Shown here: in pieces, positions 1 to 64,000 of the stretch | Layout: each line of letters begins with the position of its first letter | Numbering within the stretch: the stretch's first letter is position 1 | Origin: a virus | IMG/VR virus record: IMGVR_UViG_3300046092_000205 | Location: 12,496 to 76,495 of that record | Length of the DNA: 64,000 bases | Direction: 5' to 3' (one strand) | The notes under the pieces: generated by a model | What the model saw: the letters and a program-made list of their open reading frames with translations, nothing else | The model's database searches: none | What the model was told of the DNA's origin: nothing | Position numbers and translations under genes: made by a program

Positions 1-2
1 TA

Positions 3-1277
3 TCGAGATTCCATAATATCACTGTTTTAGACAATAGATTTGTCTCTGAGAGAGTATCTCAATTAAGAAATTGGGGAATCAATTTTATTCAGTGCGATAT
101 TCTTGATAAAGAAAACCTTTTGAAAATTATCTATGATGCTGACGTAATTATTCATCTCGCTGGGGTAACAGATGTTGCTTATACGAAGTTCGGTGAGAAC
201 GATGAAAATAATAAAAAAATCAACGAAGCTGGGATCGACGGAACATCAAATATTTTAAATCTTAGCCCAAAAGACTGCAAGATTATTTTTCCATCAACTC
301 ATGTTGTTTTTGAGGGTTGCACTGAGACAAAAAGGGGTATTGCAGAGGACTTTGCTCCATGCGCTGAACTAACATACTCGAAAGCAAAAGTTCAATCTGA
401 AATTGATATTGCAGCATCTGGAAAACCTTATGTCATCTTGCGCCTTGGCTCCGTCTACGGATACTCTGGAGACGCTATGAGAATTGGGATTATGCCAAAC
501 TTGTTCTCGAAAATCGCATCTCAGGGTGGTAAAATTAAATTATTCTCTGGTGGCGTTCAATTGAAAAGTCTAGTTTCAATTATTGATGTGGCAAGATGCT
601 TTAAATTCATGGCGGATTCCGATATTAAAAATGAAATCTTCCATGTGTCAAAAGAAGAGGTGACTGTAAAAGGCGTTGCCATGCTATGCAAAAAATTTGC
701 TCCATCACTAGTCCTAGAGGAAACAGATGATGAAATTCCTAATCTTGGTTATACGATCTCTAATGAGAAGCTTTTGAAAACAGGATTCTCTTTTATTTTT
801 AATCTAGAAGAGAGCATTAAAGAAATGATTGAAAAATGGTCAAAACAACCAATCAATGAAGAGCTTGAATATCTTCAAAATGGTCAAAAAGAGTTTGTTG
901 ACATTAGAGGTAAAATTTCAAATTACGAACTATCAGAGCCAATTAATCTTATTGGTTTGATTCATTCAAAAACAGGATCAGTTAGGGCGAATCATTTTCA
1001 TCCGATTCAAGAGCAGAAATGCTTATTGGTTTCTGGCTCATATATCAGCGTTACAAAAGATCTTTTGATTGAAGACGCTTCAGTCGAAACTCGCTTAGTA
1101 AAAGCTGGTGATTTAGCCGTTATCAAACCTAATGTCGCTCACGCAATGGTCTTCCTAGAGGATTCTACTTTCTTAAACCTTGTGAGGGGAGAGAGGGAGC
1201 ATGAAAATTATGGAATCACCCATACTGTCCCATATATTTTAGTTAACGAAGAACTTAGAAAACAAATTTTATCATGA
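3..1277 (+). CDS. NAD-dependent epimerase/dehydratase (extended SDR) fused to C-terminal cupin (sugar isomerase-like); 5'-truncated by window edge
   Basis: Frame is open from position 3 (SRFHNITVLDNRF...DVIIHLAG); SDR motifs YSKAK (YxxxK) and LRLGSVYG; C-terminal cupin RANHFH...E and PNVAHAM. Confidence 0.85.
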   Translation, partial: SRFHNITVLDNRFVSERVSQLRNWGINFIQCDILDKENLLKIIYDADVIIHLAGVTDVAYTKFGENDENNKKINEAGIDGTSNILNLSPKDCKIIFPSTHVVFEGCTETKRGIAEDFAPCAELTYSKAKVQSEIDIAASGKPYVILRLGSVYGYSGDAMRIGIMPNLFSKIASQGGKIKLFSGGVQLKSLVSIIDVARCFKFMADSDIKNEIFHVSKEEVTVKGVAMLCKKFAPSLVLEETDDEIPNLGYTISNEKLLKTGFSFIFNLEESIKEMIEKWSKQPINEELEYLQNGQKEFVDIRGKISNYELSEPINLIGLIHSKTGSVRANHFHPIQEQKCLLVSGSYISVTKDLLIEDASVETRLVKAGDLAVIKPNVAHAMVFLEDSTFLNLVRGEREHENYGITHTVPYILVNEELRKQILS

Positions 1278-2485
1278 ATAAAAAAGAATGCAGATCGTGT
1301 AGTGGAATTGATTTAAAGGATGTGCTTTCTTTAGGAGATAGTCCTCTTGCTAATAATCTCACAAGGTATGGGGAAGTTGCTCAGAAATTTCCGCTTGAGA
1401 TTAAATGGTGTGCCGACTGTTTCAATGTGCAGTTGTCCTATGTCGTTCCACCAGAAGAAATGTTCAAAAACTATCTTTATGTTTCTTCGACATCTAAATC
1501 ATTTAGAGAGCATTTTAGTTGTGCCGCCAAAAAGTATGTTGAAATGTTTTCTCTTGATGAAAACTCCCTTGTCGTAGACTTGGGAAGCAACGATGGTGTT
1601 TTTTTAAAACCAATGCAAGAACTTGGTATTAGAGTTTGTGGAGTTGAACCAGCAGAAAATATTGCACAAATCGCGCTATCTAATGGTGTTCCTACGATTA
1701 ATAAGTTCTTTGACGAAACCGTGGTTGAAGAAATCACCGCTAACTTTGGCAAAGCTAATATAGTAACCGCATCAAATGTTTTTGCTCACGCAGATGATTT
1801 AGATGGAATTGCAAAAAATGTTTTGAAAATACTAAAAGAAGATGGAACTTTTATTATTGAGGTTCAATATCTTATTGATACAATCAAGGATTTGACTTTC
1901 GATAATATTTATCATGAACATGTTAATTATTGGACCGTAACATCATTGGAGACATTCTTTTCTAAACGAGGGTTGAATATTAATAGAGTTGAATATATAG
2001 ATACTCATGGAGGATCAATTAGAGTTTACAGTAGCCGCTCCCCAGCTAAGGAATATTCTGTTGATTCCTTTCTCCTCGACGAAGAAAATTTTGGCGTTAA
2101 AAATTACAGGACATATTTATCTTTCGCAGATAAAGTAAATGAAATTAAGGAAGCGACAAAGCTCAATGCTGCAAACTTAAAGACGCAGTATAAAAAAATC
2201 TACGGATATGGCTCTCCTGCAAAAGCCACAACGGCGTTAAATTTCTACGAATTAGACCCCTGCTTTTTATTAGCCACGATTGAGGATAACGCCCTGAAAC
2301 ACGGGAAACTTATCCCATGTGTTAATATTCCAATTATTTCAAAAGAAGATGCAATTAAAGATTATCCAGACCTGATTGTGGTATTAGCGTGGAATTTCTT
2401 TGATGAAATCGTTAAGAATAACAAGAATTTATTTCCAAACACTAAATTTATCTCTATTAAAGATTTGGAGTTATTAAATTTTTAA
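1274..2485 (+). CDS. NDP-hexose C-methyltransferase (class I SAM, N-terminal Zn site)
   Basis: CRSC...CADC Zn motif, VDLGSNDG SAM motif, FDNIYHEH, THGGSIR, YGSPAKA, LAWNF. Confidence 0.85.
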   Translation: MNKKECRSCSGIDLKDVLSLGDSPLANNLTRYGEVAQKFPLEIKWCADCFNVQLSYVVPPEEMFKNYLYVSSTSKSFREHFSCAAKKYVEMFSLDENSLVVDLGSNDGVFLKPMQELGIRVCGVEPAENIAQIALSNGVPTINKFFDETVVEEITANFGKANIVTASNVFAHADDLDGIAKNVLKILKEDGTFIIEVQYLIDTIKDLTFDNIYHEHVNYWTVTSLETFFSKRGLNINRVEYIDTHGGSIRVYSSRSPAKEYSVDSFLLDEENFGVKNYRTYLSFADKVNEIKEATKLNAANLKTQYKKIYGYGSPAKATTALNFYELDPCFLLATIEDNALKHGKLIPCVNIPIISKEDAIKDYPDLIVVLAWNFFDEIVKNNKNLFPNTKFISIKDLELLNF

Positions 2486-2519
2486 CACTACGATTGCATA
2501 CTCCATAAACTAAAATAAT

Positions 2520-3227
2520 ATGATTGAAGAATTACTGAATGAAATAAAGCCATACTCTTTACCTTTTAAAATGGTAAGAGTCGGTAATCCTTTAAGAGAC
2601 GGAGGCTATGGGTTATATGAAAAATTTACAATAGAGTCTGATGCTGTTTATTCTTTTGGGGTTGGACAACTTCCAGAGCAAGTCGAGTTTGATAGGCAGA
2701 TGGCTTCGTTAGGTAAAAAAGTTTATATGTATGATTATAGCGTAGATGGACCTCCTATTGATCATGAAAATTTTATCTTCCATAAAGAATTTGTATCGTC
2801 TGAAAATGCTTATGAATTTTTAAAAATTAACGGAGATTTAGATAAGAATAATCTTTTGGGGCAATTTGATATTGAAGGTGCTGAATACGAAATGATTTTA
2901 AATGTGGAAGATGATTTTTTTAATCATTTCTCTCAGTTGTGTTTTGAGTTTCACGAACTTTCAAATCCAACAATTGAAAAAATTGAAGCATTCAGAAAAT
3001 TGAATGATAAATATTACCTATACCATATCCATGCAAATAATCATACAGATATTTTTGACGAAAGCGGCCAAATGCCTTATGCATTAGAAATTTCTTTTTT
3101 AAGAAAAGACTTGGTTAAAAATATCAATCCTTATCTTGATAAGAATCCAAGACCTATTCTTGGCATTGATAGATCCTGCTGTTTGGAGAGGCCAGAATTT
3201 TATTTAAATTGGTGGTGCAAAGATTAA
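2520..3227 (+). CDS. FkbM/Methyltransf_22-like SAM methyltransferase
   Basis: DGGY, VYSFGVG, FDIEGAEY, QLCFEFH, HIHANN motifs. Confidence 0.7.
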   Translation: MIEELLNEIKPYSLPFKMVRVGNPLRDGGYGLYEKFTIESDAVYSFGVGQLPEQVEFDRQMASLGKKVYMYDYSVDGPPIDHENFIFHKEFVSSENAYEFLKINGDLDKNNLLGQFDIEGAEYEMILNVEDDFFNHFSQLCFEFHELSNPTIEKIEAFRKLNDKYYLYHIHANNHTDIFDESGQMPYALEISFLRKDLVKNINPYLDKNPRPILGIDRSCCLERPEFYLNWWCKD

Positions 3228-3229
3228 TT

Positions 3230-4384
3230 ATGGAACACATATATAAAAACATTGAAGGTTGGTTTGATTTTTTAAATCTATACTCATTTATAGTCAATCA
3301 AGCTGATGGAGAATCTAAATTTGTTGAGGTCGGCAGTTGGCTTGGCAAAAGCTCTTCTTACATGGCTGTCGAGATTGCCAATTCAAAAAAGAATATTTCT
3401 TTTTATTGCGTCGATACTTGGCAGGGCAGCGTAGAGCACTCTTCTAATGATTTGATTATTAAAAATGAACTATATGACTCTTTTTTAAAAAACATCTCGC
3501 CCGTAAAAGATTACATTACTCCGATTAGGTCATTGTCGAAAGAAGCTTCTGAGAAATTTGAAGACGAATCTTTGGACTTTGTTTTTATTGATGCTGGACA
3601 TTCATATGAAGATGTATATGAAGATTTAAGATGCTGGTTTCCGAAGTTGAAAAAAGGAGGATACTTTGCTGGGCATGATTATAGCTATGCTTGGCCAGGA
3701 GTAATGAAAGCAGTAGTTGAATGGTCAGTCGAGAATAACTACATTATTTCAATGGTAGAGGAAAGCTGCTGGTTAATGAAAAAACCAATAGAATCTAACA
3801 AAGTAACTGTTGCTTCTTCTCATTATAAAGAAGACTTAAATTGGGTTAATTTTATTAAATATCCTGTTCGAATTTATTCTAAAACTTTGGAAAATAAAAA
3901 CTTTATCAATTTTAATAAAGTTCAAGAAGTCCCAGCCTATTTAAAATATATTATTGAAAATTATCAGGCATTGCCAGAATACAGTATTTTTATTCATGGT
4001 CACTTAATGGCAGAACATCAAAGCGATAATATCGTCAACATTATCAATAATCTTGATTTCAATCAAGATATTATTAATTTGAATCGCAAAGATTGGGTTC
4101 AAACAATTTCTAAAGGCGACGAATTTGAAGATAGAAAGTTTTCGTGGATTGAAGAGAATTGGAATGATTTAATTGGAGAATATTTACCAATGCCAAATTC
4201 ATTAACTTTCCCGTCTTGCGCTCAATTCGCGATACACAAATCAAAAATTACTCAATACCCAATTGAATTTTGGAAAAGTTTATTTAAATGGTGCGAAGAA
4301 ACAAAATTAGAAAATTATATTTCCAGTAGAATTTTCGAATATATTTGGTATTATATTTTTTCAAAACAAAACATTTTTCAATGA
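3230..4384 (+). CDS. Methyltransf_24-like methyltransferase fused to DUF3431-like (glycosyltransferase-like) domain
   Basis: VEVGSWLGKS, FIDAGHSYE, GHDY; C-half SHYKEDLNWV, EVPAYLKYII, FIHGH, CAQFAI, FEYIW; ATG 3230 follows the previous stop. Confidence 0.75.
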   Translation: MEHIYKNIEGWFDFLNLYSFIVNQADGESKFVEVGSWLGKSSSYMAVEIANSKKNISFYCVDTWQGSVEHSSNDLIIKNELYDSFLKNISPVKDYITPIRSLSKEASEKFEDESLDFVFIDAGHSYEDVYEDLRCWFPKLKKGGYFAGHDYSYAWPGVMKAVVEWSVENNYIISMVEESCWLMKKPIESNKVTVASSHYKEDLNWVNFIKYPVRIYSKTLENKNFINFNKVQEVPAYLKYIIENYQALPEYSIFIHGHLMAEHQSDNIVNIINNLDFNQDIINLNRKDWVQTISKGDEFEDRKFSWIEENWNDLIGEYLPMPNSLTFPSCAQFAIHKSKITQYPIEFWKSLFKWCEETKLENYISSRIFEYIWYYIFSKQNIFQ

Positions 4385-5433
4385 AAACAGTTATCATTAC
4401 AGGAGTAACAGGTCAAGATGGTTCGCTAATGGCGGACTATCTATTGCAAAATACAGATTTTTTTGTATATGGAGCGCATAGGCGTTTAAGCGTTCCTAAT
4501 CATGGCAACATCGAGCATCTTAAAAATAACTCAAGATTTTCTACAATAGACTTGGATATTACTGATACTGAAAACATCAATCAGGTCATTCGCGAAATTA
4601 AACCAGATTATTTTATTAACTTTGCCGCCAATTCCTTTGTTGGTAATAGTTGGAAAATGCCAGTAAACCACATGCAAACAAATTGCATGGGAGTTCTTTT
4701 CTGTTTAGAGGCTATCCGTAACTACTCGCCAGAAACTAGATTTTATAATGCTGGTAGTAGCGAGCAATTTGGAGACGTAATTTATTCTCCTCAAGATATT
4801 AATCATCCGTTTCGTCCAAGATCACCATATGGAGCGGCTAAATGCGCTGCGCATCACCTTGTAAAAGTCTATCGCGACTCTTATAACATTTACGCTGTTC
4901 AAGGTATCTTGTTTAATCATGAGGGCGTCCGTCGCGGCGAAGAGTTTGTAACTCGAAAAATTACAAAAGGAGTTGCCAGAATCAATTCAAGTATTTGCGA
5001 CGAAAAACCTTTTGAGCCAATTAAACTTGGTAACCTCTCCGCCACTAGGGACTGGTCTGATTCAGAGGACTTCGTTGAAGCTGTGTGGTTAATGCTAAAT
5101 AAAGAAGAACCTAAAGATTACCTACTTTCTTCCAATGAGACTCACACTATTAGAGAGTTTGTAGAAAAGGCATTTTTAGCTGCTGGTATCGAAGGCGCTT
5201 GGATTGGAGAAGGCTTGAATGAGAAGTTTATTGTGCCAAATTGGGTGCATGATATTTCTGGAGTTAAATCAAGTGTACTTGTTGAAATTGATCCAGTTTT
5301 TTTTCGACCTTGCGAAGTCCAAAGTTTATTTGGAAATTCAGACACGGCAAGAAAAGAGCTTAATTGGAACCCAAAAGTGTCATTTGATCAGCTTGTTAAA
5401 AAAATGGTTATGTGGGATATAAATAACTCTTGA
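4381..5433 (+). CDS. gmd: GDP-mannose 4,6-dehydratase
   Basis: ITGVTGQDGS, SSEQFG, PRSPYGAAK, LFNHE, FVTRKIT, LGNL.A.RDW. Confidence 0.95.
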   Translation: MKTVIITGVTGQDGSLMADYLLQNTDFFVYGAHRRLSVPNHGNIEHLKNNSRFSTIDLDITDTENINQVIREIKPDYFINFAANSFVGNSWKMPVNHMQTNCMGVLFCLEAIRNYSPETRFYNAGSSEQFGDVIYSPQDINHPFRPRSPYGAAKCAAHHLVKVYRDSYNIYAVQGILFNHEGVRRGEEFVTRKITKGVARINSSICDEKPFEPIKLGNLSATRDWSDSEDFVEAVWLMLNKEEPKDYLLSSNETHTIREFVEKAFLAAGIEGAWIGEGLNEKFIVPNWVHDISGVKSSVLVEIDPVFFRPCEVQSLFGNSDTARKELNWNPKVSFDQLVKKMVMWDINNS

Positions 5434-5457
5434 CATTTCCAAGTTCTACTTTAAAGT
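5430..5457 (+). promoter_or_regulatory. sigma70-type promoter TTGACA-N16-TAAAGT
   Basis: -35 at 5430-5435, -10 at 5452-5457; ATG at 5463 just downstream. Confidence 0.6.
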
Positions 5458-5462
5458 AGTTC

Positions 5463-5621
5463 ATGGATTTTTCACCAGTTATTCACATTTGTAGATGCAT
5501 TTCCGATTTAACGGAAATGATGTTGCCGTATTTAATTTGGCCAACAATTGTCATTTTATTACTTTGCTTGCTTTTAGCGATAAGCACATGCTTGAACAGT
5601 AAAGGAAAATTTTTAGATTAA
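5463..5621 (+). CDS. small (52 aa) putative membrane protein, not in ORF track
   Basis: MDFSPVIHICRCISDLTEMMLPYLIWPTIVILLLCLLLAISTCLNSKGKFLD; fills the gap between the promoter and the 5623 gene; one hydrophobic stretch. Confidence 0.5.
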   Translation: MDFSPVIHICRCISDLTEMMLPYLIWPTIVILLLCLLLAISTCLNSKGKFLD

Positions 5622-5622
5622 T

Positions 5623-5982
5623 ATGCCGCGCTCAAAAAAAATTAAAAACCCCAAGCCTCCGCAAATTAATAAAAAAAACTTGCTGGAAAAGTTAGTTGAA
5701 AAGCCAACTCAAAACATTAGAGAATGGTCTATTCGTGAGTTTACCTTGATGAAAAGACTGGAAGATGCTTACTCATTAGAGTTCTTGAATGTTATTGATT
5801 TTGGAAAGAAGCTTCCAAGCTTAGCCGTATTGTCTAGTGAATGGGGTAAAACCGAATTGGCGCGAAGATTTCACGCCTTTAATTATCAACCGCTACCGCA
5901 AGAGCAAATAATTTTATCATCTGAAAAATTTGGAAAAGACGTTGAGGTAAAGAAGAAACAATCTCTGAGAGAAATACTATAA
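5623..5982 (+). CDS. hypothetical phage protein
   Basis: Tightly packed ORF in replication operon. Confidence 0.7.
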   Translation: MPRSKKIKNPKPPQINKKNLLEKLVEKPTQNIREWSIREFTLMKRLEDAYSLEFLNVIDFGKKLPSLAVLSSEWGKTELARRFHAFNYQPLPQEQIILSSEKFGKDVEVKKKQSLREIL

Positions 5983-5984
5983 TT

Positions 5985-7130
5985 ATGGCCGTGAATCGAA
6001 AAACCCTACCACCAAAAGAGGAAAAAAAACAATCCTCAAGTTCCGCCCTTCAAAACTTTTTGAAGACAGCTACTCATTACAACAATGTAATTCCAGAAGA
6101 GACAATTATTTCTTCTGGATCATTAATCCTTGATTCTGATATTCAAGTTAGGTCTGGAATGATTGTGCGCCTCGTTGGTAAAGGCTCAGAAGTTGGAAAG
6201 TCTAGTCAAGGATTTGTTTTCCTTGAAAACTATATGAAGACAATGCCAAACTCAAAGTGCTTATATGTGAAAGCAGAAGGGCGTCTTTCTAAAGATAAGT
6301 CAGCGAAGACTGGCCTTAAATTTGTTTATGATATTGAAGATTGGACAGAGGGAACGGTGTTTGTTGTTTGCTCAAATATCGCAGAACCAATTTTTAAGCT
6401 CATCGTCGATACAGTCCATGATGCATATCACGCTGGAGAACGTATTGCGTGGATGATTGATTCTATGGATGGACTAATCCTAGAAGACGATTTGAAGAAG
6501 GGAGTGACGAGCGGAGGCATGGTTGCTGGCGTTCCTAAGCTAACTAAGTTGCTTTTTAGGCATTTAGCACTGCCTAATATGCATTATGATGCTCTTGGTA
6601 TTATCACGGGTCAATATGCTGCGCAAATTAAAATCGACACATACTCGCCTACCGCTCCAAACCAAGGGAGTTCTAGTGGTGGATCATCACAGCAGCATCA
6701 AGCAGATTATGTTTTCGAATATCAGCCAGTGAATCAAGGAGACTTAATTCTCGAAAATGACGCACTTAAACCCGACAAGTTTACAAATAAAATTCTTGGT
6801 AAATTCGCCCGAATTAAGATTTTAAAATCCGCTGATGATGTTACTGGCAACATGTATTCAGTGCCAATTCGTCGCGGAGAGCAATATAAAGGTTCGCTTC
6901 AAGTTTGGCAGAGTAAAGAGGTAGCCGATTTATTAATTGGTTATCAGCTTCTATCTAAGGGTGGAGCGTGGTTGACTTTTGAAGCAGATATTATTGAATC
7001 AGCAAAATCAGAAGGTGTTGAACTCCAAGAAAAAATAAATGGAATCAACAAGCTATATAACTACCTTGAAGAAGATTCTGCGGCAATGGAATTTCTAAAA
7101 AAGAAAATCTTAGCAATCATTACTGAATGA
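5985..7130 (+). CDS. RecA/UvsX-like recombinase
   Basis: ISSGSLILD, Walker A variant GKGSEVGKS, YVKAEGR, Walker B WMIDSMD, GGSSQQH, GGAWL. Confidence 0.85.
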   Translation: MAVNRKTLPPKEEKKQSSSSALQNFLKTATHYNNVIPEETIISSGSLILDSDIQVRSGMIVRLVGKGSEVGKSSQGFVFLENYMKTMPNSKCLYVKAEGRLSKDKSAKTGLKFVYDIEDWTEGTVFVVCSNIAEPIFKLIVDTVHDAYHAGERIAWMIDSMDGLILEDDLKKGVTSGGMVAGVPKLTKLLFRHLALPNMHYDALGIITGQYAAQIKIDTYSPTAPNQGSSSGGSSQQHQADYVFEYQPVNQGDLILENDALKPDKFTNKILGKFARIKILKSADDVTGNMYSVPIRRGEQYKGSLQVWQSKEVADLLIGYQLLSKGGAWLTFEADIIESAKSEGVELQEKINGINKLYNYLEEDSAAMEFLKKKILAIITE

Positions 7131-7537
7131 CATTCCTTGATTTACAAGGCAGAAAAAAAACCCTAAAAAAAGCTACAAAATACTTAATAGATTGGGACGC
7201 TAAAACTCGTTCTAAATTTCAAGATTCTGTTAAACAATTTTTACGTCCATATTGGAAGCGCGATCAGGTTTTTGAAGAACTAAGAATCGTTGGGACTCTT
7301 TGCACATTTGATTTGTATAATGCGTCCCAGAGAATTGCTTGCGAAGTTCAAGGGAGCCAACACGGTTCATACAATAAGTTTTTTCATCGCGGAAGTAAAA
7401 TGAACTTCCTTTCGCAAATTAAAAGAGACTTGGATAAGCATGAATTTTGCCGACTCAACAATATTATCTTGGTGGAAATTCTTCCCAAAGATCAACTTAG
7501 TGAGCAATTTTTTTCTGATTTAGGCGTATTATTGTAG
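7127..7537 (+). CDS. Vsr/DUF559-like PD-(D/E)xK endonuclease
   Basis: FDLYN...IACEVQGSQH...RD..K...C..NNI.LVEI. Confidence 0.65.
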   Translation: MTFLDLQGRKKTLKKATKYLIDWDAKTRSKFQDSVKQFLRPYWKRDQVFEELRIVGTLCTFDLYNASQRIACEVQGSQHGSYNKFFHRGSKMNFLSQIKRDLDKHEFCRLNNIILVEILPKDQLSEQFFSDLGVLL

Positions 7538-7539
7538 AG

Positions 7540-7788
7540 ATGTCTAATCAATCATTCCAAATTCCAGAGCAGTTTCTAGTGAAACTCTACGAACTAACGG
7601 GTTCCGCCGATAAAAATAAAGGATTTATACTATTCTTAATAGATAACGATGGAAACCCGCGTCCTATTTTAAGTAAAATGGACATGTCAACAAATATGTG
7701 CCTAAGAAAATGCGCTGAGATATACTTGCGCGAACTTGATGATCATGATGCTATTGGCTCAAGTGAACGAGATGATCATGAAGAATAA
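7540..7788 (+). CDS. hypothetical protein
   Basis: ORF between nuclease and helicase. Confidence 0.7.
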   Translation: MSNQSFQIPEQFLVKLYELTGSADKNKGFILFLIDNDGNPRPILSKMDMSTNMCLRKCAEIYLRELDDHDAIGSSERDDHEE

Positions 7789-7791
7789 TCC

Positions 7792-7819
7792 TTGACTGTA
7801 ACTTAAAACAGTTTATCTT
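7792..7819 (+). promoter_or_regulatory. sigma70-type promoter TTGACT-N16-TATCTT
   Basis: Intergenic, 5 nt before the helicase ATG at 7825. Confidence 0.55.
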
Positions 7820-7824
7820 TAAAT

Positions 7825-9324
7825 ATGCTATACGATTTCACTCTCCAACAAAAACTAATCACTTCCATTCTTAAATACCCACAAGAATGGTTGTCTGTTA
7901 AGTCTTTTTTTTCTGAAGATGATGTAGTCGATGGAGACTATAAAGATTCATTAGTTGTTTCTTTGGTGCGTCAAGCAGTGGAAAAGGGTGAGGCTGTTGA
8001 TGCGAATATTATCGCTCAACGAATTGAACGAATGAATCTAAATATAGATACGGATATGAGCTTAGCTCAATATGTCCTATCTCTTGGAATGAGGAACTGC
8101 GCGGAAGGATCTGTTTTAAGAATCGCTAAAGAGTTGAAGAAACTTTCTTTGAGGCGTGAATTAGCTGCCACTGGAGAAGAAATCAAGAAAAGGATGGAAA
8201 GCTTAGATCCATCGGCAAGCTATTCTGAGATCATTGAAACATCAGATTCAATTTACAACAAAAAAGTAAATCATTTTGAATTAGATGGTGATATTCCAGT
8301 AAATATTTACGATGATATGGAACGTATCATTGAGGAGGCTGGAAAAAATCAAGACGAAGCAATTTTCGGTAAGTTTCCTACGGTAAATAAGATTTATGGG
8401 AGCCTCCATAAACCAGGAAATATTACTTGTATTACGAGTCGATCAGGAAGTGGCAAAACAACCTTGGCCATGGATGAATGCTGTTTTGTTGGCGACAAAT
8501 ACGACATTCCAGTGCTGCATTTTGACAACGGAGAAATGAGTATTGAAGAATTAACTTTTCGCCGCGCATCGTCGTTATCTGAAGTTCCACATCATCTTAT
8601 TGAATCTGGGAAATGGAGAAACAATCCTTTAACCGCACAAAAAGTTCGTGATGCTCTGAATAAAATCAAGAGTGGCAAAAGTAAATTTTACTACTACTGT
8701 GTTGCTGGTATGACGGCAGATGAAATGGTTGGCTTAGCAACAAAGTTTTATTACTCTACGGTTGGGCGTGGTAAAAAAATGATCTTGTCTTTTGACTATA
8801 TTAAGACAACTAATCAGCTTGGTGGAAGTATGACCGAATGGCAAGTGGTCGGAGAAATTGTTGATAAATTTAAAAAGTTTGTGCAGAAAGATATTCTTTT
8901 TGAAAATCGGCCAATGGTTAGTATGTTCACATCTGTTCAGAGCAATAGAATGGGTGTCACAACAAATAAAAAAGCCGATCAAATTGTTGATGATGAAAGC
9001 ACTGTGAGTTTGTCAGACCGCATTATTCAATTTTGCTCTCACATGTTTATCTTGAGAAAGAAAACAATGGATGAAATTGCTGAAGAAGGGGTTGAATTTG
9101 GCACTCATAAATTAATTTGCATTAAAGCGCGTCATCTTGGAGAAGACGTAATGGGTCACTTGGAGCCAGTGAAAGTAGGAGATAAATTACGCCAAAACTT
9201 TATCAATTTGCAATTTGCTAATTTTGCTCTTGCGGAGAAGGGAGATCTGCGTAATATTGCGAGATCGAAATCAGTGAACCCAAAATTACAATCAGAATAT
9301 GAAGATGAGCCATCGCCATTTTAA
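7825..9324 (+). CDS. dnaB: DnaB-like replicative helicase
   Basis: Walker A SRSGSGKT, DNGEMS, FDYIK, VQSNR, SDRIIQ, KARH. Confidence 0.9.
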   Translation: MLYDFTLQQKLITSILKYPQEWLSVKSFFSEDDVVDGDYKDSLVVSLVRQAVEKGEAVDANIIAQRIERMNLNIDTDMSLAQYVLSLGMRNCAEGSVLRIAKELKKLSLRRELAATGEEIKKRMESLDPSASYSEIIETSDSIYNKKVNHFELDGDIPVNIYDDMERIIEEAGKNQDEAIFGKFPTVNKIYGSLHKPGNITCITSRSGSGKTTLAMDECCFVGDKYDIPVLHFDNGEMSIEELTFRRASSLSEVPHHLIESGKWRNNPLTAQKVRDALNKIKSGKSKFYYYCVAGMTADEMVGLATKFYYSTVGRGKKMILSFDYIKTTNQLGGSMTEWQVVGEIVDKFKKFVQKDILFENRPMVSMFTSVQSNRMGVTTNKKADQIVDDESTVSLSDRIIQFCSHMFILRKKTMDEIAEEGVEFGTHKLICIKARHLGEDVMGHLEPVKVGDKLRQNFINLQFANFALAEKGDLRNIARSKSVNPKLQSEYEDEPSPF

Positions 9325-9361
9325 TATATCCAATGTCCTGTAATTGCGAAACTTCTGACCT

Positions 9362-9589
9362 ATGCTCCAACAATTAAAAACCCTTATTGCTACTTGCGAC
9401 AACTGTGGATATGATCAAGAATTTCAATCCACAAAACATGAATACCCAGTTGGCTGGGCCAAAGCGGTTCGTCGAGAATACCTCGGAACACGCATGGACA
9501 ACGAAAGAGATGCGCTATGCCCACACTGTATCCACTCAGTCCAAAATGGATTCAAAAAATACCACAAATCAACCATCTGTATCCCTTGA
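9362..9589 (+). CDS. small zinc-ribbon protein
   Basis: CDNC...PVGW...LCPHC. Confidence 0.6.
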   Translation: MLQQLKTLIATCDNCGYDQEFQSTKHEYPVGWAKAVRREYLGTRMDNERDALCPHCIHSVQNGFKKYHKSTICIP

Positions 9590-10613
9590 ATTTGAAGCAG
9601 GACGAGTTTATGAGATACTATCTGACCTTGGATACCAACTACAGGATTTCGGCCAGTATTATCGAACTAAAGCGCTTTATCGAGGCGGCGATTCCACTAA
9701 CTCATTAAAAGTCTGGAAGAATTCTGGTTACTGCGTTGACTACGCTGCTGATAAAAAGTTTTCACTGAGAGAGCTATTAAGCCATCATATTCAAGATTGG
9801 CGAAAGATTAAAGAAATACTTGGTGGGCAAAAAGTTTTAGCCCCAATCAAAATTGAGAAAAAAATAATTATGCCAAGAATTTATCCACCTGATTGTTTAG
9901 ACCGCTTACTTCCCAACTACTCATTTTATGAAAAACGTAAAATAAGTAAGGACGTTCAGCGTAAATATAAAATCGGATACGCTACTGTAGGCAAGATGTA
10001 CCAAAGAATGGTTTTTCCAATCTATAATGAAAATGAACAAATTATTGGTTTTTCTGGAAGGCATATTGATTATAAAGAAGAAGCTAGTGCTCCAAAATGG
10101 AAACATCTAGGAGAAAAGCAGGAATGGATTTTTCCATATAATCTACCCAGCTTATTAGCCGCCAAAGAAAAAATTGATAGTGGCGCAAAAGTAATGCTTG
10201 TTGAGAGTATTGGAGATTCTATGGTTTTAACAGAGAATGGATTAGAAAATCATCTTGTCACTTTTGGTTTGGGATGCTCGCCAACAATGCAGGGCTTCCT
10301 ACTCTCTAAAGATCCAGAAGAAATTATTATCGTTGGAAACAATGATGAAGGCCCAAACTTTGATTACAACCGTGGATTAGTCGCCTCAATTAAAACATTG
10401 ATGAAGTTATCTAGCATTTTCCCGATTGACAAATTAAAGATTCGGTTGCCTAGTCTTAATGACCTTGGGGAAATGCATGAAGCTGGTATTGATATAGTTA
10501 AGTGGTCCTGCAATCACGAAGTCTTGGCGAACTCAAAAATCAAAGAATTTATTAACACTAACCAACAATATTTTGCCGTGGATAAAGTGGCGAAATTTTT
10601 AAAGAAAATCTAA
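9546..10613 (+). CDS. DnaG-like primase (Toprim); probable start 9546
   Basis: RMVFPIYNENEQIIGFSGR, PKWKH, LVESIGD, TFG, NND, NDLGEM; a start at 9387 would overlap most of the Zn-ribbon ORF. Confidence 0.85.
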   Translation: MDSKNTTNQPSVSLEFEAGRVYEILSDLGYQLQDFGQYYRTKALYRGGDSTNSLKVWKNSGYCVDYAADKKFSLRELLSHHIQDWRKIKEILGGQKVLAPIKIEKKIIMPRIYPPDCLDRLLPNYSFYEKRKISKDVQRKYKIGYATVGKMYQRMVFPIYNENEQIIGFSGRHIDYKEEASAPKWKHLGEKQEWIFPYNLPSLLAAKEKIDSGAKVMLVESIGDSMVLTENGLENHLVTFGLGCSPTMQGFLLSKDPEEIIIVGNNDEGPNFDYNRGLVASIKTLMKLSSIFPIDKLKIRLPSLNDLGEMHEAGIDIVKWSCNHEVLANSKIKEFINTNQQYFAVDKVAKFLKKI

Positions 10614-11692
10614 TGTCCTTACAAATAACTCAATCAGCTAGCAAAGTTAAAACAGCATTAGGTTGCTCTTGGAAATACTACAGTAGTTACCTTTTGCACA
10701 TTCCATCACGCTCCAACAATGGAGCGAAAGTCGGGGGTAATGTCCACATCATTCTTGAGTGCCTTGCTGTTGACAAAAGAAAAGCGCTAGTTCAAAAAAT
10801 TCTTGAAGCTAAAGATATTTTTGTTAGCCAAAGCATTAGACATTTAACTTATAAACTAGCGCGTAAAAACGATACTGATACGCCAGAAAATATTGAAAAG
10901 GTTAAAGATTTTGTATTGAATGGTTTGTCTTATGATTTCTATGGAAATCTTCGTGAAAACTTAGCTCATTCTTATACAGAAAAAGATTTCTTATTCGAAG
11001 AGCCAGAGAAATATAAGATCAGGGGATTTATTGACCGCCTCTTTCTTTATGAAGACGGTCATGCTTTAATTAGAGATTATAAAACGAGCAAAGAAACTTA
11101 TCGAGGCTCCGATATTAAAGATCCACTGCAAGCAAACTTCTACGCAAAAGCTGTTAGAAAAATGTCAGACGCAGGAATTATTCCTCCCGTTAAAACTATC
11201 AGTTGTGAGTTTCTTTTTCTTAAGTTTGATTGCTCTTTGGAATCGGAATGGGCAACAGGAGAGTATCAAGGGAAAGTCACAAAAAAACAGTATCACAATG
11301 GTGGAGGTAAAATCACTGTAAATTTCACAGAGGAAGAAATTGATGGGTTTGATTATGAGCTAGAGGATTACCAACAATATCTTGAATCTTTTGATGAAGA
11401 AAAAGCTACTGAAAATTTTGCTGTAGATCAAGGTATGCCATCTGATGATTCTTTTTCTGGTAAACTATTGTGTGGTTTTGGAACTTATGCTGGCCAACTT
11501 AAAAAAGATGGCACGTTAATGTTTTCCTGTGAGGCCCGTCACCCATTCCCCTATTATTATATCGAAAAAGATGGCCAATGGATTGCATCTTGTTTTATTG
11601 ATGAACGCGAAAAGCTCTTGACAAAGTATCCTATTGAAGTATATTTATGGACAGAAAAATTCTACAGCGGCTGTCTGCGCCATCAAAAATAA
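10613..11692 (+). CDS. PD-(D/E)xK RecB/Cas4-like exonuclease
   Basis: SASK...CSWKY, G..VH..LE, RGFIDRL, IRDYKTS, Q...Y, C-terminal cysteines. Confidence 0.8.
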   Translation: MSLQITQSASKVKTALGCSWKYYSSYLLHIPSRSNNGAKVGGNVHIILECLAVDKRKALVQKILEAKDIFVSQSIRHLTYKLARKNDTDTPENIEKVKDFVLNGLSYDFYGNLRENLAHSYTEKDFLFEEPEKYKIRGFIDRLFLYEDGHALIRDYKTSKETYRGSDIKDPLQANFYAKAVRKMSDAGIIPPVKTISCEFLFLKFDCSLESEWATGEYQGKVTKKQYHNGGGKITVNFTEEEIDGFDYELEDYQQYLESFDEEKATENFAVDQGMPSDDSFSGKLLCGFGTYAGQLKKDGTLMFSCEARHPFPYYYIEKDGQWIASCFIDEREKLLTKYPIEVYLWTEKFYSGCLRHQK

Positions 11693-11693
11693 A

Positions 11694-12434
11694 ATGATTC
11701 CACTCTTCAAGTCTACTTACTCCCGCAAGAGCATACTCACTCTTGATAAACCATCACCACCAAACTCTGGCCCAGATTCAATTCTTTCCATTGCCAAAGA
11801 CTACAGCTTGGATCAAATAGTTTTAGTGGAGGATGAGTTCACTGGCTTTAAAACTGCACTTGACAGATGTAAAGAATTGGGTATTAAATTGATTTTTGGC
11901 ATCCGTTTCAATATCTGCAATGATAGGATGGCGGAGGATAAAAAGTCATCAAATCATAAATTAATCGTTTTCGCTAAAAATGACAATGGCGCAAAGCTTT
12001 TGATGAAACTCTATTCTTTAGCGTTTTCTGAGTCAGAAGGTTTTTTAGACTGTATGACTTTAAAAGATAAATGGTCGCCAGACTTAGCCCTTGCAGTTCC
12101 ATTTTATGATTCATTTATGCATCGTAATTCTTTTTACTTCCAGACTTGTATTCCAGATTTGGGGTTCGCAGCGCCCACATTATTCTTGGAGAATAATGGT
12201 TTACCTTTTGATGAAAAACTTCGATCTAAAGTATTTAAATTAGCCGAAGAAAATAATTGGCTCACCAAGGAAGCGAAAACCATTTACTACCGCAATAAAA
12301 AAGACTACGAATCGTATGTCACGTATCGTATCATAACTGGTCGAATTGGCGGTAAGAATCAAACCTTAGATAAACCCGAATTGGAGGATATGTCTAGTAA
12401 TGAATTCAGTTGGGAAAGCTTTGTGGAAAAATAA
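11694..12434 (+). CDS. stand-alone PHP domain of DNA polymerase III alpha (DnaE piece 1)
   Basis: PLFKSTYS, GIKLIFG, LIVFAKNDNG..LL..L.S resemble the DnaE N-terminus; metal-binding His residues absent. Confidence 0.75.
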   Translation: MIPLFKSTYSRKSILTLDKPSPPNSGPDSILSIAKDYSLDQIVLVEDEFTGFKTALDRCKELGIKLIFGIRFNICNDRMAEDKKSSNHKLIVFAKNDNGAKLLMKLYSLAFSESEGFLDCMTLKDKWSPDLALAVPFYDSFMHRNSFYFQTCIPDLGFAAPTLFLENNGLPFDEKLRSKVFKLAEENNWLTKEAKTIYYRNKKDYESYVTYRIITGRIGGKNQTLDKPELEDMSSNEFSWESFVEK

Positions 12435-12435
12435 T

Positions 12436-12774
12436 ATGAACCGACAAAAATGGCTAAAATCTTTAAAACGCGGCGATAAAGTTTGGATTGTTCCTTTTCA
12501 ATTTTATTGCGTGAGCCGATTAACTTGGAAGCAAACATTTGGTGGGTGGTTTGATTTAAAAGGTTCGAATGGAGAAGATTGTCTTTTAGACTATGGTGGT
12601 CTTTTGCAGTTTCCCGCCTCAAATATCTTTCCAACAAAGAGAGAGGCGCAAATTTTTGCCGCACCTTTAAAAATTAAATTCATTAAGAAAAGAATGAATT
12701 CTCTGAACAAAGAATCACAAAAGCTCTATAAAGAATGGAGTAAACTTGAAAAAATTTTAGAAAAACATGACTGA
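12436..12774 (+). CDS. hypothetical protein
   Basis: ATG follows previous stop; LKRGDKVWIV, IFPTKREA. Confidence 0.65.
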   Translation: MNRQKWLKSLKRGDKVWIVPFQFYCVSRLTWKQTFGGWFDLKGSNGEDCLLDYGGLLQFPASNIFPTKREAQIFAAPLKIKFIKKRMNSLNKESQKLYKEWSKLEKILEKHD

Positions 12775-13402
12775 TCAACTATTAAGATTTAATTACGGGC
12801 AGAAATTCATTACATTTGATTTCGAAACAGCCAATCTTGCATTGGGAACTGGTCTTCCATGGCAGCTTGGCTATATAACTCATCAAGGTAAAAAACAAAC
12901 TGGCGAATTTGAGCGAAAAATATTTTGGCCAGATTATCAAATAGCTGATAATATTGCAATGCTAAATCATTTTGATCAGCATACCTACGAAAGTGAAGCT
13001 CGCGACCCACTGGAGGTTTTAGAAGAATTTGAAGCTTATCTTTACAATCCAGAGTATATTGTAGTTTCAATGAATGGATTGGGTTTTGATTGCTTTATCC
13101 ATAATAATTGGAGGAAGGCTCTTGGTAAAAAAACAGACTATTCATGGATGAATAGACACTTGGATATTTTACCTTTGTATAGAGCGGTTCACGGTGGAGC
13201 TAAAGTCGCTGATAATGACGATCTTTTATGCTGGCAATATAGACATCTACACAATAGGGATCGAAAGGTTAAAGCTTCACTATCGGCGCAGTTAAAGTAT
13301 TTTAGCATTCCATTTGATGAAGCTAATAAGCACGATGCGGTTTACGATGTAAAACTGACCTTTGAAGTCTTTCAGAAGATAATCTGGCAATTAGAAATCT
13401 AA
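12767..13402 (+). CDS. DnaQ-like DEDDh 3'-5' exonuclease
   Basis: Exo I FDFET, Exo II NGLGFD, Exo III HDAVYD. Confidence 0.9.
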   Translation: MTDQLLRFNYGQKFITFDFETANLALGTGLPWQLGYITHQGKKQTGEFERKIFWPDYQIADNIAMLNHFDQHTYESEARDPLEVLEEFEAYLYNPEYIVVSMNGLGFDCFIHNNWRKALGKKTDYSWMNRHLDILPLYRAVHGGAKVADNDDLLCWQYRHLHNRDRKVKASLSAQLKYFSIPFDEANKHDAVYDVKLTFEVFQKIIWQLEI

Positions 13403-13405
13403 TAC

Positions 13406-14038
13406 ATGAACATTATTCAAGTAGATAAAAAAACAGCCGATCACTGGATAACTCAAAAACATTATTCTCGTCGCGCATCTATTTTCTGGGCAGCATTCGG
13501 ATTGGAAATTAATGGTAAACTTGAAGGCGTTGTGGTTTATGGTCAACCATCTCCACCTATTCAAAAGCACGCATTTAAAGATCGTGATTTTCGTTTGTAT
13601 GAACTTTCGCGTTTAGTAATCCAAACAAAAGAAAAGAACGCGGCAAGTTTCTTGATTGGTAATTCGCTCAAGCTGCTAGAGAAACCATGTGCTGTCGTAT
13701 CTTATGCGGATAGCGAATGGAATCATTGCGGATTCGTTTATCAAGCTACAAATTGGCTGTATACTGGAGCAACAAAGTCTCACGATCATTCTTATATGGT
13801 AAACGGAGAAAGACTTCACCCAATGACCATTAGGGACAGATTTGGGGTTACTAATTTAAAGCAATGGGCAAAAGAAAATAAAATACAAACCATTAAACCT
13901 GCCGAAAAACATCGCTATTTTTATATCTGCGGAAACAAGCGAGAAAAAAAATCTATACTTGACAGACTGAACTATTCGGTGTTAAGTAGTTATCCAAAAA
14001 TCAATCCATCTCGATACAACGACGGCGACACTATTTAA
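13406..14038 (+). CDS. Mom-like (GNAT fold) DNA adenine modification protein
   Basis: HYS, GVVVYG, YELSRL, VSYAD...H.G.VYQATNWLYTG, KHRYFY. Confidence 0.8.
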   Translation: MNIIQVDKKTADHWITQKHYSRRASIFWAAFGLEINGKLEGVVVYGQPSPPIQKHAFKDRDFRLYELSRLVIQTKEKNAASFLIGNSLKLLEKPCAVVSYADSEWNHCGFVYQATNWLYTGATKSHDHSYMVNGERLHPMTIRDRFGVTNLKQWAKENKIQTIKPAEKHRYFYICGNKREKKSILDRLNYSVLSSYPKINPSRYNDGDTI

Positions 14039-14039
14039 T

Positions 14040-15809
14040 ATGTTTGAAGAATTCCAATCACTAAATAAACCATTACTCGCGGGAGTTCGGCTTCCAAAAA
14101 TTTCTATTGAACCACGCTTCTATGAGCAATTAGAAGTTTCGCCAAAGGTTTCCAATTATGAATTTTTACGCCGCCTTTGCTGGAGGGGTATTAAAAAATT
14201 GGGAATCGACAAGAAATCAAATGCCAAAGAATATTACGAGCAAGTCAAAAAAGAATTGACCACCTTTGAAGAGCTTTCTTTCACAGATTATATTCTTCTC
14301 AATTGGGAGATCCTCAACTTTTGCCATGAAAAAAATATCCCAACAAATGCTGGTCGAGGTTCTGCTGGCTCATCATTAGTTTTGGCTCTTATCGGAGTTA
14401 CAAAAATTGATCCCTTTGAATACAAGCTCTTCTTTGAGAGGTTCGTTTCCAAAAGTCGAGCCAAGAAAATTATTGACGATGGAATAACCTATCTTGATGG
14501 ATCACTAGTTCCAGACGTTGACAATGATATTGATTACAGTCGTCGTCATGAAGTAATGTCTTTCATCGAGGAGAAGCATAGAGGACGCACATGCAAAATC
14601 CTTACATTGAATACTCTTAGTGGAAAACTCTGCATTAAAGAGGCTCTCAAAATTGTTGATGGAGTTAATGAGGATATTGCGAATGCTGTTTCAAATTCTA
14701 TTCCAAAAAAGTTTGGAAAGGTTTTGGATTTTGAAGATGCAATTAAAGAAAGCCCAGCTTTTGCTCAATACATCAAGCAGTATAGTCGCTCTTACGAAGT
14801 GGCTCTTAAGCTGGAAGGATTGATTAAAAACACTGGCGTTCATCCATCTGGAATCGCTATCTGCCATGATGATCTTGATGATACAATGCCGTATGGAAGA
14901 ACAAAAGATGGCGACCTTATTTCTGGATTTGAAATGAATGACGTTGCATCAGTAGCAATTAAGTTTGATATTCTTGGGCTAAGAACACTAACAGTTTTAG
15001 ACCAAGTTTGCAAAATGACAGGACTGGTTCTTGAAGATATTGATAAAGACGATAAAGAAACATATCAATTCTTGCAGAACTTAATTGCTCCTCAAGGCTT
15101 ATTCCAGATTGAAACCGATACTGGATTTAGAGTTTGTCAAAAAGTGCGGCCTAAAAACCTACATGATTTATCTGCTGTGTTAGCAATTGCGCGCCCTGGG
15201 GCTTTGGCTTTTGCGGATCAATATGCAAAGTTTTCTAATACTGGTGAGGTAACAAGTATTCACCCATTCTTTGATGACATTCTAGGTTGGACAGGATCAA
15301 TTCCTCTATACCAAGAACAGTTGATTGCAATGGCCCGTAAAATTGGGTTCACCGCTGATGAAGGCGAGCAACTGAGGCGCATAGTTGGCAAAAAGAAAGT
15401 CGATCAGATGAAAGAGTGGCGCGAGAAGATCCAATTAAAAATTCAAGAAAATAGTCTTGATACAAAAATTGGAGAAATCTTATGGAAAGTTGCTGAGGAC
15501 TCTGCGAATTATAGCTTTAATGCTTGCCTTTCTCCAGAAACCGTTGTTCAAAAAGAATCTGGATTTGACTGTCTTTCCAATATCAAAAAAGGGGACAAAG
15601 TGTTGGCTTATGACGTAAAAAATAAGAAAGACCATTTTGTAGAAGTTGTTGATATTCATCCTAATTTTGTAGAGCTATTTAAGATTGAATTTGAAGATGG
15701 AAGGATAATCGAATGTTCCATGGATCATAAATTTCTCTGCGAGGACGGAAAAATGAGGGCGATGAAAAATATATTGAGAGGTAATCATAGTATTGTGTGT
15801 AAAGATTAG
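14040..15809 (+). CDS. dnaE: DnaE catalytic N-extein (aa 1-495) fused to N-half of split intein (aa 496-589)
   Basis: GRGSAGSSLV, FERFVS, PDVDND, GVHPSG, KFDILGL, GLFQ, RPG, YQEQ, LRR; then SFNA|CLSPET. Confidence 0.95.
   Translation: MFEEFQSLNKPLLAGVRLPKISIEPRFYEQLEVSPKVSNYEFLRRLCWRGIKKLGIDKKSNAKEYYEQVKKELTTFEELSFTDYILLNWEILNFCHEKNIPTNAGRGSAGSSLVLALIGVTKIDPFEYKLFFERFVSKSRAKKIIDDGITYLDGSLVPDVDNDIDYSRRHEVMSFIEEKHRGRTCKILTLNTLSGKLCIKEALKIVDGVNEDIANAVSNSIPKKFGKVLDFEDAIKESPAFAQYIKQYSRSYEVALKLEGLIKNTGVHPSGIAICHDDLDDTMPYGRTKDGDLISGFEMNDVASVAIKFDILGLRTLTVLDQVCKMTGLVLEDIDKDDKETYQFLQNLIAPQGLFQIETDTGFRVCQKVRPKNLHDLSAVLAIARPGALAFADQYAKFSNTGEVTSIHPFFDDILGWTGSIPLYQEQLIAMARKIGFTADEGEQLRRIVGKKKVDQMKEWREKIQLKIQENSLDTKIGEILWKVAEDSANYSFNACLSPETVVQKESGFDCLSNIKKGDKVLAYDVKNKKDHFVEVVDIHPNFVELFKIEFEDGRIIECSMDHKFLCEDGKMRAMKNILRGNHSIVCKD
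15525..15806 (+). mobile_element. split intein N-half (94 aa)
   Basis: Block A CLSPETVV, IKKGDKVLAYD, block B IECSMDHKF, then stop. Confidence 0.9.
15797..15802 (+). promoter_or_regulatory. GTGTAA putative late promoter for endonuclease
   Basis: 8 nt before ATG 15811. Confidence 0.6.
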
Positions 15810-15810
15810 T

Positions 15811-16770
15811 ATGGCCATCATTGAATATAGCGATAACAAAAAAATCATACCTCAATCAGCATTTGAAACTTGCTTAATTTCTGGGAAAACAAAAACTCAA
15901 ATTTCGAAAGAGTTTAGGGGAAGGGAAAATGGAGTCTATTACTTAGATAAATTTGCAAATAATTTAAAAGGCTACGATATTTCTGTTAAGGAGTATGTTT
16001 GCCGATTCTTAAAAATTGAATGGCCAAAATGTCCAGTATCAAATGAAGACGTAGGATACCTCATCCGAGGTAACGGCCTTATTTTTAGCTTATTTAAGAG
16101 AGGAAGGGTAAACAAAGAACATTGCGAGGCATTTAGAAAAGGATGCGAAAAACTCTCCAAAGATAGAGTGGGGGAAAATAACCCAATGTTCGGCAGGGAT
16201 TCGTGGAATAAAGGTCTTTCTATCGAAGACGAAAGAGTAAGAAAAATGGCGGAAAAAACTCGTGGGAGAAAAGCCTCGCAAGAAACGAGGGAAAAGCAGA
16301 AAGCAGTTAGAAAAAATCATCCACTCAAAGCTAGGCACACTCAAAAACATAGTGAAGAAAGCAAGAATAAATGCAGAGAAGCCACTGCGAAAGGTTGGGC
16401 AAATGGGCGATTTAATAAAAAAACTTCTATCGAACAGAAAATGGAGGACTTTTTAAAAACGCTCCCCCTAAAAGAAGATTTCATTTTTCAGTTTCAACAC
16501 GGTTATTTTACTCTTGACTTTGCGTTTCCGAATGCTAAAGTGGGTATCGAGTGTCAAGGTGGATTTTTTCACACCGACCCTAGATTATACCCAAATGGTC
16601 CAAAAACAAAAATACAAGAAAGAAATCTCGTTAGAGACATTGAGAAAAGGAAGTATTTTTCCTCAGAAAACTGGCAAACAATAGAGTGCTGGGAAATTGA
16701 AATAAATAATAATAAATTTAAAGAAGAAATTATATGCGCTTTGCAAAAATTAAATCTGCTACAAGAATAG
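15811..16770 (+). CDS. free-standing homing endonuclease (NUMOD3-like repeats + Vsr-like PD-(D/E)xK domain) between split intein halves
   Basis: GENNPMFGR..WNKG, HSEESKNK, TSIEQKM, LDFAF...IECQGGFFH...RD..K...WE. Confidence 0.85.
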   Translation: MAIIEYSDNKKIIPQSAFETCLISGKTKTQISKEFRGRENGVYYLDKFANNLKGYDISVKEYVCRFLKIEWPKCPVSNEDVGYLIRGNGLIFSLFKRGRVNKEHCEAFRKGCEKLSKDRVGENNPMFGRDSWNKGLSIEDERVRKMAEKTRGRKASQETREKQKAVRKNHPLKARHTQKHSEESKNKCREATAKGWANGRFNKKTSIEQKMEDFLKTLPLKEDFIFQFQHGYFTLDFAFPNAKVGIECQGGFFHTDPRLYPNGPKTKIQERNLVRDIEKRKYFSSENWQTIECWEIEINNNKFKEEIICALQKLNLLQE

Positions 16771-16847
16771 GAAAGAGAAGTACGTTGGATTTAGAAGTCG
16801 ATCATAAAGATCATAACTTTTATGCGGAAGGACTAGTCACGAGCAAT
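16734..16847 (+). mobile_element. split intein C-half (38 aa)
   Basis: Block F LDLEV...HNFYA, block G GLVTSN, +1 Ser. Confidence 0.9.
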
Positions 16848-17915
16848 TCACATTCTTATTGCTACGGGGTGACTAGTTTTTATACAGCCTACTGCAAAGT
16901 TCATTATCCACAGGAATTTTTCCTTGCATTATTGAAGATGGCTCAAAATGAACCCGATCCGCTATCCGAAATTTTCAAAATCTCCCAAGAGCTTGCTCTA
17001 TTTGGAATCAAACTCTTACCTCCTGACCTTTCTAAGTCTAAAGAAGAGTTTTCCATTGAGGGTAAAGACCTCCGCTATGGATTGAATTCGATCAAAGGTG
17101 TTTCAGAAAAGAGCATTCAAAACCTATTAGACTTTCGCGGTCAAGAATTCTCAAATAAATATCAAGTATTCCAATCGGCCAAAGATTGTGGATTGAATAT
17201 TGGTATTGTTTGCACATTGATTCAGGCTGGATGCCTAGATTCTTTTGGGGAGAATCGTTGCAAAATGGTTCTTGAAGCTCAAATGTTTAGCAAGCTCACG
17301 GAAAAAGAAAAACTCTCTGTTTTAGAACTTGGAGAGCATCATAAGTATGATATTTTTGCCGCCTTAAAAGATGGCGCTGATGGCAAAATACTTAATGATA
17401 AAAATAAAAGCACATTCACCGAAAAGCGAATCCAAAAACTTCGCGAGGAGCATGGCAAATATAAACAAATCTATGATCAAAATATCAAACACCAAAAATT
17501 CTGTAATTGGTATTTCGAGCGCGAAATGTTGGGGTATTCATATTCGTATACATTAAGAGAAGTGTTTGAAGAGCCGAAGAGCGCATTTACTTCAATTCTA
17601 GAATTTAATTCTCTCGACGACAACACGTTAGTTCGTATTGTTGGAGTCGTGACCGAAGTGAAAAAGACAACATCTAAAAAAGGTAATAAATACATGATGC
17701 TAGACATTTCTGATGAGAGCGGTAAGCTATCTGGAATGTTTGGAGATAACGGCAAAGATAATAAATGGTCGCGTCATCTTGAAGAAAAGCTACCAGTTCC
17801 ACAAGAGGATTCTATAGTTACAGTGGTAGGAAAGAAATTCGGAGATTTGCTTATGGTAGATAAGTTCTCAATTATTGATGAGAAAATATATACTCGCCTA
17901 TCGCAAATAAAATAA
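16734..17915 (+). CDS. dnaE: split intein C-half (aa 1-38) fused to DnaE C-extein (HhH and OB-fold)
   Basis: DLEVDHKDHNFYAEGLVTSN|SHSYCY; YPQEF, LLPPD, YGLNSIKGV, LIQAGCLDSF, EREMLG, TSKKGNKY..LDISDESG. Confidence 0.95.
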   Translation: MRFAKIKSATRIGKRSTLDLEVDHKDHNFYAEGLVTSNSHSYCYGVTSFYTAYCKVHYPQEFFLALLKMAQNEPDPLSEIFKISQELALFGIKLLPPDLSKSKEEFSIEGKDLRYGLNSIKGVSEKSIQNLLDFRGQEFSNKYQVFQSAKDCGLNIGIVCTLIQAGCLDSFGENRCKMVLEAQMFSKLTEKEKLSVLELGEHHKYDIFAALKDGADGKILNDKNKSTFTEKRIQKLREEHGKYKQIYDQNIKHQKFCNWYFEREMLGYSYSYTLREVFEEPKSAFTSILEFNSLDDNTLVRIVGVVTEVKKTTSKKGNKYMMLDISDESGKLSGMFGDNGKDNKWSRHLEEKLPVPQEDSIVTVVGKKFGDLLMVDKFSIIDEKIYTRLSQIK

Positions 17916-17916
17916 C

Positions 17917-17944
17917 TTGACAAATAACATATACCGATTAAAGT
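17917..17944 (+). promoter_or_regulatory. sigma70-type promoter TTGACA-N16-TAAAGT
   Basis: Same hexamers and spacing as 5430; 9 nt before ATG 17954. Confidence 0.65.
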
Positions 17945-17953
17945 CACACAGTA

Positions 17954-20281
17954 ATGCAACAAACACCTAATTTAATCCGCCATATTGAAGAAGCCTCAAA
18001 AACTTCGCAAAAAAATAATCGCCCAAACAATGTTGTCGATTTATTTTCGCAACTTTTAAATGAGAGCAAATTTCAAAATTTGCTAACATCTTTTAAAATA
18101 AATCCCGAAGCTGTTAAAGATAGCTTATCTGAAAAATTACCAGATGTTTTCCCAGAGATTTTTGAAGGATGTGAGGAGGAATATAATACTGTCTTAAAAG
18201 AGGCTGAAGATTCGGCAAAAGAATTGGGTTATGGATATTTTGATACCGAACATCTTTTTCATGAGCTTCTAAATTCATCGCCCACCATTAAATCTTTTTT
18301 CGCCATCCACGATATTTCCTTGGATGAAATTTTAGAAAAAACAGCAGACATGGTTTCTTTAAAAGATGAAGGCTTGAAAGAATTATCAAGAGAATTATCT
18401 GAGCCAGATTTCCCAACAATTGATAAGTTTTGCAAGAACCTATCAATTGATTATGGAACTGAATCTCAAAAAATCTATGGACGTTCCGAAGAAATTTCCA
18501 ATATTTTAGATGTTCTTTGCCGACATAAAAAAGGAAATGCTATTCTAATTGGAGATCCAGGAGTTGGTAGAAAAAGCATTATTCGCGGCGTCATCGAAAA
18601 AATTAATAGCGGCAAAAGCTCAGAGGTCTTGCGTGAAAAAACATTTTATGAGCTTGACATTACAGCAATTATTGCTGGAGCTTCAATGTTTGGCTCTATC
18701 GAAGGTCGTTTTAAAAACCTGACAAAGGAACTGGAGGATCACGGCAGCGCTGTTCTTGTTATTCCAGATTTCCAAGTAGTTTCTGGAAGTGGATTTAAAG
18801 ATGGTCCAAGTGAAATTTCAAATTTCTTGAAGAGTATTTTAGCGCGGCCAAATATTTCTTGTCTCGCGACAATTACCCAAGTTGATTACAAGAAGCATAT
18901 TGAGAAGGATCAATCTATGACTAATCTTTTTGAGGTTATCAAAGTTAAAGAGCCAACTAAAGAAGAAACGCGCCAAATCATTGTGAATTCAATCTACGAA
19001 TTGGAAGATTGTCACTATGTTGAATTTCCAATGGAAACAGTTGATATGGTTTTGGATCTTTGCGAAAAGTATCTTCCCTATAGACGTTTCCCAGAAAAAG
19101 CATTTGATACACTTGACTTTCTTGGAGCTAGAACTAAGAATGAGCACTTTACTCATCCGCCAAAACTTCATGAAGAATGGCAATCTATCATGGATAAAAT
19201 TGGCCCAAATATCCAACAAGACTCTCCAGAGTTTATCAAATTGAATCGACGCATGGAAAAATGGGCGAAAAAACTGAATAAGTGGATGGAATACACCGAT
19301 AGAAATATTCCATCAATTTCACCACAAAAGGCTATTTCAACATTTGCTGAAAAGTATAAAATTACCGAAAATCAACTCAAGCAACTTCAAACATCAACAA
19401 TTGATGGGCTTGCCGAAAAATTAAAAAGCGCAATCTTTGGCCAAGATCATGCTATTGATAAAGTATGCGATGTTCTGCTGTGCTCGAAAGTTGGTTTGAG
19501 AGATAAAAATAAACCACTAGGTAAATTCATGTTTGTTGGATCAACTTCGACTGGCAAGACCGAATTAAGTAAGCAGCTAGCAGTAAATTACTTTGGCGAT
19601 GACAAGGCTTTATTAAAGTTGGATATGTCTGAATTTTCAGAAAAGTTTTCTAGCTCATCTCTAATTGGAACAACTGCTGGGTACGTGGGATATGAAAACG
19701 GTGGGCGTCTAACTGAATTCGTAAAGCATAACCCATCATGCGTTGTTCTGTTTGACGAAATTGAGAAGGCTGATAGGAGCGTTCACAATCTTCTACTTCA
19801 AATCATGGACGATGGCTATCTTACTGATGGTCAAGGATTCAGGGTAGATTTTACAAACACAATCGTTATTCTCACAACAAATTCTGGTAGTGAACCACCA
19901 AAATCAATGGGCTTTAATATTGAGCCGTCAAATGATCATCATGAAAAAGCGGCCAAAAAAGATTTTGCCCCTGAATTTAGAGCGCGAGTCGATGAAATTG
20001 TTGTATTCAAAGATATGGATGACAAAATGATGACGAGTATCCTTAGCAAATTCATTAACCAGTCACTGGAAAAACTAAAAGAATCTGGAGTTTCAGTTAC
20101 TATTGAAGAATCTGTAAAAAATCTTTTGCTCAAAGAAGTTAAGTCCCAAGGCTCGCACTCGCGAGAAATCCAAACAACTGTGAGACGAAAATTAGATGTG
20201 CCACTTGCAAAGTTTATTATTAATAATAGACCCAAAACAATTTTTGTAAAATCTTGCGAAAACAAGATAGAAATATTGTAA
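17954..20281 (+). CDS. ClpA/ClpC-like AAA+ unfoldase (degenerate first ATPase domain)
   Basis: Clp-N TEHL, GRSEEI, LIGDPGVGRKS, RRFPEKAFD, IFGQDHAI, GSTSTGKT, DMSEF, GYVGYE, LFDEIEKA, SMGF. Confidence 0.9.
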   Translation: MQQTPNLIRHIEEASKTSQKNNRPNNVVDLFSQLLNESKFQNLLTSFKINPEAVKDSLSEKLPDVFPEIFEGCEEEYNTVLKEAEDSAKELGYGYFDTEHLFHELLNSSPTIKSFFAIHDISLDEILEKTADMVSLKDEGLKELSRELSEPDFPTIDKFCKNLSIDYGTESQKIYGRSEEISNILDVLCRHKKGNAILIGDPGVGRKSIIRGVIEKINSGKSSEVLREKTFYELDITAIIAGASMFGSIEGRFKNLTKELEDHGSAVLVIPDFQVVSGSGFKDGPSEISNFLKSILARPNISCLATITQVDYKKHIEKDQSMTNLFEVIKVKEPTKEETRQIIVNSIYELEDCHYVEFPMETVDMVLDLCEKYLPYRRFPEKAFDTLDFLGARTKNEHFTHPPKLHEEWQSIMDKIGPNIQQDSPEFIKLNRRMEKWAKKLNKWMEYTDRNIPSISPQKAISTFAEKYKITENQLKQLQTSTIDGLAEKLKSAIFGQDHAIDKVCDVLLCSKVGLRDKNKPLGKFMFVGSTSTGKTELSKQLAVNYFGDDKALLKLDMSEFSEKFSSSSLIGTTAGYVGYENGGRLTEFVKHNPSCVVLFDEIEKADRSVHNLLLQIMDDGYLTDGQGFRVDFTNTIVILTTNSGSEPPKSMGFNIEPSNDHHEKAAKKDFAPEFRARVDEIVVFKDMDDKMMTSILSKFINQSLEKLKESGVSVTIEESVKNLLLKEVKSQGSHSREIQTTVRRKLDVPLAKFIINNRPKTIFVKSCENKIEIL

Positions 20282-20315
20282 TCTGTCGTTAATATACTGA
20301 CAACAGTCAATACAT

Positions 20316-20498
20316 ATGAACAACATCGAAACAACCCTAAAGTCTACCCGTGGCCGCTTTTTTACACTCTCCACTAAGCAAGGAGAGAAGTTTAATGCTC
20401 AAGCTCGCGGAATGACAAAGTGCTACATTACAGTCTTTGATCGCAATAAGAATCGCTTGCGTAAGCTAGCCAAAACAAGTGTGATTGGCGTAAACTAA
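20316..20498 (+). CDS. small basic protein, possibly SH3/Sm-like beta-barrel
   Basis: 60 aa, GRFFTLSTKQGEKFNAQ, Lys/Arg rich. Confidence 0.65.
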   Translation: MNNIETTLKSTRGRFFTLSTKQGEKFNAQARGMTKCYITVFDRNKNRLRKLAKTSVIGVN

Positions 20499-20499
20499 A

Positions 20500-20672
20500 T
20501 GTCGCGCGCACTTGATGGAAAGCTACCATCGAGAGCAACGCACAAACTTAAGGTACCGCACCAATTTGGGTCGCTCAGTTCAACCAAGACCCAGAACGGA
20601 AAATGTGATAAGTTGAACTATCACGGCCTTGAGCATCAAATCCCAAATTACTGAAAAGTAGTTTGGGATTTT
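20500..20672 (+). ncRNA. candidate structured ncRNA (hairpin + 3-way junction with kissing loops + terminator)
   Basis: Stems 20511-18/20526-33, 20547-53/20627-33, 20567-72/20588-93, 20605-10/20619-24; loops GTTCAAC and GTTGAAC are complementary. Confidence 0.65.
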
Positions 20673-20673
20673 T
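20639..20673 (+). terminator. intrinsic terminator
   Basis: AATCCCAAATTACT-GAAA-AGTAGTTTGGGATT followed by T run. Confidence 0.8.
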
Positions 20674-20687
20674 CGTTTATTATAAAT

Positions 20688-21725
20688 ATGCGTCTAGAAA
20701 ATATTCTCCGAGAAAAGATTTACGCTTTTTCAATGCACTCAGAAACTTCTGAAGCAGAAATCTTTCTCCTAAAAGAAATTGCCGCTAAAAATAAATTGGG
20801 TGAATATATTAGCTCATTAGTATTGGATAATAATGATAACTATGACTCTTATCGCTTGGATACGTCAGATGGTCATTTTTGCGTAAAATTATCTCTTGAT
20901 CCTCAAGATTCCTCTATCAAAAAAGACTTTGAGACGCTTTCTCAATTATTGGATAAACATTTACCTTACGCTATTGCTCTGGGAGATTTAAAAGATTTTC
21001 ACGCTCAATATTCCGTCTCTTCATTTGTTTATGGACAAAGTTGCGCTGAGTTAGGCAAATCTCACATCACATCTCTAAAGGATAAATTTTTAGAATTAAT
21101 TAACGGTTTGGCTGAGAAAAAAATAAAAGCTCAATCATTTAAAGAATTCGTAGAGGAGAAATACCTATTTTCAGATATTACAAAAACGCCTCAATTCAAA
21201 GAAGTTGATTTTTCTAAGGATATGGAAGTTTTAGAAATCTGCACATCTGAACTTATTGCTACAAAAAAACTAATAAAAGAAGCCTATAATTCCTGCATGG
21301 AAGGTCAACAATTATGCCATGGAAACATTACTCCATCAAGACTATTAATTCGTGGCGACGAATTTTCTTTAATTAATTTTGATGATTCTTATATTGGGAA
21401 TCCATTAATTGATCTTTGTTCTCTAAAATATGAGTTTTTTATTCAAGATGGTATGGAGGCGGCAATTATTAATGATTTTCGCGCAAAAAATAATTTTGAG
21501 ATGGCCGACTATAGAAAATGTGCGAATTTAGTTAAGATTATGAAGTTTCATGATTTAATTAACGACTTTATTAAGTATGTTTATATTTATAGGGGAGTAA
21601 AGCATAGAAAAATTCTTGAACTAACTGAAAAAATGAGTAGATCATTTGGCTTATTCGGTGGGTTGCCACCGTTCGAAAGACACAAAGAAAAAATAGCTGA
21701 GCTATTTACGTCAAGCGTAATTTAA
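20688..21725 (+). CDS. APH/choline-kinase fold protein, probable pseudokinase
   Basis: FCVK; LCHGNITPSRLL in place of HGDxxxxN; LINFDDS in place of IDFD; GNPLIDL. Confidence 0.7.
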   Translation: MRLENILREKIYAFSMHSETSEAEIFLLKEIAAKNKLGEYISSLVLDNNDNYDSYRLDTSDGHFCVKLSLDPQDSSIKKDFETLSQLLDKHLPYAIALGDLKDFHAQYSVSSFVYGQSCAELGKSHITSLKDKFLELINGLAEKKIKAQSFKEFVEEKYLFSDITKTPQFKEVDFSKDMEVLEICTSELIATKKLIKEAYNSCMEGQQLCHGNITPSRLLIRGDEFSLINFDDSYIGNPLIDLCSLKYEFFIQDGMEAAIINDFRAKNNFEMADYRKCANLVKIMKFHDLINDFIKYVYIYRGVKHRKILELTEKMSRSFGLFGGLPPFERHKEKIAELFTSSVI

Positions 21726-21738
21726 GATTTGGAGCACG

Positions 21739-21744
21739 GTGTAA
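21739..21744 (+). promoter_or_regulatory. GTGTAA putative late promoter
   Basis: 11 nt before ATG 21756, first gene of the fibre operon. Confidence 0.65.
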
Positions 21745-21755
21745 AATAATACACA

Positions 21756-22100
21756 ATGAGTGCTTCATATAATTTAACAGGTTCTAGTGCTATAGAGAGA
21801 GGCTCTTGTGCGTCTTTTTCTTTTGATTTAAATGCTTCCTCTGGCGAATATGGAATCTCTGGATATTTAGTTTCTGGATTTATTCGCCGCAAATGGGATA
21901 GAAATTTAGAAACAACTTGGAATTCTCAAATTCTTTCTACTGGATCTGGTATTGTTAATATGACTCTTACCGCCGATCAAACATCCAGATTATCATTAGC
22001 TCCATTAGAGCATGAAGTATTTCTTTATCCCCCATCTTCTGGATGCCCCATAAGAATTCTTGACGGAGAAATAGAAGTAAAAGGCGGTGATATTTTTTAA
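21756..22100 (+). CDS. virion structural protein (BppU N-terminal-like)
   Basis: IERG..F, GIVNMTLTADQTSRL, RILDGEIEV. Confidence 0.65.
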   Translation: MSASYNLTGSSAIERGSCASFSFDLNASSGEYGISGYLVSGFIRRKWDRNLETTWNSQILSTGSGIVNMTLTADQTSRLSLAPLEHEVFLYPPSSGCPIRILDGEIEVKGGDIF

Positions 22101-22103
22101 TTT

Positions 22104-25100
22104 ATGGCTGATTTAAATATTACAATTAATCCTCCGCCAGCAATTTCCGTAGGAATTAGTCCGCCGCAATCCACTTCGATTACTGTTGGAGATGGAATTC
22201 CACCCCATAATATAACTCATTCTCCTGCTGGATCAGATAGTTTGGCCACATGGTACGCTACAGTTAATGATTTAAGTATCGTGAGTGGTTCACTATCAAG
22301 CGGCACTGTATCACTTACTGGCAATCAAAATATTTCGGGCGTAAAAAACTTTTATTCTCGACCAACACTTAATGACATCGGTCTTCAAACAACTGGCGAA
22401 TATGAAGAATTTAATTCGTGGAAGGAATATAAAGGCACTCTTTATCCTAATCCAAATAACGACTTAAATAGAAACTATAGTGTCTTACTAGACGCCGAAG
22501 ATAATTCTGGCCCATCTGGAGCAACGATTTGGTACAATATTCCCCAATGGACAGGAGCGAAACCAGTTGGAACGGGTATTTCTTCGTTTTATAACACTGG
22601 TTTTTGGGCGCGGGATTATGACTGGTCATGCGTATCGTTTAAGGGCGCTAGAGCGCGTGCTGATGGGTTTCCATCAATATGTATAACGTTAATCTCCAAG
22701 AGACACGCTATTGGCGTTCAACATTGGCAACTTGGGCGGGGGGACAAGGTAGCATTTGTTTCTAATGTGGAAACTGGTTACACTTGGGAGGCGACAATCG
22801 CGGATGCTTACAATTTGAATGGGGATTTGTTATTATACTCATTCACTGAAGATGCTCCAAGCCAAATTCGTCCAGCCTCAATTATTCGTTCTCCAGTAGC
22901 GTCATCATGGCAAGCAAACTCGTTATTAGGGACAAGAGGGTTCATGGTTAAGGATTCGACAGTATTGAATGAGACTTTTGGCGGTATTAAAACTGGAGTA
23001 GGCGGCTTTATTGGGGGAGCTTTAGATATAACATATTCGCTTAGTGCTGGCGGTGCTGGCGCGAGATATACTGGCTTTCATGTGGGCGGAGACTCGTCAA
23101 GCCCTGTATTTATACCACTTAGAGATGGGAGACTTGTGTATGTTAGCTCTGCGACTTTTGTTGGCAATGGGACTTTTGTGGGTGATCCAAATATTATATC
23201 TGGAATCAATGTTTTTACAACTGGATATTCTATAGATTATTGGGATGTTCCAAAAGTTCCAGTATTTTCCGTCGATCCAACAAATGTAATCCGTAACCTC
23301 GGAACGGAGACGAATAAATGGTATGAAATAAACTGCGGTTATGTTAAAGCATTAAATCTTGATGGATTGTTGTCTGAGAGTAATATTCAACTATTTAACG
23401 AGGTTTTATATGGGGAAGATGTTGTTATCGCAGATCCAATAACTTCTAAAGGATTAACTTACAATTCAGAAGGTTGGGATTATCCAAACCTAATTAATTT
23501 TAGCGGCACTTTCCCAAATAATTATTTTTCTAGATTTGTTATCCCAAATTCTGGCGCATCCATTAACTTCACTTCATCAGGACCAACATTATTGATGCCA
23601 AATGGTAGTGGGTTTTCTGGCGCTGGCTATGTTATTGAGGCTAGAGGGGTAGATTCTAACAAAATACTCATTCAGCCAATATCAGTCCCATTTGGAACTT
23701 ATGCAACTGGCAACGTTATCCGACCCTCTCAAACAGGTAATTTTGTTGATAAATCTTCTGCTGTATTACTCACTGGTAATCAAAATATTTCGGGCGTAAA
23801 AAACTTTGCTCATATTACAGCCTTAAGTCTTCAAGGAGATTTAAGGGAGTTGGATATTTCTACCTATAATGAGTATTTTTATGGGGAAACAGTTAACGCA
23901 ACCCAAGAAAATCTTCAGGGATTAACTATTAATACACAAGAAGTTGCCGAATCAAATACAATTAATTTCAGTGGCAACTACCGAGATACCTTTTGGGCTA
24001 GATTTGTTATCCCAAATTCTGGCGCATCCATTAATTTTTCTTCATCAGGGCCAACATTACTGATGCCCAATGGTAGTGGCTTTTCTGGTGTTGGCTATGT
24101 TATTGAGGCTAGAGCGGTGGGCTATAACAAAATACTTATTCAGCCAATAGCTTTCCCATCTGGAACTCATGTAACTGGCAACGTTATCCGACCCTCTGAA
24201 ACTGGGCAATTTACTGGGGTGTTCTACCCGTATTCAGGTAATCCAGCGGGTTATGTTCAAGGGGCAGTTGTTAGACCATCTAATACTGGAAATTTTGTTG
24301 ATAAATCTTCCGCTGTACTGCTTACTGGGAATCAAAATATTTCGGGCACTAAAAACTTTACTTATGTTACAGCATTAAGTCTTCAAGGAGACTTAAGAGA
24401 GTGGGATACTTTAATCTATAATGAGTATATATATGGGGAAACGATTAATATAACCCAAAACGATCTTAATGGAATAACTGTTAATGCAGCGCTGCCTGAC
24501 ATAACCAACATAATTAATTTCAGCGGAGCTTACTCTGATACCTTTTGGGCTAGATTCGTTATCCCAAATTCTGGCTCATCTATAAACTTTTCTTCATCAG
24601 GGCCAACATTATTAATGCCCCATGGTAGCGGTTTTTCTGGCGTTGGCTATGTTATTGAGGCTAGATCAGTAGATTTTAACAAAATACTCATTCAGCCAAT
24701 CTCATTTCCATCTGGAACTTACAGTAGTACTACTGGTTATCTTACGGGCTATGTCAATAAAACAGAAACAGGAAGTTTCATAACAACCGCTCAAACAGGT
24801 CAATTTGTTTCGACTGGATCTACAGGTCAATTTGTTACAGGAAGCGTTGTAAGGCCAAGCCAAACTGGAGCATTTCTTACTACTGGCGCGGCTGATAATC
24901 GTTACGCTTTGCAGTCAGCAACTGGTAATTTTGTTACCACAGGTCAAACGGGTAATTTTCTAACAAGTGGAACACCCATTGAAACTATTCAGTTATACGC
25001 TAAAAATGACGAATCTTTTACCTTGTACAAGGGTCAAGCTGTTTATATTGGCGGAGCCAATGGAACAAATGCATTAATCAAAAGAGCGTCAAATACTGGA

Positions 25101-25670
25101 GAACTAACCTCTTCAAAAACTATTGGTCTTTTAGCTCAGAACTTAAATGCTGATGATTTTGGCTATATTATATCAGAAGGAATTCTGGAGGGAATTAACA
25201 CAAGTGCGGCTACCGCTGGTGATCCAATGTGGCTTGGCACAACTGGAGATCTTATTTTTGGCACTGGCAATAAACCTTATGGCAATAATCACCTTGTTTA
25301 TTTAGGTGTTGTTCTGCGCTCTCAATCGAGTAACGGTAAAGTTTATATCAAGCCTCAAAACGGTTTTGAGATTGAGGAATTGCATCGTGTCTACGCTAAA
25401 AATGCAATCAGTAAAGATACTTTAATGTATGATTCGACGAGCGGATCTTGGTTTGCGCGTCAAATTTCAACTGGAGACGTATCTGGTATTTCGTCTTACG
25501 CCACAAATAGTTCTGTTGTATCTCTTACTGGAGATCAAAATATCTCTGGAGTTAAAAATTTTTATTCTCGCCCAACAGTCAATGGAACAGGAGTTTTACT
25601 CAGCGGAGAATCAATTACTACTCAACCCAATGATGCCAATTTGATTATTGGTTTATCTCTCTTTCTTTAA
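22104..25670 (+). CDS. large fibre/spike protein with trypsin-like domain and triplicated module
   Basis: LTG(N/D)QNISG(V/T)KNF fibre motif x4, three internal repeats, TG/SG-rich, LIS.RH...HW and GDSSSP. Confidence 0.8.
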   Translation: MADLNITINPPPAISVGISPPQSTSITVGDGIPPHNITHSPAGSDSLATWYATVNDLSIVSGSLSSGTVSLTGNQNISGVKNFYSRPTLNDIGLQTTGEYEEFNSWKEYKGTLYPNPNNDLNRNYSVLLDAEDNSGPSGATIWYNIPQWTGAKPVGTGISSFYNTGFWARDYDWSCVSFKGARARADGFPSICITLISKRHAIGVQHWQLGRGDKVAFVSNVETGYTWEATIADAYNLNGDLLLYSFTEDAPSQIRPASIIRSPVASSWQANSLLGTRGFMVKDSTVLNETFGGIKTGVGGFIGGALDITYSLSAGGAGARYTGFHVGGDSSSPVFIPLRDGRLVYVSSATFVGNGTFVGDPNIISGINVFTTGYSIDYWDVPKVPVFSVDPTNVIRNLGTETNKWYEINCGYVKALNLDGLLSESNIQLFNEVLYGEDVVIADPITSKGLTYNSEGWDYPNLINFSGTFPNNYFSRFVIPNSGASINFTSSGPTLLMPNGSGFSGAGYVIEARGVDSNKILIQPISVPFGTYATGNVIRPSQTGNFVDKSSAVLLTGNQNISGVKNFAHITALSLQGDLRELDISTYNEYFYGETVNATQENLQGLTINTQEVAESNTINFSGNYRDTFWARFVIPNSGASINFSSSGPTLLMPNGSGFSGVGYVIEARAVGYNKILIQPIAFPSGTHVTGNVIRPSETGQFTGVFYPYSGNPAGYVQGAVVRPSNTGNFVDKSSAVLLTGNQNISGTKNFTYVTALSLQGDLREWDTLIYNEYIYGETINITQNDLNGITVNAALPDITNIINFSGAYSDTFWARFVIPNSGSSINFSSSGPTLLMPHGSGFSGVGYVIEARSVDFNKILIQPISFPSGTYSSTTGYLTGYVNKTETGSFITTAQTGQFVSTGSTGQFVTGSVVRPSQTGAFLTTGAADNRYALQSATGNFVTTGQTGNFLTSGTPIETIQLYAKNDESFTLYKGQAVYIGGANGTNALIKRASNTGELTSSKTIGLLAQNLNADDFGYIISEGILEGINTSAATAGDPMWLGTTGDLIFGTGNKPYGNNHLVYLGVVLRSQSSNGKVYIKPQNGFEIEELHRVYAKNAISKDTLMYDSTSGSWFARQISTGDVSGISSYATNSSVVSLTGDQNISGVKNFYSRPTVNGTGVLLSGESITTQPNDANLIIGLSLFL
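23341..24720 (+). repeat. three diverged direct repeats (~470-550 nt) in fibre gene
   Basis: RFVIPNSG(A/S)SINF(T/S)SSGPTLLMP.GSGFSG.GYVIEAR.V..NKILIQPI at ~23530, ~23998 and ~24551 with near-identical DNA. Confidence 0.95.
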
Positions 25671-25673
25671 ATT

Positions 25674-26039
25674 ATGCCAACCTATACTAAAATACCACTA
25701 TCTCAAAACGCTATTGGAGCGGGAATTATCGTAACATCTTCAGGAGTTCCAGGCACTTTCTTGCACGCTACACCAAGCAATAGTGTGGACCTTGATGAAA
25801 TTTGGTTGTATGCTAACAATACAGGAATGTCGGATGCATTTCTTACTCTGTATTGGGGAACTACTGGAGCTTCTAACGTTCTTGGCCCTGTTACTGTTCA
25901 GGCTTATGCTGGACCAACTCTTATATCTCCTGGGCTAGTGCTTGAGGGTAGTGGCTCAACAGCTAGTGTTGTTTATGGCACAAGCTCAGTTCCTAGTGGA
26001 ATCAGTGTGTATGGTTACGTTAATAGAATCACAGCTTAA
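25674..26039 (+). CDS. small virion/fibre-associated protein
   Basis: DEIWLYANN...LISPGLVL...GYVNRI, beta-rich. Confidence 0.7.
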   Translation: MPTYTKIPLSQNAIGAGIIVTSSGVPGTFLHATPSNSVDLDEIWLYANNTGMSDAFLTLYWGTTGASNVLGPVTVQAYAGPTLISPGLVLEGSGSTASVVYGTSSVPSGISVYGYVNRITA

Positions 26040-26041
26040 TT

Positions 26042-28567
26042 ATGAGTGCTCGTTACGGTCAAAAAGTTGGTCCATTTTCAACTAAAAAGGTTGCTTCTTC
26101 TTTTGTTTCTAACAATAGAAATGATCTACCATATACAGGAACTGCTGCACCATTTAGACCCGCACCACCAACTCCTTATGTAAGACCAGCAGATTATCTA
26201 GCAATGCCAACAATTGCTAACACTGAACAAAAAGTAGCATTGTTGGTTTTTATTAGTAATGATAATTCTAATTTTTTATCATTGATTGTCGCGGGAAATT
26301 ATACAGTTGATTGGGGTGACGGTGTGGTTGAAAATATAAATACTGGTGTTCAAGCAAACCATATTTACGATTTTGCAACTTATGATCCAACCAATTCAAC
26401 ACTAACGACAGATGGATTCAAACAAGCTATTGTTATTATTACACCCCAAGCTGGTAGCAACTTAACTGGTTTAAATCTTGTGGTAAGGCATCCATCCACC
26501 ACAGGATTTAATGCTTATGCCCAACCTATTATAGAAGCATATGTTTCTTGTCCCAACGCAACAAGTTTGGCGTTTTCGTTTTCAGCAACTTCTGTTTTTT
26601 GTAGAAAAACAAGTTATATAAATTTAATTAATACTGGATCAATAACATTATTCAGTAATTTATTTAACCTGATGTCGGGTTTACAAAAAGTCGATATAGG
26701 CAAAACCGCTGCAATTACTAATACACAAGCCATGTTTCAGTATTGTTATTCGTTAAAAGAAATTACGGTTTCAAATGATACAAATTTTTCCAGTATTACA
26801 AATACATCATCTATGTTTAGTACTTGCTACTCTTTAATAAATGTTCCTTTGTTTAATACTGGAAGTGTAGGAAACATGAATTTCATGTTTCAGGATTGTA
26901 GGTCATTGATTTCAGTACCCTTGTTTGATACTAGAAGTGCAACAACAATGACAAACATGTTTCGTGAGTGCAGGTCATTGATTTCAGTACCCTTGTTTAA
27001 TACCGTGAATGTATTAACCATATCAGACATGTTTGTGAACTGTTTTGGTTTAACAGCAGTCCCTTTGTTTGATACTAGAAGCGTAACAACAATGGCAAAC
27101 ATGTTCTCTAGCTGTACAAGTTTATCATCAGTTCCTTTATTAAATACCATAAATGTAACGACCATGAATGGTATGTTTTATGAGTGCAGGTCATTGACTA
27201 CAGTGCCATTGTTTGATACTACAAAAGTAACAATCATGAGCAATATGTTTATAAACTGTTCTGCTTTAAGAACAGTACCTTTATTTAATACTGCAAATGT
27301 TACAGCTATGGACTCTATGTTTAACGGGTGCATTAGTTTAACAACTGTTCCTTTATTTAACACAATCAAAGTTACAACTATGGCTAGTATGTTTTTAAGT
27401 TGTGTCAGTTTAGTAAATGTACCCTTATTCAATACACCAGCTTTAACAAATATTAGTGGTATATTTGCTAACTGCGCTATGTTAAAAACTATACCTTTAT
27501 TAAATACAGAGAATGTGACAAACACAAGTAGTATGGTTAATGGTTGTGTATCTTTAACGTCTATACCTTTGTTTAATACAACAAAGGTAACAAATATGAA
27601 TTCTATGTTTCAGAATTGTTATTCTTTAAAGTCTGTACCTTTATTTGATACAGCGAATGTACTAAGTATGCGCAATATGTTTACTGCTTGTTATTCTTTA
27701 ATGTCTGTACCTTTATTTAATACGGTAAAAGTTACAGATATGTATCAGATGTTTGCTAGTTGTGTATCTTTAACATTTTTACCTTCGCTCAACACTTCTC
27801 TTGTAACACTTATGGAAAGTATGGTTAACAATTGCCCATCTTTAACGGCTATTCCCAGCTTTAATGTTACCAATGTATCTATTTTTAATGCCTTCACTGG
27901 CAATGCTTGTTACTCTGTTGCATCTTTATTAATGACTAATGTAAAATATACATTAGATATTAATAACTGTAAATTGTCAAAACAAGCCTTAGAAACTTTT
28001 TTTACAAACTTAGGAACGGCAACTGCTGGTGCAACTAGAACATTAACATTAACAAACAACTGGGGAGCGCCTACGCCAGTATCGTTGAATGGTACTACAA
28101 CCGAAGGGTCTGTGACGATAGCGATGGCAAGCACAACTGGATTATCTACTGGTATGCAAGTTACTGGAACCAACACCCCTTTAACAACAGGTGAAACTGT
28201 AACATTTACAGATACAGGTGATTTGGTAAGTACTGTTGTGGCGCATGGCTTGAGTAATGGAGATGAAGTGTCTTTTTCAGCTATCACTACAACAACAGGT
28301 ATTGTAATTAATACAATTTATTTTGTGGTTAATGCTGATACTAATACTTTTCAGGTTGCAGCCTCCGTTGGTGGTGCAGCATTGCCATTAACAACTAACG
28401 GATCTGGAACAGTTAAATACAATTCAACAATTGTGAGTATTAATCCAAATGTCAGTGTTACAATGTCTAGACCAATGGTGGGTAATAGTGGAACTCCAAT
28501 ATCACTCTCTTTTCGTTTGCTTCAAACATACAGAGCAGTACTCAAAGGTTTCGCAATTACAGGATAA
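26042..28567 (+). CDS. BspA/DUF285-type leucine-rich-repeat adhesin-like virion protein
   Basis: VDWGDG (PKD-like), tandem 22-aa repeats VPLFNT..VT.M..MF..C.SL, C-terminal HGLSNGDEV...YFVVNAD.NTFQVA. Confidence 0.85.
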   Translation: MSARYGQKVGPFSTKKVASSFVSNNRNDLPYTGTAAPFRPAPPTPYVRPADYLAMPTIANTEQKVALLVFISNDNSNFLSLIVAGNYTVDWGDGVVENINTGVQANHIYDFATYDPTNSTLTTDGFKQAIVIITPQAGSNLTGLNLVVRHPSTTGFNAYAQPIIEAYVSCPNATSLAFSFSATSVFCRKTSYINLINTGSITLFSNLFNLMSGLQKVDIGKTAAITNTQAMFQYCYSLKEITVSNDTNFSSITNTSSMFSTCYSLINVPLFNTGSVGNMNFMFQDCRSLISVPLFDTRSATTMTNMFRECRSLISVPLFNTVNVLTISDMFVNCFGLTAVPLFDTRSVTTMANMFSSCTSLSSVPLLNTINVTTMNGMFYECRSLTTVPLFDTTKVTIMSNMFINCSALRTVPLFNTANVTAMDSMFNGCISLTTVPLFNTIKVTTMASMFLSCVSLVNVPLFNTPALTNISGIFANCAMLKTIPLLNTENVTNTSSMVNGCVSLTSIPLFNTTKVTNMNSMFQNCYSLKSVPLFDTANVLSMRNMFTACYSLMSVPLFNTVKVTDMYQMFASCVSLTFLPSLNTSLVTLMESMVNNCPSLTAIPSFNVTNVSIFNAFTGNACYSVASLLMTNVKYTLDINNCKLSKQALETFFTNLGTATAGATRTLTLTNNWGAPTPVSLNGTTTEGSVTIAMASTTGLSTGMQVTGTNTPLTTGETVTFTDTGDLVSTVVAHGLSNGDEVSFSAITTTTGIVINTIYFVVNADTNTFQVAASVGGAALPLTTNGSGTVKYNSTIVSINPNVSVTMSRPMVGNSGTPISLSFRLLQTYRAVLKGFAITG
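26780..27880 (+). repeat. tandem 66-nt (22-aa) LRR array
   Basis: Recurrent GT(A/T)CC(T/C)TT(A/G)TTT(A/G)ATAC every 66 nt. Confidence 0.9.
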
Positions 28568-28572
28568 TTTAT

Positions 28573-28995
28573 ATGAACAACCAAGGATTTTATAAAAAAG
28601 AAGACACTCAAATTCTCTATGCCCCAAACATTGTAGAGGGTCCAAGCTATGTATTAGTAGCGGCAGATAAAGACTCCTACGATTATCCCGTAGACGGCTG
28701 GATATGGTCTGAGTCAGAAGAAAGCGCAATCTCATACTTTGAAACCGCAATTCCTAACGCTCCATTATTTGATGTACAGCCAGAAAATTATAAACTCGCA
28801 GCGGGTAAAACTGACGAAGAAGAGTTTATGAAACTTGTTACCTTATCGACTCTTGCGTTGTCGCAAAATAGATTTGAGCCAACCACTGAACTAACAATTT
28901 GGGATCACATTAAAACTCCGCGAACAATCTCTGTTGAGAGGTTTTTGGAAATCATGGTAGACTACGGAATGTATTGCTACGCTTTAAGAAACTAA
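28573..28995 (+). CDS. hypothetical fibre-associated protein
   Basis: GFYK..., YDYPVDGWIW; follows the adhesin gene. Confidence 0.65.
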   Translation: MNNQGFYKKEDTQILYAPNIVEGPSYVLVAADKDSYDYPVDGWIWSESEESAISYFETAIPNAPLFDVQPENYKLAAGKTDEEEFMKLVTLSTLALSQNRFEPTTELTIWDHIKTPRTISVERFLEIMVDYGMYCYALRN

Positions 28996-29396
28996 TTAAT
29001 CCAATCTCTCTCTTCTATTGGGTAGAAACAATAGAGTTCTTCTCCTTGTTTTATATCTCGATCAGTGTAGTAAACATCTGCTGTTTCGTCATGCCATAAA
29101 TTCGGCAATTCCGAATGGTTGACGTAATAGCTCATGTCTATTCTGTCTAAATGGCCGTCTATCCAAAAGCCAACCTCATTAGAGTGGCAAACATCTCTAA
29201 CATGTTTCTTAACTGAGAAATCGCAGTCTTCTATTTCTTTCCACTCAATAAAATGAGAGAATCCTTTGGGGCCAAATATAGGGTATCCTTCGGGGATACT
29301 TGTTAGGGCAAAAACCCCTACTCCAGCATTAGGTATTTTTGATGGCGCTAGTTTGCACTGTGGCAAGTTGAGGCTCTGGATGATGGATTGGCGCAT
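28992..29396 (-). CDS. SET domain protein (lysine methyltransferase-like)
   Basis: PSKIPNAGVGVFA, YVNHSELPN, RDIKQGEELYCFY. Confidence 0.85.
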   Translation of the reverse strand: MRQSIIQSLNLPQCKLAPSKIPNAGVGVFALTSIPEGYPIFGPKGFSHFIEWKEIEDCDFSVKKHVRDVCHSNEVGFWIDGHLDRIDMSYYVNHSELPNLWHDETADVYYTDRDIKQGEELYCFYPIEERDWIN

Positions 29397-30012
29397 CTGA
29401 AAATTCTGTAAAATAACTATAATCAGTGAACTTATTTCTTTTGTTCTCTACAGAATATACATTTAAATCAATTTTATATCCTGGATTTTTTTCAATAGGT
29501 TCGTAAACCCAAGCATCATCATGCCAAATGATTCTATTGTTTGGATAGGCATAGAAATTGCCATTATCCATTTTAAAGAAATGAGCGCATTTATGTTCTG
29601 GGGTTTCGCTGAAATTAGTATCTAGCATTGCTTTGTTCTCCCATGACCAATCCATGGTAAACATGTATTCGCCACACTCTTTAGTGTTAGATGGTGTGAC
29701 TAGCTTTGCTCTCAATCCTTTGAGTCTCTGGCGCACTTGAACGTCAACGTAGGGACTAAAGCAGTCCCAATACATTGCGTGCTGTAAAGGCACTGGATCA
29801 CAAGGCTTCCAACAGAACGCAGTGATTGGGCGACGAGTCCAATTCACTCCATTGTTAAGGTATGATTCAAATAATGGAACTCTCTTTTCTATTGACGCTA
29901 CAGAATGAACATCGGTTGGAGTGTATTCACCATGACCTTTTTCATGGTTAAATAAATATTCGTTTCGGATTAAGCAAGTAATTGTTGGAATATTATGATT
30001 AAGGTAAGCCAT
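29329..30012 (-). CDS. hypothetical phage protein
   Basis: MAYLNHNIP...EHKCAH...GNFYAYPNNRIIW; start taken at ATG 30012. Confidence 0.7.
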   Translation of the reverse strand: MAYLNHNIPTITCLIRNEYLFNHEKGHGEYTPTDVHSVASIEKRVPLFESYLNNGVNWTRRPITAFCWKPCDPVPLQHAMYWDCFSPYVDVQVRQRLKGLRAKLVTPSNTKECGEYMFTMDWSWENKAMLDTNFSETPEHKCAHFFKMDNGNFYAYPNNRIIWHDDAWVYEPIEKNPGYKIDLNVYSVENKRNKFTDYSYFTEFSDAPIHHPEPQLATVQTSAIKNT

Positions 30013-30026
30013 AAATCGCTTCGAAA

Positions 30027-31439
30027 TTAAACTCCTATTGGGAACCAAACGCCAGAGCGCGGCGTTCCATTTGTAGTTCCTACGTTAACTAAGAGAACCG
30101 CGCGTCCATAAACTGGAAAACTAGTAGTTCCAGTAGGCAAACCATTATTGCCACCAACAGCAGTCGAACCAGTCAAGAATAGGCCCATTTCTCCAATTAT
30201 CCCAGTGTATGGTGTAATCCAATTTCCAGTGGCGGAACCTGCTGTTGCGGCTGGAACTGCTTGTGATGCCCAAAAATCCGCTAAGGTATCATAGACGGTA
30301 TTAACGGTAGAAGATCCAAGTCCAGCGGCAATAATTTTTGGGCGAATAAAGCCGTCGAATTTGACGTATTGGCCAGTGCCATTTCTAATCGTTAAATCCC
30401 CAGAGTGAGTGGTATTTCCAGTAATGAAGTTATTCCCAAGCAGAGAATTATTTCCAGTCAAAACAGTTGTTCCAGTGACAACAACGCCGCTAAAATAACC
30501 AGTTTTAGCAGTTAAAATACCGTTAATGGTTTCGTTGCCAGTCACGAACAAATTATTAGAAACACGAAGACTACCAGTTAAATTATAGTCTCCAGTTTGA
30601 TCAACATTTTGATTAATCTTTAATCTATCGCTCTCACTAGCTCCAGTAGTGAAAAACGTAGAAGAGCGAATCGTAGTCGTTCCATTTGCCACGGTTAAGT
30701 CGCCAGTAAGAGCCGTATTACCATTGACAAATAAATTACCAGTTAATGAAAACGGCCCACCCTGATAAAAATTACCAGTATGAGAAAATACGCCACTTAA
30801 ATTAGCAAAACCAGTATGAGAGAGTGTGCCGCCAGTAATGGAAACATTAGAATGAAAAACTGCTGATCCGCTAGTTGCTAAATTTCCACTAATTGAAGCA
30901 TTATTTCCAAAAACTACTGCATTTACAAATGTTGCAGTATTTCTAAATAGATTTGTGCCCCCGAAAGTGTTATTGCCAGATGATACGATATTGCCAGAAA
31001 TATTTGCGTTGCCGCTTAAAAAAGTTAACCCAGTAACTGTTAAATCTTTGATAGACGCCGCTCCAGTTACAGTAATTGAAGTAAGCGCAGTTGCCGCGAC
31101 ATTAAAATTTGCATTAAGAGTTCCATTGACGGTTACATCTCCGCCGAAAACAGCATTTGTCCCAGTAAATCCCGTAGCATAAATCGTTCCAAAACGATTG
31201 GACACTGCACCTAAATCTACTAGTCCATCGTTATGGGGGGAAAATCTTCCAGAAACGTTTCCAGATGCGTCTAAACCATTTCGCGCAACTAAATTACCAC
31301 TAAAGGTTTTTACTCCATTAATTGTTTGGTTTCCTGATTGATAAACAACGCCAGAACCATTGGGGAAAAGACCTGAATGAGCGGCGCTAACTGCTTGGTC
31401 AATTCTTTGCGATGTATTAAGTAGTGAAAAAACAGCCAT
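30027..31439 (-). CDS. tail fibre-like protein (beta-helix/bactofilin-like repeats)
   Basis: SGNQTINGVKTFSG, DLGAVSNRF..IYA, many (I/V/L)(T/S)G repeats. Confidence 0.7.
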   Translation of the reverse strand: MAVFSLLNTSQRIDQAVSAAHSGLFPNGSGVVYQSGNQTINGVKTFSGNLVARNGLDASGNVSGRFSPHNDGLVDLGAVSNRFGTIYATGFTGTNAVFGGDVTVNGTLNANFNVAATALTSITVTGAASIKDLTVTGLTFLSGNANISGNIVSSGNNTFGGTNLFRNTATFVNAVVFGNNASISGNLATSGSAVFHSNVSITGGTLSHTGFANLSGVFSHTGNFYQGGPFSLTGNLFVNGNTALTGDLTVANGTTTIRSSTFFTTGASESDRLKINQNVDQTGDYNLTGSLRVSNNLFVTGNETINGILTAKTGYFSGVVVTGTTVLTGNNSLLGNNFITGNTTHSGDLTIRNGTGQYVKFDGFIRPKIIAAGLGSSTVNTVYDTLADFWASQAVPAATAGSATGNWITPYTGIIGEMGLFLTGSTAVGGNNGLPTGTTSFPVYGRAVLLVNVGTTNGTPRSGVWFPIGV

Positions 31440-31444
31440 ATTCC

Positions 31445-31654
31445 TTAGACTGTTTTACACTCAACCGTTAAAATGTTCGCATCGCCCGAATAAAAATAAT
31501 AATTAGGATATTCGTCTTGAGACGAAAGACATAAGTCAGAATCAACATATCCTCCGCCCTCGAATAAAAGAAAATAATTCTCTCCGTCTTCGGATTTTAA
31601 AACGGGACCGCTCGAATTAATTGTTATGGAATTATTTGAAAATATAGCAGTCAT
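31445..31654 (-). CDS. small hypothetical protein
   Basis: ATGA overlap with the upstream gene. Confidence 0.55.
   Translation of the reverse strand: MTAIFSNNSITINSSGPVLKSEDGENYFLLFEGGGYVDSDLCLSSQDEYPNYYFYSGDANILTVECKTV
31455..31460 (-). promoter_or_regulatory. GTGTAA putative late promoter
   Basis: 15 nt before ATG 31439, with TAAGGA SD in between. Confidence 0.6.
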
Positions 31655-33273
31655 GGGATATATACAGAAATTCCGTTTCCAGCGATAAAATTAACATTAC
31701 TCCAAGCAGTTACTCTATAAGAATAATAAGACTCATTACCGCGAGAAGGACTATTATCAGAATAATTTGTTGAAGTTGTTGTGGCTCCAATAATATCGCT
31801 ATAAGTAAAGCCCCCATCTTCTGAAATTTGCACCTGATAATAATCTGTAAAATTAGATGCATTCCATGTTAAATTCACACTAGAGCCATTATCCACAGCA
31901 GTAATCATATGAGGCGATGGACTAGGCTCGTTGCACCAATTGTCTGAAAGCATCAAACATCCATTTTCATCCACCAAGTAATTAAAGGAATTCCCATCTC
32001 CAGAAATATACAAATAAGGATCAATAGTTAAAACATCTCCAGAGCTATCAATTAATTTGCTAGAATCAGAAGAGTATAAATAATATGGCTCTGCGCCATC
32101 AGACAGAACTCCAAATTTTTGCATTAATCCACCACCCTCATGGCATTGGAAACCAAATGAAATGTCCGCAGAAACAAGGTCATTAATTGCAGATGTCTGA
32201 GAGTAAGAGTTGAGCTTGGCATTTTCAATTTTAATAGAGCGACTCTCGGTGAAGAATCCAGTGGAGCCAGAAACTCCAGTTAATAAAAAACCAGATAATT
32301 CGGCAAAACTTTTACCCGATAAAAATAAATCTTGCGGGTCGAGAAAATTTAATTGAGCGCTGTATTTTTGCTCCCCGCCCATAATCCCAGAAAAGAAACC
32401 AGATGAAAAATTAGAAACAACAGTTGAAACGCTCAATTGACCCTGAACTGGATATTTAATTTTTCTCCCGCGAGGAAAATTACTTCCAAATCCATAGACA
32501 GTTTCCCTTTGAATCGAGAGTCCAAAATCTAGCGATTGAATCTTAGCGTCTGATAGCGGACTTAAAACAGCAGATGGGATTTCTAAATTATTTAAAATAG
32601 CCGCAAATTTTATTTCAGTTGTTGGCAGAATAGGCATTTGACCTATTGTAATCTCATCAAGAGCTACAGCGATTTGAGGCCAATCCAAAGACAAATAGTA
32701 AGAATTTTGTTCGCCACTTTCTAAATGGATTGCTGGAACTTTTACGCGGTTCGAAGAAATAACACTAGCTTCTATATTAGATCCAACGAAAGAAGCGGAA
32801 GATCGCGCTAAGTCTCCGACTTTTATTGAAAAACCATACTGATTAATAAAACAGTTTCCAATGGCCAAACATTCAATACCATTAAGAGACTGTTGATCTT
32901 GTATTTGTTTAATAAAATCATGTGATTGTTTGTCGGAGATGAAAAGATAAACATTGAACGAGGATTCACTCCTGTCTTTAAATACAGAAGAATATTCACT
33001 ATTAAATCCAAAATTTAGACCAAGAGCATTTTCATTATCGAATTTTCTTGTGGGTAAAAAAGATAAATCAAAAGAAATATCGGGAGCCAAAGAAGGATCA
33101 TCCACGGCTAGCTTTTGAGAGCCAATTTGAGCAGCGGAGTTTCTAGCGACTTCCACCGAAAAACCAAATGAGTCATTCAAACCAATAAACGATAATCCGC
33201 GACGATCATTTGATTGGTAATCCAAAAAATCAACCGCCACTAAAATAGAGTTACTTTTAATCCAATGCTTCAT
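31651..33273 (-). CDS. tail-tube-paralog structural protein with C-terminal FN3 domain
   Basis: IQSLDFGLSIQRETVYGFGSNFP resembles the 48118 protein; VNLTWNAS...YQVQ...YSYRVTA FN3. Confidence 0.7.
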   Translation of the reverse strand: MKHWIKSNSILVAVDFLDYQSNDRRGLSFIGLNDSFGFSVEVARNSAAQIGSQKLAVDDPSLAPDISFDLSFLPTRKFDNENALGLNFGFNSEYSSVFKDRSESSFNVYLFISDKQSHDFIKQIQDQQSLNGIECLAIGNCFINQYGFSIKVGDLARSSASFVGSNIEASVISSNRVKVPAIHLESGEQNSYYLSLDWPQIAVALDEITIGQMPILPTTEIKFAAILNNLEIPSAVLSPLSDAKIQSLDFGLSIQRETVYGFGSNFPRGRKIKYPVQGQLSVSTVVSNFSSGFFSGIMGGEQKYSAQLNFLDPQDLFLSGKSFAELSGFLLTGVSGSTGFFTESRSIKIENAKLNSYSQTSAINDLVSADISFGFQCHEGGGLMQKFGVLSDGAEPYYLYSSDSSKLIDSSGDVLTIDPYLYISGDGNSFNYLVDENGCLMLSDNWCNEPSPSPHMITAVDNGSSVNLTWNASNFTDYYQVQISEDGGFTYSDIIGATTTSTNYSDNSPSRGNESYYSYRVTAWSNVNFIAGNGISVYIP

Positions 33274-35552
33274 AAAATTTCCAATCCATGCTTGGCTCCA
33301 AGGTCACGCATCATTAGTGAGAAGTTCACATCTCCAGTCATCACAACAATTTCTGAAATATGCCCAATAAATGGCGCTGGAACTTGACTGTCGTGTCCAG
33401 TAGATAAAACTCCATTTGATCCATAACGATTTATGCCAATAGATCCAGGAAAAACAATATTTGAATTCCCAACCTTTAGTCCAGTTGATGGGGTTTGAGT
33501 ATTTACAGCACCAGTTATAATTCCAGCAGCGCCCCCATAAATTCCTACTACATTATAAGAATTTCCAGATAATTCAGCAAAAAACGTGTTGCCGAGATTA
33601 GTCTTGCTGTATAAACGGTTGTTGGAAATCATCATTCCTCGATTCCAATAATCAGAAAAAACGCTCATAGTTCCATTCGACTGGGGTTTCACTACGGCAA
33701 AAATTGCGTATTGATTAGGGCAGTCAAGATAAGTGGATTGAGTCAAATAAGACTCGCCATTAAAATAAAGTGCTGGCCGAGCATTTAATTCCAACTCATC
33801 AAATCGAGGACGTAAAGAATCGGTGACAACCGATCTTGAAGCATTGTAATTACGAATGCTATCGCGCCATGTAAAAATACTTTCTCCATTTTTAGAATCT
33901 TTCAAAGTATCCTGTTGGAAATGGCAAATTGGATACCCATATCCAGATACATCTAAAGGAATTTTAACATTGTCGGCGTTAATGGTCCATCCGCGCCAAC
34001 CTAAAGTATTAATATTATTAAAACTAAAGCTGCCAATTTTTTCATTATTCTGAAAATCTACAAACTCCCCGTCTTTAAGATCGAAAACGCCTGAGTGATT
34101 TTGAAAATTCACAAAAGCATCTAAACAATTATTGATTTGCGTCGAAGAAAATTTATTTCCGCTACAATATAATCCAGTCAGAGAGCTATTACTGTAAGTA
34201 TCCAATGTCGAAATTCTATTATTGGCTATTTTTAAACTTTTTAAATTAGTTAACCCAGCAATAGATAGCTCTGACAATGAATTACTAGTTAAATCTAAAT
34301 GCTCCAATTTTCTAGAGTCACTCACTAGAGCTTGAGAAATTGTGTTGCTTGGAAGAGATAATGATTTAATTGAAGAACGATCACTCAAAGAAAATGATTC
34401 AATTCTTTGGTCCTTAATAAAAACACCAGTAGCAGCGCCATAAATACCAACAGTTTCTGGGCTATTTACCCAATGCTTATCAACAAGTCCGTCCACTTGA
34501 ACGAATTTTTCACCCCCATTATAGCTCAATAAGAAAAAATCATTTATAGAATCAACAGTAAATTTAATACTAGATTCATCGTTATGTTGGTTTATTAATA
34601 TTGCTGGCGAATTATTTTTAAGTAATACCCCTAATGTATCTTCAATTAAATCCAACTCAATATTATTAGAGTTCTTATATACCCATGTATGACGCCATGA
34701 TGGACAAAAGAAAATTTTGTCACGGTTATAAATTTTTGGAGCGCGATAAATAAATTTCAATTCTCCAAATTTACTTTCCACAAAATGAAGTAGTGATTTC
34801 GTTTGAGTATCTGTTAATCCATTAAATTTTAAATTAAGATTTTCAATAGAGTGGATATTCTTTTTATCATATACTCTTTGATAAAATGAATTGGAGAATT
34901 CAATTCTCGACACATCTGGTTTTGTAGCAACGGAATACTCGAAAGCAGTGTCTAAAAATAAATTCTGAGTCCACATACTCCCAGTGGAAAATGGGGCGTT
35001 AGAAGGGCTAGAAACGTGATTTCCTGTACAGTAAAAGAAATTGTTAAATTTATTTTGATTGTCAGCTTCAAAATATCTAATCGCGTAATTATTTACAGAC
35101 TCGCCAATCTTCCACTGCTCAATATCCTGATTAACAAAAGACAGTCCACTCCAATTTAATTGAGGAGAACGGTTGTCGATAACTATTCTCGCCGCTACTT
35201 CATTTTCGGTATTAGAACGTGCCGTCCATGAAAAATCATCCGCAAAGCCACTAATGGTTTGATAAATATTAGAAGCATCTTGCATCACAACTGGCAGAGT
35301 TCCGCTTCTTGATTCGAAATAATTTAAAATTTGCGCCGCCTCCTCATCTCTAACTTTAAAAGAGAGATTATATTCAGCTATCACAGAATTCAGTGATTGG
35401 CCCATTCTTCTAAGTACACGATTAGGATATTTAACTTCGGAAGCTCGCGTAGAAAAAGAAACGGAAGATCCATATGTTGGAGATATTGTTAAACCAGTAA
35501 GCTCCGTAACACCAATAATGTTTCTGTCTCTATTGTAAAATAAATCACTCAT
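33270..35552 (-). CDS. minor tail/baseplate protein with LRR and C-terminal LamG-like region
   Basis: Two lambda gpM-like segments; LEHLDLTSNSLSELSI/LKSLKIANNRISTLD LRR; PALYFNG, GHISEIVV. Confidence 0.65.
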   Translation of the reverse strand: MSDLFYNRDRNIIGVTELTGLTISPTYGSSVSFSTRASEVKYPNRVLRRMGQSLNSVIAEYNLSFKVRDEEAAQILNYFESRSGTLPVVMQDASNIYQTISGFADDFSWTARSNTENEVAARIVIDNRSPQLNWSGLSFVNQDIEQWKIGESVNNYAIRYFEADNQNKFNNFFYCTGNHVSSPSNAPFSTGSMWTQNLFLDTAFEYSVATKPDVSRIEFSNSFYQRVYDKKNIHSIENLNLKFNGLTDTQTKSLLHFVESKFGELKFIYRAPKIYNRDKIFFCPSWRHTWVYKNSNNIELDLIEDTLGVLLKNNSPAILINQHNDESSIKFTVDSINDFFLLSYNGGEKFVQVDGLVDKHWVNSPETVGIYGAATGVFIKDQRIESFSLSDRSSIKSLSLPSNTISQALVSDSRKLEHLDLTSNSLSELSIAGLTNLKSLKIANNRISTLDTYSNSSLTGLYCSGNKFSSTQINNCLDAFVNFQNHSGVFDLKDGEFVDFQNNEKIGSFSFNNINTLGWRGWTINADNVKIPLDVSGYGYPICHFQQDTLKDSKNGESIFTWRDSIRNYNASRSVVTDSLRPRFDELELNARPALYFNGESYLTQSTYLDCPNQYAIFAVVKPQSNGTMSVFSDYWNRGMMISNNRLYSKTNLGNTFFAELSGNSYNVVGIYGGAAGIITGAVNTQTPSTGLKVGNSNIVFPGSIGINRYGSNGVLSTGHDSQVPAPFIGHISEIVVMTGDVNFSLMMRDLGAKHGLEIL

Positions 35553-36349
35553 TTTAAAAATCCTCCAAAAGTTAGATTTTTTACAGGTTGACCATCGGCG
35601 GATGATTGAATGGTTTCTCCCAGTAGTTGAGCGTTAGGAATAGAAAAATTTGCGACAGTATTAACCAAAGTACGATCCTTAATAATGATATTAACATTAT
35701 CTGACGCAAAATTCTCTGCATAAGAGTAAGAATTACGCATATTAGAATCTCCAATCTCCATATCAACTGAAGCAGAGATATTAAGTGGCGAAATAAAATT
35801 TACGGACTCAGCTTTTATCCCGCCCTCCAAAGAATAAATAGGTTGCCGCGAAATATCAATAGAGTAATTTATAGACCTTACTCTATTCGATGCGAAATCC
35901 ATGCCAGATACAGTAATACTCCTAGGGCTTGGAATAAATAAGCCATCATCAACTTCGCCAGTTAATACGGAAGCTCCGCTATTTAATCCACACCAAACAG
36001 AAACCCTAGCGGTTACTTGTGGGACATCTCCAACGCCGCAAGAAACAGAGTAACTGGTTAGATAGCCAGACTCAAAAGAGTAACTTTTGCCGCCGTAGGA
36101 AAAATTTCCAGAAAAAGAAGAATCGCCCGTAAAATTCAATATAGGGTCACTATAAATTAATGACCGCGAAAACTCCACTACGCTTTCAATTGGGCCGTTC
36201 ATAAAAAAACCAAATGATGAATCTCCTAATACGGGAGAATTCTCTAGTGGATTTGTATAACCCAAAGATAAGCTAGAAACTCCAGATAGTTTTTGCCCAT
36301 TAATTGAAAAAACTTGTTCGGTGTTTAAAAATTGATTTGAGGCACTCAT
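35549..36349 (-). CDS. tail-tube-paralog / baseplate hub protein
   Basis: YLTSYSVSCGVGDVP, VRSINYSIDISRQPIYSL; directly follows tape measure. Confidence 0.65.
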   Translation of the reverse strand: MSASNQFLNTEQVFSINGQKLSGVSSLSLGYTNPLENSPVLGDSSFGFFMNGPIESVVEFSRSLIYSDPILNFTGDSSFSGNFSYGGKSYSFESGYLTSYSVSCGVGDVPQVTARVSVWCGLNSGASVLTGEVDDGLFIPSPRSITVSGMDFASNRVRSINYSIDISRQPIYSLEGGIKAESVNFISPLNISASVDMEIGDSNMRNSYSYAENFASDNVNIIIKDRTLVNTVANFSIPNAQLLGETIQSSADGQPVKNLTFGGFLK

Positions 36350-39300
36350 TTTCCTCTAAGAGTTCCCCCTAATCTTTTTTCTTCCTGAAGAATTTGAACG
36401 ACAGCCTCTTTAATGCGGCGATTCATATTTTTCTGGTCCTCACTTTGTTTACCATCTTCAGAAGCTGTTGTTTGGCCATTTTTATCCATTGCCACATTAA
36501 CAGTGACATTATTTTGCGCGGATAATTTCTGAACTAATTCGTCGAGTTTGGATATAAGTTTTTCATTTAGCTCTTCTGATTTTTCATCAGATACGCCAGT
36601 GGATTGACCAGAGTTAATAGCGTTGAGCTTGGAAACTCCAAGATTTTTCATCGCTTTTGGATTTAAAACTCCCTCGCCTCCATTTAGTAAAGCTGGTACA
36701 TTGTCTCCATAACCATCACCATTAACAACGCCGCCAGATGCGCGACGAGCAGAGCTTACAACGTTTCTTGATGAAAGAGATGATCCAGAAGACAATCCAG
36801 GAGGACGATCACTAATGTTCCTACCTCCAGTCATATTAGTAGAACCAAGCTCAGAAGGAGTTCCTGCATTAAAATAGGAACCAACGGCAGCGCCAGCGAC
36901 TGTGACTGCGGCAGAAATAAGTAGTTGTTTTTGCCTTTCTTTTCTAGCTTTTTTAAGAGCTTCCATTTGCTCTTTATATTGCTTACGCAAATCTTTATCT
37001 TGGAAAAATAAACCAAGAGCTTGGTCTTTAGCTTCTTGAGTCGCAGACTGAAGAGGATTTCCGCTTTGGCGTGCAAAATTAGTTAAACGCACACTTTCTG
37101 GCTCAAGCTCTACTAAACCAGCACCGCTTCCTAAAGAAAACATTTTATCTGTCGCTCCAGAAGTAGCATTTTGACTTGCGTAAGCCAAAAGATTTTGCGA
37201 GCCACGAATAGCTTTGCCAGAAATGCCTGGGTCAACTAGTCCACCCTTAGCCATTTTCTGAAGACGACCTTCATTCAATGCCTCGAACAATTGAGGGCCA
37301 TATTTTTTGACGCTCTGTTTATTAATCATGAATTCACCACCCATACCCATGATAGGTACATCATCTTTAGTTCCAGAGCCTCCAGTAACAGGTCCACCAG
37401 AAGCCATGCCAGAACCTCCAAAAAAACTTCCCACAGCTTTTAATCCACCAGAAACTAAGTTGCCTCCTCCGCCGCCTCCATTACCAAATAAAGCGTTCGT
37501 AGCAATCTTAGCAAGATTATCAAGAGCAGCATCACGAAGTTTATTGGCAAAGGAAAGCGCCACATCCAAGAGAGAATTTTTCAAATCTCCAGTTCCGTTA
37601 GCGGCAGCTTTCAAGGCTTCCGATAGCGCATCTTTAAATCCAAATGTTGCCGCTTCTCCAAAGTCAGAATTAAATGTGCTAATTTCATCTCTCATCTGTG
37701 CCGTAGCATTGCCAACACCAGAACGTAATGAGCGCTGCTCTTTCAGTCTCTTATTCTGAGCTTCAATTAATGCGGCGATTTGCTCATCAACATTTCCACC
37801 GCGTTCTTTAATGGAAATTATATCCTCTAGAGCTTTTTTCTCTTGAGTTAATTGAATTTTTTGAACACTTGTGGTCGCCGAAGCAATTTCAAATTCTTTT
37901 TGGCGCAAAGCTGTTCTTTCGGCCAAAAACTTCTCTCCTTCAAGACCAGTTTTACCAGATGATTGAAGATCACCAAATGCTTGTTGAGAAGCGAGTGCGG
38001 AACCAAGAGAAGAAGTATCAGTGGACCTGAGGGCATTAAGAATATTAGAAGATTCAACTTCGCCAAGATTTTGGCTGAATTGATAAGCTGCATTTGCCAA
38101 GAGAGTCATGGCTGATGCGGATTGGCCTATATAATTCTTTTGAGTTTCTAACGCAGTAATTTGATCGTTAATAGATCTATTGGCCCTTTCATACTCATCT
38201 TCAATAAGTTTTAAACCAATAACTTGCTCTTCGAGTGTTTGATCTTTATCTTTAAATAAATTTTTCTTAGCTTCCTCTCTTCGTATTTTTGCGGTATCAA
38301 CACCCTCTCTTAGATTTTTAATTTGCAAATCTGTTGTCGAGCGTTGAATGTTCGCTTGCTGACTGGCTGGAAGATTTGGATTTGAACTTTGGGCGTTCAA
38401 AAGCGCAATTTGCGATTCCGTCAAAGACTTGCGAGATTCAATGTCGGAAAGCTTGGAGTTATTCTTGAGAGTTGCTAAAGATTGCTGTGCGCGAATTTGC
38501 TCAGTAATTTTAGCTTCAGCCTTTAACTGCTCATTAGTAATACCTAATTGACCTCTTTTTGCCGCGCTAATGTCATCAATTCCACTAAGCTGAGCTAGGA
38601 TTTCAGCTTTGGTTGTTTCGAGCACTTGATCGCCGCCCAAAGTATCTATTAGAGCTACAATTTGCCTTTTTGTCTCCTCGACCCCAAGACCCAATCCTTT
38701 AATCTGCTCAACACCAGACTTCAACTCTTCCACCTTGATAGTGTAGCCACCTTCACCAGCAAGTTTATCAAGGTTTTTTGTGGCAATATCAAAAATATCG
38801 CCACGCAAGGATCTTTCCAGCTTTAAAACCTCAAGTCTGGCTTGTAAATCAGCCCGTTCAACGTTTGAAATTTGAGAAGTTTTGATTTGCGTCTCTAAAA
38901 TTCTTTCTGCATCCGTGGCGAAATCTAGTTGTAATTTTTTTAATTGAATAGCGGATGCAACTTGAGCTTGAGCAGTTTCAGGATTAGAGAATAACTCTGG
39001 ATCACGAGCTTGTTGCTCCGCCCGTAATGATGGTTTTCCCTGAAAATATCCCGTTAAGCGAGTTGTCGCGGATTCTTTGCCGCCCGAAGATAAATTAAAA
39101 ATATCTGGGCTGCGAATATACTCAAACGCTGAAGTAATAATTTTTTCACGCAACTGCTCAAGACCATCTTTTGCAGATACTTCGATTTTTTTATCTTTTG
39201 CAAAAGTTTTTAATTCTTCCTCGGATAAAGACCCTATTCTCGCAAACAAATCCGCCAAGACAGTTTGAACATCTTTTGGAAGGTCTGATACCAATTCTTT

Positions 39301-42300
39301 CCTAAATACACCCGTTGCAAAACTCTTATTTACGGCATACCCGCCTACGTCCGATATTCTATTTTCTACAACTTCTACTCTGTTACCAGTCTTTTGTTTA
39401 CCAAGAATTTCTCCAATTTGTTTTCTGAATAATTCAGACTGAACTTCTTCTGGTTTTTTACCTTCAGTATCAACACCTTGAAGCTTAGCTCGAATAGAGG
39501 CTTGCTGATTAGTTTGCTGGAGTTTTAAATCCCTAAAGACATCTTCTCTTGTTTTCCCTACGAATTGACCATTCTCAAATAAAGACTTACTAAAGGTTTC
39601 TAGTGATTCTTTCGCCCTTTCGCCCTCTGCGGATAAACCAGTAACAAATTCTCTAATTGATGCATACGCATTAATACCGAAATATTTTAATACTGAATTA
39701 ACAGCGAATAAACCAATTGCTACCTGCCCAATAACAGGAAGAAGTCTTACGAATCCAGCACTAAATTTAGTTAGACCCCCAGCAACTGATCCGAGGATAG
39801 ATCCAACCTTTGCAGCCCTAGAATTTCCAGCCAATAAACCAACGGCACTGGAACCAAGTCCTTGGCGTCTTGCAGAAAACGCTCTACCAAAATTACCGCC
39901 AACACCCCCAAGTAATCTAGATCCACTACCAGCATTTAAGCCACCAAGCTCGCTAAGTTTTTTAATGCCGACAAAAGCAATAGCTAAATCCCTAATAGTA
40001 TCAATAGTAGTATCTATCTCAAACCCTAAAACTGAAAACGCCTCTTTGAGAACGCTTGCTCCAAGAAAAATAGTGCCAGTTTGAGCGCCAAATTCAGTAG
40101 CAGCTTCGCTGAAAGATTTACTAATTTCTTCGGTAGAATCAGCCAAGTCTGTTTGCTCTGACGCTAGTCTTTCAGACGCCCCAAATGAAGCCATGGAACC
40201 ACCAGATGTTCTATTCCTAACCTCAAAATTATTCACTGCATTTGCGGCAGCAGAAAATCCGCGAGGTTGATTTTCAATAGCGGCGAGTCTTCTTTCTAGT
40301 CCAATTTGAGTCGCTCTAGTTAGTGGATCGCTTGATTTAGCTTGGCCACGAACAGGTTGATAAGAACCGAGAGGATTAAAAGCGCCAAAAGACTTTTTGT
40401 ATTCTGGATTCTCTTCCACACCCTTATCCGTATTGATAAATGGCTCTATTAATTTACCGTCAACCATTCCCCCAAATCCACCTAATCTAGTAATACTTCT
40501 GCTCAAAGCAAGAGGATTGCCTCCTCCAATTTGTGTTCTAGCTTTAGATTGGCTAGTGTTGCTATAACCTATGTTATTCAACATAGCAGCTTTTGAAAGA
40601 GGATCGCTTAAATTAGCTGCATCAGTTTTTATTTTACTAACTCTAGCAGATTCAGCAGCTCTTAACTTTCGCTTTTGAGCGTTTTCTTTAATCTGTAAAT
40701 CATAAGCGTCTTTGACCGAAGTCTCATATGTTTTTAATTCTTTAGAGAATCTAATCGCCGTTGTTCCAATCTCCCGCAAAGATTTACCCGTCAAATTAAA
40801 ACCAGCCTCTCTTACGGCTTTATTAATTGCATTGGTAAACTTTAATCCAGCCACATTTTGATTTGATAAAGTACGAGCAGTTTGCTCAACTACTTTTTCA
40901 AGTTTTCCAACCGAAAGGAATTTACCTGATTTGCTCGCTACCGTTGAGCCAGAAAGGGATAAAGATGGAACTTCGCCTTCTGCCGCCCTTTTCCCATAGC
41001 CCATCTTATCCAACATATCCCGATTAAGAACTGCCGCCCCACTACCCATTGGAGCAATAGCTTCAGAAGTATTGGCTACCATCGGACCTTTTTTGCCGCC
41101 ACCAAATGGAAAATCTTTAATTAAAACAACGCCAGCGTTTCTATTTGCCCCGCCGACACCTTTTTTAATATCAGCATACTCAGCTTGAATTAAGTCAGGA
41201 ACATAACCTTTTGCCGCGCCAAATCCCTTTCTGCCTCTTGGGGTTGGCTGACCACTCGCGCCAATACCAAACGAAGGGGCAATAGCTCCAGCAATAGCTT
41301 TTGATGTGGCTATTCGCCGAGCATCTTGGTCTGCGGCGTCTTTATAAGCTTTTGCAAGTAATTGAGCTTGAGCAACTTGGTTACCACCAAGACTGAGCAA
41401 CTGCGCTTCAATATCCTCTCTAGTTCTAAGGGTATTTAAAATAGAAACTTGAATAGCCTCTTGATTTTTGGAGGCAGCATTAATTCCAAGAACATTAGTG
41501 AAACTATCTTTTGCGAAGACGGCAAACTTCTTTAGAATCAAACCAATAGATAAAGCTCCAGCAGCACCAGCAACAAGAATACCGTCGCCAATAATATTAG
41601 CAAGCGCTTTTGTAAACGATGGCCCCTCTTTAGAAAGGCCGTCAATTAGAAACTTCCCAATTCCACCAAGAGCTTCAGTAATATTACTTAAAGCTGGAGC
41701 AATAGTCACATCTCCAAATAAAGATCCCAACTGAGTCCCAGTGGCAAGTAATCCTTTAATTTGAGAATCGAGAGTTTGATTCAGTTTTTCATTCGCAATA
41801 GCAGCTTCAATAGATGCGTTTGCTGAAGTAGAAACGACTTCATCATACCTTCTTGAAGCACCCTCTGCGCTTTTCAAAGCATTTGTTAAAGCGGATAACT
41901 GATTGATTTGAAGCGTACCAGCTAATTGGCGTAAAGCGGTTCTTTTCGCCGTTTCATCCATACCGTTTAAACTATTGGCAAAATTGTCAATAATTTTAAT
42001 GGCTGGCAAAAAATTTTCGTTAACATCAGTAACGGAAACTCCCAATTGACGAAGTTGAGCTATACTTTCTGGGCGACCAACGCGCTCGAAAATAGTTTTC
42101 AGGGAGTTACCAATAACTGAGCCACCGCGAGCAGTAGCCTCTTGAAGAACTGTAACCGTTGCTGTTAATTCATCAAATCCAACACCAGCCTCCTGAGCAA
42201 AAGAACCAGACCTCTTGATAGCTTCAATCAAATCCGCACTTGAAACAGCGTATTTATTATCGACAGCAATTAATTTATTTAAAACATCCGTAGTTGAAAG

Positions 42301-42879
42301 ACCTTCTTTTTTGAAAGTATTTACGGCGGCAGTTAAACCCTCAACTGAGGATTTGGCATCCAAACCAGAAAGGCGAGTAAGAACCAAGGCATCTTTAACG
42401 CGAGTAAGGGTTTCGGCAGCGCCTAAACCTTGACGAGCAAATTCGAGAGCAGCTTTGGAGGTTTCATCAAAAGACTGTCCCGTCTGACGAGCAACATCAA
42501 AAACTCCACGACCAAATTTTTCTAATTGGCCAGCAGTAGAGGTAAATTGGTCGCCAACAACAGCGATTTTCGCGAATGCAGCTTCAACTTCAATTGTTGA
42601 TTTAACAAGATTAACAAAACCTCTTTGAAGGGCTGAAATAACCGCAACAGAAGCGCCGAAAGCAAGAACGCGAGCATTTGCCGCTTCTAAACTTTTCGTA
42701 AATTCATCCGCACTACCAGAAAGCCTACCAAGTCCTTTATTTATTCCATCTAAACCTCTAGCATCAGTAGCTAGATTAACTTTGAGTGGGCGTCTAGATA
42801 CGGTATCTTGGAGCTTACGCATTGCTTGCGTAATTCCATCGAATTCTGGCTGAAATGAAATTTTTGGGTCGTTGGCCAT
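36346..42879 (-). CDS. tail tape measure protein
   Basis: 2177 aa, Ala-rich helical; TP901-like core (ALEFARQG, GNSLKTIF); ASGG...DDVP...GEF motifs. Confidence 0.92.
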   Translation of the reverse strand: MANDPKISFQPEFDGITQAMRKLQDTVSRRPLKVNLATDARGLDGINKGLGRLSGSADEFTKSLEAANARVLAFGASVAVISALQRGFVNLVKSTIEVEAAFAKIAVVGDQFTSTAGQLEKFGRGVFDVARQTGQSFDETSKAALEFARQGLGAAETLTRVKDALVLTRLSGLDAKSSVEGLTAAVNTFKKEGLSTTDVLNKLIAVDNKYAVSSADLIEAIKRSGSFAQEAGVGFDELTATVTVLQEATARGGSVIGNSLKTIFERVGRPESIAQLRQLGVSVTDVNENFLPAIKIIDNFANSLNGMDETAKRTALRQLAGTLQINQLSALTNALKSAEGASRRYDEVVSTSANASIEAAIANEKLNQTLDSQIKGLLATGTQLGSLFGDVTIAPALSNITEALGGIGKFLIDGLSKEGPSFTKALANIIGDGILVAGAAGALSIGLILKKFAVFAKDSFTNVLGINAASKNQEAIQVSILNTLRTREDIEAQLLSLGGNQVAQAQLLAKAYKDAADQDARRIATSKAIAGAIAPSFGIGASGQPTPRGRKGFGAAKGYVPDLIQAEYADIKKGVGGANRNAGVVLIKDFPFGGGKKGPMVANTSEAIAPMGSGAAVLNRDMLDKMGYGKRAAEGEVPSLSLSGSTVASKSGKFLSVGKLEKVVEQTARTLSNQNVAGLKFTNAINKAVREAGFNLTGKSLREIGTTAIRFSKELKTYETSVKDAYDLQIKENAQKRKLRAAESARVSKIKTDAANLSDPLSKAAMLNNIGYSNTSQSKARTQIGGGNPLALSRSITRLGGFGGMVDGKLIEPFINTDKGVEENPEYKKSFGAFNPLGSYQPVRGQAKSSDPLTRATQIGLERRLAAIENQPRGFSAAANAVNNFEVRNRTSGGSMASFGASERLASEQTDLADSTEEISKSFSEAATEFGAQTGTIFLGASVLKEAFSVLGFEIDTTIDTIRDLAIAFVGIKKLSELGGLNAGSGSRLLGGVGGNFGRAFSARRQGLGSSAVGLLAGNSRAAKVGSILGSVAGGLTKFSAGFVRLLPVIGQVAIGLFAVNSVLKYFGINAYASIREFVTGLSAEGERAKESLETFSKSLFENGQFVGKTREDVFRDLKLQQTNQQASIRAKLQGVDTEGKKPEEVQSELFRKQIGEILGKQKTGNRVEVVENRISDVGGYAVNKSFATGVFRKELVSDLPKDVQTVLADLFARIGSLSEEELKTFAKDKKIEVSAKDGLEQLREKIITSAFEYIRSPDIFNLSSGGKESATTRLTGYFQGKPSLRAEQQARDPELFSNPETAQAQVASAIQLKKLQLDFATDAERILETQIKTSQISNVERADLQARLEVLKLERSLRGDIFDIATKNLDKLAGEGGYTIKVEELKSGVEQIKGLGLGVEETKRQIVALIDTLGGDQVLETTKAEILAQLSGIDDISAAKRGQLGITNEQLKAEAKITEQIRAQQSLATLKNNSKLSDIESRKSLTESQIALLNAQSSNPNLPASQQANIQRSTTDLQIKNLREGVDTAKIRREEAKKNLFKDKDQTLEEQVIGLKLIEDEYERANRSINDQITALETQKNYIGQSASAMTLLANAAYQFSQNLGEVESSNILNALRSTDTSSLGSALASQQAFGDLQSSGKTGLEGEKFLAERTALRQKEFEIASATTSVQKIQLTQEKKALEDIISIKERGGNVDEQIAALIEAQNKRLKEQRSLRSGVGNATAQMRDEISTFNSDFGEAATFGFKDALSEALKAAANGTGDLKNSLLDVALSFANKLRDAALDNLAKIATNALFGNGGGGGGNLVSGGLKAVGSFFGGSGMASGGPVTGGSGTKDDVPIMGMGGEFMINKQSVKKYGPQLFEALNEGRLQKMAKGGLVDPGISGKAIRGSQNLLAYASQNATSGATDKMFSLGSGAGLVELEPESVRLTNFARQSGNPLQSATQEAKDQALGLFFQDKDLRKQYKEQMEALKKARKERQKQLLISAAVTVAGAAVGSYFNAGTPSELGSTNMTGGRNISDRPPGLSSGSSLSSRNVVSSARRASGGVVNGDGYGDNVPALLNGGEGVLNPKAMKNLGVSKLNAINSGQSTGVSDEKSEELNEKLISKLDELVQKLSAQNNVTVNVAMDKNGQTTASEDGKQSEDQKNMNRRIKEAVVQILQEEKRLGGTLRGK

Positions 42880-42901
42880 CCTTAGTCCTTGTTCTAAGGA
42901 T

Positions 42902-42907
42902 TTACAC
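42902..42907 (-). promoter_or_regulatory. GTGTAA putative late promoter for tape measure
   Basis: 22 nt before ATG 42879, with AAGGA-like SD. Confidence 0.6.
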
Positions 42908-42970
42908 GCTGGTCAGTTTTGTTCTCATAGGATTTTGACGTAGGGACATATTGTTTATGATAACTATTTA

Positions 42971-42976
42971 GTGTAA
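42971..42976 (+). promoter_or_regulatory. GTGTAA putative late promoter for GIY-YIG endonuclease
   Basis: 10 nt before ATG 42987. Confidence 0.6.
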
Positions 42977-42986
42977 ATAGGTATAA

Positions 42987-44078
42987 ATGGACATTGGAAT
43001 ATACAGAATTACTTGCACGGGAAATAATAAATGCTATATTGGACAATCTATATACCTCCATCGTAGAGAAAATGAGCATTTAAACGATTTAAAAAGAGGA
43101 AAACATCACAACCGTTTTCTACAAAATTCATACAAGAAATATGGATCAGACTCTATAAAATTTGAAATAATCGAACTATGCGAAAAAAGCCAGCTAAATA
43201 AAAGAGAGGTTTACTGGATTGAATACCACAACTCTTTTCGCGATGGATTTAATTCCACGCTCGGCGGAAAACTAAATTATATCGAGCCTAAAAAGTTTGA
43301 TTTTGTAAATTTGAAACGCGGAATTGAAGTTTATTGCAGCATACCAGAATTAGTGGCAATGTATCCAGACGACAATCTGGATAAAAGTTATTTATATAAA
43401 ACAATTAACGGAAAGACCTTTTCTTATAGAGGGTGGAGTTACAAACACTCAATTTTTAAATCTCAAAAAGGGGTCAAGCATAGAATCCCAATCTCTATGA
43501 CAAATATAGCCTCTGGAGAAACGCTGTCATTTATTAGTATGACGGAAGCCGCTAAATATATTGGAACTGAGGTAAGTTCGATAATTTTAATTAAAAAAGG
43601 GAGGGGAACTCATGTGAAAGGTTGGACAATCGAAGGAGTCAAAAACAAAAAACAATGGAAAACTATTGAAATTAAACTTGAAAATATAAAGACTGGGGAA
43701 ATTAAATCCTTCGCTTCTCGCTCGGAAGCGGCTAAATATTTAAATGTTGATTCTGGGTTTATAACTCGGTTAGCTCAAAATAAAATTCAAACATGCAAAG
43801 GTTGGAAAATTCTTGGGACTACTTTGGAAAATAAGAGTAAAAAACATATATATGCGAAGAACCAAGGAAAAATTTATTTTTTTGAATCTGGTAACTCATT
43901 TGCTAAATACCTTAATGTGCATCGCGATACGCTCAAATTCTTCTTGACGGGAAAAAGAAATCACTATAAAACTTGGAGCAAACCTAGTGAAGACGAATTC
44001 CAAGTTTTGCCAATAATTGATCCTGCGAAAGATAACCATTCGAATTCTTCAATTCTTCCGCCAAATCTCCAACCTTAA
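42987..44078 (+). CDS. free-standing GIY-YIG homing endonuclease with NUMOD1-like repeats
   Basis: GIYRIT...YIGQS...R..EH...H.N..LQ, E..WI, GFN; repeats F.S..EAAKY(L/I)...KGW. Confidence 0.9.
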   Translation: MDIGIYRITCTGNNKCYIGQSIYLHRRENEHLNDLKRGKHHNRFLQNSYKKYGSDSIKFEIIELCEKSQLNKREVYWIEYHNSFRDGFNSTLGGKLNYIEPKKFDFVNLKRGIEVYCSIPELVAMYPDDNLDKSYLYKTINGKTFSYRGWSYKHSIFKSQKGVKHRIPISMTNIASGETLSFISMTEAAKYIGTEVSSIILIKKGRGTHVKGWTIEGVKNKKQWKTIEIKLENIKTGEIKSFASRSEAAKYLNVDSGFITRLAQNKIQTCKGWKILGTTLENKSKKHIYAKNQGKIYFFESGNSFAKYLNVHRDTLKFFLTGKRNHYKTWSKPSEDEFQVLPIIDPAKDNHSNSSILPPNLQP

Positions 44079-44973
44079 CACCGTCATCAGCCATATATTC
44101 AGCATCCTCTCTCGTTCCTACGACAAAAGATGTTGAGCCTTCTCTGTCTGAATTCTTAGGTTTGGCCTTATCTTTATTTCTTGAGGATTCTGCGAAATCG
44201 AGTAAAGCTTTAGGATCTTTGCGAATACGATCAGGAATTTTATCAACATTTTGAAATATGTTAAGAAACATTCTTCCATAAACAAGAATCTTCTGCTGAA
44301 AAATACTAGTTTTAATTAGTGGTAAACCAAAAAAATCCCATGGCTTTTCACAAAATGGCATATACATATTAAAAAAGTCACACAATACTGCTTTCTGAAT
44401 ATTCTCATCAGAAAAACGCACCATCATTTTTTGATAACCTTCATAAATGCCAGATAAGTCATCTAACTCAATAGCCCCAAATTCTTCGTCGGAAAATTTT
44501 AGATTCTTTAAACTTTCATCAAAATAAATTAAATGGCGCAAAAATTCTTCATTCGCTTTTCGCGCTGCAAAATCTTCAGCAGTTTGGCCAATTAATTCTC
44601 TTTTTTTAGAGCGTAAAATATTTAATTTACCCTCTTCTTCATCAATTAATTTTTGTGCTTCTTTTTGTTGCGAAGGTAAAACGCATTTTTTTTTACTTTG
44701 CAAAAGATTTTTAACGTAGATTTCGCTTTCTGAAATTTTTAAATCATCTTCGTCAGTCCAGTCGCCATCTTTTTTTAATTGCTCAAGACGATCATTTTCG
44801 GAGCAGATGCCTTTGGCGATAGTTTTTTCCGTGAAATATTCAACTAATTTTGATAGTCTATTTTGATCATTGATATTGATATGACGAAGAAAAACCGAGT
44901 CGCCTTGATAGGTCAACTCGGTATACCCTTGGAAAATCTCCGAAATAAGGGAGATGTAGTTACTATCAACCAT
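43984..44973 (-). CDS. probable tail assembly chaperone (2)
   Basis: Position upstream of tape measure; helical, acidic. Confidence 0.55.
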   Translation of the reverse strand: MVDSNYISLISEIFQGYTELTYQGDSVFLRHININDQNRLSKLVEYFTEKTIAKGICSENDRLEQLKKDGDWTDEDDLKISESEIYVKNLLQSKKKCVLPSQQKEAQKLIDEEEGKLNILRSKKRELIGQTAEDFAARKANEEFLRHLIYFDESLKNLKFSDEEFGAIELDDLSGIYEGYQKMMVRFSDENIQKAVLCDFFNMYMPFCEKPWDFFGLPLIKTSIFQQKILVYGRMFLNIFQNVDKIPDRIRKDPKALLDFAESSRNKDKAKPKNSDREGSTSFVVGTREDAEYMADDGVKVGDLAEELKNSNGYLSQDQLLAKLGIRLH

Positions 44974-45712
44974 TACCTTCGATAGACTTAATCATATCCG
45001 CCAACTCTTCTGGCGTTGCATTGCGATTATACTGCCAAACAGCATAAACAATCCAAAGCTTTTGTCGCACTTGAGAATAAACCTCATCAGGATTTTCTTC
45101 TTTAGTATAGTAACTTTCGCGCCTTTCTTCCGTATCCGCGCCAGAATAAAGAGGAACAAGTTTTTCGCCGTCTTCAATCCATGAAAGATTCAGTGCATAC
45201 CAGAGAAGTCTTTGAGAATCAGCCTTTGTTTCAGCGGTAAGCTCAAAAAGATTTTGGTAACGATTCTCAATCTTAAGAATAGTTTGAGTCAAATCAATAA
45301 CTTGAGTAGATAGTTCGTCTACTTTCTTATTCTTTTTCTTGCCATTTTCGGCGAAGGCACTTAGTTTCGTATATTCATCACGAACTTCACCTAGCTCCTT
45401 GAGTAGTTTTGCATATTCCTTGGCGTCAGCATCGCTCATCAACCCGCCATTATCGCTATACTTGTTCGCAAGCATAGCCTTTGTAACGAGGCCACGCTTC
45501 AAAAATTTTGAAAACTGAACAGCATACTCTTCTTCAGCCTCATCTTCTTGGCGGCGAGTTGGTCGCTTAATAACAACCTTAACTGGTTCATCGACAGTCT
45601 TTTTCAGCGTTTTAGTAATTTCGGCTCCAGATTCATCAATGGTTGTCTCTTTTTCAGACTTTTCCACTTTACGGTTTACGGAGAAGGTATAAAGAATTTT
45701 ATCGTCAGGCAT
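44966..45712 (-). CDS. probable tail assembly chaperone (1)
   Basis: IKRPTRR, coiled coil; position between tube region and tape measure. Confidence 0.55.
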   Translation of the reverse strand: MPDDKILYTFSVNRKVEKSEKETTIDESGAEITKTLKKTVDEPVKVVIKRPTRRQEDEAEEEYAVQFSKFLKRGLVTKAMLANKYSDNGGLMSDADAKEYAKLLKELGEVRDEYTKLSAFAENGKKKNKKVDELSTQVIDLTQTILKIENRYQNLFELTAETKADSQRLLWYALNLSWIEDGEKLVPLYSGADTEERRESYYTKEENPDEVYSQVRQKLWIVYAVWQYNRNATPEELADMIKSIEGNG

Positions 45713-45733
45713 GGTATTAATAATAGCAGAAAA

Positions 45734-46024
45734 TTATTGTTTAAACACAAAAGTTACATTATACCTATCAGTTTCAGAATCCATCGCTCGCGAGACATCG
45801 TTTCCAACATCAAGAATTTTCTTACGAATTCTTAAAAATCTGTCATCAGTTAAAGGATTTGCAGCGTAAAGCATTGGTAAATACTCACTTGGCAATTGAT
45901 CTTGCAAAAGACGGTATCTCTCATCGTGATCTTCTTTAATGCTTTCAATCTCCGAAAGTAAAGTTTTAAAGAGACTTTTTACGTGGGCATGTTGCCGCTC
46001 CAATAGTTGTTCCTTGGCGTTCAT
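45734..46024 (-). CDS. hypothetical protein
   Basis: RIRKKILDVGND; SD and GTGTAA upstream. Confidence 0.7.
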   Translation of the reverse strand: MNAKEQLLERQHAHVKSLFKTLLSEIESIKEDHDERYRLLQDQLPSEYLPMLYAANPLTDDRFLRIRKKILDVGNDVSRAMDSETDRYNVTFVFKQ

Positions 46025-46046
46025 TTTTTCCTGTTCCTTAGCTATT

Positions 46047-46065
46047 GTTACACTTGCAGTGTAAA
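46047..46065. promoter_or_regulatory. back-to-back GTGTAA promoters forming inverted repeat TTACACT-TGC-AGTGTAA
   Basis: Lies between divergent ATGs at 46024 (-) and 46073 (+). Confidence 0.7.
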
Positions 46066-46072
46066 TTCTACT

Positions 46073-46546
46073 ATGGCGACCAGTTATTTAACCACGTTAC
46101 AAAAACGAAATATTGCAGATGTGTTCGACAATATTGCGAAAACGTTTGAGAGAACAATTTATGGGTTTAAAGACGGCGAAAGAATTTCTTTGGCATCGAA
46201 TCCGCAATTCAATGCTTTTTACAAGCAGCAAAGTTCAAATACCGAATTTTCTGAAGTCTCTATGGAGATTCAAGCACGCATTAGATATGTTAAATCTGAT
46301 GAAGAATTATTTACGCTTAAAGGTAATTCTAACGATTCAGAACAGCAAAATAAAATAGCCTTACCTGCTGGTTCAGTTAAAATAAAAGTAAATAGAGAAG
46401 GCTACGAGTTTATCAGGGACGCACGCAGAATAGAACTTGATGGAAATAGATTTTCCATTGTTTCAAATGCTCGCCAAATTGCAATGTTCGGCCCAGACTA
46501 TTCTCCATATTACGAATATATCCTCACTCCAACCGACGAGTCGTAA
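46073..46546 (+). CDS. probable head-closure/neck protein
   Basis: Start MATSYL 8 nt after GTGTAA; ARIRY, IELDG.RF. Confidence 0.55.
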   Translation: MATSYLTTLQKRNIADVFDNIAKTFERTIYGFKDGERISLASNPQFNAFYKQQSSNTEFSEVSMEIQARIRYVKSDEELFTLKGNSNDSEQQNKIALPAGSVKIKVNREGYEFIRDARRIELDGNRFSIVSNARQIAMFGPDYSPYYEYILTPTDES

Positions 46547-47178
46547 TGGCTAAATTTTCTATTGGAAATCTAAAAGAGCAACTTAAAAAGCAACTTAAAA
46601 ATACTCAAGTTGTTAAAAAAATTATTACATATTTAAATCCGCCCACTCAAAAAGTTTTTTCTCGATTAAAATCTGAAATGATTAGCGAGTTTCGCCAATT
46701 GAAAGTTGTAGAAGCTATCGAATATGGGCCTGGGTTTGGAGACAATGACTTTGCTGGAATTTTGGGCGGGTCAGGCGATTTGTTTTCTTTCTTGGGTTTT
46801 AAGCGCCGTCAAAAACCCATTAATGCCTTAATAGCATTATTTAAAAAAATGAAAATTCGACGCACAGTTTATTTGACATGGGTGGTAGATGATTTTCCCA
46901 CGATAGATAGTATTGAAGAAGTTACGAAAGACCAATTAGAATGGGCTAGCGGATATTCTTGGGCCACTGGATTAGAGGATGGAATTCCAGGTCTGGGCAG
47001 ATATGTAAATGCACCTTTCGCTTCTATGGATGTGGGCGAATCAAGATCGCATTATGGCTTGCAGAAGAAAAATGGGTCAAATGCATCAACCCAACCGATA
47101 AAATGGATAACCCCTTTTATAAGAGATTGGTTTGTTAAATTTGAAGCCGCAGGGTTTAAAATAGCCAAAGAAGTGTAG
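46546..47178 (+). CDS. probable neck/tail-completion protein
   Basis: GDLFSFLGF, SWATGLEDGIPGLG.Y, SRS..GLQ; position. Confidence 0.55.
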   Translation: MAKFSIGNLKEQLKKQLKNTQVVKKIITYLNPPTQKVFSRLKSEMISEFRQLKVVEAIEYGPGFGDNDFAGILGGSGDLFSFLGFKRRQKPINALIALFKKMKIRRTVYLTWVVDDFPTIDSIEEVTKDQLEWASGYSWATGLEDGIPGLGRYVNAPFASMDVGESRSHYGLQKKNGSNASTQPIKWITPFIRDWFVKFEAAGFKIAKEV

Positions 47179-47180
47179 GG

Positions 47181-47186
47181 GTGTAA
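47181..47186 (+). promoter_or_regulatory. GTGTAA putative late promoter
   Basis: 9 nt before ATG 47196. Confidence 0.65.
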
Positions 47187-47195
47187 ATCTTTAAT

Positions 47196-48047
47196 ATGGT
47201 TCCGCAATTTTCCCACGAAGTTCAGTCGTCATTCATTTTATGGTTTGACCATCATCTTCTTGATAAAGGGCAAGCTTTCACTAATAAAACAGGAAAATTT
47301 TATTACGCCGCTGATTCTTCTATTCCAACATATAAAAGTTTTTCTTCACCATACAAGCAATGGGTAGCCGATTCTTCAATATCTGGGGCTATAGTTCCTT
47401 CTGGCGTGTGGGTGAATAATAATTTTTCTGGCCGCTCAAATAATTTATTTTTAGATTATGATAACGGACGAGTTCTTGCTAGCGGCCTATCAACTTCCAC
47501 TCAACCAACAGGATCTTTTGCTCATAAAGAGTTTAATGTCTACGCTACGAATGATTCAGTAGAAGATTTAATTATTGAGAGAAAATATTTGCCAGCACCA
47601 AAAGTCGGCACAAATATTGCCGTTTCTGGCATTCCTCCGTATCAACCAATAGTTCCAGCAATTTTTATTGCAGCCCAAAATGTTGAAAATGCACCATTTG
47701 CCTTTGGTGGCATGGATACAACAGAGGTGAAATTAACTGCCACGATTTTCTGCGAGACAAACTATCAATTAGATGGAGTCCTAGGACTCTTTGCTGATAC
47801 AAGAGACAAAACAATTGCCCGTATTCCTTTCGCGAGCGCTCCTTTTAATGAATTTGGCGACCTTAAGACAGGATATTATAATTATAATAATCTATCTAGT
47901 CAGAGTCTTATTAGCGGATTGCCGCTCTTTATTGAAAGGGTTTCGACAGTTAAAATAACAGATCAATTACGGAAATCCGTGCAAAATGAAATGTTTATTG
48001 GCTTAATTAACTTTACCGTAAGCCAACAAAGATACCCAAGAGCTTAA
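47196..48047 (+). CDS. probable tail terminator/neck protein
   Basis: DYDNGRV, PAIFI, PFAFGG.D; precedes tail tube. Confidence 0.55.
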   Translation: MVPQFSHEVQSSFILWFDHHLLDKGQAFTNKTGKFYYAADSSIPTYKSFSSPYKQWVADSSISGAIVPSGVWVNNNFSGRSNNLFLDYDNGRVLASGLSTSTQPTGSFAHKEFNVYATNDSVEDLIIERKYLPAPKVGTNIAVSGIPPYQPIVPAIFIAAQNVENAPFAFGGMDTTEVKLTATIFCETNYQLDGVLGLFADTRDKTIARIPFASAPFNEFGDLKTGYYNYNNLSSQSLISGLPLFIERVSTVKITDQLRKSVQNEMFIGLINFTVSQQRYPRA

Positions 48048-48083
48048 ATTTTTGTGCAGTAAGCTAAATATACTAGCTCTTTA

Positions 48084-48089
48084 GTGTAA
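48084..48089 (+). promoter_or_regulatory. GTGTAA putative late promoter for tail tube
   Basis: 28 nt before ATG 48118. Confidence 0.6.
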
Positions 48090-48117
48090 AGACAATTAAC
48101 CCCTCTAATATACTAAA

Positions 48118-49251
48118 ATGGCCCGTAACAGAACTATTTACAACACTGAAGGCTTGATGGTAAGCCAAAACCTCCTATCTTCAGGCTCAACCACTCATGC
48201 CCAGCTAAAGCGAGTCCAGAGCGCTAACTATGGCTTTGAAATCGCCCGAACAGACGTTAATCAATTTGGCGAACTAGCCGCAATTGACCGTCTTGTTACC
48301 TCATCCCCAACAGTTAATCTTGATTTTTCTTATTATCTCGCTGATGGATATAATGAAAGAGCACTTGGATTCTTAGTTTCTAATTCGGGCGGCATTGGAG
48401 AAGGCAACTTCGCTTCTGGCGCAATCGTTGGAAATTCTGGTGTTAATTTCTATATCGTAACTGGCCCAGATGGAGAAGATCTTAATATCGCCAATCTCAG
48501 TGGCAAAGCTACTATTGGTATTGGTAATGCATTTATTTCCAATTATTCTGTATCTGCTGCCGTTGGAGATTTCCCAACTGTTTCTGTATCAGCAGAGGCT
48601 CTTAATATTAATGCTGCCACTTATATTTCTGGCGCGACTACTCCTACTGGAACAGTTTCACCAGCTATTGCTCCCGAAAGCGGTACGCCAATTAATACTA
48701 ATAACGTTATCAGACTTCCAGCGCCAACTGCTGGCAGTGGCCCAACAGCATTGAGAGGTGGCGATATTACCTTTTCATTTGGCGACTTTATAGGTACTGC
48801 CACTGGAAAAGCATCTTCGATTGCTGATCTCAACATGTCTACTAGCAACAGTATCAACATTCAGAGTTTTGAACTTTCTCTTCCTCTTTCCCGAAGCCCA
48901 ATTGAAAGACTTGGTTCTAAATTTGCATTTGCGCGAGTTACCGACTTCCCAATTACAGCAACGCTTTCTATCGAAGCTATTGTTAATGAAACTGTAGCTA
49001 GAAACCTTGCTTCTATGATTGACGATACAACTGAAAACGATGTATCGGTTACTATTCGCAAACCAGGAAGCACTGAAGTAGCTATGAAATACACTCTTAA
49101 AGGCGCTCGCCTTGATAGTGAAAGCTTCAGTTCTGACATCGGATCAAATAAGAGTGTGTCTTTGACCTTTAGCTCTCAGATTGGTGGGCCAAATGCAACT
49201 GCTCGCGGAGTGTTCGCTTCAGGCGCTTCAGTAGATACTATCTTCAGTTAA
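48118..49251 (+). CDS. major tail tube protein
   Basis: RVQSANYGFEIARTDVNQFGE and a second repeat IQSFELSLPLSRSPIERLGS; own promoter and terminator. Confidence 0.75.
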   Translation: MARNRTIYNTEGLMVSQNLLSSGSTTHAQLKRVQSANYGFEIARTDVNQFGELAAIDRLVTSSPTVNLDFSYYLADGYNERALGFLVSNSGGIGEGNFASGAIVGNSGVNFYIVTGPDGEDLNIANLSGKATIGIGNAFISNYSVSAAVGDFPTVSVSAEALNINAATYISGATTPTGTVSPAIAPESGTPINTNNVIRLPAPTAGSGPTALRGGDITFSFGDFIGTATGKASSIADLNMSTSNSINIQSFELSLPLSRSPIERLGSKFAFARVTDFPITATLSIEAIVNETVARNLASMIDDTTENDVSVTIRKPGSTEVAMKYTLKGARLDSESFSSDIGSNKSVSLTFSSQIGGPNATARGVFASGASVDTIFS

Positions 49252-49270
49252 TATACTAATTAATTACTTG

Positions 49271-49298
49271 AAACCCACCTGAAAAGGTGGGTTTTTTG
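49271..49298 (+). terminator. intrinsic terminator after tail tube
   Basis: AAACCCACCT-GAAA-AGGTGGGTTT followed by T run. Confidence 0.9.
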
Positions 49299-49396
49299 TT
49301 TTGTTTAGCGGACGCTTGAAATGCAACTCAAGTGTAAATATGATTACAGGGCGCATGACTTTCATTTGAATTGTCGCGCCAAAAAATAAAAAAATA

Positions 49397-49422
49397 GACC
49401 CGCCCTTTAATTGGGGCGGGTC
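49397..49422. terminator. GC-rich terminator hairpin, probably bidirectional
   Basis: GACCCGCCC-N8-GGGCGGGTC with A tract on left and T tract on right. Confidence 0.8.
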
Positions 49423-49440
49423 GCTAATTTTTAAGTTAAG

Positions 49441-49926
49441 TTATAACGAGTAATAAGACGCATACGCATACCCAGTAACCTGCATATCCAATCCGTTGAT
49501 ACTCTGAGGGCGTGCTCCATACATGCAATACTTATCCGCCGCTCTTTCTGCCGCGTTTGCAGCGTCTGTAGCCATGCCTCTAAAAGTCTTAGCAATCTCA
49601 CTGCGGTTAGCAAATTGAATCTTATTATCGCCATCAGAAACAGAAAGAATATTCTCTCCGTTTGCGCTAGAAATCACTCCTCTAGCAGCATTTCTTGCTT
49701 GCCGTTCATAGTAACCAGCAAGATACATTGACTGAAAAATAGCTCGCGCCTCCTCATCAATTTCTGGATCAGCACCTGAAAAACTTGTATTTATCAAGTT
49801 ATTTAAACTGCCAACACTAGCCGCAAACCACCCGCTAATTTGTGAAAACGTAGTGATTGTAGTATCAGAGTCGAACTCTGTAGTAAAAACGTCTCTGGCG
49901 AGTCCTGAGAATGTATTGTAGGGCAT
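49441..49926 (-). CDS. probable head-tail adaptor
   Basis: Downstream of capsid; GSLNNLINTSF, SVSDGDNKIQF; GTGTAA 8 nt upstream (49935-49940). Confidence 0.55.
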   Translation of the reverse strand: MPYNTFSGLARDVFTTEFDSDTTITTFSQISGWFAASVGSLNNLINTSFSGADPEIDEEARAIFQSMYLAGYYERQARNAARGVISSANGENILSVSDGDNKIQFANRSEIAKTFRGMATDAANAAERAADKYCMYGARPQSINGLDMQVTGYAYASYYSL

Positions 49927-49948
49927 GTATTAATTTACACCTCTACAA

Positions 49949-50320
49949 CTAATACGTCTTCATTCCCAATGATTTCATTAACGCCAAATGCTGTGGGTTA
50001 TTTTTATCAAATTGAGGAGTTGGCGCTCTTTTAGGAATATTTAATGCGTGTTGATGCGTTCCAGCATTACGCTCAAAAGAGCGAATAAGCGCCGCTTTAA
50101 TTTCTGTGGACGAAAGGTATTTATTAACGCCAACCTTAGCAGCCATATTTTGCAAATCTACAATTCCCATTGCTTCTAGATTTTCCTTGAATAAGCGAAT
50201 ATCAGTAGTGCCAAATGCATTTGTTTTTTTTGTGGCAAAAATAGCTTCTAATGAACGAAGTTCGTTCAAATCTTCAAGTTGGCCATTAGCGGTTTCCATA
50301 TTATCTAGTGGATCAGTCAT
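49949..50320 (-). CDS. hypothetical protein
   Basis: Start MTDPLD; FGT...F...L..M...DLQ.MA.KVG. Confidence 0.65.
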   Translation of the reverse strand: MTDPLDNMETANGQLEDLNELRSLEAIFATKKTNAFGTTDIRLFKENLEAMGIVDLQNMAAKVGVNKYLSSTEIKAALIRSFERNAGTHQHALNIPKRAPTPQFDKNNPQHLALMKSLGMKTY

Positions 50321-50356
50321 ATAGTTAATAATAAACAAAACGGCAGAAATAAACAC

Positions 50357-50386
50357 AAAAAAGCCCAAGGCTCGAAAGCCTTGGGC
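50357..50386 (-). terminator. intrinsic terminator after major capsid gene
   Basis: GCCCAAGGC-TTTCGA-GCCTTGGGC-TTTTTT on minus strand. Confidence 0.9.
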
Positions 50387-50403
50387 GAATTTGTTTAGTT
50401 AGT

Positions 50404-51552
50404 TTAGCAGATAAGACCAGTCAGCACACGGTTATCCAAGATGATGCGTCCTTCAGAAAGACCACCGAAGTAACCAATTTTCTTAGTGCGGCTAGAAGCA
50501 GTTTCGAACTGATTATCAACTTCGAAGACGAACTCAGAACCAACTTCTGCATCCACTTCCGCAAGGCGGATAAGGGAGTTAGCAGCGCGGGAGCGGTCAA
50601 TGCCGAGGATAAGTTCGGTTGCAGCACCATCGAAGGCAGCAGATCCAGTAGAACCATCAGCTTGTGAGTAGTTGGTGCTACCAGCGGCAACATCGAATAC
50701 GGTGTTGAAGCGTTGGTTAAGACCAAATTCATTGAACTCATGAATAGCTTGACCGTAGAAGGTTGTCACATCAGCGGCGCTGAAAAGAGCTTCACGAATG
50801 CTATCAGGAGCGGCAAGGCCGTCTTTGATTGCGCTAGTCTGAGGAGCGGCTTTGGTGTTGATTGGTTGGTAAGCCATTTCGCGTAGGCTGGCCATCTTCT
50901 CAGGGGAGAGGAAGAGGTCAGTTGTGCGGCCACGGGAGCCAACAGGAGTTCCACCCAGATAAGATGTATAAATTCTTTTGCTAAGAGTAATCAAAGCATT
51001 GAAGTCATCAGGCAAGAGGCGACCAGTGGAAGCAACGCGGAAAACGTGCTGTTTGCCGCTAGTTGAAGCTGCTGCAAGAGCGGCCATAATTGGACCAACA
51101 GACTTGTTTTCGACTTGGAACAGGATGCTCTGAAGAGCTTTGCTCATTGTGCGGCCAACGACATCGAGATTAGGCGATTTTGCAAGCATACGACGATCAA
51201 AGGAGAGAGCGGTATTAAGTTCGTAGGTGCGAACAAACATCTCAGAAATGACTGGCACAACTTCATTAGTTCCAAGACCACCAGCGGCAGTCGAACTGAA
51301 GACTTGAATGTATTCTTCATCGGTAACATCGTAGAACAGGTCAGTGCGAAGGCTTGGAGCCTCGTTGCTGTCATACGTAGTTGTCGTATAAAGATTTCCA
51401 AGAATCGGAGCCTGTTCAGCGGCGGCTGAAAGAACTGGACCCATATAGGCAGCAAAGATCTGCTGTGCTTCAGCGGCAACCGTTTTGTCGCGGCTGGCCA
51501 TAGCTTTCAGAAGCTCAATCTGCTCGTTAGTTTTTTCGAAGGTAATTTTCAT
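50404..51552 (-). CDS. major capsid protein
   Basis: 382 aa, follows scaffold and decoration genes, strong codon bias, C-terminal KIGYFG...EG.IILD. Confidence 0.8.
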   Translation of the reverse strand: MKITFEKTNEQIELLKAMASRDKTVAAEAQQIFAAYMGPVLSAAAEQAPILGNLYTTTTYDSNEAPSLRTDLFYDVTDEEYIQVFSSTAAGGLGTNEVVPVISEMFVRTYELNTALSFDRRMLAKSPNLDVVGRTMSKALQSILFQVENKSVGPIMAALAAASTSGKQHVFRVASTGRLLPDDFNALITLSKRIYTSYLGGTPVGSRGRTTDLFLSPEKMASLREMAYQPINTKAAPQTSAIKDGLAAPDSIREALFSAADVTTFYGQAIHEFNEFGLNQRFNTVFDVAAGSTNYSQADGSTGSAAFDGAATELILGIDRSRAANSLIRLAEVDAEVGSEFVFEVDNQFETASSRTKKIGYFGGLSEGRIILDNRVLTGLIC

Positions 51553-51588
51553 TTAGTAGAGTAAGTATTATTTGTTGAGCGTTGAGTA

Positions 51589-52206
51589 TTAGCCAATCTT
51601 GATTTGGAAGAAATTACCGCTGAAAAGATCAGGGGAGCTTGAACCATTGGAACCGCGAGAGCCAGAACCGAGAACTTGACCGAAGCGAGCAGCGTCAGTT
51701 GCAGTGCAACCAGTGAGCTTACCGCTAACGGTGGAAAGCTTTACGCCAGCACCAAGAGTGAGAACTCCGTCGATTGCAGTCTGGAAAAAGGTGAAAATAC
51801 CTTTTGTCGCGACAGGAACCGAGTCACCACGCATTGTAACTTGCATCTGCTCAGCTTTTTCTTGGCGATTAAGCATGAACTTCTGGCCGTTTTCATCAAA
51901 GTCAGCAGTTTGACGAAGAGTGATTCCAAGAGGAATATCGCCAGATGCAGCAGGACGAACCTTAAGGCTAGTTTTTGCATATTCGTTGAAACCCATGAAA
52001 GGGTAATCTTTCTTACCAAGGAAAGTATCAGCGGTATAGGTGATAGCATCCAAGTTAAGGTTGCCAGAGGCAATCGTCACGACGATTCCAGCGTCTCCGA
52101 AACCTGTTCCAGTGGACGAGTTGTTGATGTAGAGATCATCGAGAGCATAGTTATTAACTACATCCCAAGGATTGAGGGTTTGACTAGGTAGGATACGGCG
52201 TGCCAT
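51589..52206 (-). CDS. capsid decoration/cement protein
   Basis: PLGITL...DENG, VPVATKG; between scaffold and capsid. Confidence 0.7.
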   Translation of the reverse strand: MARRILPSQTLNPWDVVNNYALDDLYINNSSTGTGFGDAGIVVTIASGNLNLDAITYTADTFLGKKDYPFMGFNEYAKTSLKVRPAASGDIPLGITLRQTADFDENGQKFMLNRQEKAEQMQVTMRGDSVPVATKGIFTFFQTAIDGVLTLGAGVKLSTVSGKLTGCTATDAARFGQVLGSGSRGSNGSSSPDLFSGNFFQIKIG

Positions 52207-52229
52207 ATGTTTTTATTTAGTGGGGGAGA

Positions 52230-53789
52230 TTACTGAGAGATTTTGACTTTAAGTGCGGAACCAAAACGATCTGCGAGAGATTTTTCAGCGCCAGTATTTT
52301 CGTTATTATTGCTTACACTTTTTTCTTCGGTTGCTTCAGCCTTTTCAAGGGCTTCGTCAATAGCTTTGCCTTCTTCGCCAGCCTTAACGGTTGAAGCGGT
52401 AGAAAGTTCGGCGAGCTTCTTAGAAACTTCGGATTGAATTTTTTCGTCCAATTCTTTTTGGTAAGCGGCCTTAGCGATTTTGTTTTTGTGTTTCCAAAGT
52501 TTAGCCATTTTATCTTTGAAAGCAGCGAAGGCTTCGTCTTTGTCGTCTTCATCCTTGACTTCGATAGTCTTAAGCTCAGATGCTACAACGGCAGAATCTT
52601 CTTCATCCATTTCGTATTCATCCTGCATTGCGGCCATGCGCTCGTTATAACGAATCATGGTTTTGGCGGCGCGAGACTGTTCTTCCATCTCATACATCTT
52701 GCGTTCAGCAGCGGCCATCTTAGTGCTCATTTTTTCTACCTGAGCATAGAGTTCAGTTAGCTTAGATTCAGAAGCTTCGCGATCAGTGCGAGCCTTATCA
52801 CGCTCCATGATAAATTCATTGTTCGCTTCTTTAATCGCGGACTCAATAGTTTTACGAACAGAAGCAACAGCTTCCTCGTTTTGGTTTTCGGCCACAAGCT
52901 TTTTAACGCTCAGTGCCATTTCTTGGATAGTTTCTTCGATGTCCATGTTTTTTAGTAAAAGATTCGGGGTCTTGTCAATTATTACACATTTTTTTTCCTT
53001 CGGCGCAAAGAGAGAGATTTTAGCACTGGATTTTTGTTTTTTACCATCGTCCACTAACACACCAGAAACTTTTGCGGCTGGGCTTGATGTGTATGCAAAA
53101 GCCGTAGGCAAAACATCTGGCCCTAATACTTTTCTGTAAATTGGAGTCTTGCCGTCAGGAAGGAAACCTGTGCCACCATACTTCTTAAGATACTTTCTCA
53201 TCTCAGAAATTTGCTTTGCGTCCGAAATAATTTCGGCATCTTTTAGATACCTACTTCCCAATACAAGATGAAAATCTCTAAATGAAATCTCCCACGAAGT
53301 ACTAATTTTTTGGTAAAATTTATCTTTTGGATCAGCAGCTTTAATTAGCAATTCGGCGAACTCTTTATACAGATGTCTGTAAACAACAGATCCAAGAGCC
53401 ACATTAAAAACCTCATCACTATTCTTTACGTCAGCGGCAGAAATAATTCTTGTATCGTCTTCAAAAGTTGAGAACGCTGACTTTACAATATGGCCAACAA
53501 TTTTCGGGCCTCTATGTTCAAGGTTAATGGGTTTATGCCTGAATAAATCAATAATTTGAACAGCAGTTTCAGAGTCTATAGAGTCGCCGTTTTTATTTAC
53601 ATAGTTAATATTGCAGCCATTGAAAGATGTGGCTAGTAAATCAACATTGCGCGACAAATCAATTTCATCAGAGGGCAATAGATCTCTTAACCCTTCTAAG
53701 GAAGCCGTAGAAAGCTCAGAATCCTTCCATGAGCTTGCCTTCAAGATGGGAATATCTTTAAAAAAAGATTTATGCAGAAGAAGCGGCAT
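52230..53789 (-). CDS. prohead protease-scaffold fusion
   Basis: NKNGD, KPINLEH...IVGHI, STSWE, YTSSPAA protease-like N-half; coiled-coil acidic C-half; GTGTAA 8 nt upstream (53798-53803). Confidence 0.75.
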   Translation of the reverse strand: MPLLLHKSFFKDIPILKASSWKDSELSTASLEGLRDLLPSDEIDLSRNVDLLATSFNGCNINYVNKNGDSIDSETAVQIIDLFRHKPINLEHRGPKIVGHIVKSAFSTFEDDTRIISAADVKNSDEVFNVALGSVVYRHLYKEFAELLIKAADPKDKFYQKISTSWEISFRDFHLVLGSRYLKDAEIISDAKQISEMRKYLKKYGGTGFLPDGKTPIYRKVLGPDVLPTAFAYTSSPAAKVSGVLVDDGKKQKSSAKISLFAPKEKKCVIIDKTPNLLLKNMDIEETIQEMALSVKKLVAENQNEEAVASVRKTIESAIKEANNEFIMERDKARTDREASESKLTELYAQVEKMSTKMAAAERKMYEMEEQSRAAKTMIRYNERMAAMQDEYEMDEEDSAVVASELKTIEVKDEDDKDEAFAAFKDKMAKLWKHKNKIAKAAYQKELDEKIQSEVSKKLAELSTASTVKAGEEGKAIDEALEKAEATEEKSVSNNNENTGAEKSLADRFGSALKVKISQ

Positions 53790-53822
53790 CAGGTAATTTA
53801 CACAGAAGGAAAAAAGTATTAT

Positions 53823-55784
53823 TTAACGCGCTGCCCAAATATACAGAGCCGCCGCATAGTCATCTAGGCCAGATTCAGCAGCGAGAACTTGAATCTCCTC
53901 AGATGGAACTAAATCAATAATTTTAGCTGGTGTTTCAACGCATTCTAGCGCGCGATTATTCCATGAAACTGGCTCAGAAGATGCCACAACCTTCTCAGTT
54001 AATTCACGGGCCAAAATCTTTTGTTCAGCAGTTAATTCCAAGTTGGTTTTTTGTTTGATTTGATCTAGAATAAAACACTCCAAATCATTTGCCGCCAAAG
54101 TAATCTCTTTAATTGATTCAAGAGAAACGGACGCAATAGAACCACTTGGTCTTCCAGCGGGAGTCATCACTTTGCTCTTCTCGCTCATAGGCGCGGCGCT
54201 TTTATTTGGATCAATTGGTGTGCTAACAATAGGCACGGGAGAAAGCGGCATCCATTTGTTGCCTTTTCGATCTTTAATATATTGATCTTGCTCAAGACCA
54301 ATTTCATCATCATCTGGAAACTCACCGCGTTTAAATACCCGCATAAGCTCTTGTGGCGTAAGAATGCCAAGTTCAGCTAAACGGTTTGCTATGCGCATTA
54401 ATTCTGTATTATCTTGCAAAGAGATGTCAGTAAACATCGCTACGGGCGTTTGCCTGAACCCCATAATCTTGGATACTCGTTTAATTTCTGATTGTAAAAA
54501 TTCCAAAAAGGAATTGCGAGCTTCACGAAGCTTATCAAGAAATACATTGATTTTAGCTGTAGTATTTCCGTATTTTTCTTCACCCACAATAATATTCTGC
54601 AAGCCTTCGCGAATATCTTGATTTAGAATTGTATATTTTTCTGGGCCAAGAACCTTTTTTAAGTCGGGCAAAATAAAATCAGCACTAGTTGTGTAGTCGG
54701 CCACAAGAGTTCGACCAGTTGTTCCATTTAAAAATAACTTTCTCAATGACTCAATATTTTGCTGATTAATTCCGCCGCCATATTGATCTTTTTTCTCGCC
54801 AGTCTTAATCAAAAGAATAACGTTTTCAACCGTTCGCATAATCGCTTGGTCAGCACGTTTCATTTCAATCTTAGCGTTAATATCTTCTAAAACTTGCCAT
54901 CCAAAAGGAATAGCGAAAGGTTCATAATGCTGTTTCTTAGCGAAAGACGAATGGATTTTTAGCGGATCAAGCTTAATTCTAATGCCTTCACTCGGCGCGA
55001 TTCCTGATTTAATTTGTTTTTTCAAATCCTCTGGAAGGGCATCAAATAATTCTTTATCATCATCAGTAATTGGATTTTTTAACCGCGCAAGTTCTGATTT
55101 TGACAATACTTTTTCATAAGCATTCTCGTAGAATGAAGAAACATTGTTAGCCACCATATCGGATGGATTAAGCAGAATGTATCTTAATGGAATAACATCG
55201 CTCGATACCCCATCTTCTTCTGCGTAAACCGTTGAAAGGCGCATAAAGTCTTCGACTGAAAACTTTCCATCAACACGATATAAAAAGATATTACTAGAGC
55301 GAAAATACTCTAAAAAGTAATTCTTTTTTAAATCCCAAAGATTAATCTTGCGGAACCAGCGAGCGAAGAAGTCGCGAGAAGCTTTATTTCCATACTTTAG
55401 ATAAACATCCGTGTTAGAAAACTCACTCATCAAGTCCACAGCATTCTTATAGCTCGCTACATTAGCGTATGTCTTTTGAGTAAGCTCAATAGCGTCTCGC
55501 ATATCCACACCCCAATTATTGTATGAATACGGCATAGTCATTTGCCGTAACTGGGAATATTTATCTACTGATGGAACAATAGCTGAGCGATTAATTCTGC
55601 CGCCATAAGTTTCGGAAGCTGAACGAGTCGATGCTTTGGCCATTTCCGATCCTAAAACAACAAAAGGGTCGCCAAAACTCTCTGGCTCGAAAGTCGAAGC
55701 GGTAGAAGTTTCTTGACTTTGGGACTTTGGTTGAGATACTTTCGACCAATAAGATTCATCTCGCTTTGTATAACTTCTTGCCAT
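53823..55784 (-). CDS. portal protein
   Basis: Between terminase and protease; NAVDLMSEF, ILLNP, KQHYEPFAIP, ILLIKTG, LVADYTT; GTGTAA 9 nt upstream (55794-55799). Confidence 0.8.
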   Translation of the reverse strand: MARSYTKRDESYWSKVSQPKSQSQETSTASTFEPESFGDPFVVLGSEMAKASTRSASETYGGRINRSAIVPSVDKYSQLRQMTMPYSYNNWGVDMRDAIELTQKTYANVASYKNAVDLMSEFSNTDVYLKYGNKASRDFFARWFRKINLWDLKKNYFLEYFRSSNIFLYRVDGKFSVEDFMRLSTVYAEEDGVSSDVIPLRYILLNPSDMVANNVSSFYENAYEKVLSKSELARLKNPITDDDKELFDALPEDLKKQIKSGIAPSEGIRIKLDPLKIHSSFAKKQHYEPFAIPFGWQVLEDINAKIEMKRADQAIMRTVENVILLIKTGEKKDQYGGGINQQNIESLRKLFLNGTTGRTLVADYTTSADFILPDLKKVLGPEKYTILNQDIREGLQNIIVGEEKYGNTTAKINVFLDKLREARNSFLEFLQSEIKRVSKIMGFRQTPVAMFTDISLQDNTELMRIANRLAELGILTPQELMRVFKRGEFPDDDEIGLEQDQYIKDRKGNKWMPLSPVPIVSTPIDPNKSAAPMSEKSKVMTPAGRPSGSIASVSLESIKEITLAANDLECFILDQIKQKTNLELTAEQKILARELTEKVVASSEPVSWNNRALECVETPAKIIDLVPSEEIQVLAAESGLDDYAAALYIWAAR

Positions 55785-55830
55785 ATAAAGATATTACACA
55801 AAGTTGGCAAAAGTTACTTATTGTCGGCTT

Positions 55831-57672
55831 TTAACAAATGAATGGCGTAAATGTTCCATAATCATCCTCCTCTGGCATTTTCAACATATCAAAGTAAATC
55901 TTCTTGCCCCAATTACCAAGAAGCAGCGCCGAATATAAATCTTTTCTACAGCGACTAGCTCCACGCTGCTGTTTTAAATTTCTAGGGAGATCAAATGTTT
56001 GGTTTCCATTCGGCGTAGAAGAAACTTCAATAAGAGCGCATTGAGTTTTGGTTAAATCAATAAGATCTTTAAGATTTTCTACAAAATCAACACTCGTAGC
56101 ATCCAGATCCTTAACTTCATTAAGAAATTTCAAAGATTTAATTGGAATATCAGCATTAATTTGTTTTGTAAAATCCGAATCAATGGCCGCGCCAGCAAAC
56201 ATTAAATCTTTTGTATCGAATGATCTCTGTAACAATTCGTTGGCAGACCTAATCCAATTAGATGATGGTTTTCTTAAAATGCAAATGCGCCTATCAGAAA
56301 GATTATAGGATTGGCGAATAGCTTTAATATCCTCATTATATTTTTCTGGATCTTCTACATCGACATCAATAGTTTTAATTTCTATTTTACTAGATTTAAA
56401 TAATTCATGCTCATTCGCCGCTTGAATAAACTGAGTGCCGCCCATAAAGTCGGCAACAATCATTTCAACATTAAAGTGAGTTAGTATATAATGAAAATAA
56501 ACAATATGATCTTTTAAAGCGCCGCCAGCAATAGCATAAGGATGAGTGACGACTCCTTTTTCATTGTCCTTATCAAGATTAATTAACTGCATACCAAAAT
56601 AGTCAGAAGCCTCTGAGCTACTCCAACTAGGATCGAGTGAAAGCACAAACGATTCACCCTTTCTGCCATTAACTTGAACACATGGCCCTTGCCCATCTTC
56701 GTATGTGCATGATTTCATTTTTGAAATCTTAAAGAATCCAGAAGAATCACCAACAAATACAGAACCAAACTCTCTAGCCATCTGAGATTCTGACATTTCA
56801 GATTTTGCCTTTTCCAATAAAGCTGGATCGTACAATTCTTTCGGAAGTGATTCGTATGACATATGAAATACAGAATAATGCGCGCTCTTATTTTTGCCGC
56901 TCTGAATAAAGTCAACATATTGAGAATACATTGCGTATAAATGCTCAAATTGATAACTGGCCGAAGACAATCCAATGATTTTATTATTCGGCCAAACCTT
57001 TCTATCCTCTTCTTTCATTGAACCTTCTGCGATAAGAATATCTTCTGCCTCTCTAATATTCTTTCTCTCCGTTGGATTCGTTACAACAGCAAGGAATGGA
57101 ACAATAATTTCATTAACAATTCTTGACGGCATCAAAAGAAGCTCGTCCATAACCATAACTTGGAAACGAAAGCCGCGCAGCTTTTCGCCTTGACCTAATG
57201 GAAGCGCCGTTACTCTGCTGCTACCAAATTCGATATTCCACTCATCATTTTGAAGAGAAACCCTAGTCATTGAATCATTAAGGAATTTAGCTTTTGGAGT
57301 TTTAGCTATATCCATGATTTTTTTCATAATCATTTTTGACTGACGAAAGCTTGCTGAAATAACTCCAATATGCACCCCTTGATTCAGGCAAGCATATAAC
57401 GCCAAAAAGACCGCCGTGGAAAAGGATTTAGATCCACCGCGAGATAATATAGCCATGAAGTAGTCGCTCTTTATCATCGCCTTAATCATCATTGATTGGA
57501 ATGGTAGTAGCTCAATACCCATGAGCATATCGACAGCAAACTGAGTATTTTCTTTAAAGAAATCATAGAGCCAAAGCTGAGCGTCTTTCTCTTCAAGAAA
57601 TCCTTCTGCCTTAGCTAAACGTTCGTTTACGTTTTCTTTATTAAGTGAGCGTTGCGCCCCTGCTTCCCACAT
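55831..57672 (-). CDS. terL: terminase large subunit
   Basis: LLPFQ, Walker A SRGGSKS, LRGFR, Walker B VMDE, LSSA, REFGSVF, nuclease LSLDP...SD, KDLYSAL. Confidence 0.9.
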   Translation of the reverse strand: MWEAGAQRSLNKENVNERLAKAEGFLEEKDAQLWLYDFFKENTQFAVDMLMGIELLPFQSMMIKAMIKSDYFMAILSRGGSKSFSTAVFLALYACLNQGVHIGVISASFRQSKMIMKKIMDIAKTPKAKFLNDSMTRVSLQNDEWNIEFGSSRVTALPLGQGEKLRGFRFQVMVMDELLLMPSRIVNEIIVPFLAVVTNPTERKNIREAEDILIAEGSMKEEDRKVWPNNKIIGLSSASYQFEHLYAMYSQYVDFIQSGKNKSAHYSVFHMSYESLPKELYDPALLEKAKSEMSESQMAREFGSVFVGDSSGFFKISKMKSCTYEDGQGPCVQVNGRKGESFVLSLDPSWSSSEASDYFGMQLINLDKDNEKGVVTHPYAIAGGALKDHIVYFHYILTHFNVEMIVADFMGGTQFIQAANEHELFKSSKIEIKTIDVDVEDPEKYNEDIKAIRQSYNLSDRRICILRKPSSNWIRSANELLQRSFDTKDLMFAGAAIDSDFTKQINADIPIKSLKFLNEVKDLDATSVDFVENLKDLIDLTKTQCALIEVSSTPNGNQTFDLPRNLKQQRGASRCRKDLYSALLLGNWGKKIYFDMLKMPEEDDYGTFTPFIC

Positions 57673-58494
57673 TTAATTAGAATCCCTCCATAGTTTATGA
57701 TTGATGATATTAGATATTGTTGATTGGTTCACATTATAAATCGCCGCCAAAGACGCTTGGCTTTCTCCAAGATTGTATTTTTCGCGAACGACCCGAACAT
57801 CATCCTTGGTTAATTTTGAATTTCCATGTTTTTCGCCGCATATAAGCGAGTTTTTCTTTCCGAAAAGAGGATTGAGAGCGCCCTTTTGTGGGCCTTTAAT
57901 CATGTGAGAAGAAACATCCTCAAAGATACCCATTTTAATAGATGCCTTATACGCACCTTCTTCAAGTCTCGCCCAATCAGACTGTTTTTTGAATTTTAAT
58001 GATGACTTTCTAATTTCACTTTCAGTCCATTTTCTTATAGAGCCTCCCAATGCCCCTAAATTAGATTCGTCATTCAATAAACTCCACTTATTGAGCTTAT
58101 AAAATTCGGCCCAAAAACGCTCCTTTTCTTGTGTCTCATGCGGATAAATGGTTTTATGCTCCAAAATTTTAAACTTGAAGGAAATATTTCTCGACAACTT
58201 ATTAAATACTGGCCCGTCCATCATATGGCGACTAAATCTTTGAGCAATATCTACTGTTAACCCAATATAACATGAGTTGTCGTCAAACTCAAAGACATAA
58301 ATTATTCCGCCAGATACATATCCACTGCGTAATTTTTCCATATGCTCTCTGCATTCGTTTAAGAAATTTAATTTTCGCGCAGCTTCATAAGCGCCGCTAC
58401 ACTCCTTCCTCCATAAACTATTATACTTAAACTCCCTAGCGCTTTTTAGGATATTTTCCTTTGTCCAGTGATTTTTGGGTTTTTTATTTTTCAT
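57673..58494 (-). CDS. free-standing GIY-YIG homing endonuclease abutting terL
   Basis: IIYVFEF...YIGLT...RF.RH, E..W, LLN; WT..I..SA..F repeats; GEKHGNSKLT + HTH. Confidence 0.8.
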   Translation of the reverse strand: MKNKKPKNHWTKENILKSAREFKYNSLWRKECSGAYEAARKLNFLNECREHMEKLRSGYVSGGIIYVFEFDDNSCYIGLTVDIAQRFSRHMMDGPVFNKLSRNISFKFKILEHKTIYPHETQEKERFWAEFYKLNKWSLLNDESNLGALGGSIRKWTESEIRKSSLKFKKQSDWARLEEGAYKASIKMGIFEDVSSHMIKGPQKGALNPLFGKKNSLICGEKHGNSKLTKDDVRVVREKYNLGESQASLAAIYNVNQSTISNIINHKLWRDSN

Positions 58495-58496
58495 TG

Positions 58497-59417
58497 TTAA
58501 AAATCAGTATTTGTTAGTTGTTTAAGCCAGTAGTTAATATCAACATTCCAGCACTTTTTGCCCAAGCACAATAACTTAGGAATAATTATTTGACTTTGTT
58601 CGCGCCCACCCGAAAAAACAAATTGGACACTTCCACGAAAATCCGCTTGAATTTTTCGCATCTGATGAGATATGTAGGAGAACTTATGTTTATGGTAAGA
58701 ATCAACTTCTTCAACGCCTTCAAGTGGAGCCTCCACAACCACCCATAAAAAACAATCTTGTTTTTTGCATCTCTGAATTTCTCGGCAAAAACGTTCGTAA
58801 TTATCGCCAGTTAAGGTACTCGCCCAATCATCAAGGGATTTTCTATCAACAAAAGTATTGCAGAAATCTTCTCCACTAACAGAATAATCTCCTGTATCAA
58901 GTTTTAAACATTCGCTATTCTTAAATTGAAGTGGATTTTGTTCGCGAGAATCAATAAATATTTTTTTACGCGAGAAATCATTTTTCCATTCATCGGGTAG
59001 TTTACCCGTAAACGCGGGATCAACGCCACAAGACTTTGTTGCTGCCGAATATGATCCAAAGCACTTTTTATATTCAGAAATTGGGGGTAAGCGTGCAAAA
59101 TACAATTCAACTTCAGATGGGGCTACGGCAAGTGATTTTGTATTTACTCTTTTTTCCAACATATCAAGAATGATGGGAGCTTTCCTATCAATTGGCGTTG
59201 TTTCCAACCATAAAAGTAAATTTTGCCGCTTCGTAAAATAAGTTGAAAAATACTCTTCCTTATCCTTGAATCCAATTTGCACCCCAGTAAACAAATCACG
59301 CCTTGGAAAATGCTTACAGTAATACTCAGGAACACTAATTTTGTGAGCCTTAAAATGAGCGTGTAAACTTCGCTCTGACGAAAAACTTTCGCCGCACTCT
59401 AAGCATTCAAATGACAT
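58497..59417 (-). CDS. C2H2 zinc finger + ERCC4 (XPF/Mus81-like) nuclease
   Basis: FECLECGESFSSERSLHAHFKAH; IDSREQ, LDTGDYS, VDRKSLDD, RF.REI.R, VVVE. Confidence 0.85.
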   Translation of the reverse strand: MSFECLECGESFSSERSLHAHFKAHKISVPEYYCKHFPRRDLFTGVQIGFKDKEEYFSTYFTKRQNLLLWLETTPIDRKAPIILDMLEKRVNTKSLAVAPSEVELYFARLPPISEYKKCFGSYSAATKSCGVDPAFTGKLPDEWKNDFSRKKIFIDSREQNPLQFKNSECLKLDTGDYSVSGEDFCNTFVDRKSLDDWASTLTGDNYERFCREIQRCKKQDCFLWVVVEAPLEGVEEVDSYHKHKFSYISHQMRKIQADFRGSVQFVFSGGREQSQIIIPKLLCLGKKCWNVDINYWLKQLTNTDF

Positions 59418-60468
59418 CTTCTTTATCAACTCCCATAATTCTGCACCTTAGCTCATCCATGGATTCAAGTCGATTAGCCTCATGAGAAATTGCGGCCCTT
59501 TGAAGCTCAGCAAGTCTAAGCATGTTTTTACGTTCAACTTCCTCTTGAGCCAATTGCACAACGGCGATAAAAGAAGTGTCGCTCTTACCTTGGTTCTTTA
59601 GCCTCTCACCACGATCACCCTGTAATTTTTTAGTTGTGTCCGCAATTCTCTTAGTGACTTGATTTTTTTCATCGACACAAGCTTTTAAATTTTCAGAAAA
59701 TCTCTGATTTAATTCACTAGCCTCTTCAATGTCCATGAACATTTGGTTCATTTTATTAATCTTGCCCTCAAGAACCTCTAGAGAGATTCCATCGCGAACA
59801 ATTTGCATGTAAAGATTTAATTCGTCTGGTGTTAAATCAGGCTTCTCAAAAGTTAACCTCACAAATTCATCAACAAACAAGTCGCGATCTTTTTTTGACT
59901 CGTATGCGTTCAGAATTCGTTTTAATTTAGAGTTGTCTAAATTTACTCGCAATTTATCAAAATAAGCTTTATACTTTCCTGAAATTTTATCCGCCTGAAT
60001 AATTGTTCCAAGCGCGCCGTTAACAATGTTCACTAGTCTAGCCAACTCTCTAGGCGCTTGATAAACACCCAACGCAACTTCGTCCTCCTCATTTATAGAA
60101 GTGATGCCAGCGACCTCACAATACGCCTGAACGCGTCTCCATTCAGCCGATAGGCGTTTGATATTATCATCCTTGTAAATAATTCGCGCTACGTTGATAA
60201 TGTTTTCACCGTTCTGAATTGCAGAAATGATATACTGCTTATCATCATCAGTTAATTCACGCACTGGTTCCCGTTTTTGAAACTTCGTCGTTTTATAATT
60301 TAATTTTTGATCAACAAGCAGTGCCGCTACAAGTTTTCCCTGCCAAGAGCGGCCATCTAAATTTTTATTACCGAAAGCACTTTGCGTTAGGTACTCAATA
60401 TTCGGATGTTCCTTGAACTCTTCAAGGATTTGTTTTTTTTGCTCAGGTGATAGTTCTTGTTTTGCCAT
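59407..60468 (-). CDS. hypothetical protein (HTH and coiled coil; possible terminase small subunit)
   Basis: LDGRS..G, ELT...KQYI, KPDLT.DE.N.Y; position in packaging operon. Confidence 0.55.
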   Translation of the reverse strand: MAKQELSPEQKKQILEEFKEHPNIEYLTQSAFGNKNLDGRSWQGKLVAALLVDQKLNYKTTKFQKREPVRELTDDDKQYIISAIQNGENIINVARIIYKDDNIKRLSAEWRRVQAYCEVAGITSINEEDEVALGVYQAPRELARLVNIVNGALGTIIQADKISGKYKAYFDKLRVNLDNSKLKRILNAYESKKDRDLFVDEFVRLTFEKPDLTPDELNLYMQIVRDGISLEVLEGKINKMNQMFMDIEEASELNQRFSENLKACVDEKNQVTKRIADTTKKLQGDRGERLKNQGKSDTSFIAVVQLAQEEVERKNMLRLAELQRAAISHEANRLESMDELRCRIMGVDKEDVI

Positions 60469-60469
60469 A

Positions 60470-61150
60470 TTATCGCCACATTTCAGGAATATCTGATTCT
60501 CTAAGAATTACTTTTACTTTATTAAAAAGCGTTAATTTAAATTCAGTCATTTGCTTCGCAACACTATTGAGAGGTTTTGGTTTAAAACCTAAATACAAGG
60601 CGACTTCCTTATCATCTTTATGCTCAAAGTTCAGCATGAAATAAGCCGTCATAGTTTTGCTGTCTAAATATTTAATAAGTTCCTCAGACAGTTTTTGTAT
60701 CGCGAAGTCGTAATTAACTTCGTCGCTTGGCATATTATTCACTTCCGCCGCATGATTTTCTAATTCAAGAGGCATCTTAATATCGTAACCATTTTTTTTA
60801 GACTCTACCCATTTTGCATAAAGGGGACATTCAGAACACTGTTCGTGATTTTTAGTAACAGCACAATGATTTCCTTCTAAATTGTGAGGGCATTTAATGC
60901 ATGGACGCGCATAATTCGTATAGTGGTTACGTAACTTATTACGAATTTGATTGTGGCAAACTTGAGCGACCCATCCGCCTAATGGTCTAGTTTGGTCATA
61001 CAAATGCCACTTTTTCCAAATATGAGTAATAACTTCTGCCGAGACATCTTCGTAATCCATCCAATGAAGAATGTCTAGTCGCCATTTTGTATGATATTTT
61101 TTAACAACATCAATAATTTCTTGATAATTCTCTTCGAAGGTGGACGGCAT
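60470..61150 (-). CDS. sigma-70/ECF-like sigma factor with Cys-rich insert
   Basis: DYEDV..E...HIWKKWHLYD..RPL..W....C.NQIRN (region 2), CIKC...C...CSEC, EVALYLG HTH. Confidence 0.75.
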   Translation of the reverse strand: MPSTFEENYQEIIDVVKKYHTKWRLDILHWMDYEDVSAEVITHIWKKWHLYDQTRPLGGWVAQVCHNQIRNKLRNHYTNYARPCIKCPHNLEGNHCAVTKNHEQCSECPLYAKWVESKKNGYDIKMPLELENHAAEVNNMPSDEVNYDFAIQKLSEELIKYLDSKTMTAYFMLNFEHKDDKEVALYLGFKPKPLNSVAKQMTEFKLTLFNKVKVILRESDIPEMWR

Positions 61151-61204
61151 TATTATAACGTGAGTAGGTTTTTATTGTTAAAAACAGCATTCATAGCAGC
61201 GCAA

Positions 61205-61504
61205 TCACCTGCGTGGCTTAATGAAAGATGTTGGCGTAAAACCTTTTTCTCCAAAAGTAAAAGAACTGAATCCAAAAGAATCTTCCATTTCAATTTTAGC
61301 CTTCAATGAGGAAATATTTGGCAACTCAAAAACATCAGAGCCATCCTCATCATCTTCATCAATATCAGAGGCTCTAGCGGTCTTTTGTTTTGATAAATTT
61401 TTTCCAGCCATAAAAATATCTAATGAATTTCCACAGGAAGAGCAAAATTTAGCAGCAATCGACGTAGCTTTTGTGCCGCATTCGGGGCAGAATTTAGGTG
61501 TCAT
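61205..61504 (-). CDS. zinc-ribbon protein
   Basis: FCPECG...FCSSCG, acidic tail; GTGTAA at 61545-61550. Confidence 0.75.
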   Translation of the reverse strand: MTPKFCPECGTKATSIAAKFCSSCGNSLDIFMAGKNLSKQKTARASDIDEDDEDGSDVFELPNISSLKAKIEMEDSFGFSSFTFGEKGFTPTSFIKPRR

Positions 61505-61550
61505 ATACAATAATAAGCGTTTTTCATAAAACGCCTAGAATTAGTTACAC

Positions 61551-62219
61551 TTAAACAGATACTACTGTTCCGACGTAAGATAGAACTTGTCCTTTGTCGT
61601 CTACGATTGGACATGCAGAAATTTTTAATTTTATAACTTGATGATTAACATTAATAAATTCCACTTCGTCTTCAAACTCGCATCCATCTTGAAAAGCCGT
61701 CTGCCACACTTCGTTGTAGCGCCGTAACTCTTCTGTTTTGATAAACTTTTTCCAACCTAAGCCAAGAAGTTCGCTTGTTCCGCATCCTAAATATCTAGCG
61801 AAGGTTCGATTAACCCATTTATTACTGCCAGAATCGCTGCATCTGAAGTATCCATTCTCAGAATCCAATAGCAAAGCATTTTGCGCATATTCCTGCTCTA
61901 TAATGCGATTTTCAATGCGCCGAATAGCGTCTAATGTTGAAGAGCCTCCATTGTAAGTTAATTCTTTTTTAATGAATTTAGTTAGGTCATTTAAAGTTTT
62001 CTCCACGGCGTCCATGCGTCCGCGAGCCGCGATAGCTTCCTCATTTAATCGGAACGGCATTTTGAAAAGAGCTATTAGCCAATGAAATGGTTTCCATAGG
62101 AGTTTAATAACTCTTGTGCTAAATTCTATGACATCCTTATATTTAAAAATAAGAAGAAAAAATCCGCCAATTCCAGAAATAATTTCTACAAAATGCTGTG
62201 CTATCGTCTGCTGGTCCAT
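61551..62219 (-). CDS. membrane-anchored PAS domain protein
   Basis: N-terminal hydrophobic helix, ELTYNGGSS.LD.I.RIE, PAS D.SG...WVN..F....G....ELLG.GW..FI. Confidence 0.8.
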   Translation of the reverse strand: MDQQTIAQHFVEIISGIGGFFLLIFKYKDVIEFSTRVIKLLWKPFHWLIALFKMPFRLNEEAIAARGRMDAVEKTLNDLTKFIKKELTYNGGSSTLDAIRRIENRIIEQEYAQNALLLDSENGYFRCSDSGSNKWVNRTFARYLGCGTSELLGLGWKKFIKTEELRRYNEVWQTAFQDGCEFEDEVEFINVNHQVIKLKISACPIVDDKGQVLSYVGTVVSV

Positions 62220-62276
62220 ATAGATATGTTACAACCAAACGACAAACAAAACAATTGATTATGGAAATTATAAACT

Positions 62277-63020
62277 TTATTTGATAACGCCAAGTTTCTC
62301 AAGAACAAACCTGACAAATCCGCTTCTCACGATGTCGGTTTTTTCATGGAGTTCATAACAGAATACTCCATTGTTCCTAGATTCTTCGTCATTAAAAATA
62401 TCAAATAATTTACGGAAACCAGCTTTCGAGCCAATATCATTTTGATTGTGGGAATCCCCAACTAAAAATATCTTTGTAAATTCGCCGCATCGCGTCAATA
62501 AAAGCGTCAAATCATCAGCGCTCATAGATGATGCCTCATCAACAATGAGAGCCTTGCAATTCCAAGATTTACCACGGCAAAAGCCGAGAGGAATAGCATC
62601 AACCCTTACTTCATTCTTAAGTAATTCAATTTCACTAGGGGGCAGAAGTTCATCCAGCTTATCATATACAATAGATGCATACGGGGACATTTTTTCCGAA
62701 AGTTCGCCCTTGAGGAAGCCAAGCTTTCCAGTTGTCGAGCTTTCTACTGGATTACGAATATAAATAATTTGATCGACTTTGCCCTGACTAAGCAATTTCA
62801 AAGATGCGAGAACCGCCAAAAAAGTTTTGCCCGATCCATAAATTCCATCAATCCAAACTCCTTTTGTATTTTTATCCAAAGAGGTTTTGAGAATAGCAAT
62901 TTGTTTCTCTGTTAAATCATCCCTCTCTCTAATGTGTAGGTCGTATGAGATTTTTTCCCGTTGAAAAACCTTTAGAGATTTGTCAGCGGCCTTTTTTTTG
63001 GGCGTAGGGGATTTAGCCAT
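62277..63020 (-). CDS. phoH: PhoH-like ATPase
   Basis: GIYGSGKTF, LGFLKG, RG.SW, IVDEA, LTR.G, GD..QND, DIVRS. Confidence 0.92.
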   Translation of the reverse strand: MAKSPTPKKKAADKSLKVFQREKISYDLHIRERDDLTEKQIAILKTSLDKNTKGVWIDGIYGSGKTFLAVLASLKLLSQGKVDQIIYIRNPVESSTTGKLGFLKGELSEKMSPYASIVYDKLDELLPPSEIELLKNEVRVDAIPLGFCRGKSWNCKALIVDEASSMSADDLTLLLTRCGEFTKIFLVGDSHNQNDIGSKAGFRKLFDIFNDEESRNNGVFCYELHEKTDIVRSGFVRFVLEKLGVIK

Positions 63021-63054
63021 GTTGTATTATAATAAACAGAAAAATTTAAAAACT

Positions 63055-63945
63055 TTAATAAATATTCTCTAAAATTTGAACTGAGCCGTCAATTGTTTTG
63101 GAGATTTGTGCCGACAGATTCTGGGATGACACTTTGCCAGTAATATCGAATCGAATTCGGTAATCATTAGCTGCGTTAAATGTTGGGTCCATTAATTTAC
63201 CAAACTCCGCGAGCTTTAAATTTAAAATGGCGCTTTTACCAGAGAAGTCAATGATTTTGCCAACGTTTTCTCCATTGATTGACGTTTGCCTAGTAACATT
63301 ATTCAGAAGAACAGTTCTTGGGTATACTGAGCCAACTTCATAAATTGGAACTCTAGAGCAGTTTGTCTGGATAGAAATCTCTGTTTTGCTTTCTGGCAGG
63401 GAAACTGATTGCCCAGTCACGGATGAGGCCAAAGCGTGGAGAGCGGAAAAAGATGTGCCAGTAGATGAATTAAGAGTAAAGCTGCCCCCATTGACAAGCC
63501 CAGTATAAGAAACATTTTCAACACCGCTTTCGTTGTAGCAAGAAAAATTTGCATTTGCTCTTATTGGTTGATTTGGGTTAATGGACAGAGTTAATGAGTC
63601 AAGGTAGCATTGCCGAAAAAGAAAATTACCAAACCTGATAGAACAAGAAGAATCGCCCGTTAAATTAAAAATCCCAGTTGATGCGGCGGAAATTCCATTC
63701 AAAGTATTCGGCCCCACTAGTGGAATATACGAAAATGCCAATTTAGTAGCTTTTGCCGCATTAACATGAAAGTCATCAGATATAGCATCTTTACCAATAT
63801 ACTTTGCTGGCTCCAAAGAGGCATCGAAAGTTAATTCACAATTACTAGCCGCAATTAAATTACTCAGGGAAACGCCAGTTTCTGGAACCCCATCATTTGG
63901 AGAAACAAAAAGAGGAGAGTCTGTGTATGAAATAAATTTCGCCAT
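63055..63945 (-). CDS. tail-tube-paralog structural protein
   Basis: YLDSLTLSINPNQP, SRVPIYEVGSVYP resemble the 48118/35549 proteins; GTGTAA at 63985-63990. Confidence 0.6.
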   Translation of the reverse strand: MAKFISYTDSPLFVSPNDGVPETGVSLSNLIAASNCELTFDASLEPAKYIGKDAISDDFHVNAAKATKLAFSYIPLVGPNTLNGISAASTGIFNLTGDSSCSIRFGNFLFRQCYLDSLTLSINPNQPIRANANFSCYNESGVENVSYTGLVNGGSFTLNSSTGTSFSALHALASSVTGQSVSLPESKTEISIQTNCSRVPIYEVGSVYPRTVLLNNVTRQTSINGENVGKIIDFSGKSAILNLKLAEFGKLMDPTFNAANDYRIRFDITGKVSSQNLSAQISKTIDGSVQILENIY

Positions 63946-64000
63946 AATAATCCTTGACCGAAAGAATAAACCTTCTATATTGAATTACACAGCTATGGAC

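Follow-up and report, generated by a model that had tools for sequence, protein, structure and literature searches.

A three-way-junction RNA with a covarying loop-loop helix downstream of a predicted Sm-like protein gene in an uncultured freshwater phage

Introduction

The purine riboswitch (RF00167) is a three-way junction closed by helix P1, in which the loops of P2 and P3 touch through two G-C pairs plus non-canonical contacts and the junction strands are conserved. Natural hammerheads are also three-way junctions with a loop-loop tertiary contact. Among phage-encoded RNAs, the phi29 pRNA combines a three-way-junction core with two mutually complementary loops, which pair between molecules over about 4 bp, and it docks on the portal of small phi29-like phages. 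CpxQ and SroC are bacterial small RNAs that derive from 3' UTRs and share the terminator of the mRNA; they act via short single-stranded seeds and are usually simple hairpins. Clients of Hfq carry A-rich stretches and a terminator with a U-tail. Multimers made of RNA only and held by kissing loops have been reported for bacterial and phage-associated RNAs, including GOLLD and ROOL, as outlined in a preprint (bioRxiv 10.1101/2024.12.08.627333).

In this study, we analysed a structured RNA in 64,000 nucleotides of viral DNA (IMG/VR record IMGVR_UViG_3300046092_000205, positions 12,496 to 76,495), hereafter the window. Like the purine riboswitch, the phage RNA is predicted to be a P1-closed three-way junction with a P2/P3 loop-loop contact and conserved junction strands. 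Its junction sequences differ, however, and it gave no score with the RF00167 model at E<=10; its loop-loop helix has seven Watson-Crick or wobble pairs, its arms are unequal (L2 of 15 nt, L3 of 8 nt), and it lies in a 3' UTR after a stop codon with no usable antiterminator. With the phi29 pRNA it shares a phage origin, the junction core and two mutually complementary loops, but here the phage genome is about 140-160 kb and the packaging genes are far away from the 3' UTR that contains the RNA. Like CpxQ and SroC, it follows a stop codon and precedes the intrinsic terminator of the same mRNA, which has a U-tail, whereas its fold is a compact pseudoknotted junction. The architecture is thus a known one, with purine-riboswitch and hammerhead-like topology, and the element itself belongs to no described family.

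Results

Source phage and layout of the locus

The source contig is a viral IMG/VR record of 76.5 kb with an estimated completeness of 55%. The DNA runs containing the stretch were freshwater metagenomes, one unspecified metagenome and one industrial-waste metagenome; all sequencing runs listed for it were DNA, with no RNA run among them. The phage encodes a UvsX-like recombinase, a DnaB-like helicase, a primase, a split DNA polymerase and a large terminase. The window gave no blastn match against GenBank phages, and the identity of its Clp-like protein was below 34% in the 15 best phage records and below 60% across all 193. The phage is a member of an uncultured freshwater group without a close GenBank or cultured relative, with genomes of roughly 140-160 kb. 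The DNA polymerase (PHROG 405) was divided between an ORF at 14040-15809 and another at 16734-17915, which are separated by an ORF of 325 aa.

Two related IMG/VR contigs, L002 and L003, were recruited via the 60-aa protein encoded at the locus. The features of the locus are as follows:

17954-20281, + strand: ClpA/ClpB-type AAA+ ATPase gene, 775 aa (Pfam AAA_2, 1e-48; PHROG 4871, 5e-175)
20287-20296, + strand: probable promoter core CGTTAATATA, with a -10-like TAATAT at 20290-95; invariant in the window, L002 and L003
20316-20498, + strand: gene for a basic protein of 60 aa (13 K/R versus 3 D/E)
20500-20544, + strand: upstream hairpin in the MFE fold, core stem CTTGATGG/CCATCGAG (20511-18/20526-33), loop GAAAGCTA
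20547-20633, + strand: three-way-junction RNA of about 90 nt, from the fold and the L003 homologue
20547-54/20626-33, + strand: P1, closing stem CTTAAGG(T)/(G)CCTTGAG
20555-64, + strand: J1/2, unpaired junction strand
20565-72/20588-95, + strand: P2, with L2 at 20573-87
20578-84, + strand: L2 kissing segment GTTCAAC, one side of the 7-bp loop-loop helix
20596-604, + strand: J2/3, unpaired junction strand
20605-10/20619-24, + strand: P3, with L3 at 20611-18
20612-18, + strand: L3 kissing segment GTTGAAC, exact reverse complement of GTTCAAC
20638-20676, + strand: intrinsic terminator, 15-bp stem (20638-71), GAAA-type loop and T-run
20688-21725, + strand: kinase-fold (APH/CotS-like) gene, 345 aa (Pfam APH, 1.3e-4, below cut-off; CotS, 7e-3)

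Fold of the junction and comparison with a homologue

After the stop codon of the 60-aa ORF at 20498, the RNA element (20500-20634) is followed directly by the terminator (20638-71). The stems, hairpins, loops, ORF and terminator described in the initial annotation were all present where it had placed them, including the P2 and P3 arm stems TGGGTC/GACCCA and GTGATA/TATCAC. The gap had been called extensively base-paired, and folding agreed: the + strand of 20495-20680 had an MFE of -63.6 kcal/mol and a z score of -6.56, with 0 of 200 shuffles folding as well, and the - strand of the same region had a z score of -3.2. The complementarity claimed for the two loops was exact; we calculated that a perfect 7-nt complement between two loops would arise by chance about once in 1000, and the helix that they would form was backed by covariation, as described below. 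A 51-aa ORF (20499-20654) overlaps the RNA and has no counterpart in L003, so the RNA region was taken as not coding.

We then compared the junction with L003:3306-3402, a homologue that scored 109.5 bits with covariance model R1. The two junctions were 86% identical amid a spacer that was otherwise unalignable. They differed by 21 substitutions, 18 of them in paired columns; 3 of 31 pairs were broken, and four more changed to or from wobble. Five pairs had changed on both sides with compensation, of which P2 and the loop-loop helix each contributed two and P3 one. None of the 21 substitutions fell in the unpaired columns of J1/2 and J2/3, so that the single-stranded sequences UACCGCACCAA and ACGGAAAAU were invariant between the window and L003. 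The L2 segment of L003 is GTCTAAC, in which a U-A to C-G and a C-G to U-A change were compensated by the partner loop, GTTAGGC in L003. All seven kissing pairs were kept in both sequences, two being doubly changed and one a wobble. In the alignment of the two sequences, 95% of cells were paired, compared with 23-45% when the 3' partners were slid.

The metagenome contigs over the stretch were near-identical and added three informative substitutions. One variant carried G20631A, which turns a U.G pair of P1 into U-A, and in the upstream hairpin it carried G20531A (U.G to U-A) and C20536T (G-C to G.U), both with the pair kept. In a simulation of 200,000 runs with 21 random substitutions, five or more double-compensated pairs arose with P = 4e-4, and jointly with three or fewer broken pairs about once per 10,000 trials (P ~1e-4); as there are two independent sequences and one near-identical variant, these covariation statistics are thin. 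Both sequences contain G.U pairs, which the opposite strand would turn into A.C, so the structure is specific to the + strand. From the covariation, the simulation and the invariant junction strands we conclude that the junction, kissing helix included, is an RNA structure under selection in two independent sequences. The initial annotation had proposed a structured phage RNA and had named covariation, above all of the loop-loop pairs, as its test; the fold, the five double compensatory pairs (two of them in the kissing helix) and the invariant junction all speak for that proposal.

The surroundings of the junction were less alike. The upstream hairpin as such was not recognisable in L003, where the only sequence in common was GAAAGCTAC. 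In L003 the junction was flanked by extra hairpins at 3190-3311 and 3398-3472, absent from the window, and the element lay about 75 nt from a different terminator, with other hairpins in between. In L002 the Sm-like gene, the terminator and the downstream gene were all kept and the RNA element was absent; relative to L002, L003 has an insertion of about 225 nt, beginning right after the common GTTCTGAAA. The gap from the small gene to the next gene was 189 nt in the window and 328 nt in L003, whereas elsewhere it mostly measured 35-110 nt. That L002 has these flanks but no element, and that gaps in other loci are shorter, points to the RNA as an insertion, and its absence from L002 indicates that it is dispensable for the cassette.

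Searches for known families and further copies

We searched the whole window against Rfam 15 at gathering thresholds and found no match. With permissive filters at E<=10, the window and L003 gave nothing over the junction, and the weak matches concerned the terminator hairpin only. ARAGORN found no tRNA or tmRNA in the window, nor in 20450-20720 at a relaxed threshold of 80%. The purine riboswitch model RF00167 did not match the window at gathering thresholds, nor the window or L003 at E<=10. As for the hammerhead, the junction strands (UACCGCACCAAU, GAACGGAAAAU and G) contained no CUGAUGA, GAAA and UH in any permutation, and there was no Rfam match at E<=10. No Rfam 15 family scored on the junction, and we take the library to include the phi29 pRNA model. 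The Rfam and ARAGORN searches and the inspection of the junction thus uphold the earlier statement that the RNA matches no tRNA, tmRNA, hammerhead or purine riboswitch, and the Infernal/Rfam scan that could have removed its novelty returned no family.

Exact-pattern scans with the invariant junction strands across IMG/VR, JGI metagenomes and GTDB genomes returned L003 as the only true copy; the other pattern matches all failed the covariance model, and the match in L017 lay inside a coding region. By model R1, neither the 78 loci of the protein family nor two complete genomes of related phages (160 and 140 kb) contained a copy. By these sequence searches, the RNA element is present in two phage lineages among the collections covered and belongs to no described family; the contigs encoding the closest protein homologues may carry additional copies.

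A second R1 match in the window (7664-7747, E = 0.08) was rejected as a chance match. It lies within an 82-codon ORF (7541-7789), read from the sequence in the apparent gap between a 136-aa gene and the DnaB-like helicase gene; this ORF falls under the 120-aa cut-off of the ORF listing.

The 60-aa protein

The 60-aa protein had 11 close homologues with identities of 76-98% and 60 cluster representatives at E<=1e-3, indicating that the gene is real and conserved. It had no match in Pfam, PHROGs, NCBIfam or PADLOC, and a protein atlas search matched unnamed viral clusters only. The WYL Pfam model matched neither the protein nor its family, and the Hfq model PF17209 matched 1 of 52 family members (E = 0.035). 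A six-frame search of the whole record with the Hfq model at E<=10 found nothing, while control genomes were matched. A sequence-profile search of the PDB gave NHL/'Pizza' blade-like and very weak LSm matches only.

An AF2 model built from a 52-sequence alignment had a pLDDT of 92.4, with a helix at residues 2-10 and five strands; an earlier model from 12 close sequences (pLDDT 52) was discarded. The predicted model shows the N-terminal helix and five strongly bent strands by which the Sm fold is recognised and which Hfq, Sm and WYL domains have in common. The top Foldseek matches were all Hfq (TM 0.73-0.81, E ~6e-3). With VIA, the WYL domains of PafBC, BrxR and CapW scored Z 9.5-8.8 (rmsd 1.0-1.4 over 60 residues) and Hfq Z 9.1-8.2 (9.1 to 1kq1), so that Hfq was tied with the WYL domains and a designed SH3 barrel. 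In our reading, a stretch RKxAKxS of the 60-aa protein stands where Hfq has YKHAIST. Unlike Hfq, LSM and WYL proteins, the 60-aa protein has no significant sequence match to those models, and, in a further difference from Hfq, the constant neighbour of its family is a Clp-type ATPase gene and not RNA genes. Judged by the predicted model, the protein is an Sm-like small beta-barrel, a nucleic-acid-binding type of fold, without a sequence-family match.

The gene cassette

The pattern of the protein family matched 182 stretches in IMG/VR, 180 of which were confirmed by tblastn, and synteny was examined in 78 loci (L029-L106) beyond L002 and L003. In 76 of the 78 loci the gene directly before the small gene encoded a Clp-like ATPase, and in 41 of the 78 the kinase-fold gene of 345 aa had a homologue downstream. 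The order of Clp-type ATPase, Sm-like barrel of 60-90 aa and kinase-fold protein of about 350 aa was conserved in many uncultured phages. In the window, the Clp-type gene also matched NCBIfam ClpA (3e-141, below cut-off), and the kinase-like protein had no match in PADLOC.

The probable promoter core CGTTAATATA sits inside an imperfect inverted repeat (20283-20306) to which the initial annotation had drawn attention. Its core was invariant in L002 and L003, whereas the arms of the repeat were not kept in these relatives. CGTTAATATA was not a repeated promoter motif of the window, with 9 one-mismatch matches against 5.5 expected. Of 59 distinct regions upstream of the small gene, 37 contained TTGACA-N16-18-TAnnnT, most often with TAATAT, and in the family examples that we inspected the -35 lay inside the last codons of the Clp gene. 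The window has no good -35, and the promoter is therefore assigned here from the relatives.

Of 63 distinct family loci, at least 32 had an intrinsic terminator after the small gene. The strong terminator reported after the RNA was confirmed, and its hairpin at 20638-71 was the strongest in a 20-kb scan (10000-29500). The Sm-like family thus usually has its own predicted promoter and terminator, and their presence around the small gene across the family suggests that the ancestral unit consisted of promoter, Sm-like gene and terminator.

In another clade (L046:1693-1815, L059, L062, L072, L074 and L087), the 3' UTR opens with an invariant GGTCGGACT plus AAAACGG, followed by a hairpin with compensatory changes and then by an invariant terminator CTAACCCCCTTGAAAAAGGGGGTTAG. 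This different covarying hairpin indicates that the 3' UTR of the Sm-like gene has repeatedly hosted structures, not this RNA in particular.

The kinase-like gene in the window is preceded by TTATTATA (20677-20690), which is also invariant after the terminator in another clade; by its sequence conservation, the downstream gene appears to have an element of its own after the terminator.

Discussion

We give about an even chance to the reading that the element is a structured, constitutively folded RNA domain of the 3' UTR, specific to its lineage, and is either a stable 3'-end domain or a 3'-derived small RNA. A short transcript would start at the predicted promoter before the 60-aa Sm-like gene and end at the terminator (20638-71), which the RNA would share with the mRNA if it is a 3'-UTR-derived small RNA. 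The kissing helix would act as a clamp that holds the three-way junction in shape, and the invariant junction strands would form a putative binding surface for a protein or another RNA. Since the helices vary with compensation and the junction strands do not vary, the functional surface is most likely the junction. The RNA was probably inserted into an older cassette of promoter, Sm-like gene and terminator, which most phages of the protein family carry without it. If the element is transcribed, it would add a new motif to the known structured RNAs, one in which a three-way junction is clamped by a long loop-loop helix with covariation support, a rare feature.

The initial annotation had suggested an RNA-protein module. 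In such a scheme the Sm-like protein, presumably as a ring, would bind the kissing-loop domain of its own mRNA, for autoregulation or as a cis RNP. Because its predicted fold is Sm-like and of the nucleic-acid-binding type, the 60-aa protein could bind RNA; structurally it comes closest to the RNA chaperone Hfq and nucleic-acid-binding WYL domains, it is strongly basic, and it would be encoded on one predicted transcript with the RNA, whose A-rich junction and U-tailed terminator resemble those of Hfq clients. The covarying hairpin that another clade has at the same 3' UTR position also fits this scheme. However, the module is not borne out by distribution, because the RNA is absent from the 78 family loci, the two complete related genomes and the close relative L002; the constant partner of the family is the Clp-like ATPase gene, the Hfq Pfam model gave no match, and Sm-like barrels have non-RNA roles too. 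We regard binding of this kind as doubtful, and the distribution provides no specific link between the RNA and the Sm-like protein. The same element might instead assemble with itself, L2 of one molecule pairing hand in hand with L3 of another to give dimers or rings. The two loops are exactly complementary and covary, and covariation is blind to whether pairing is within or between molecules. Given the arm lengths, a single molecule may not easily accommodate the 7-bp loop-loop helix, and pairing between molecules may be the alternative; by our reasoning, a 7-bp helix between an 8-nt loop and the neighbouring arm may strain a single molecule. The kissing-loop multimers outlined for GOLLD and ROOL (bioRxiv 10.1101/2024.12.08.627333) are a precedent. 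Against self-assembly, the phi29 pRNA model, presumably in the Rfam library, gave no match, the packaging genes are distant from the 3' UTR that holds the RNA, and an intramolecular L2-L3 contact is feasible, as the purine-riboswitch architecture demonstrates. Assembly between molecules therefore seems quite unlikely to us.

If the element were a riboswitch, or otherwise regulated the downstream kinase-like gene in cis, this would account for the order of aptamer-like junction, terminator and start codon, which is that of a transcriptional riboswitch, and for the invariant junction strands, a typical feature of ligand pockets. The window does offer a possible antiterminator, since AATTTGGG at 20564-71 is able to pair with CCCAAATT at 20642-49. 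This candidate fold is 9 kcal/mol worse than the junction fold even with the kissing helix not yet counted, which favours a constitutive fold over a switch, and no equivalent pairing was seen in L003, where about 75 nt and further hairpins separate the element from a different terminator. In addition, L002 regulates the same gene pair without the element, and the downstream gene seems to own TTATTATA. A regulatory RNA in the riboswitch sense, one of the earlier suggestions, thus lacks a visible switching expression platform, and we leave it a slim chance. The suggestion of a ribozyme fared worse: a self-cleaving RNA or RNase processing signal that fixes the 3' end of the mRNA would suit the position at the transcript end, and a junction with a loop-loop contact is also the architecture of natural hammerheads, but the junction strands hold no CUGAUGA/GAAA/UH core in any permutation and no ribozyme family matched at E<=10, making this reading highly improbable. 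It is also very unlikely that the element is a non-functional piece of recently shared spacer with fortuitous pairing. Two lineages only carry it and one close relative is without it, as would be expected of such a piece; against this stand the island of 86% identity in an otherwise unalignable spacer, the 18 of 21 substitutions in paired columns and the 3 of 31 broken pairs, a combination expected by chance at about 1e-4.

Apart from the RNA, the locus belongs to a widespread phage gene family outside Pfam and PHROGs, encoding predicted Sm-like barrels of 60-90 aa almost always after a Clp-type ATPase gene. This raises the question of whether phages use such barrels with unfoldases, with RNA, or with both. 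We consider it unlikely that the junction is either a dedicated RNA partner of the Sm-like ring from the same transcript or an RNA that assembles hand in hand. If it were, it would represent a new viral RNP or RNA assembly, and the cassette of promoter, Sm-like gene, 3' UTR and terminator would be a general platform whose structured RNA differs from clade to clade.

Two further observations concern the terminator region. In many loci (L046-L095), TTATTATA follows the T-run of the terminator shortly before the next start codon, and in one clade the terminator loop TTGAAA lies 16 nt upstream of TATTAT; this spacing, as read from the sequences, suggests that terminator and promoter overlap and that the mRNA has a very short leader or none. 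The terminator hairpin (20638-20673), of which the window holds one copy, was also found in short metagenome contigs with unrelated flanks from three runs, and related genomes appear to reuse it at other sites.
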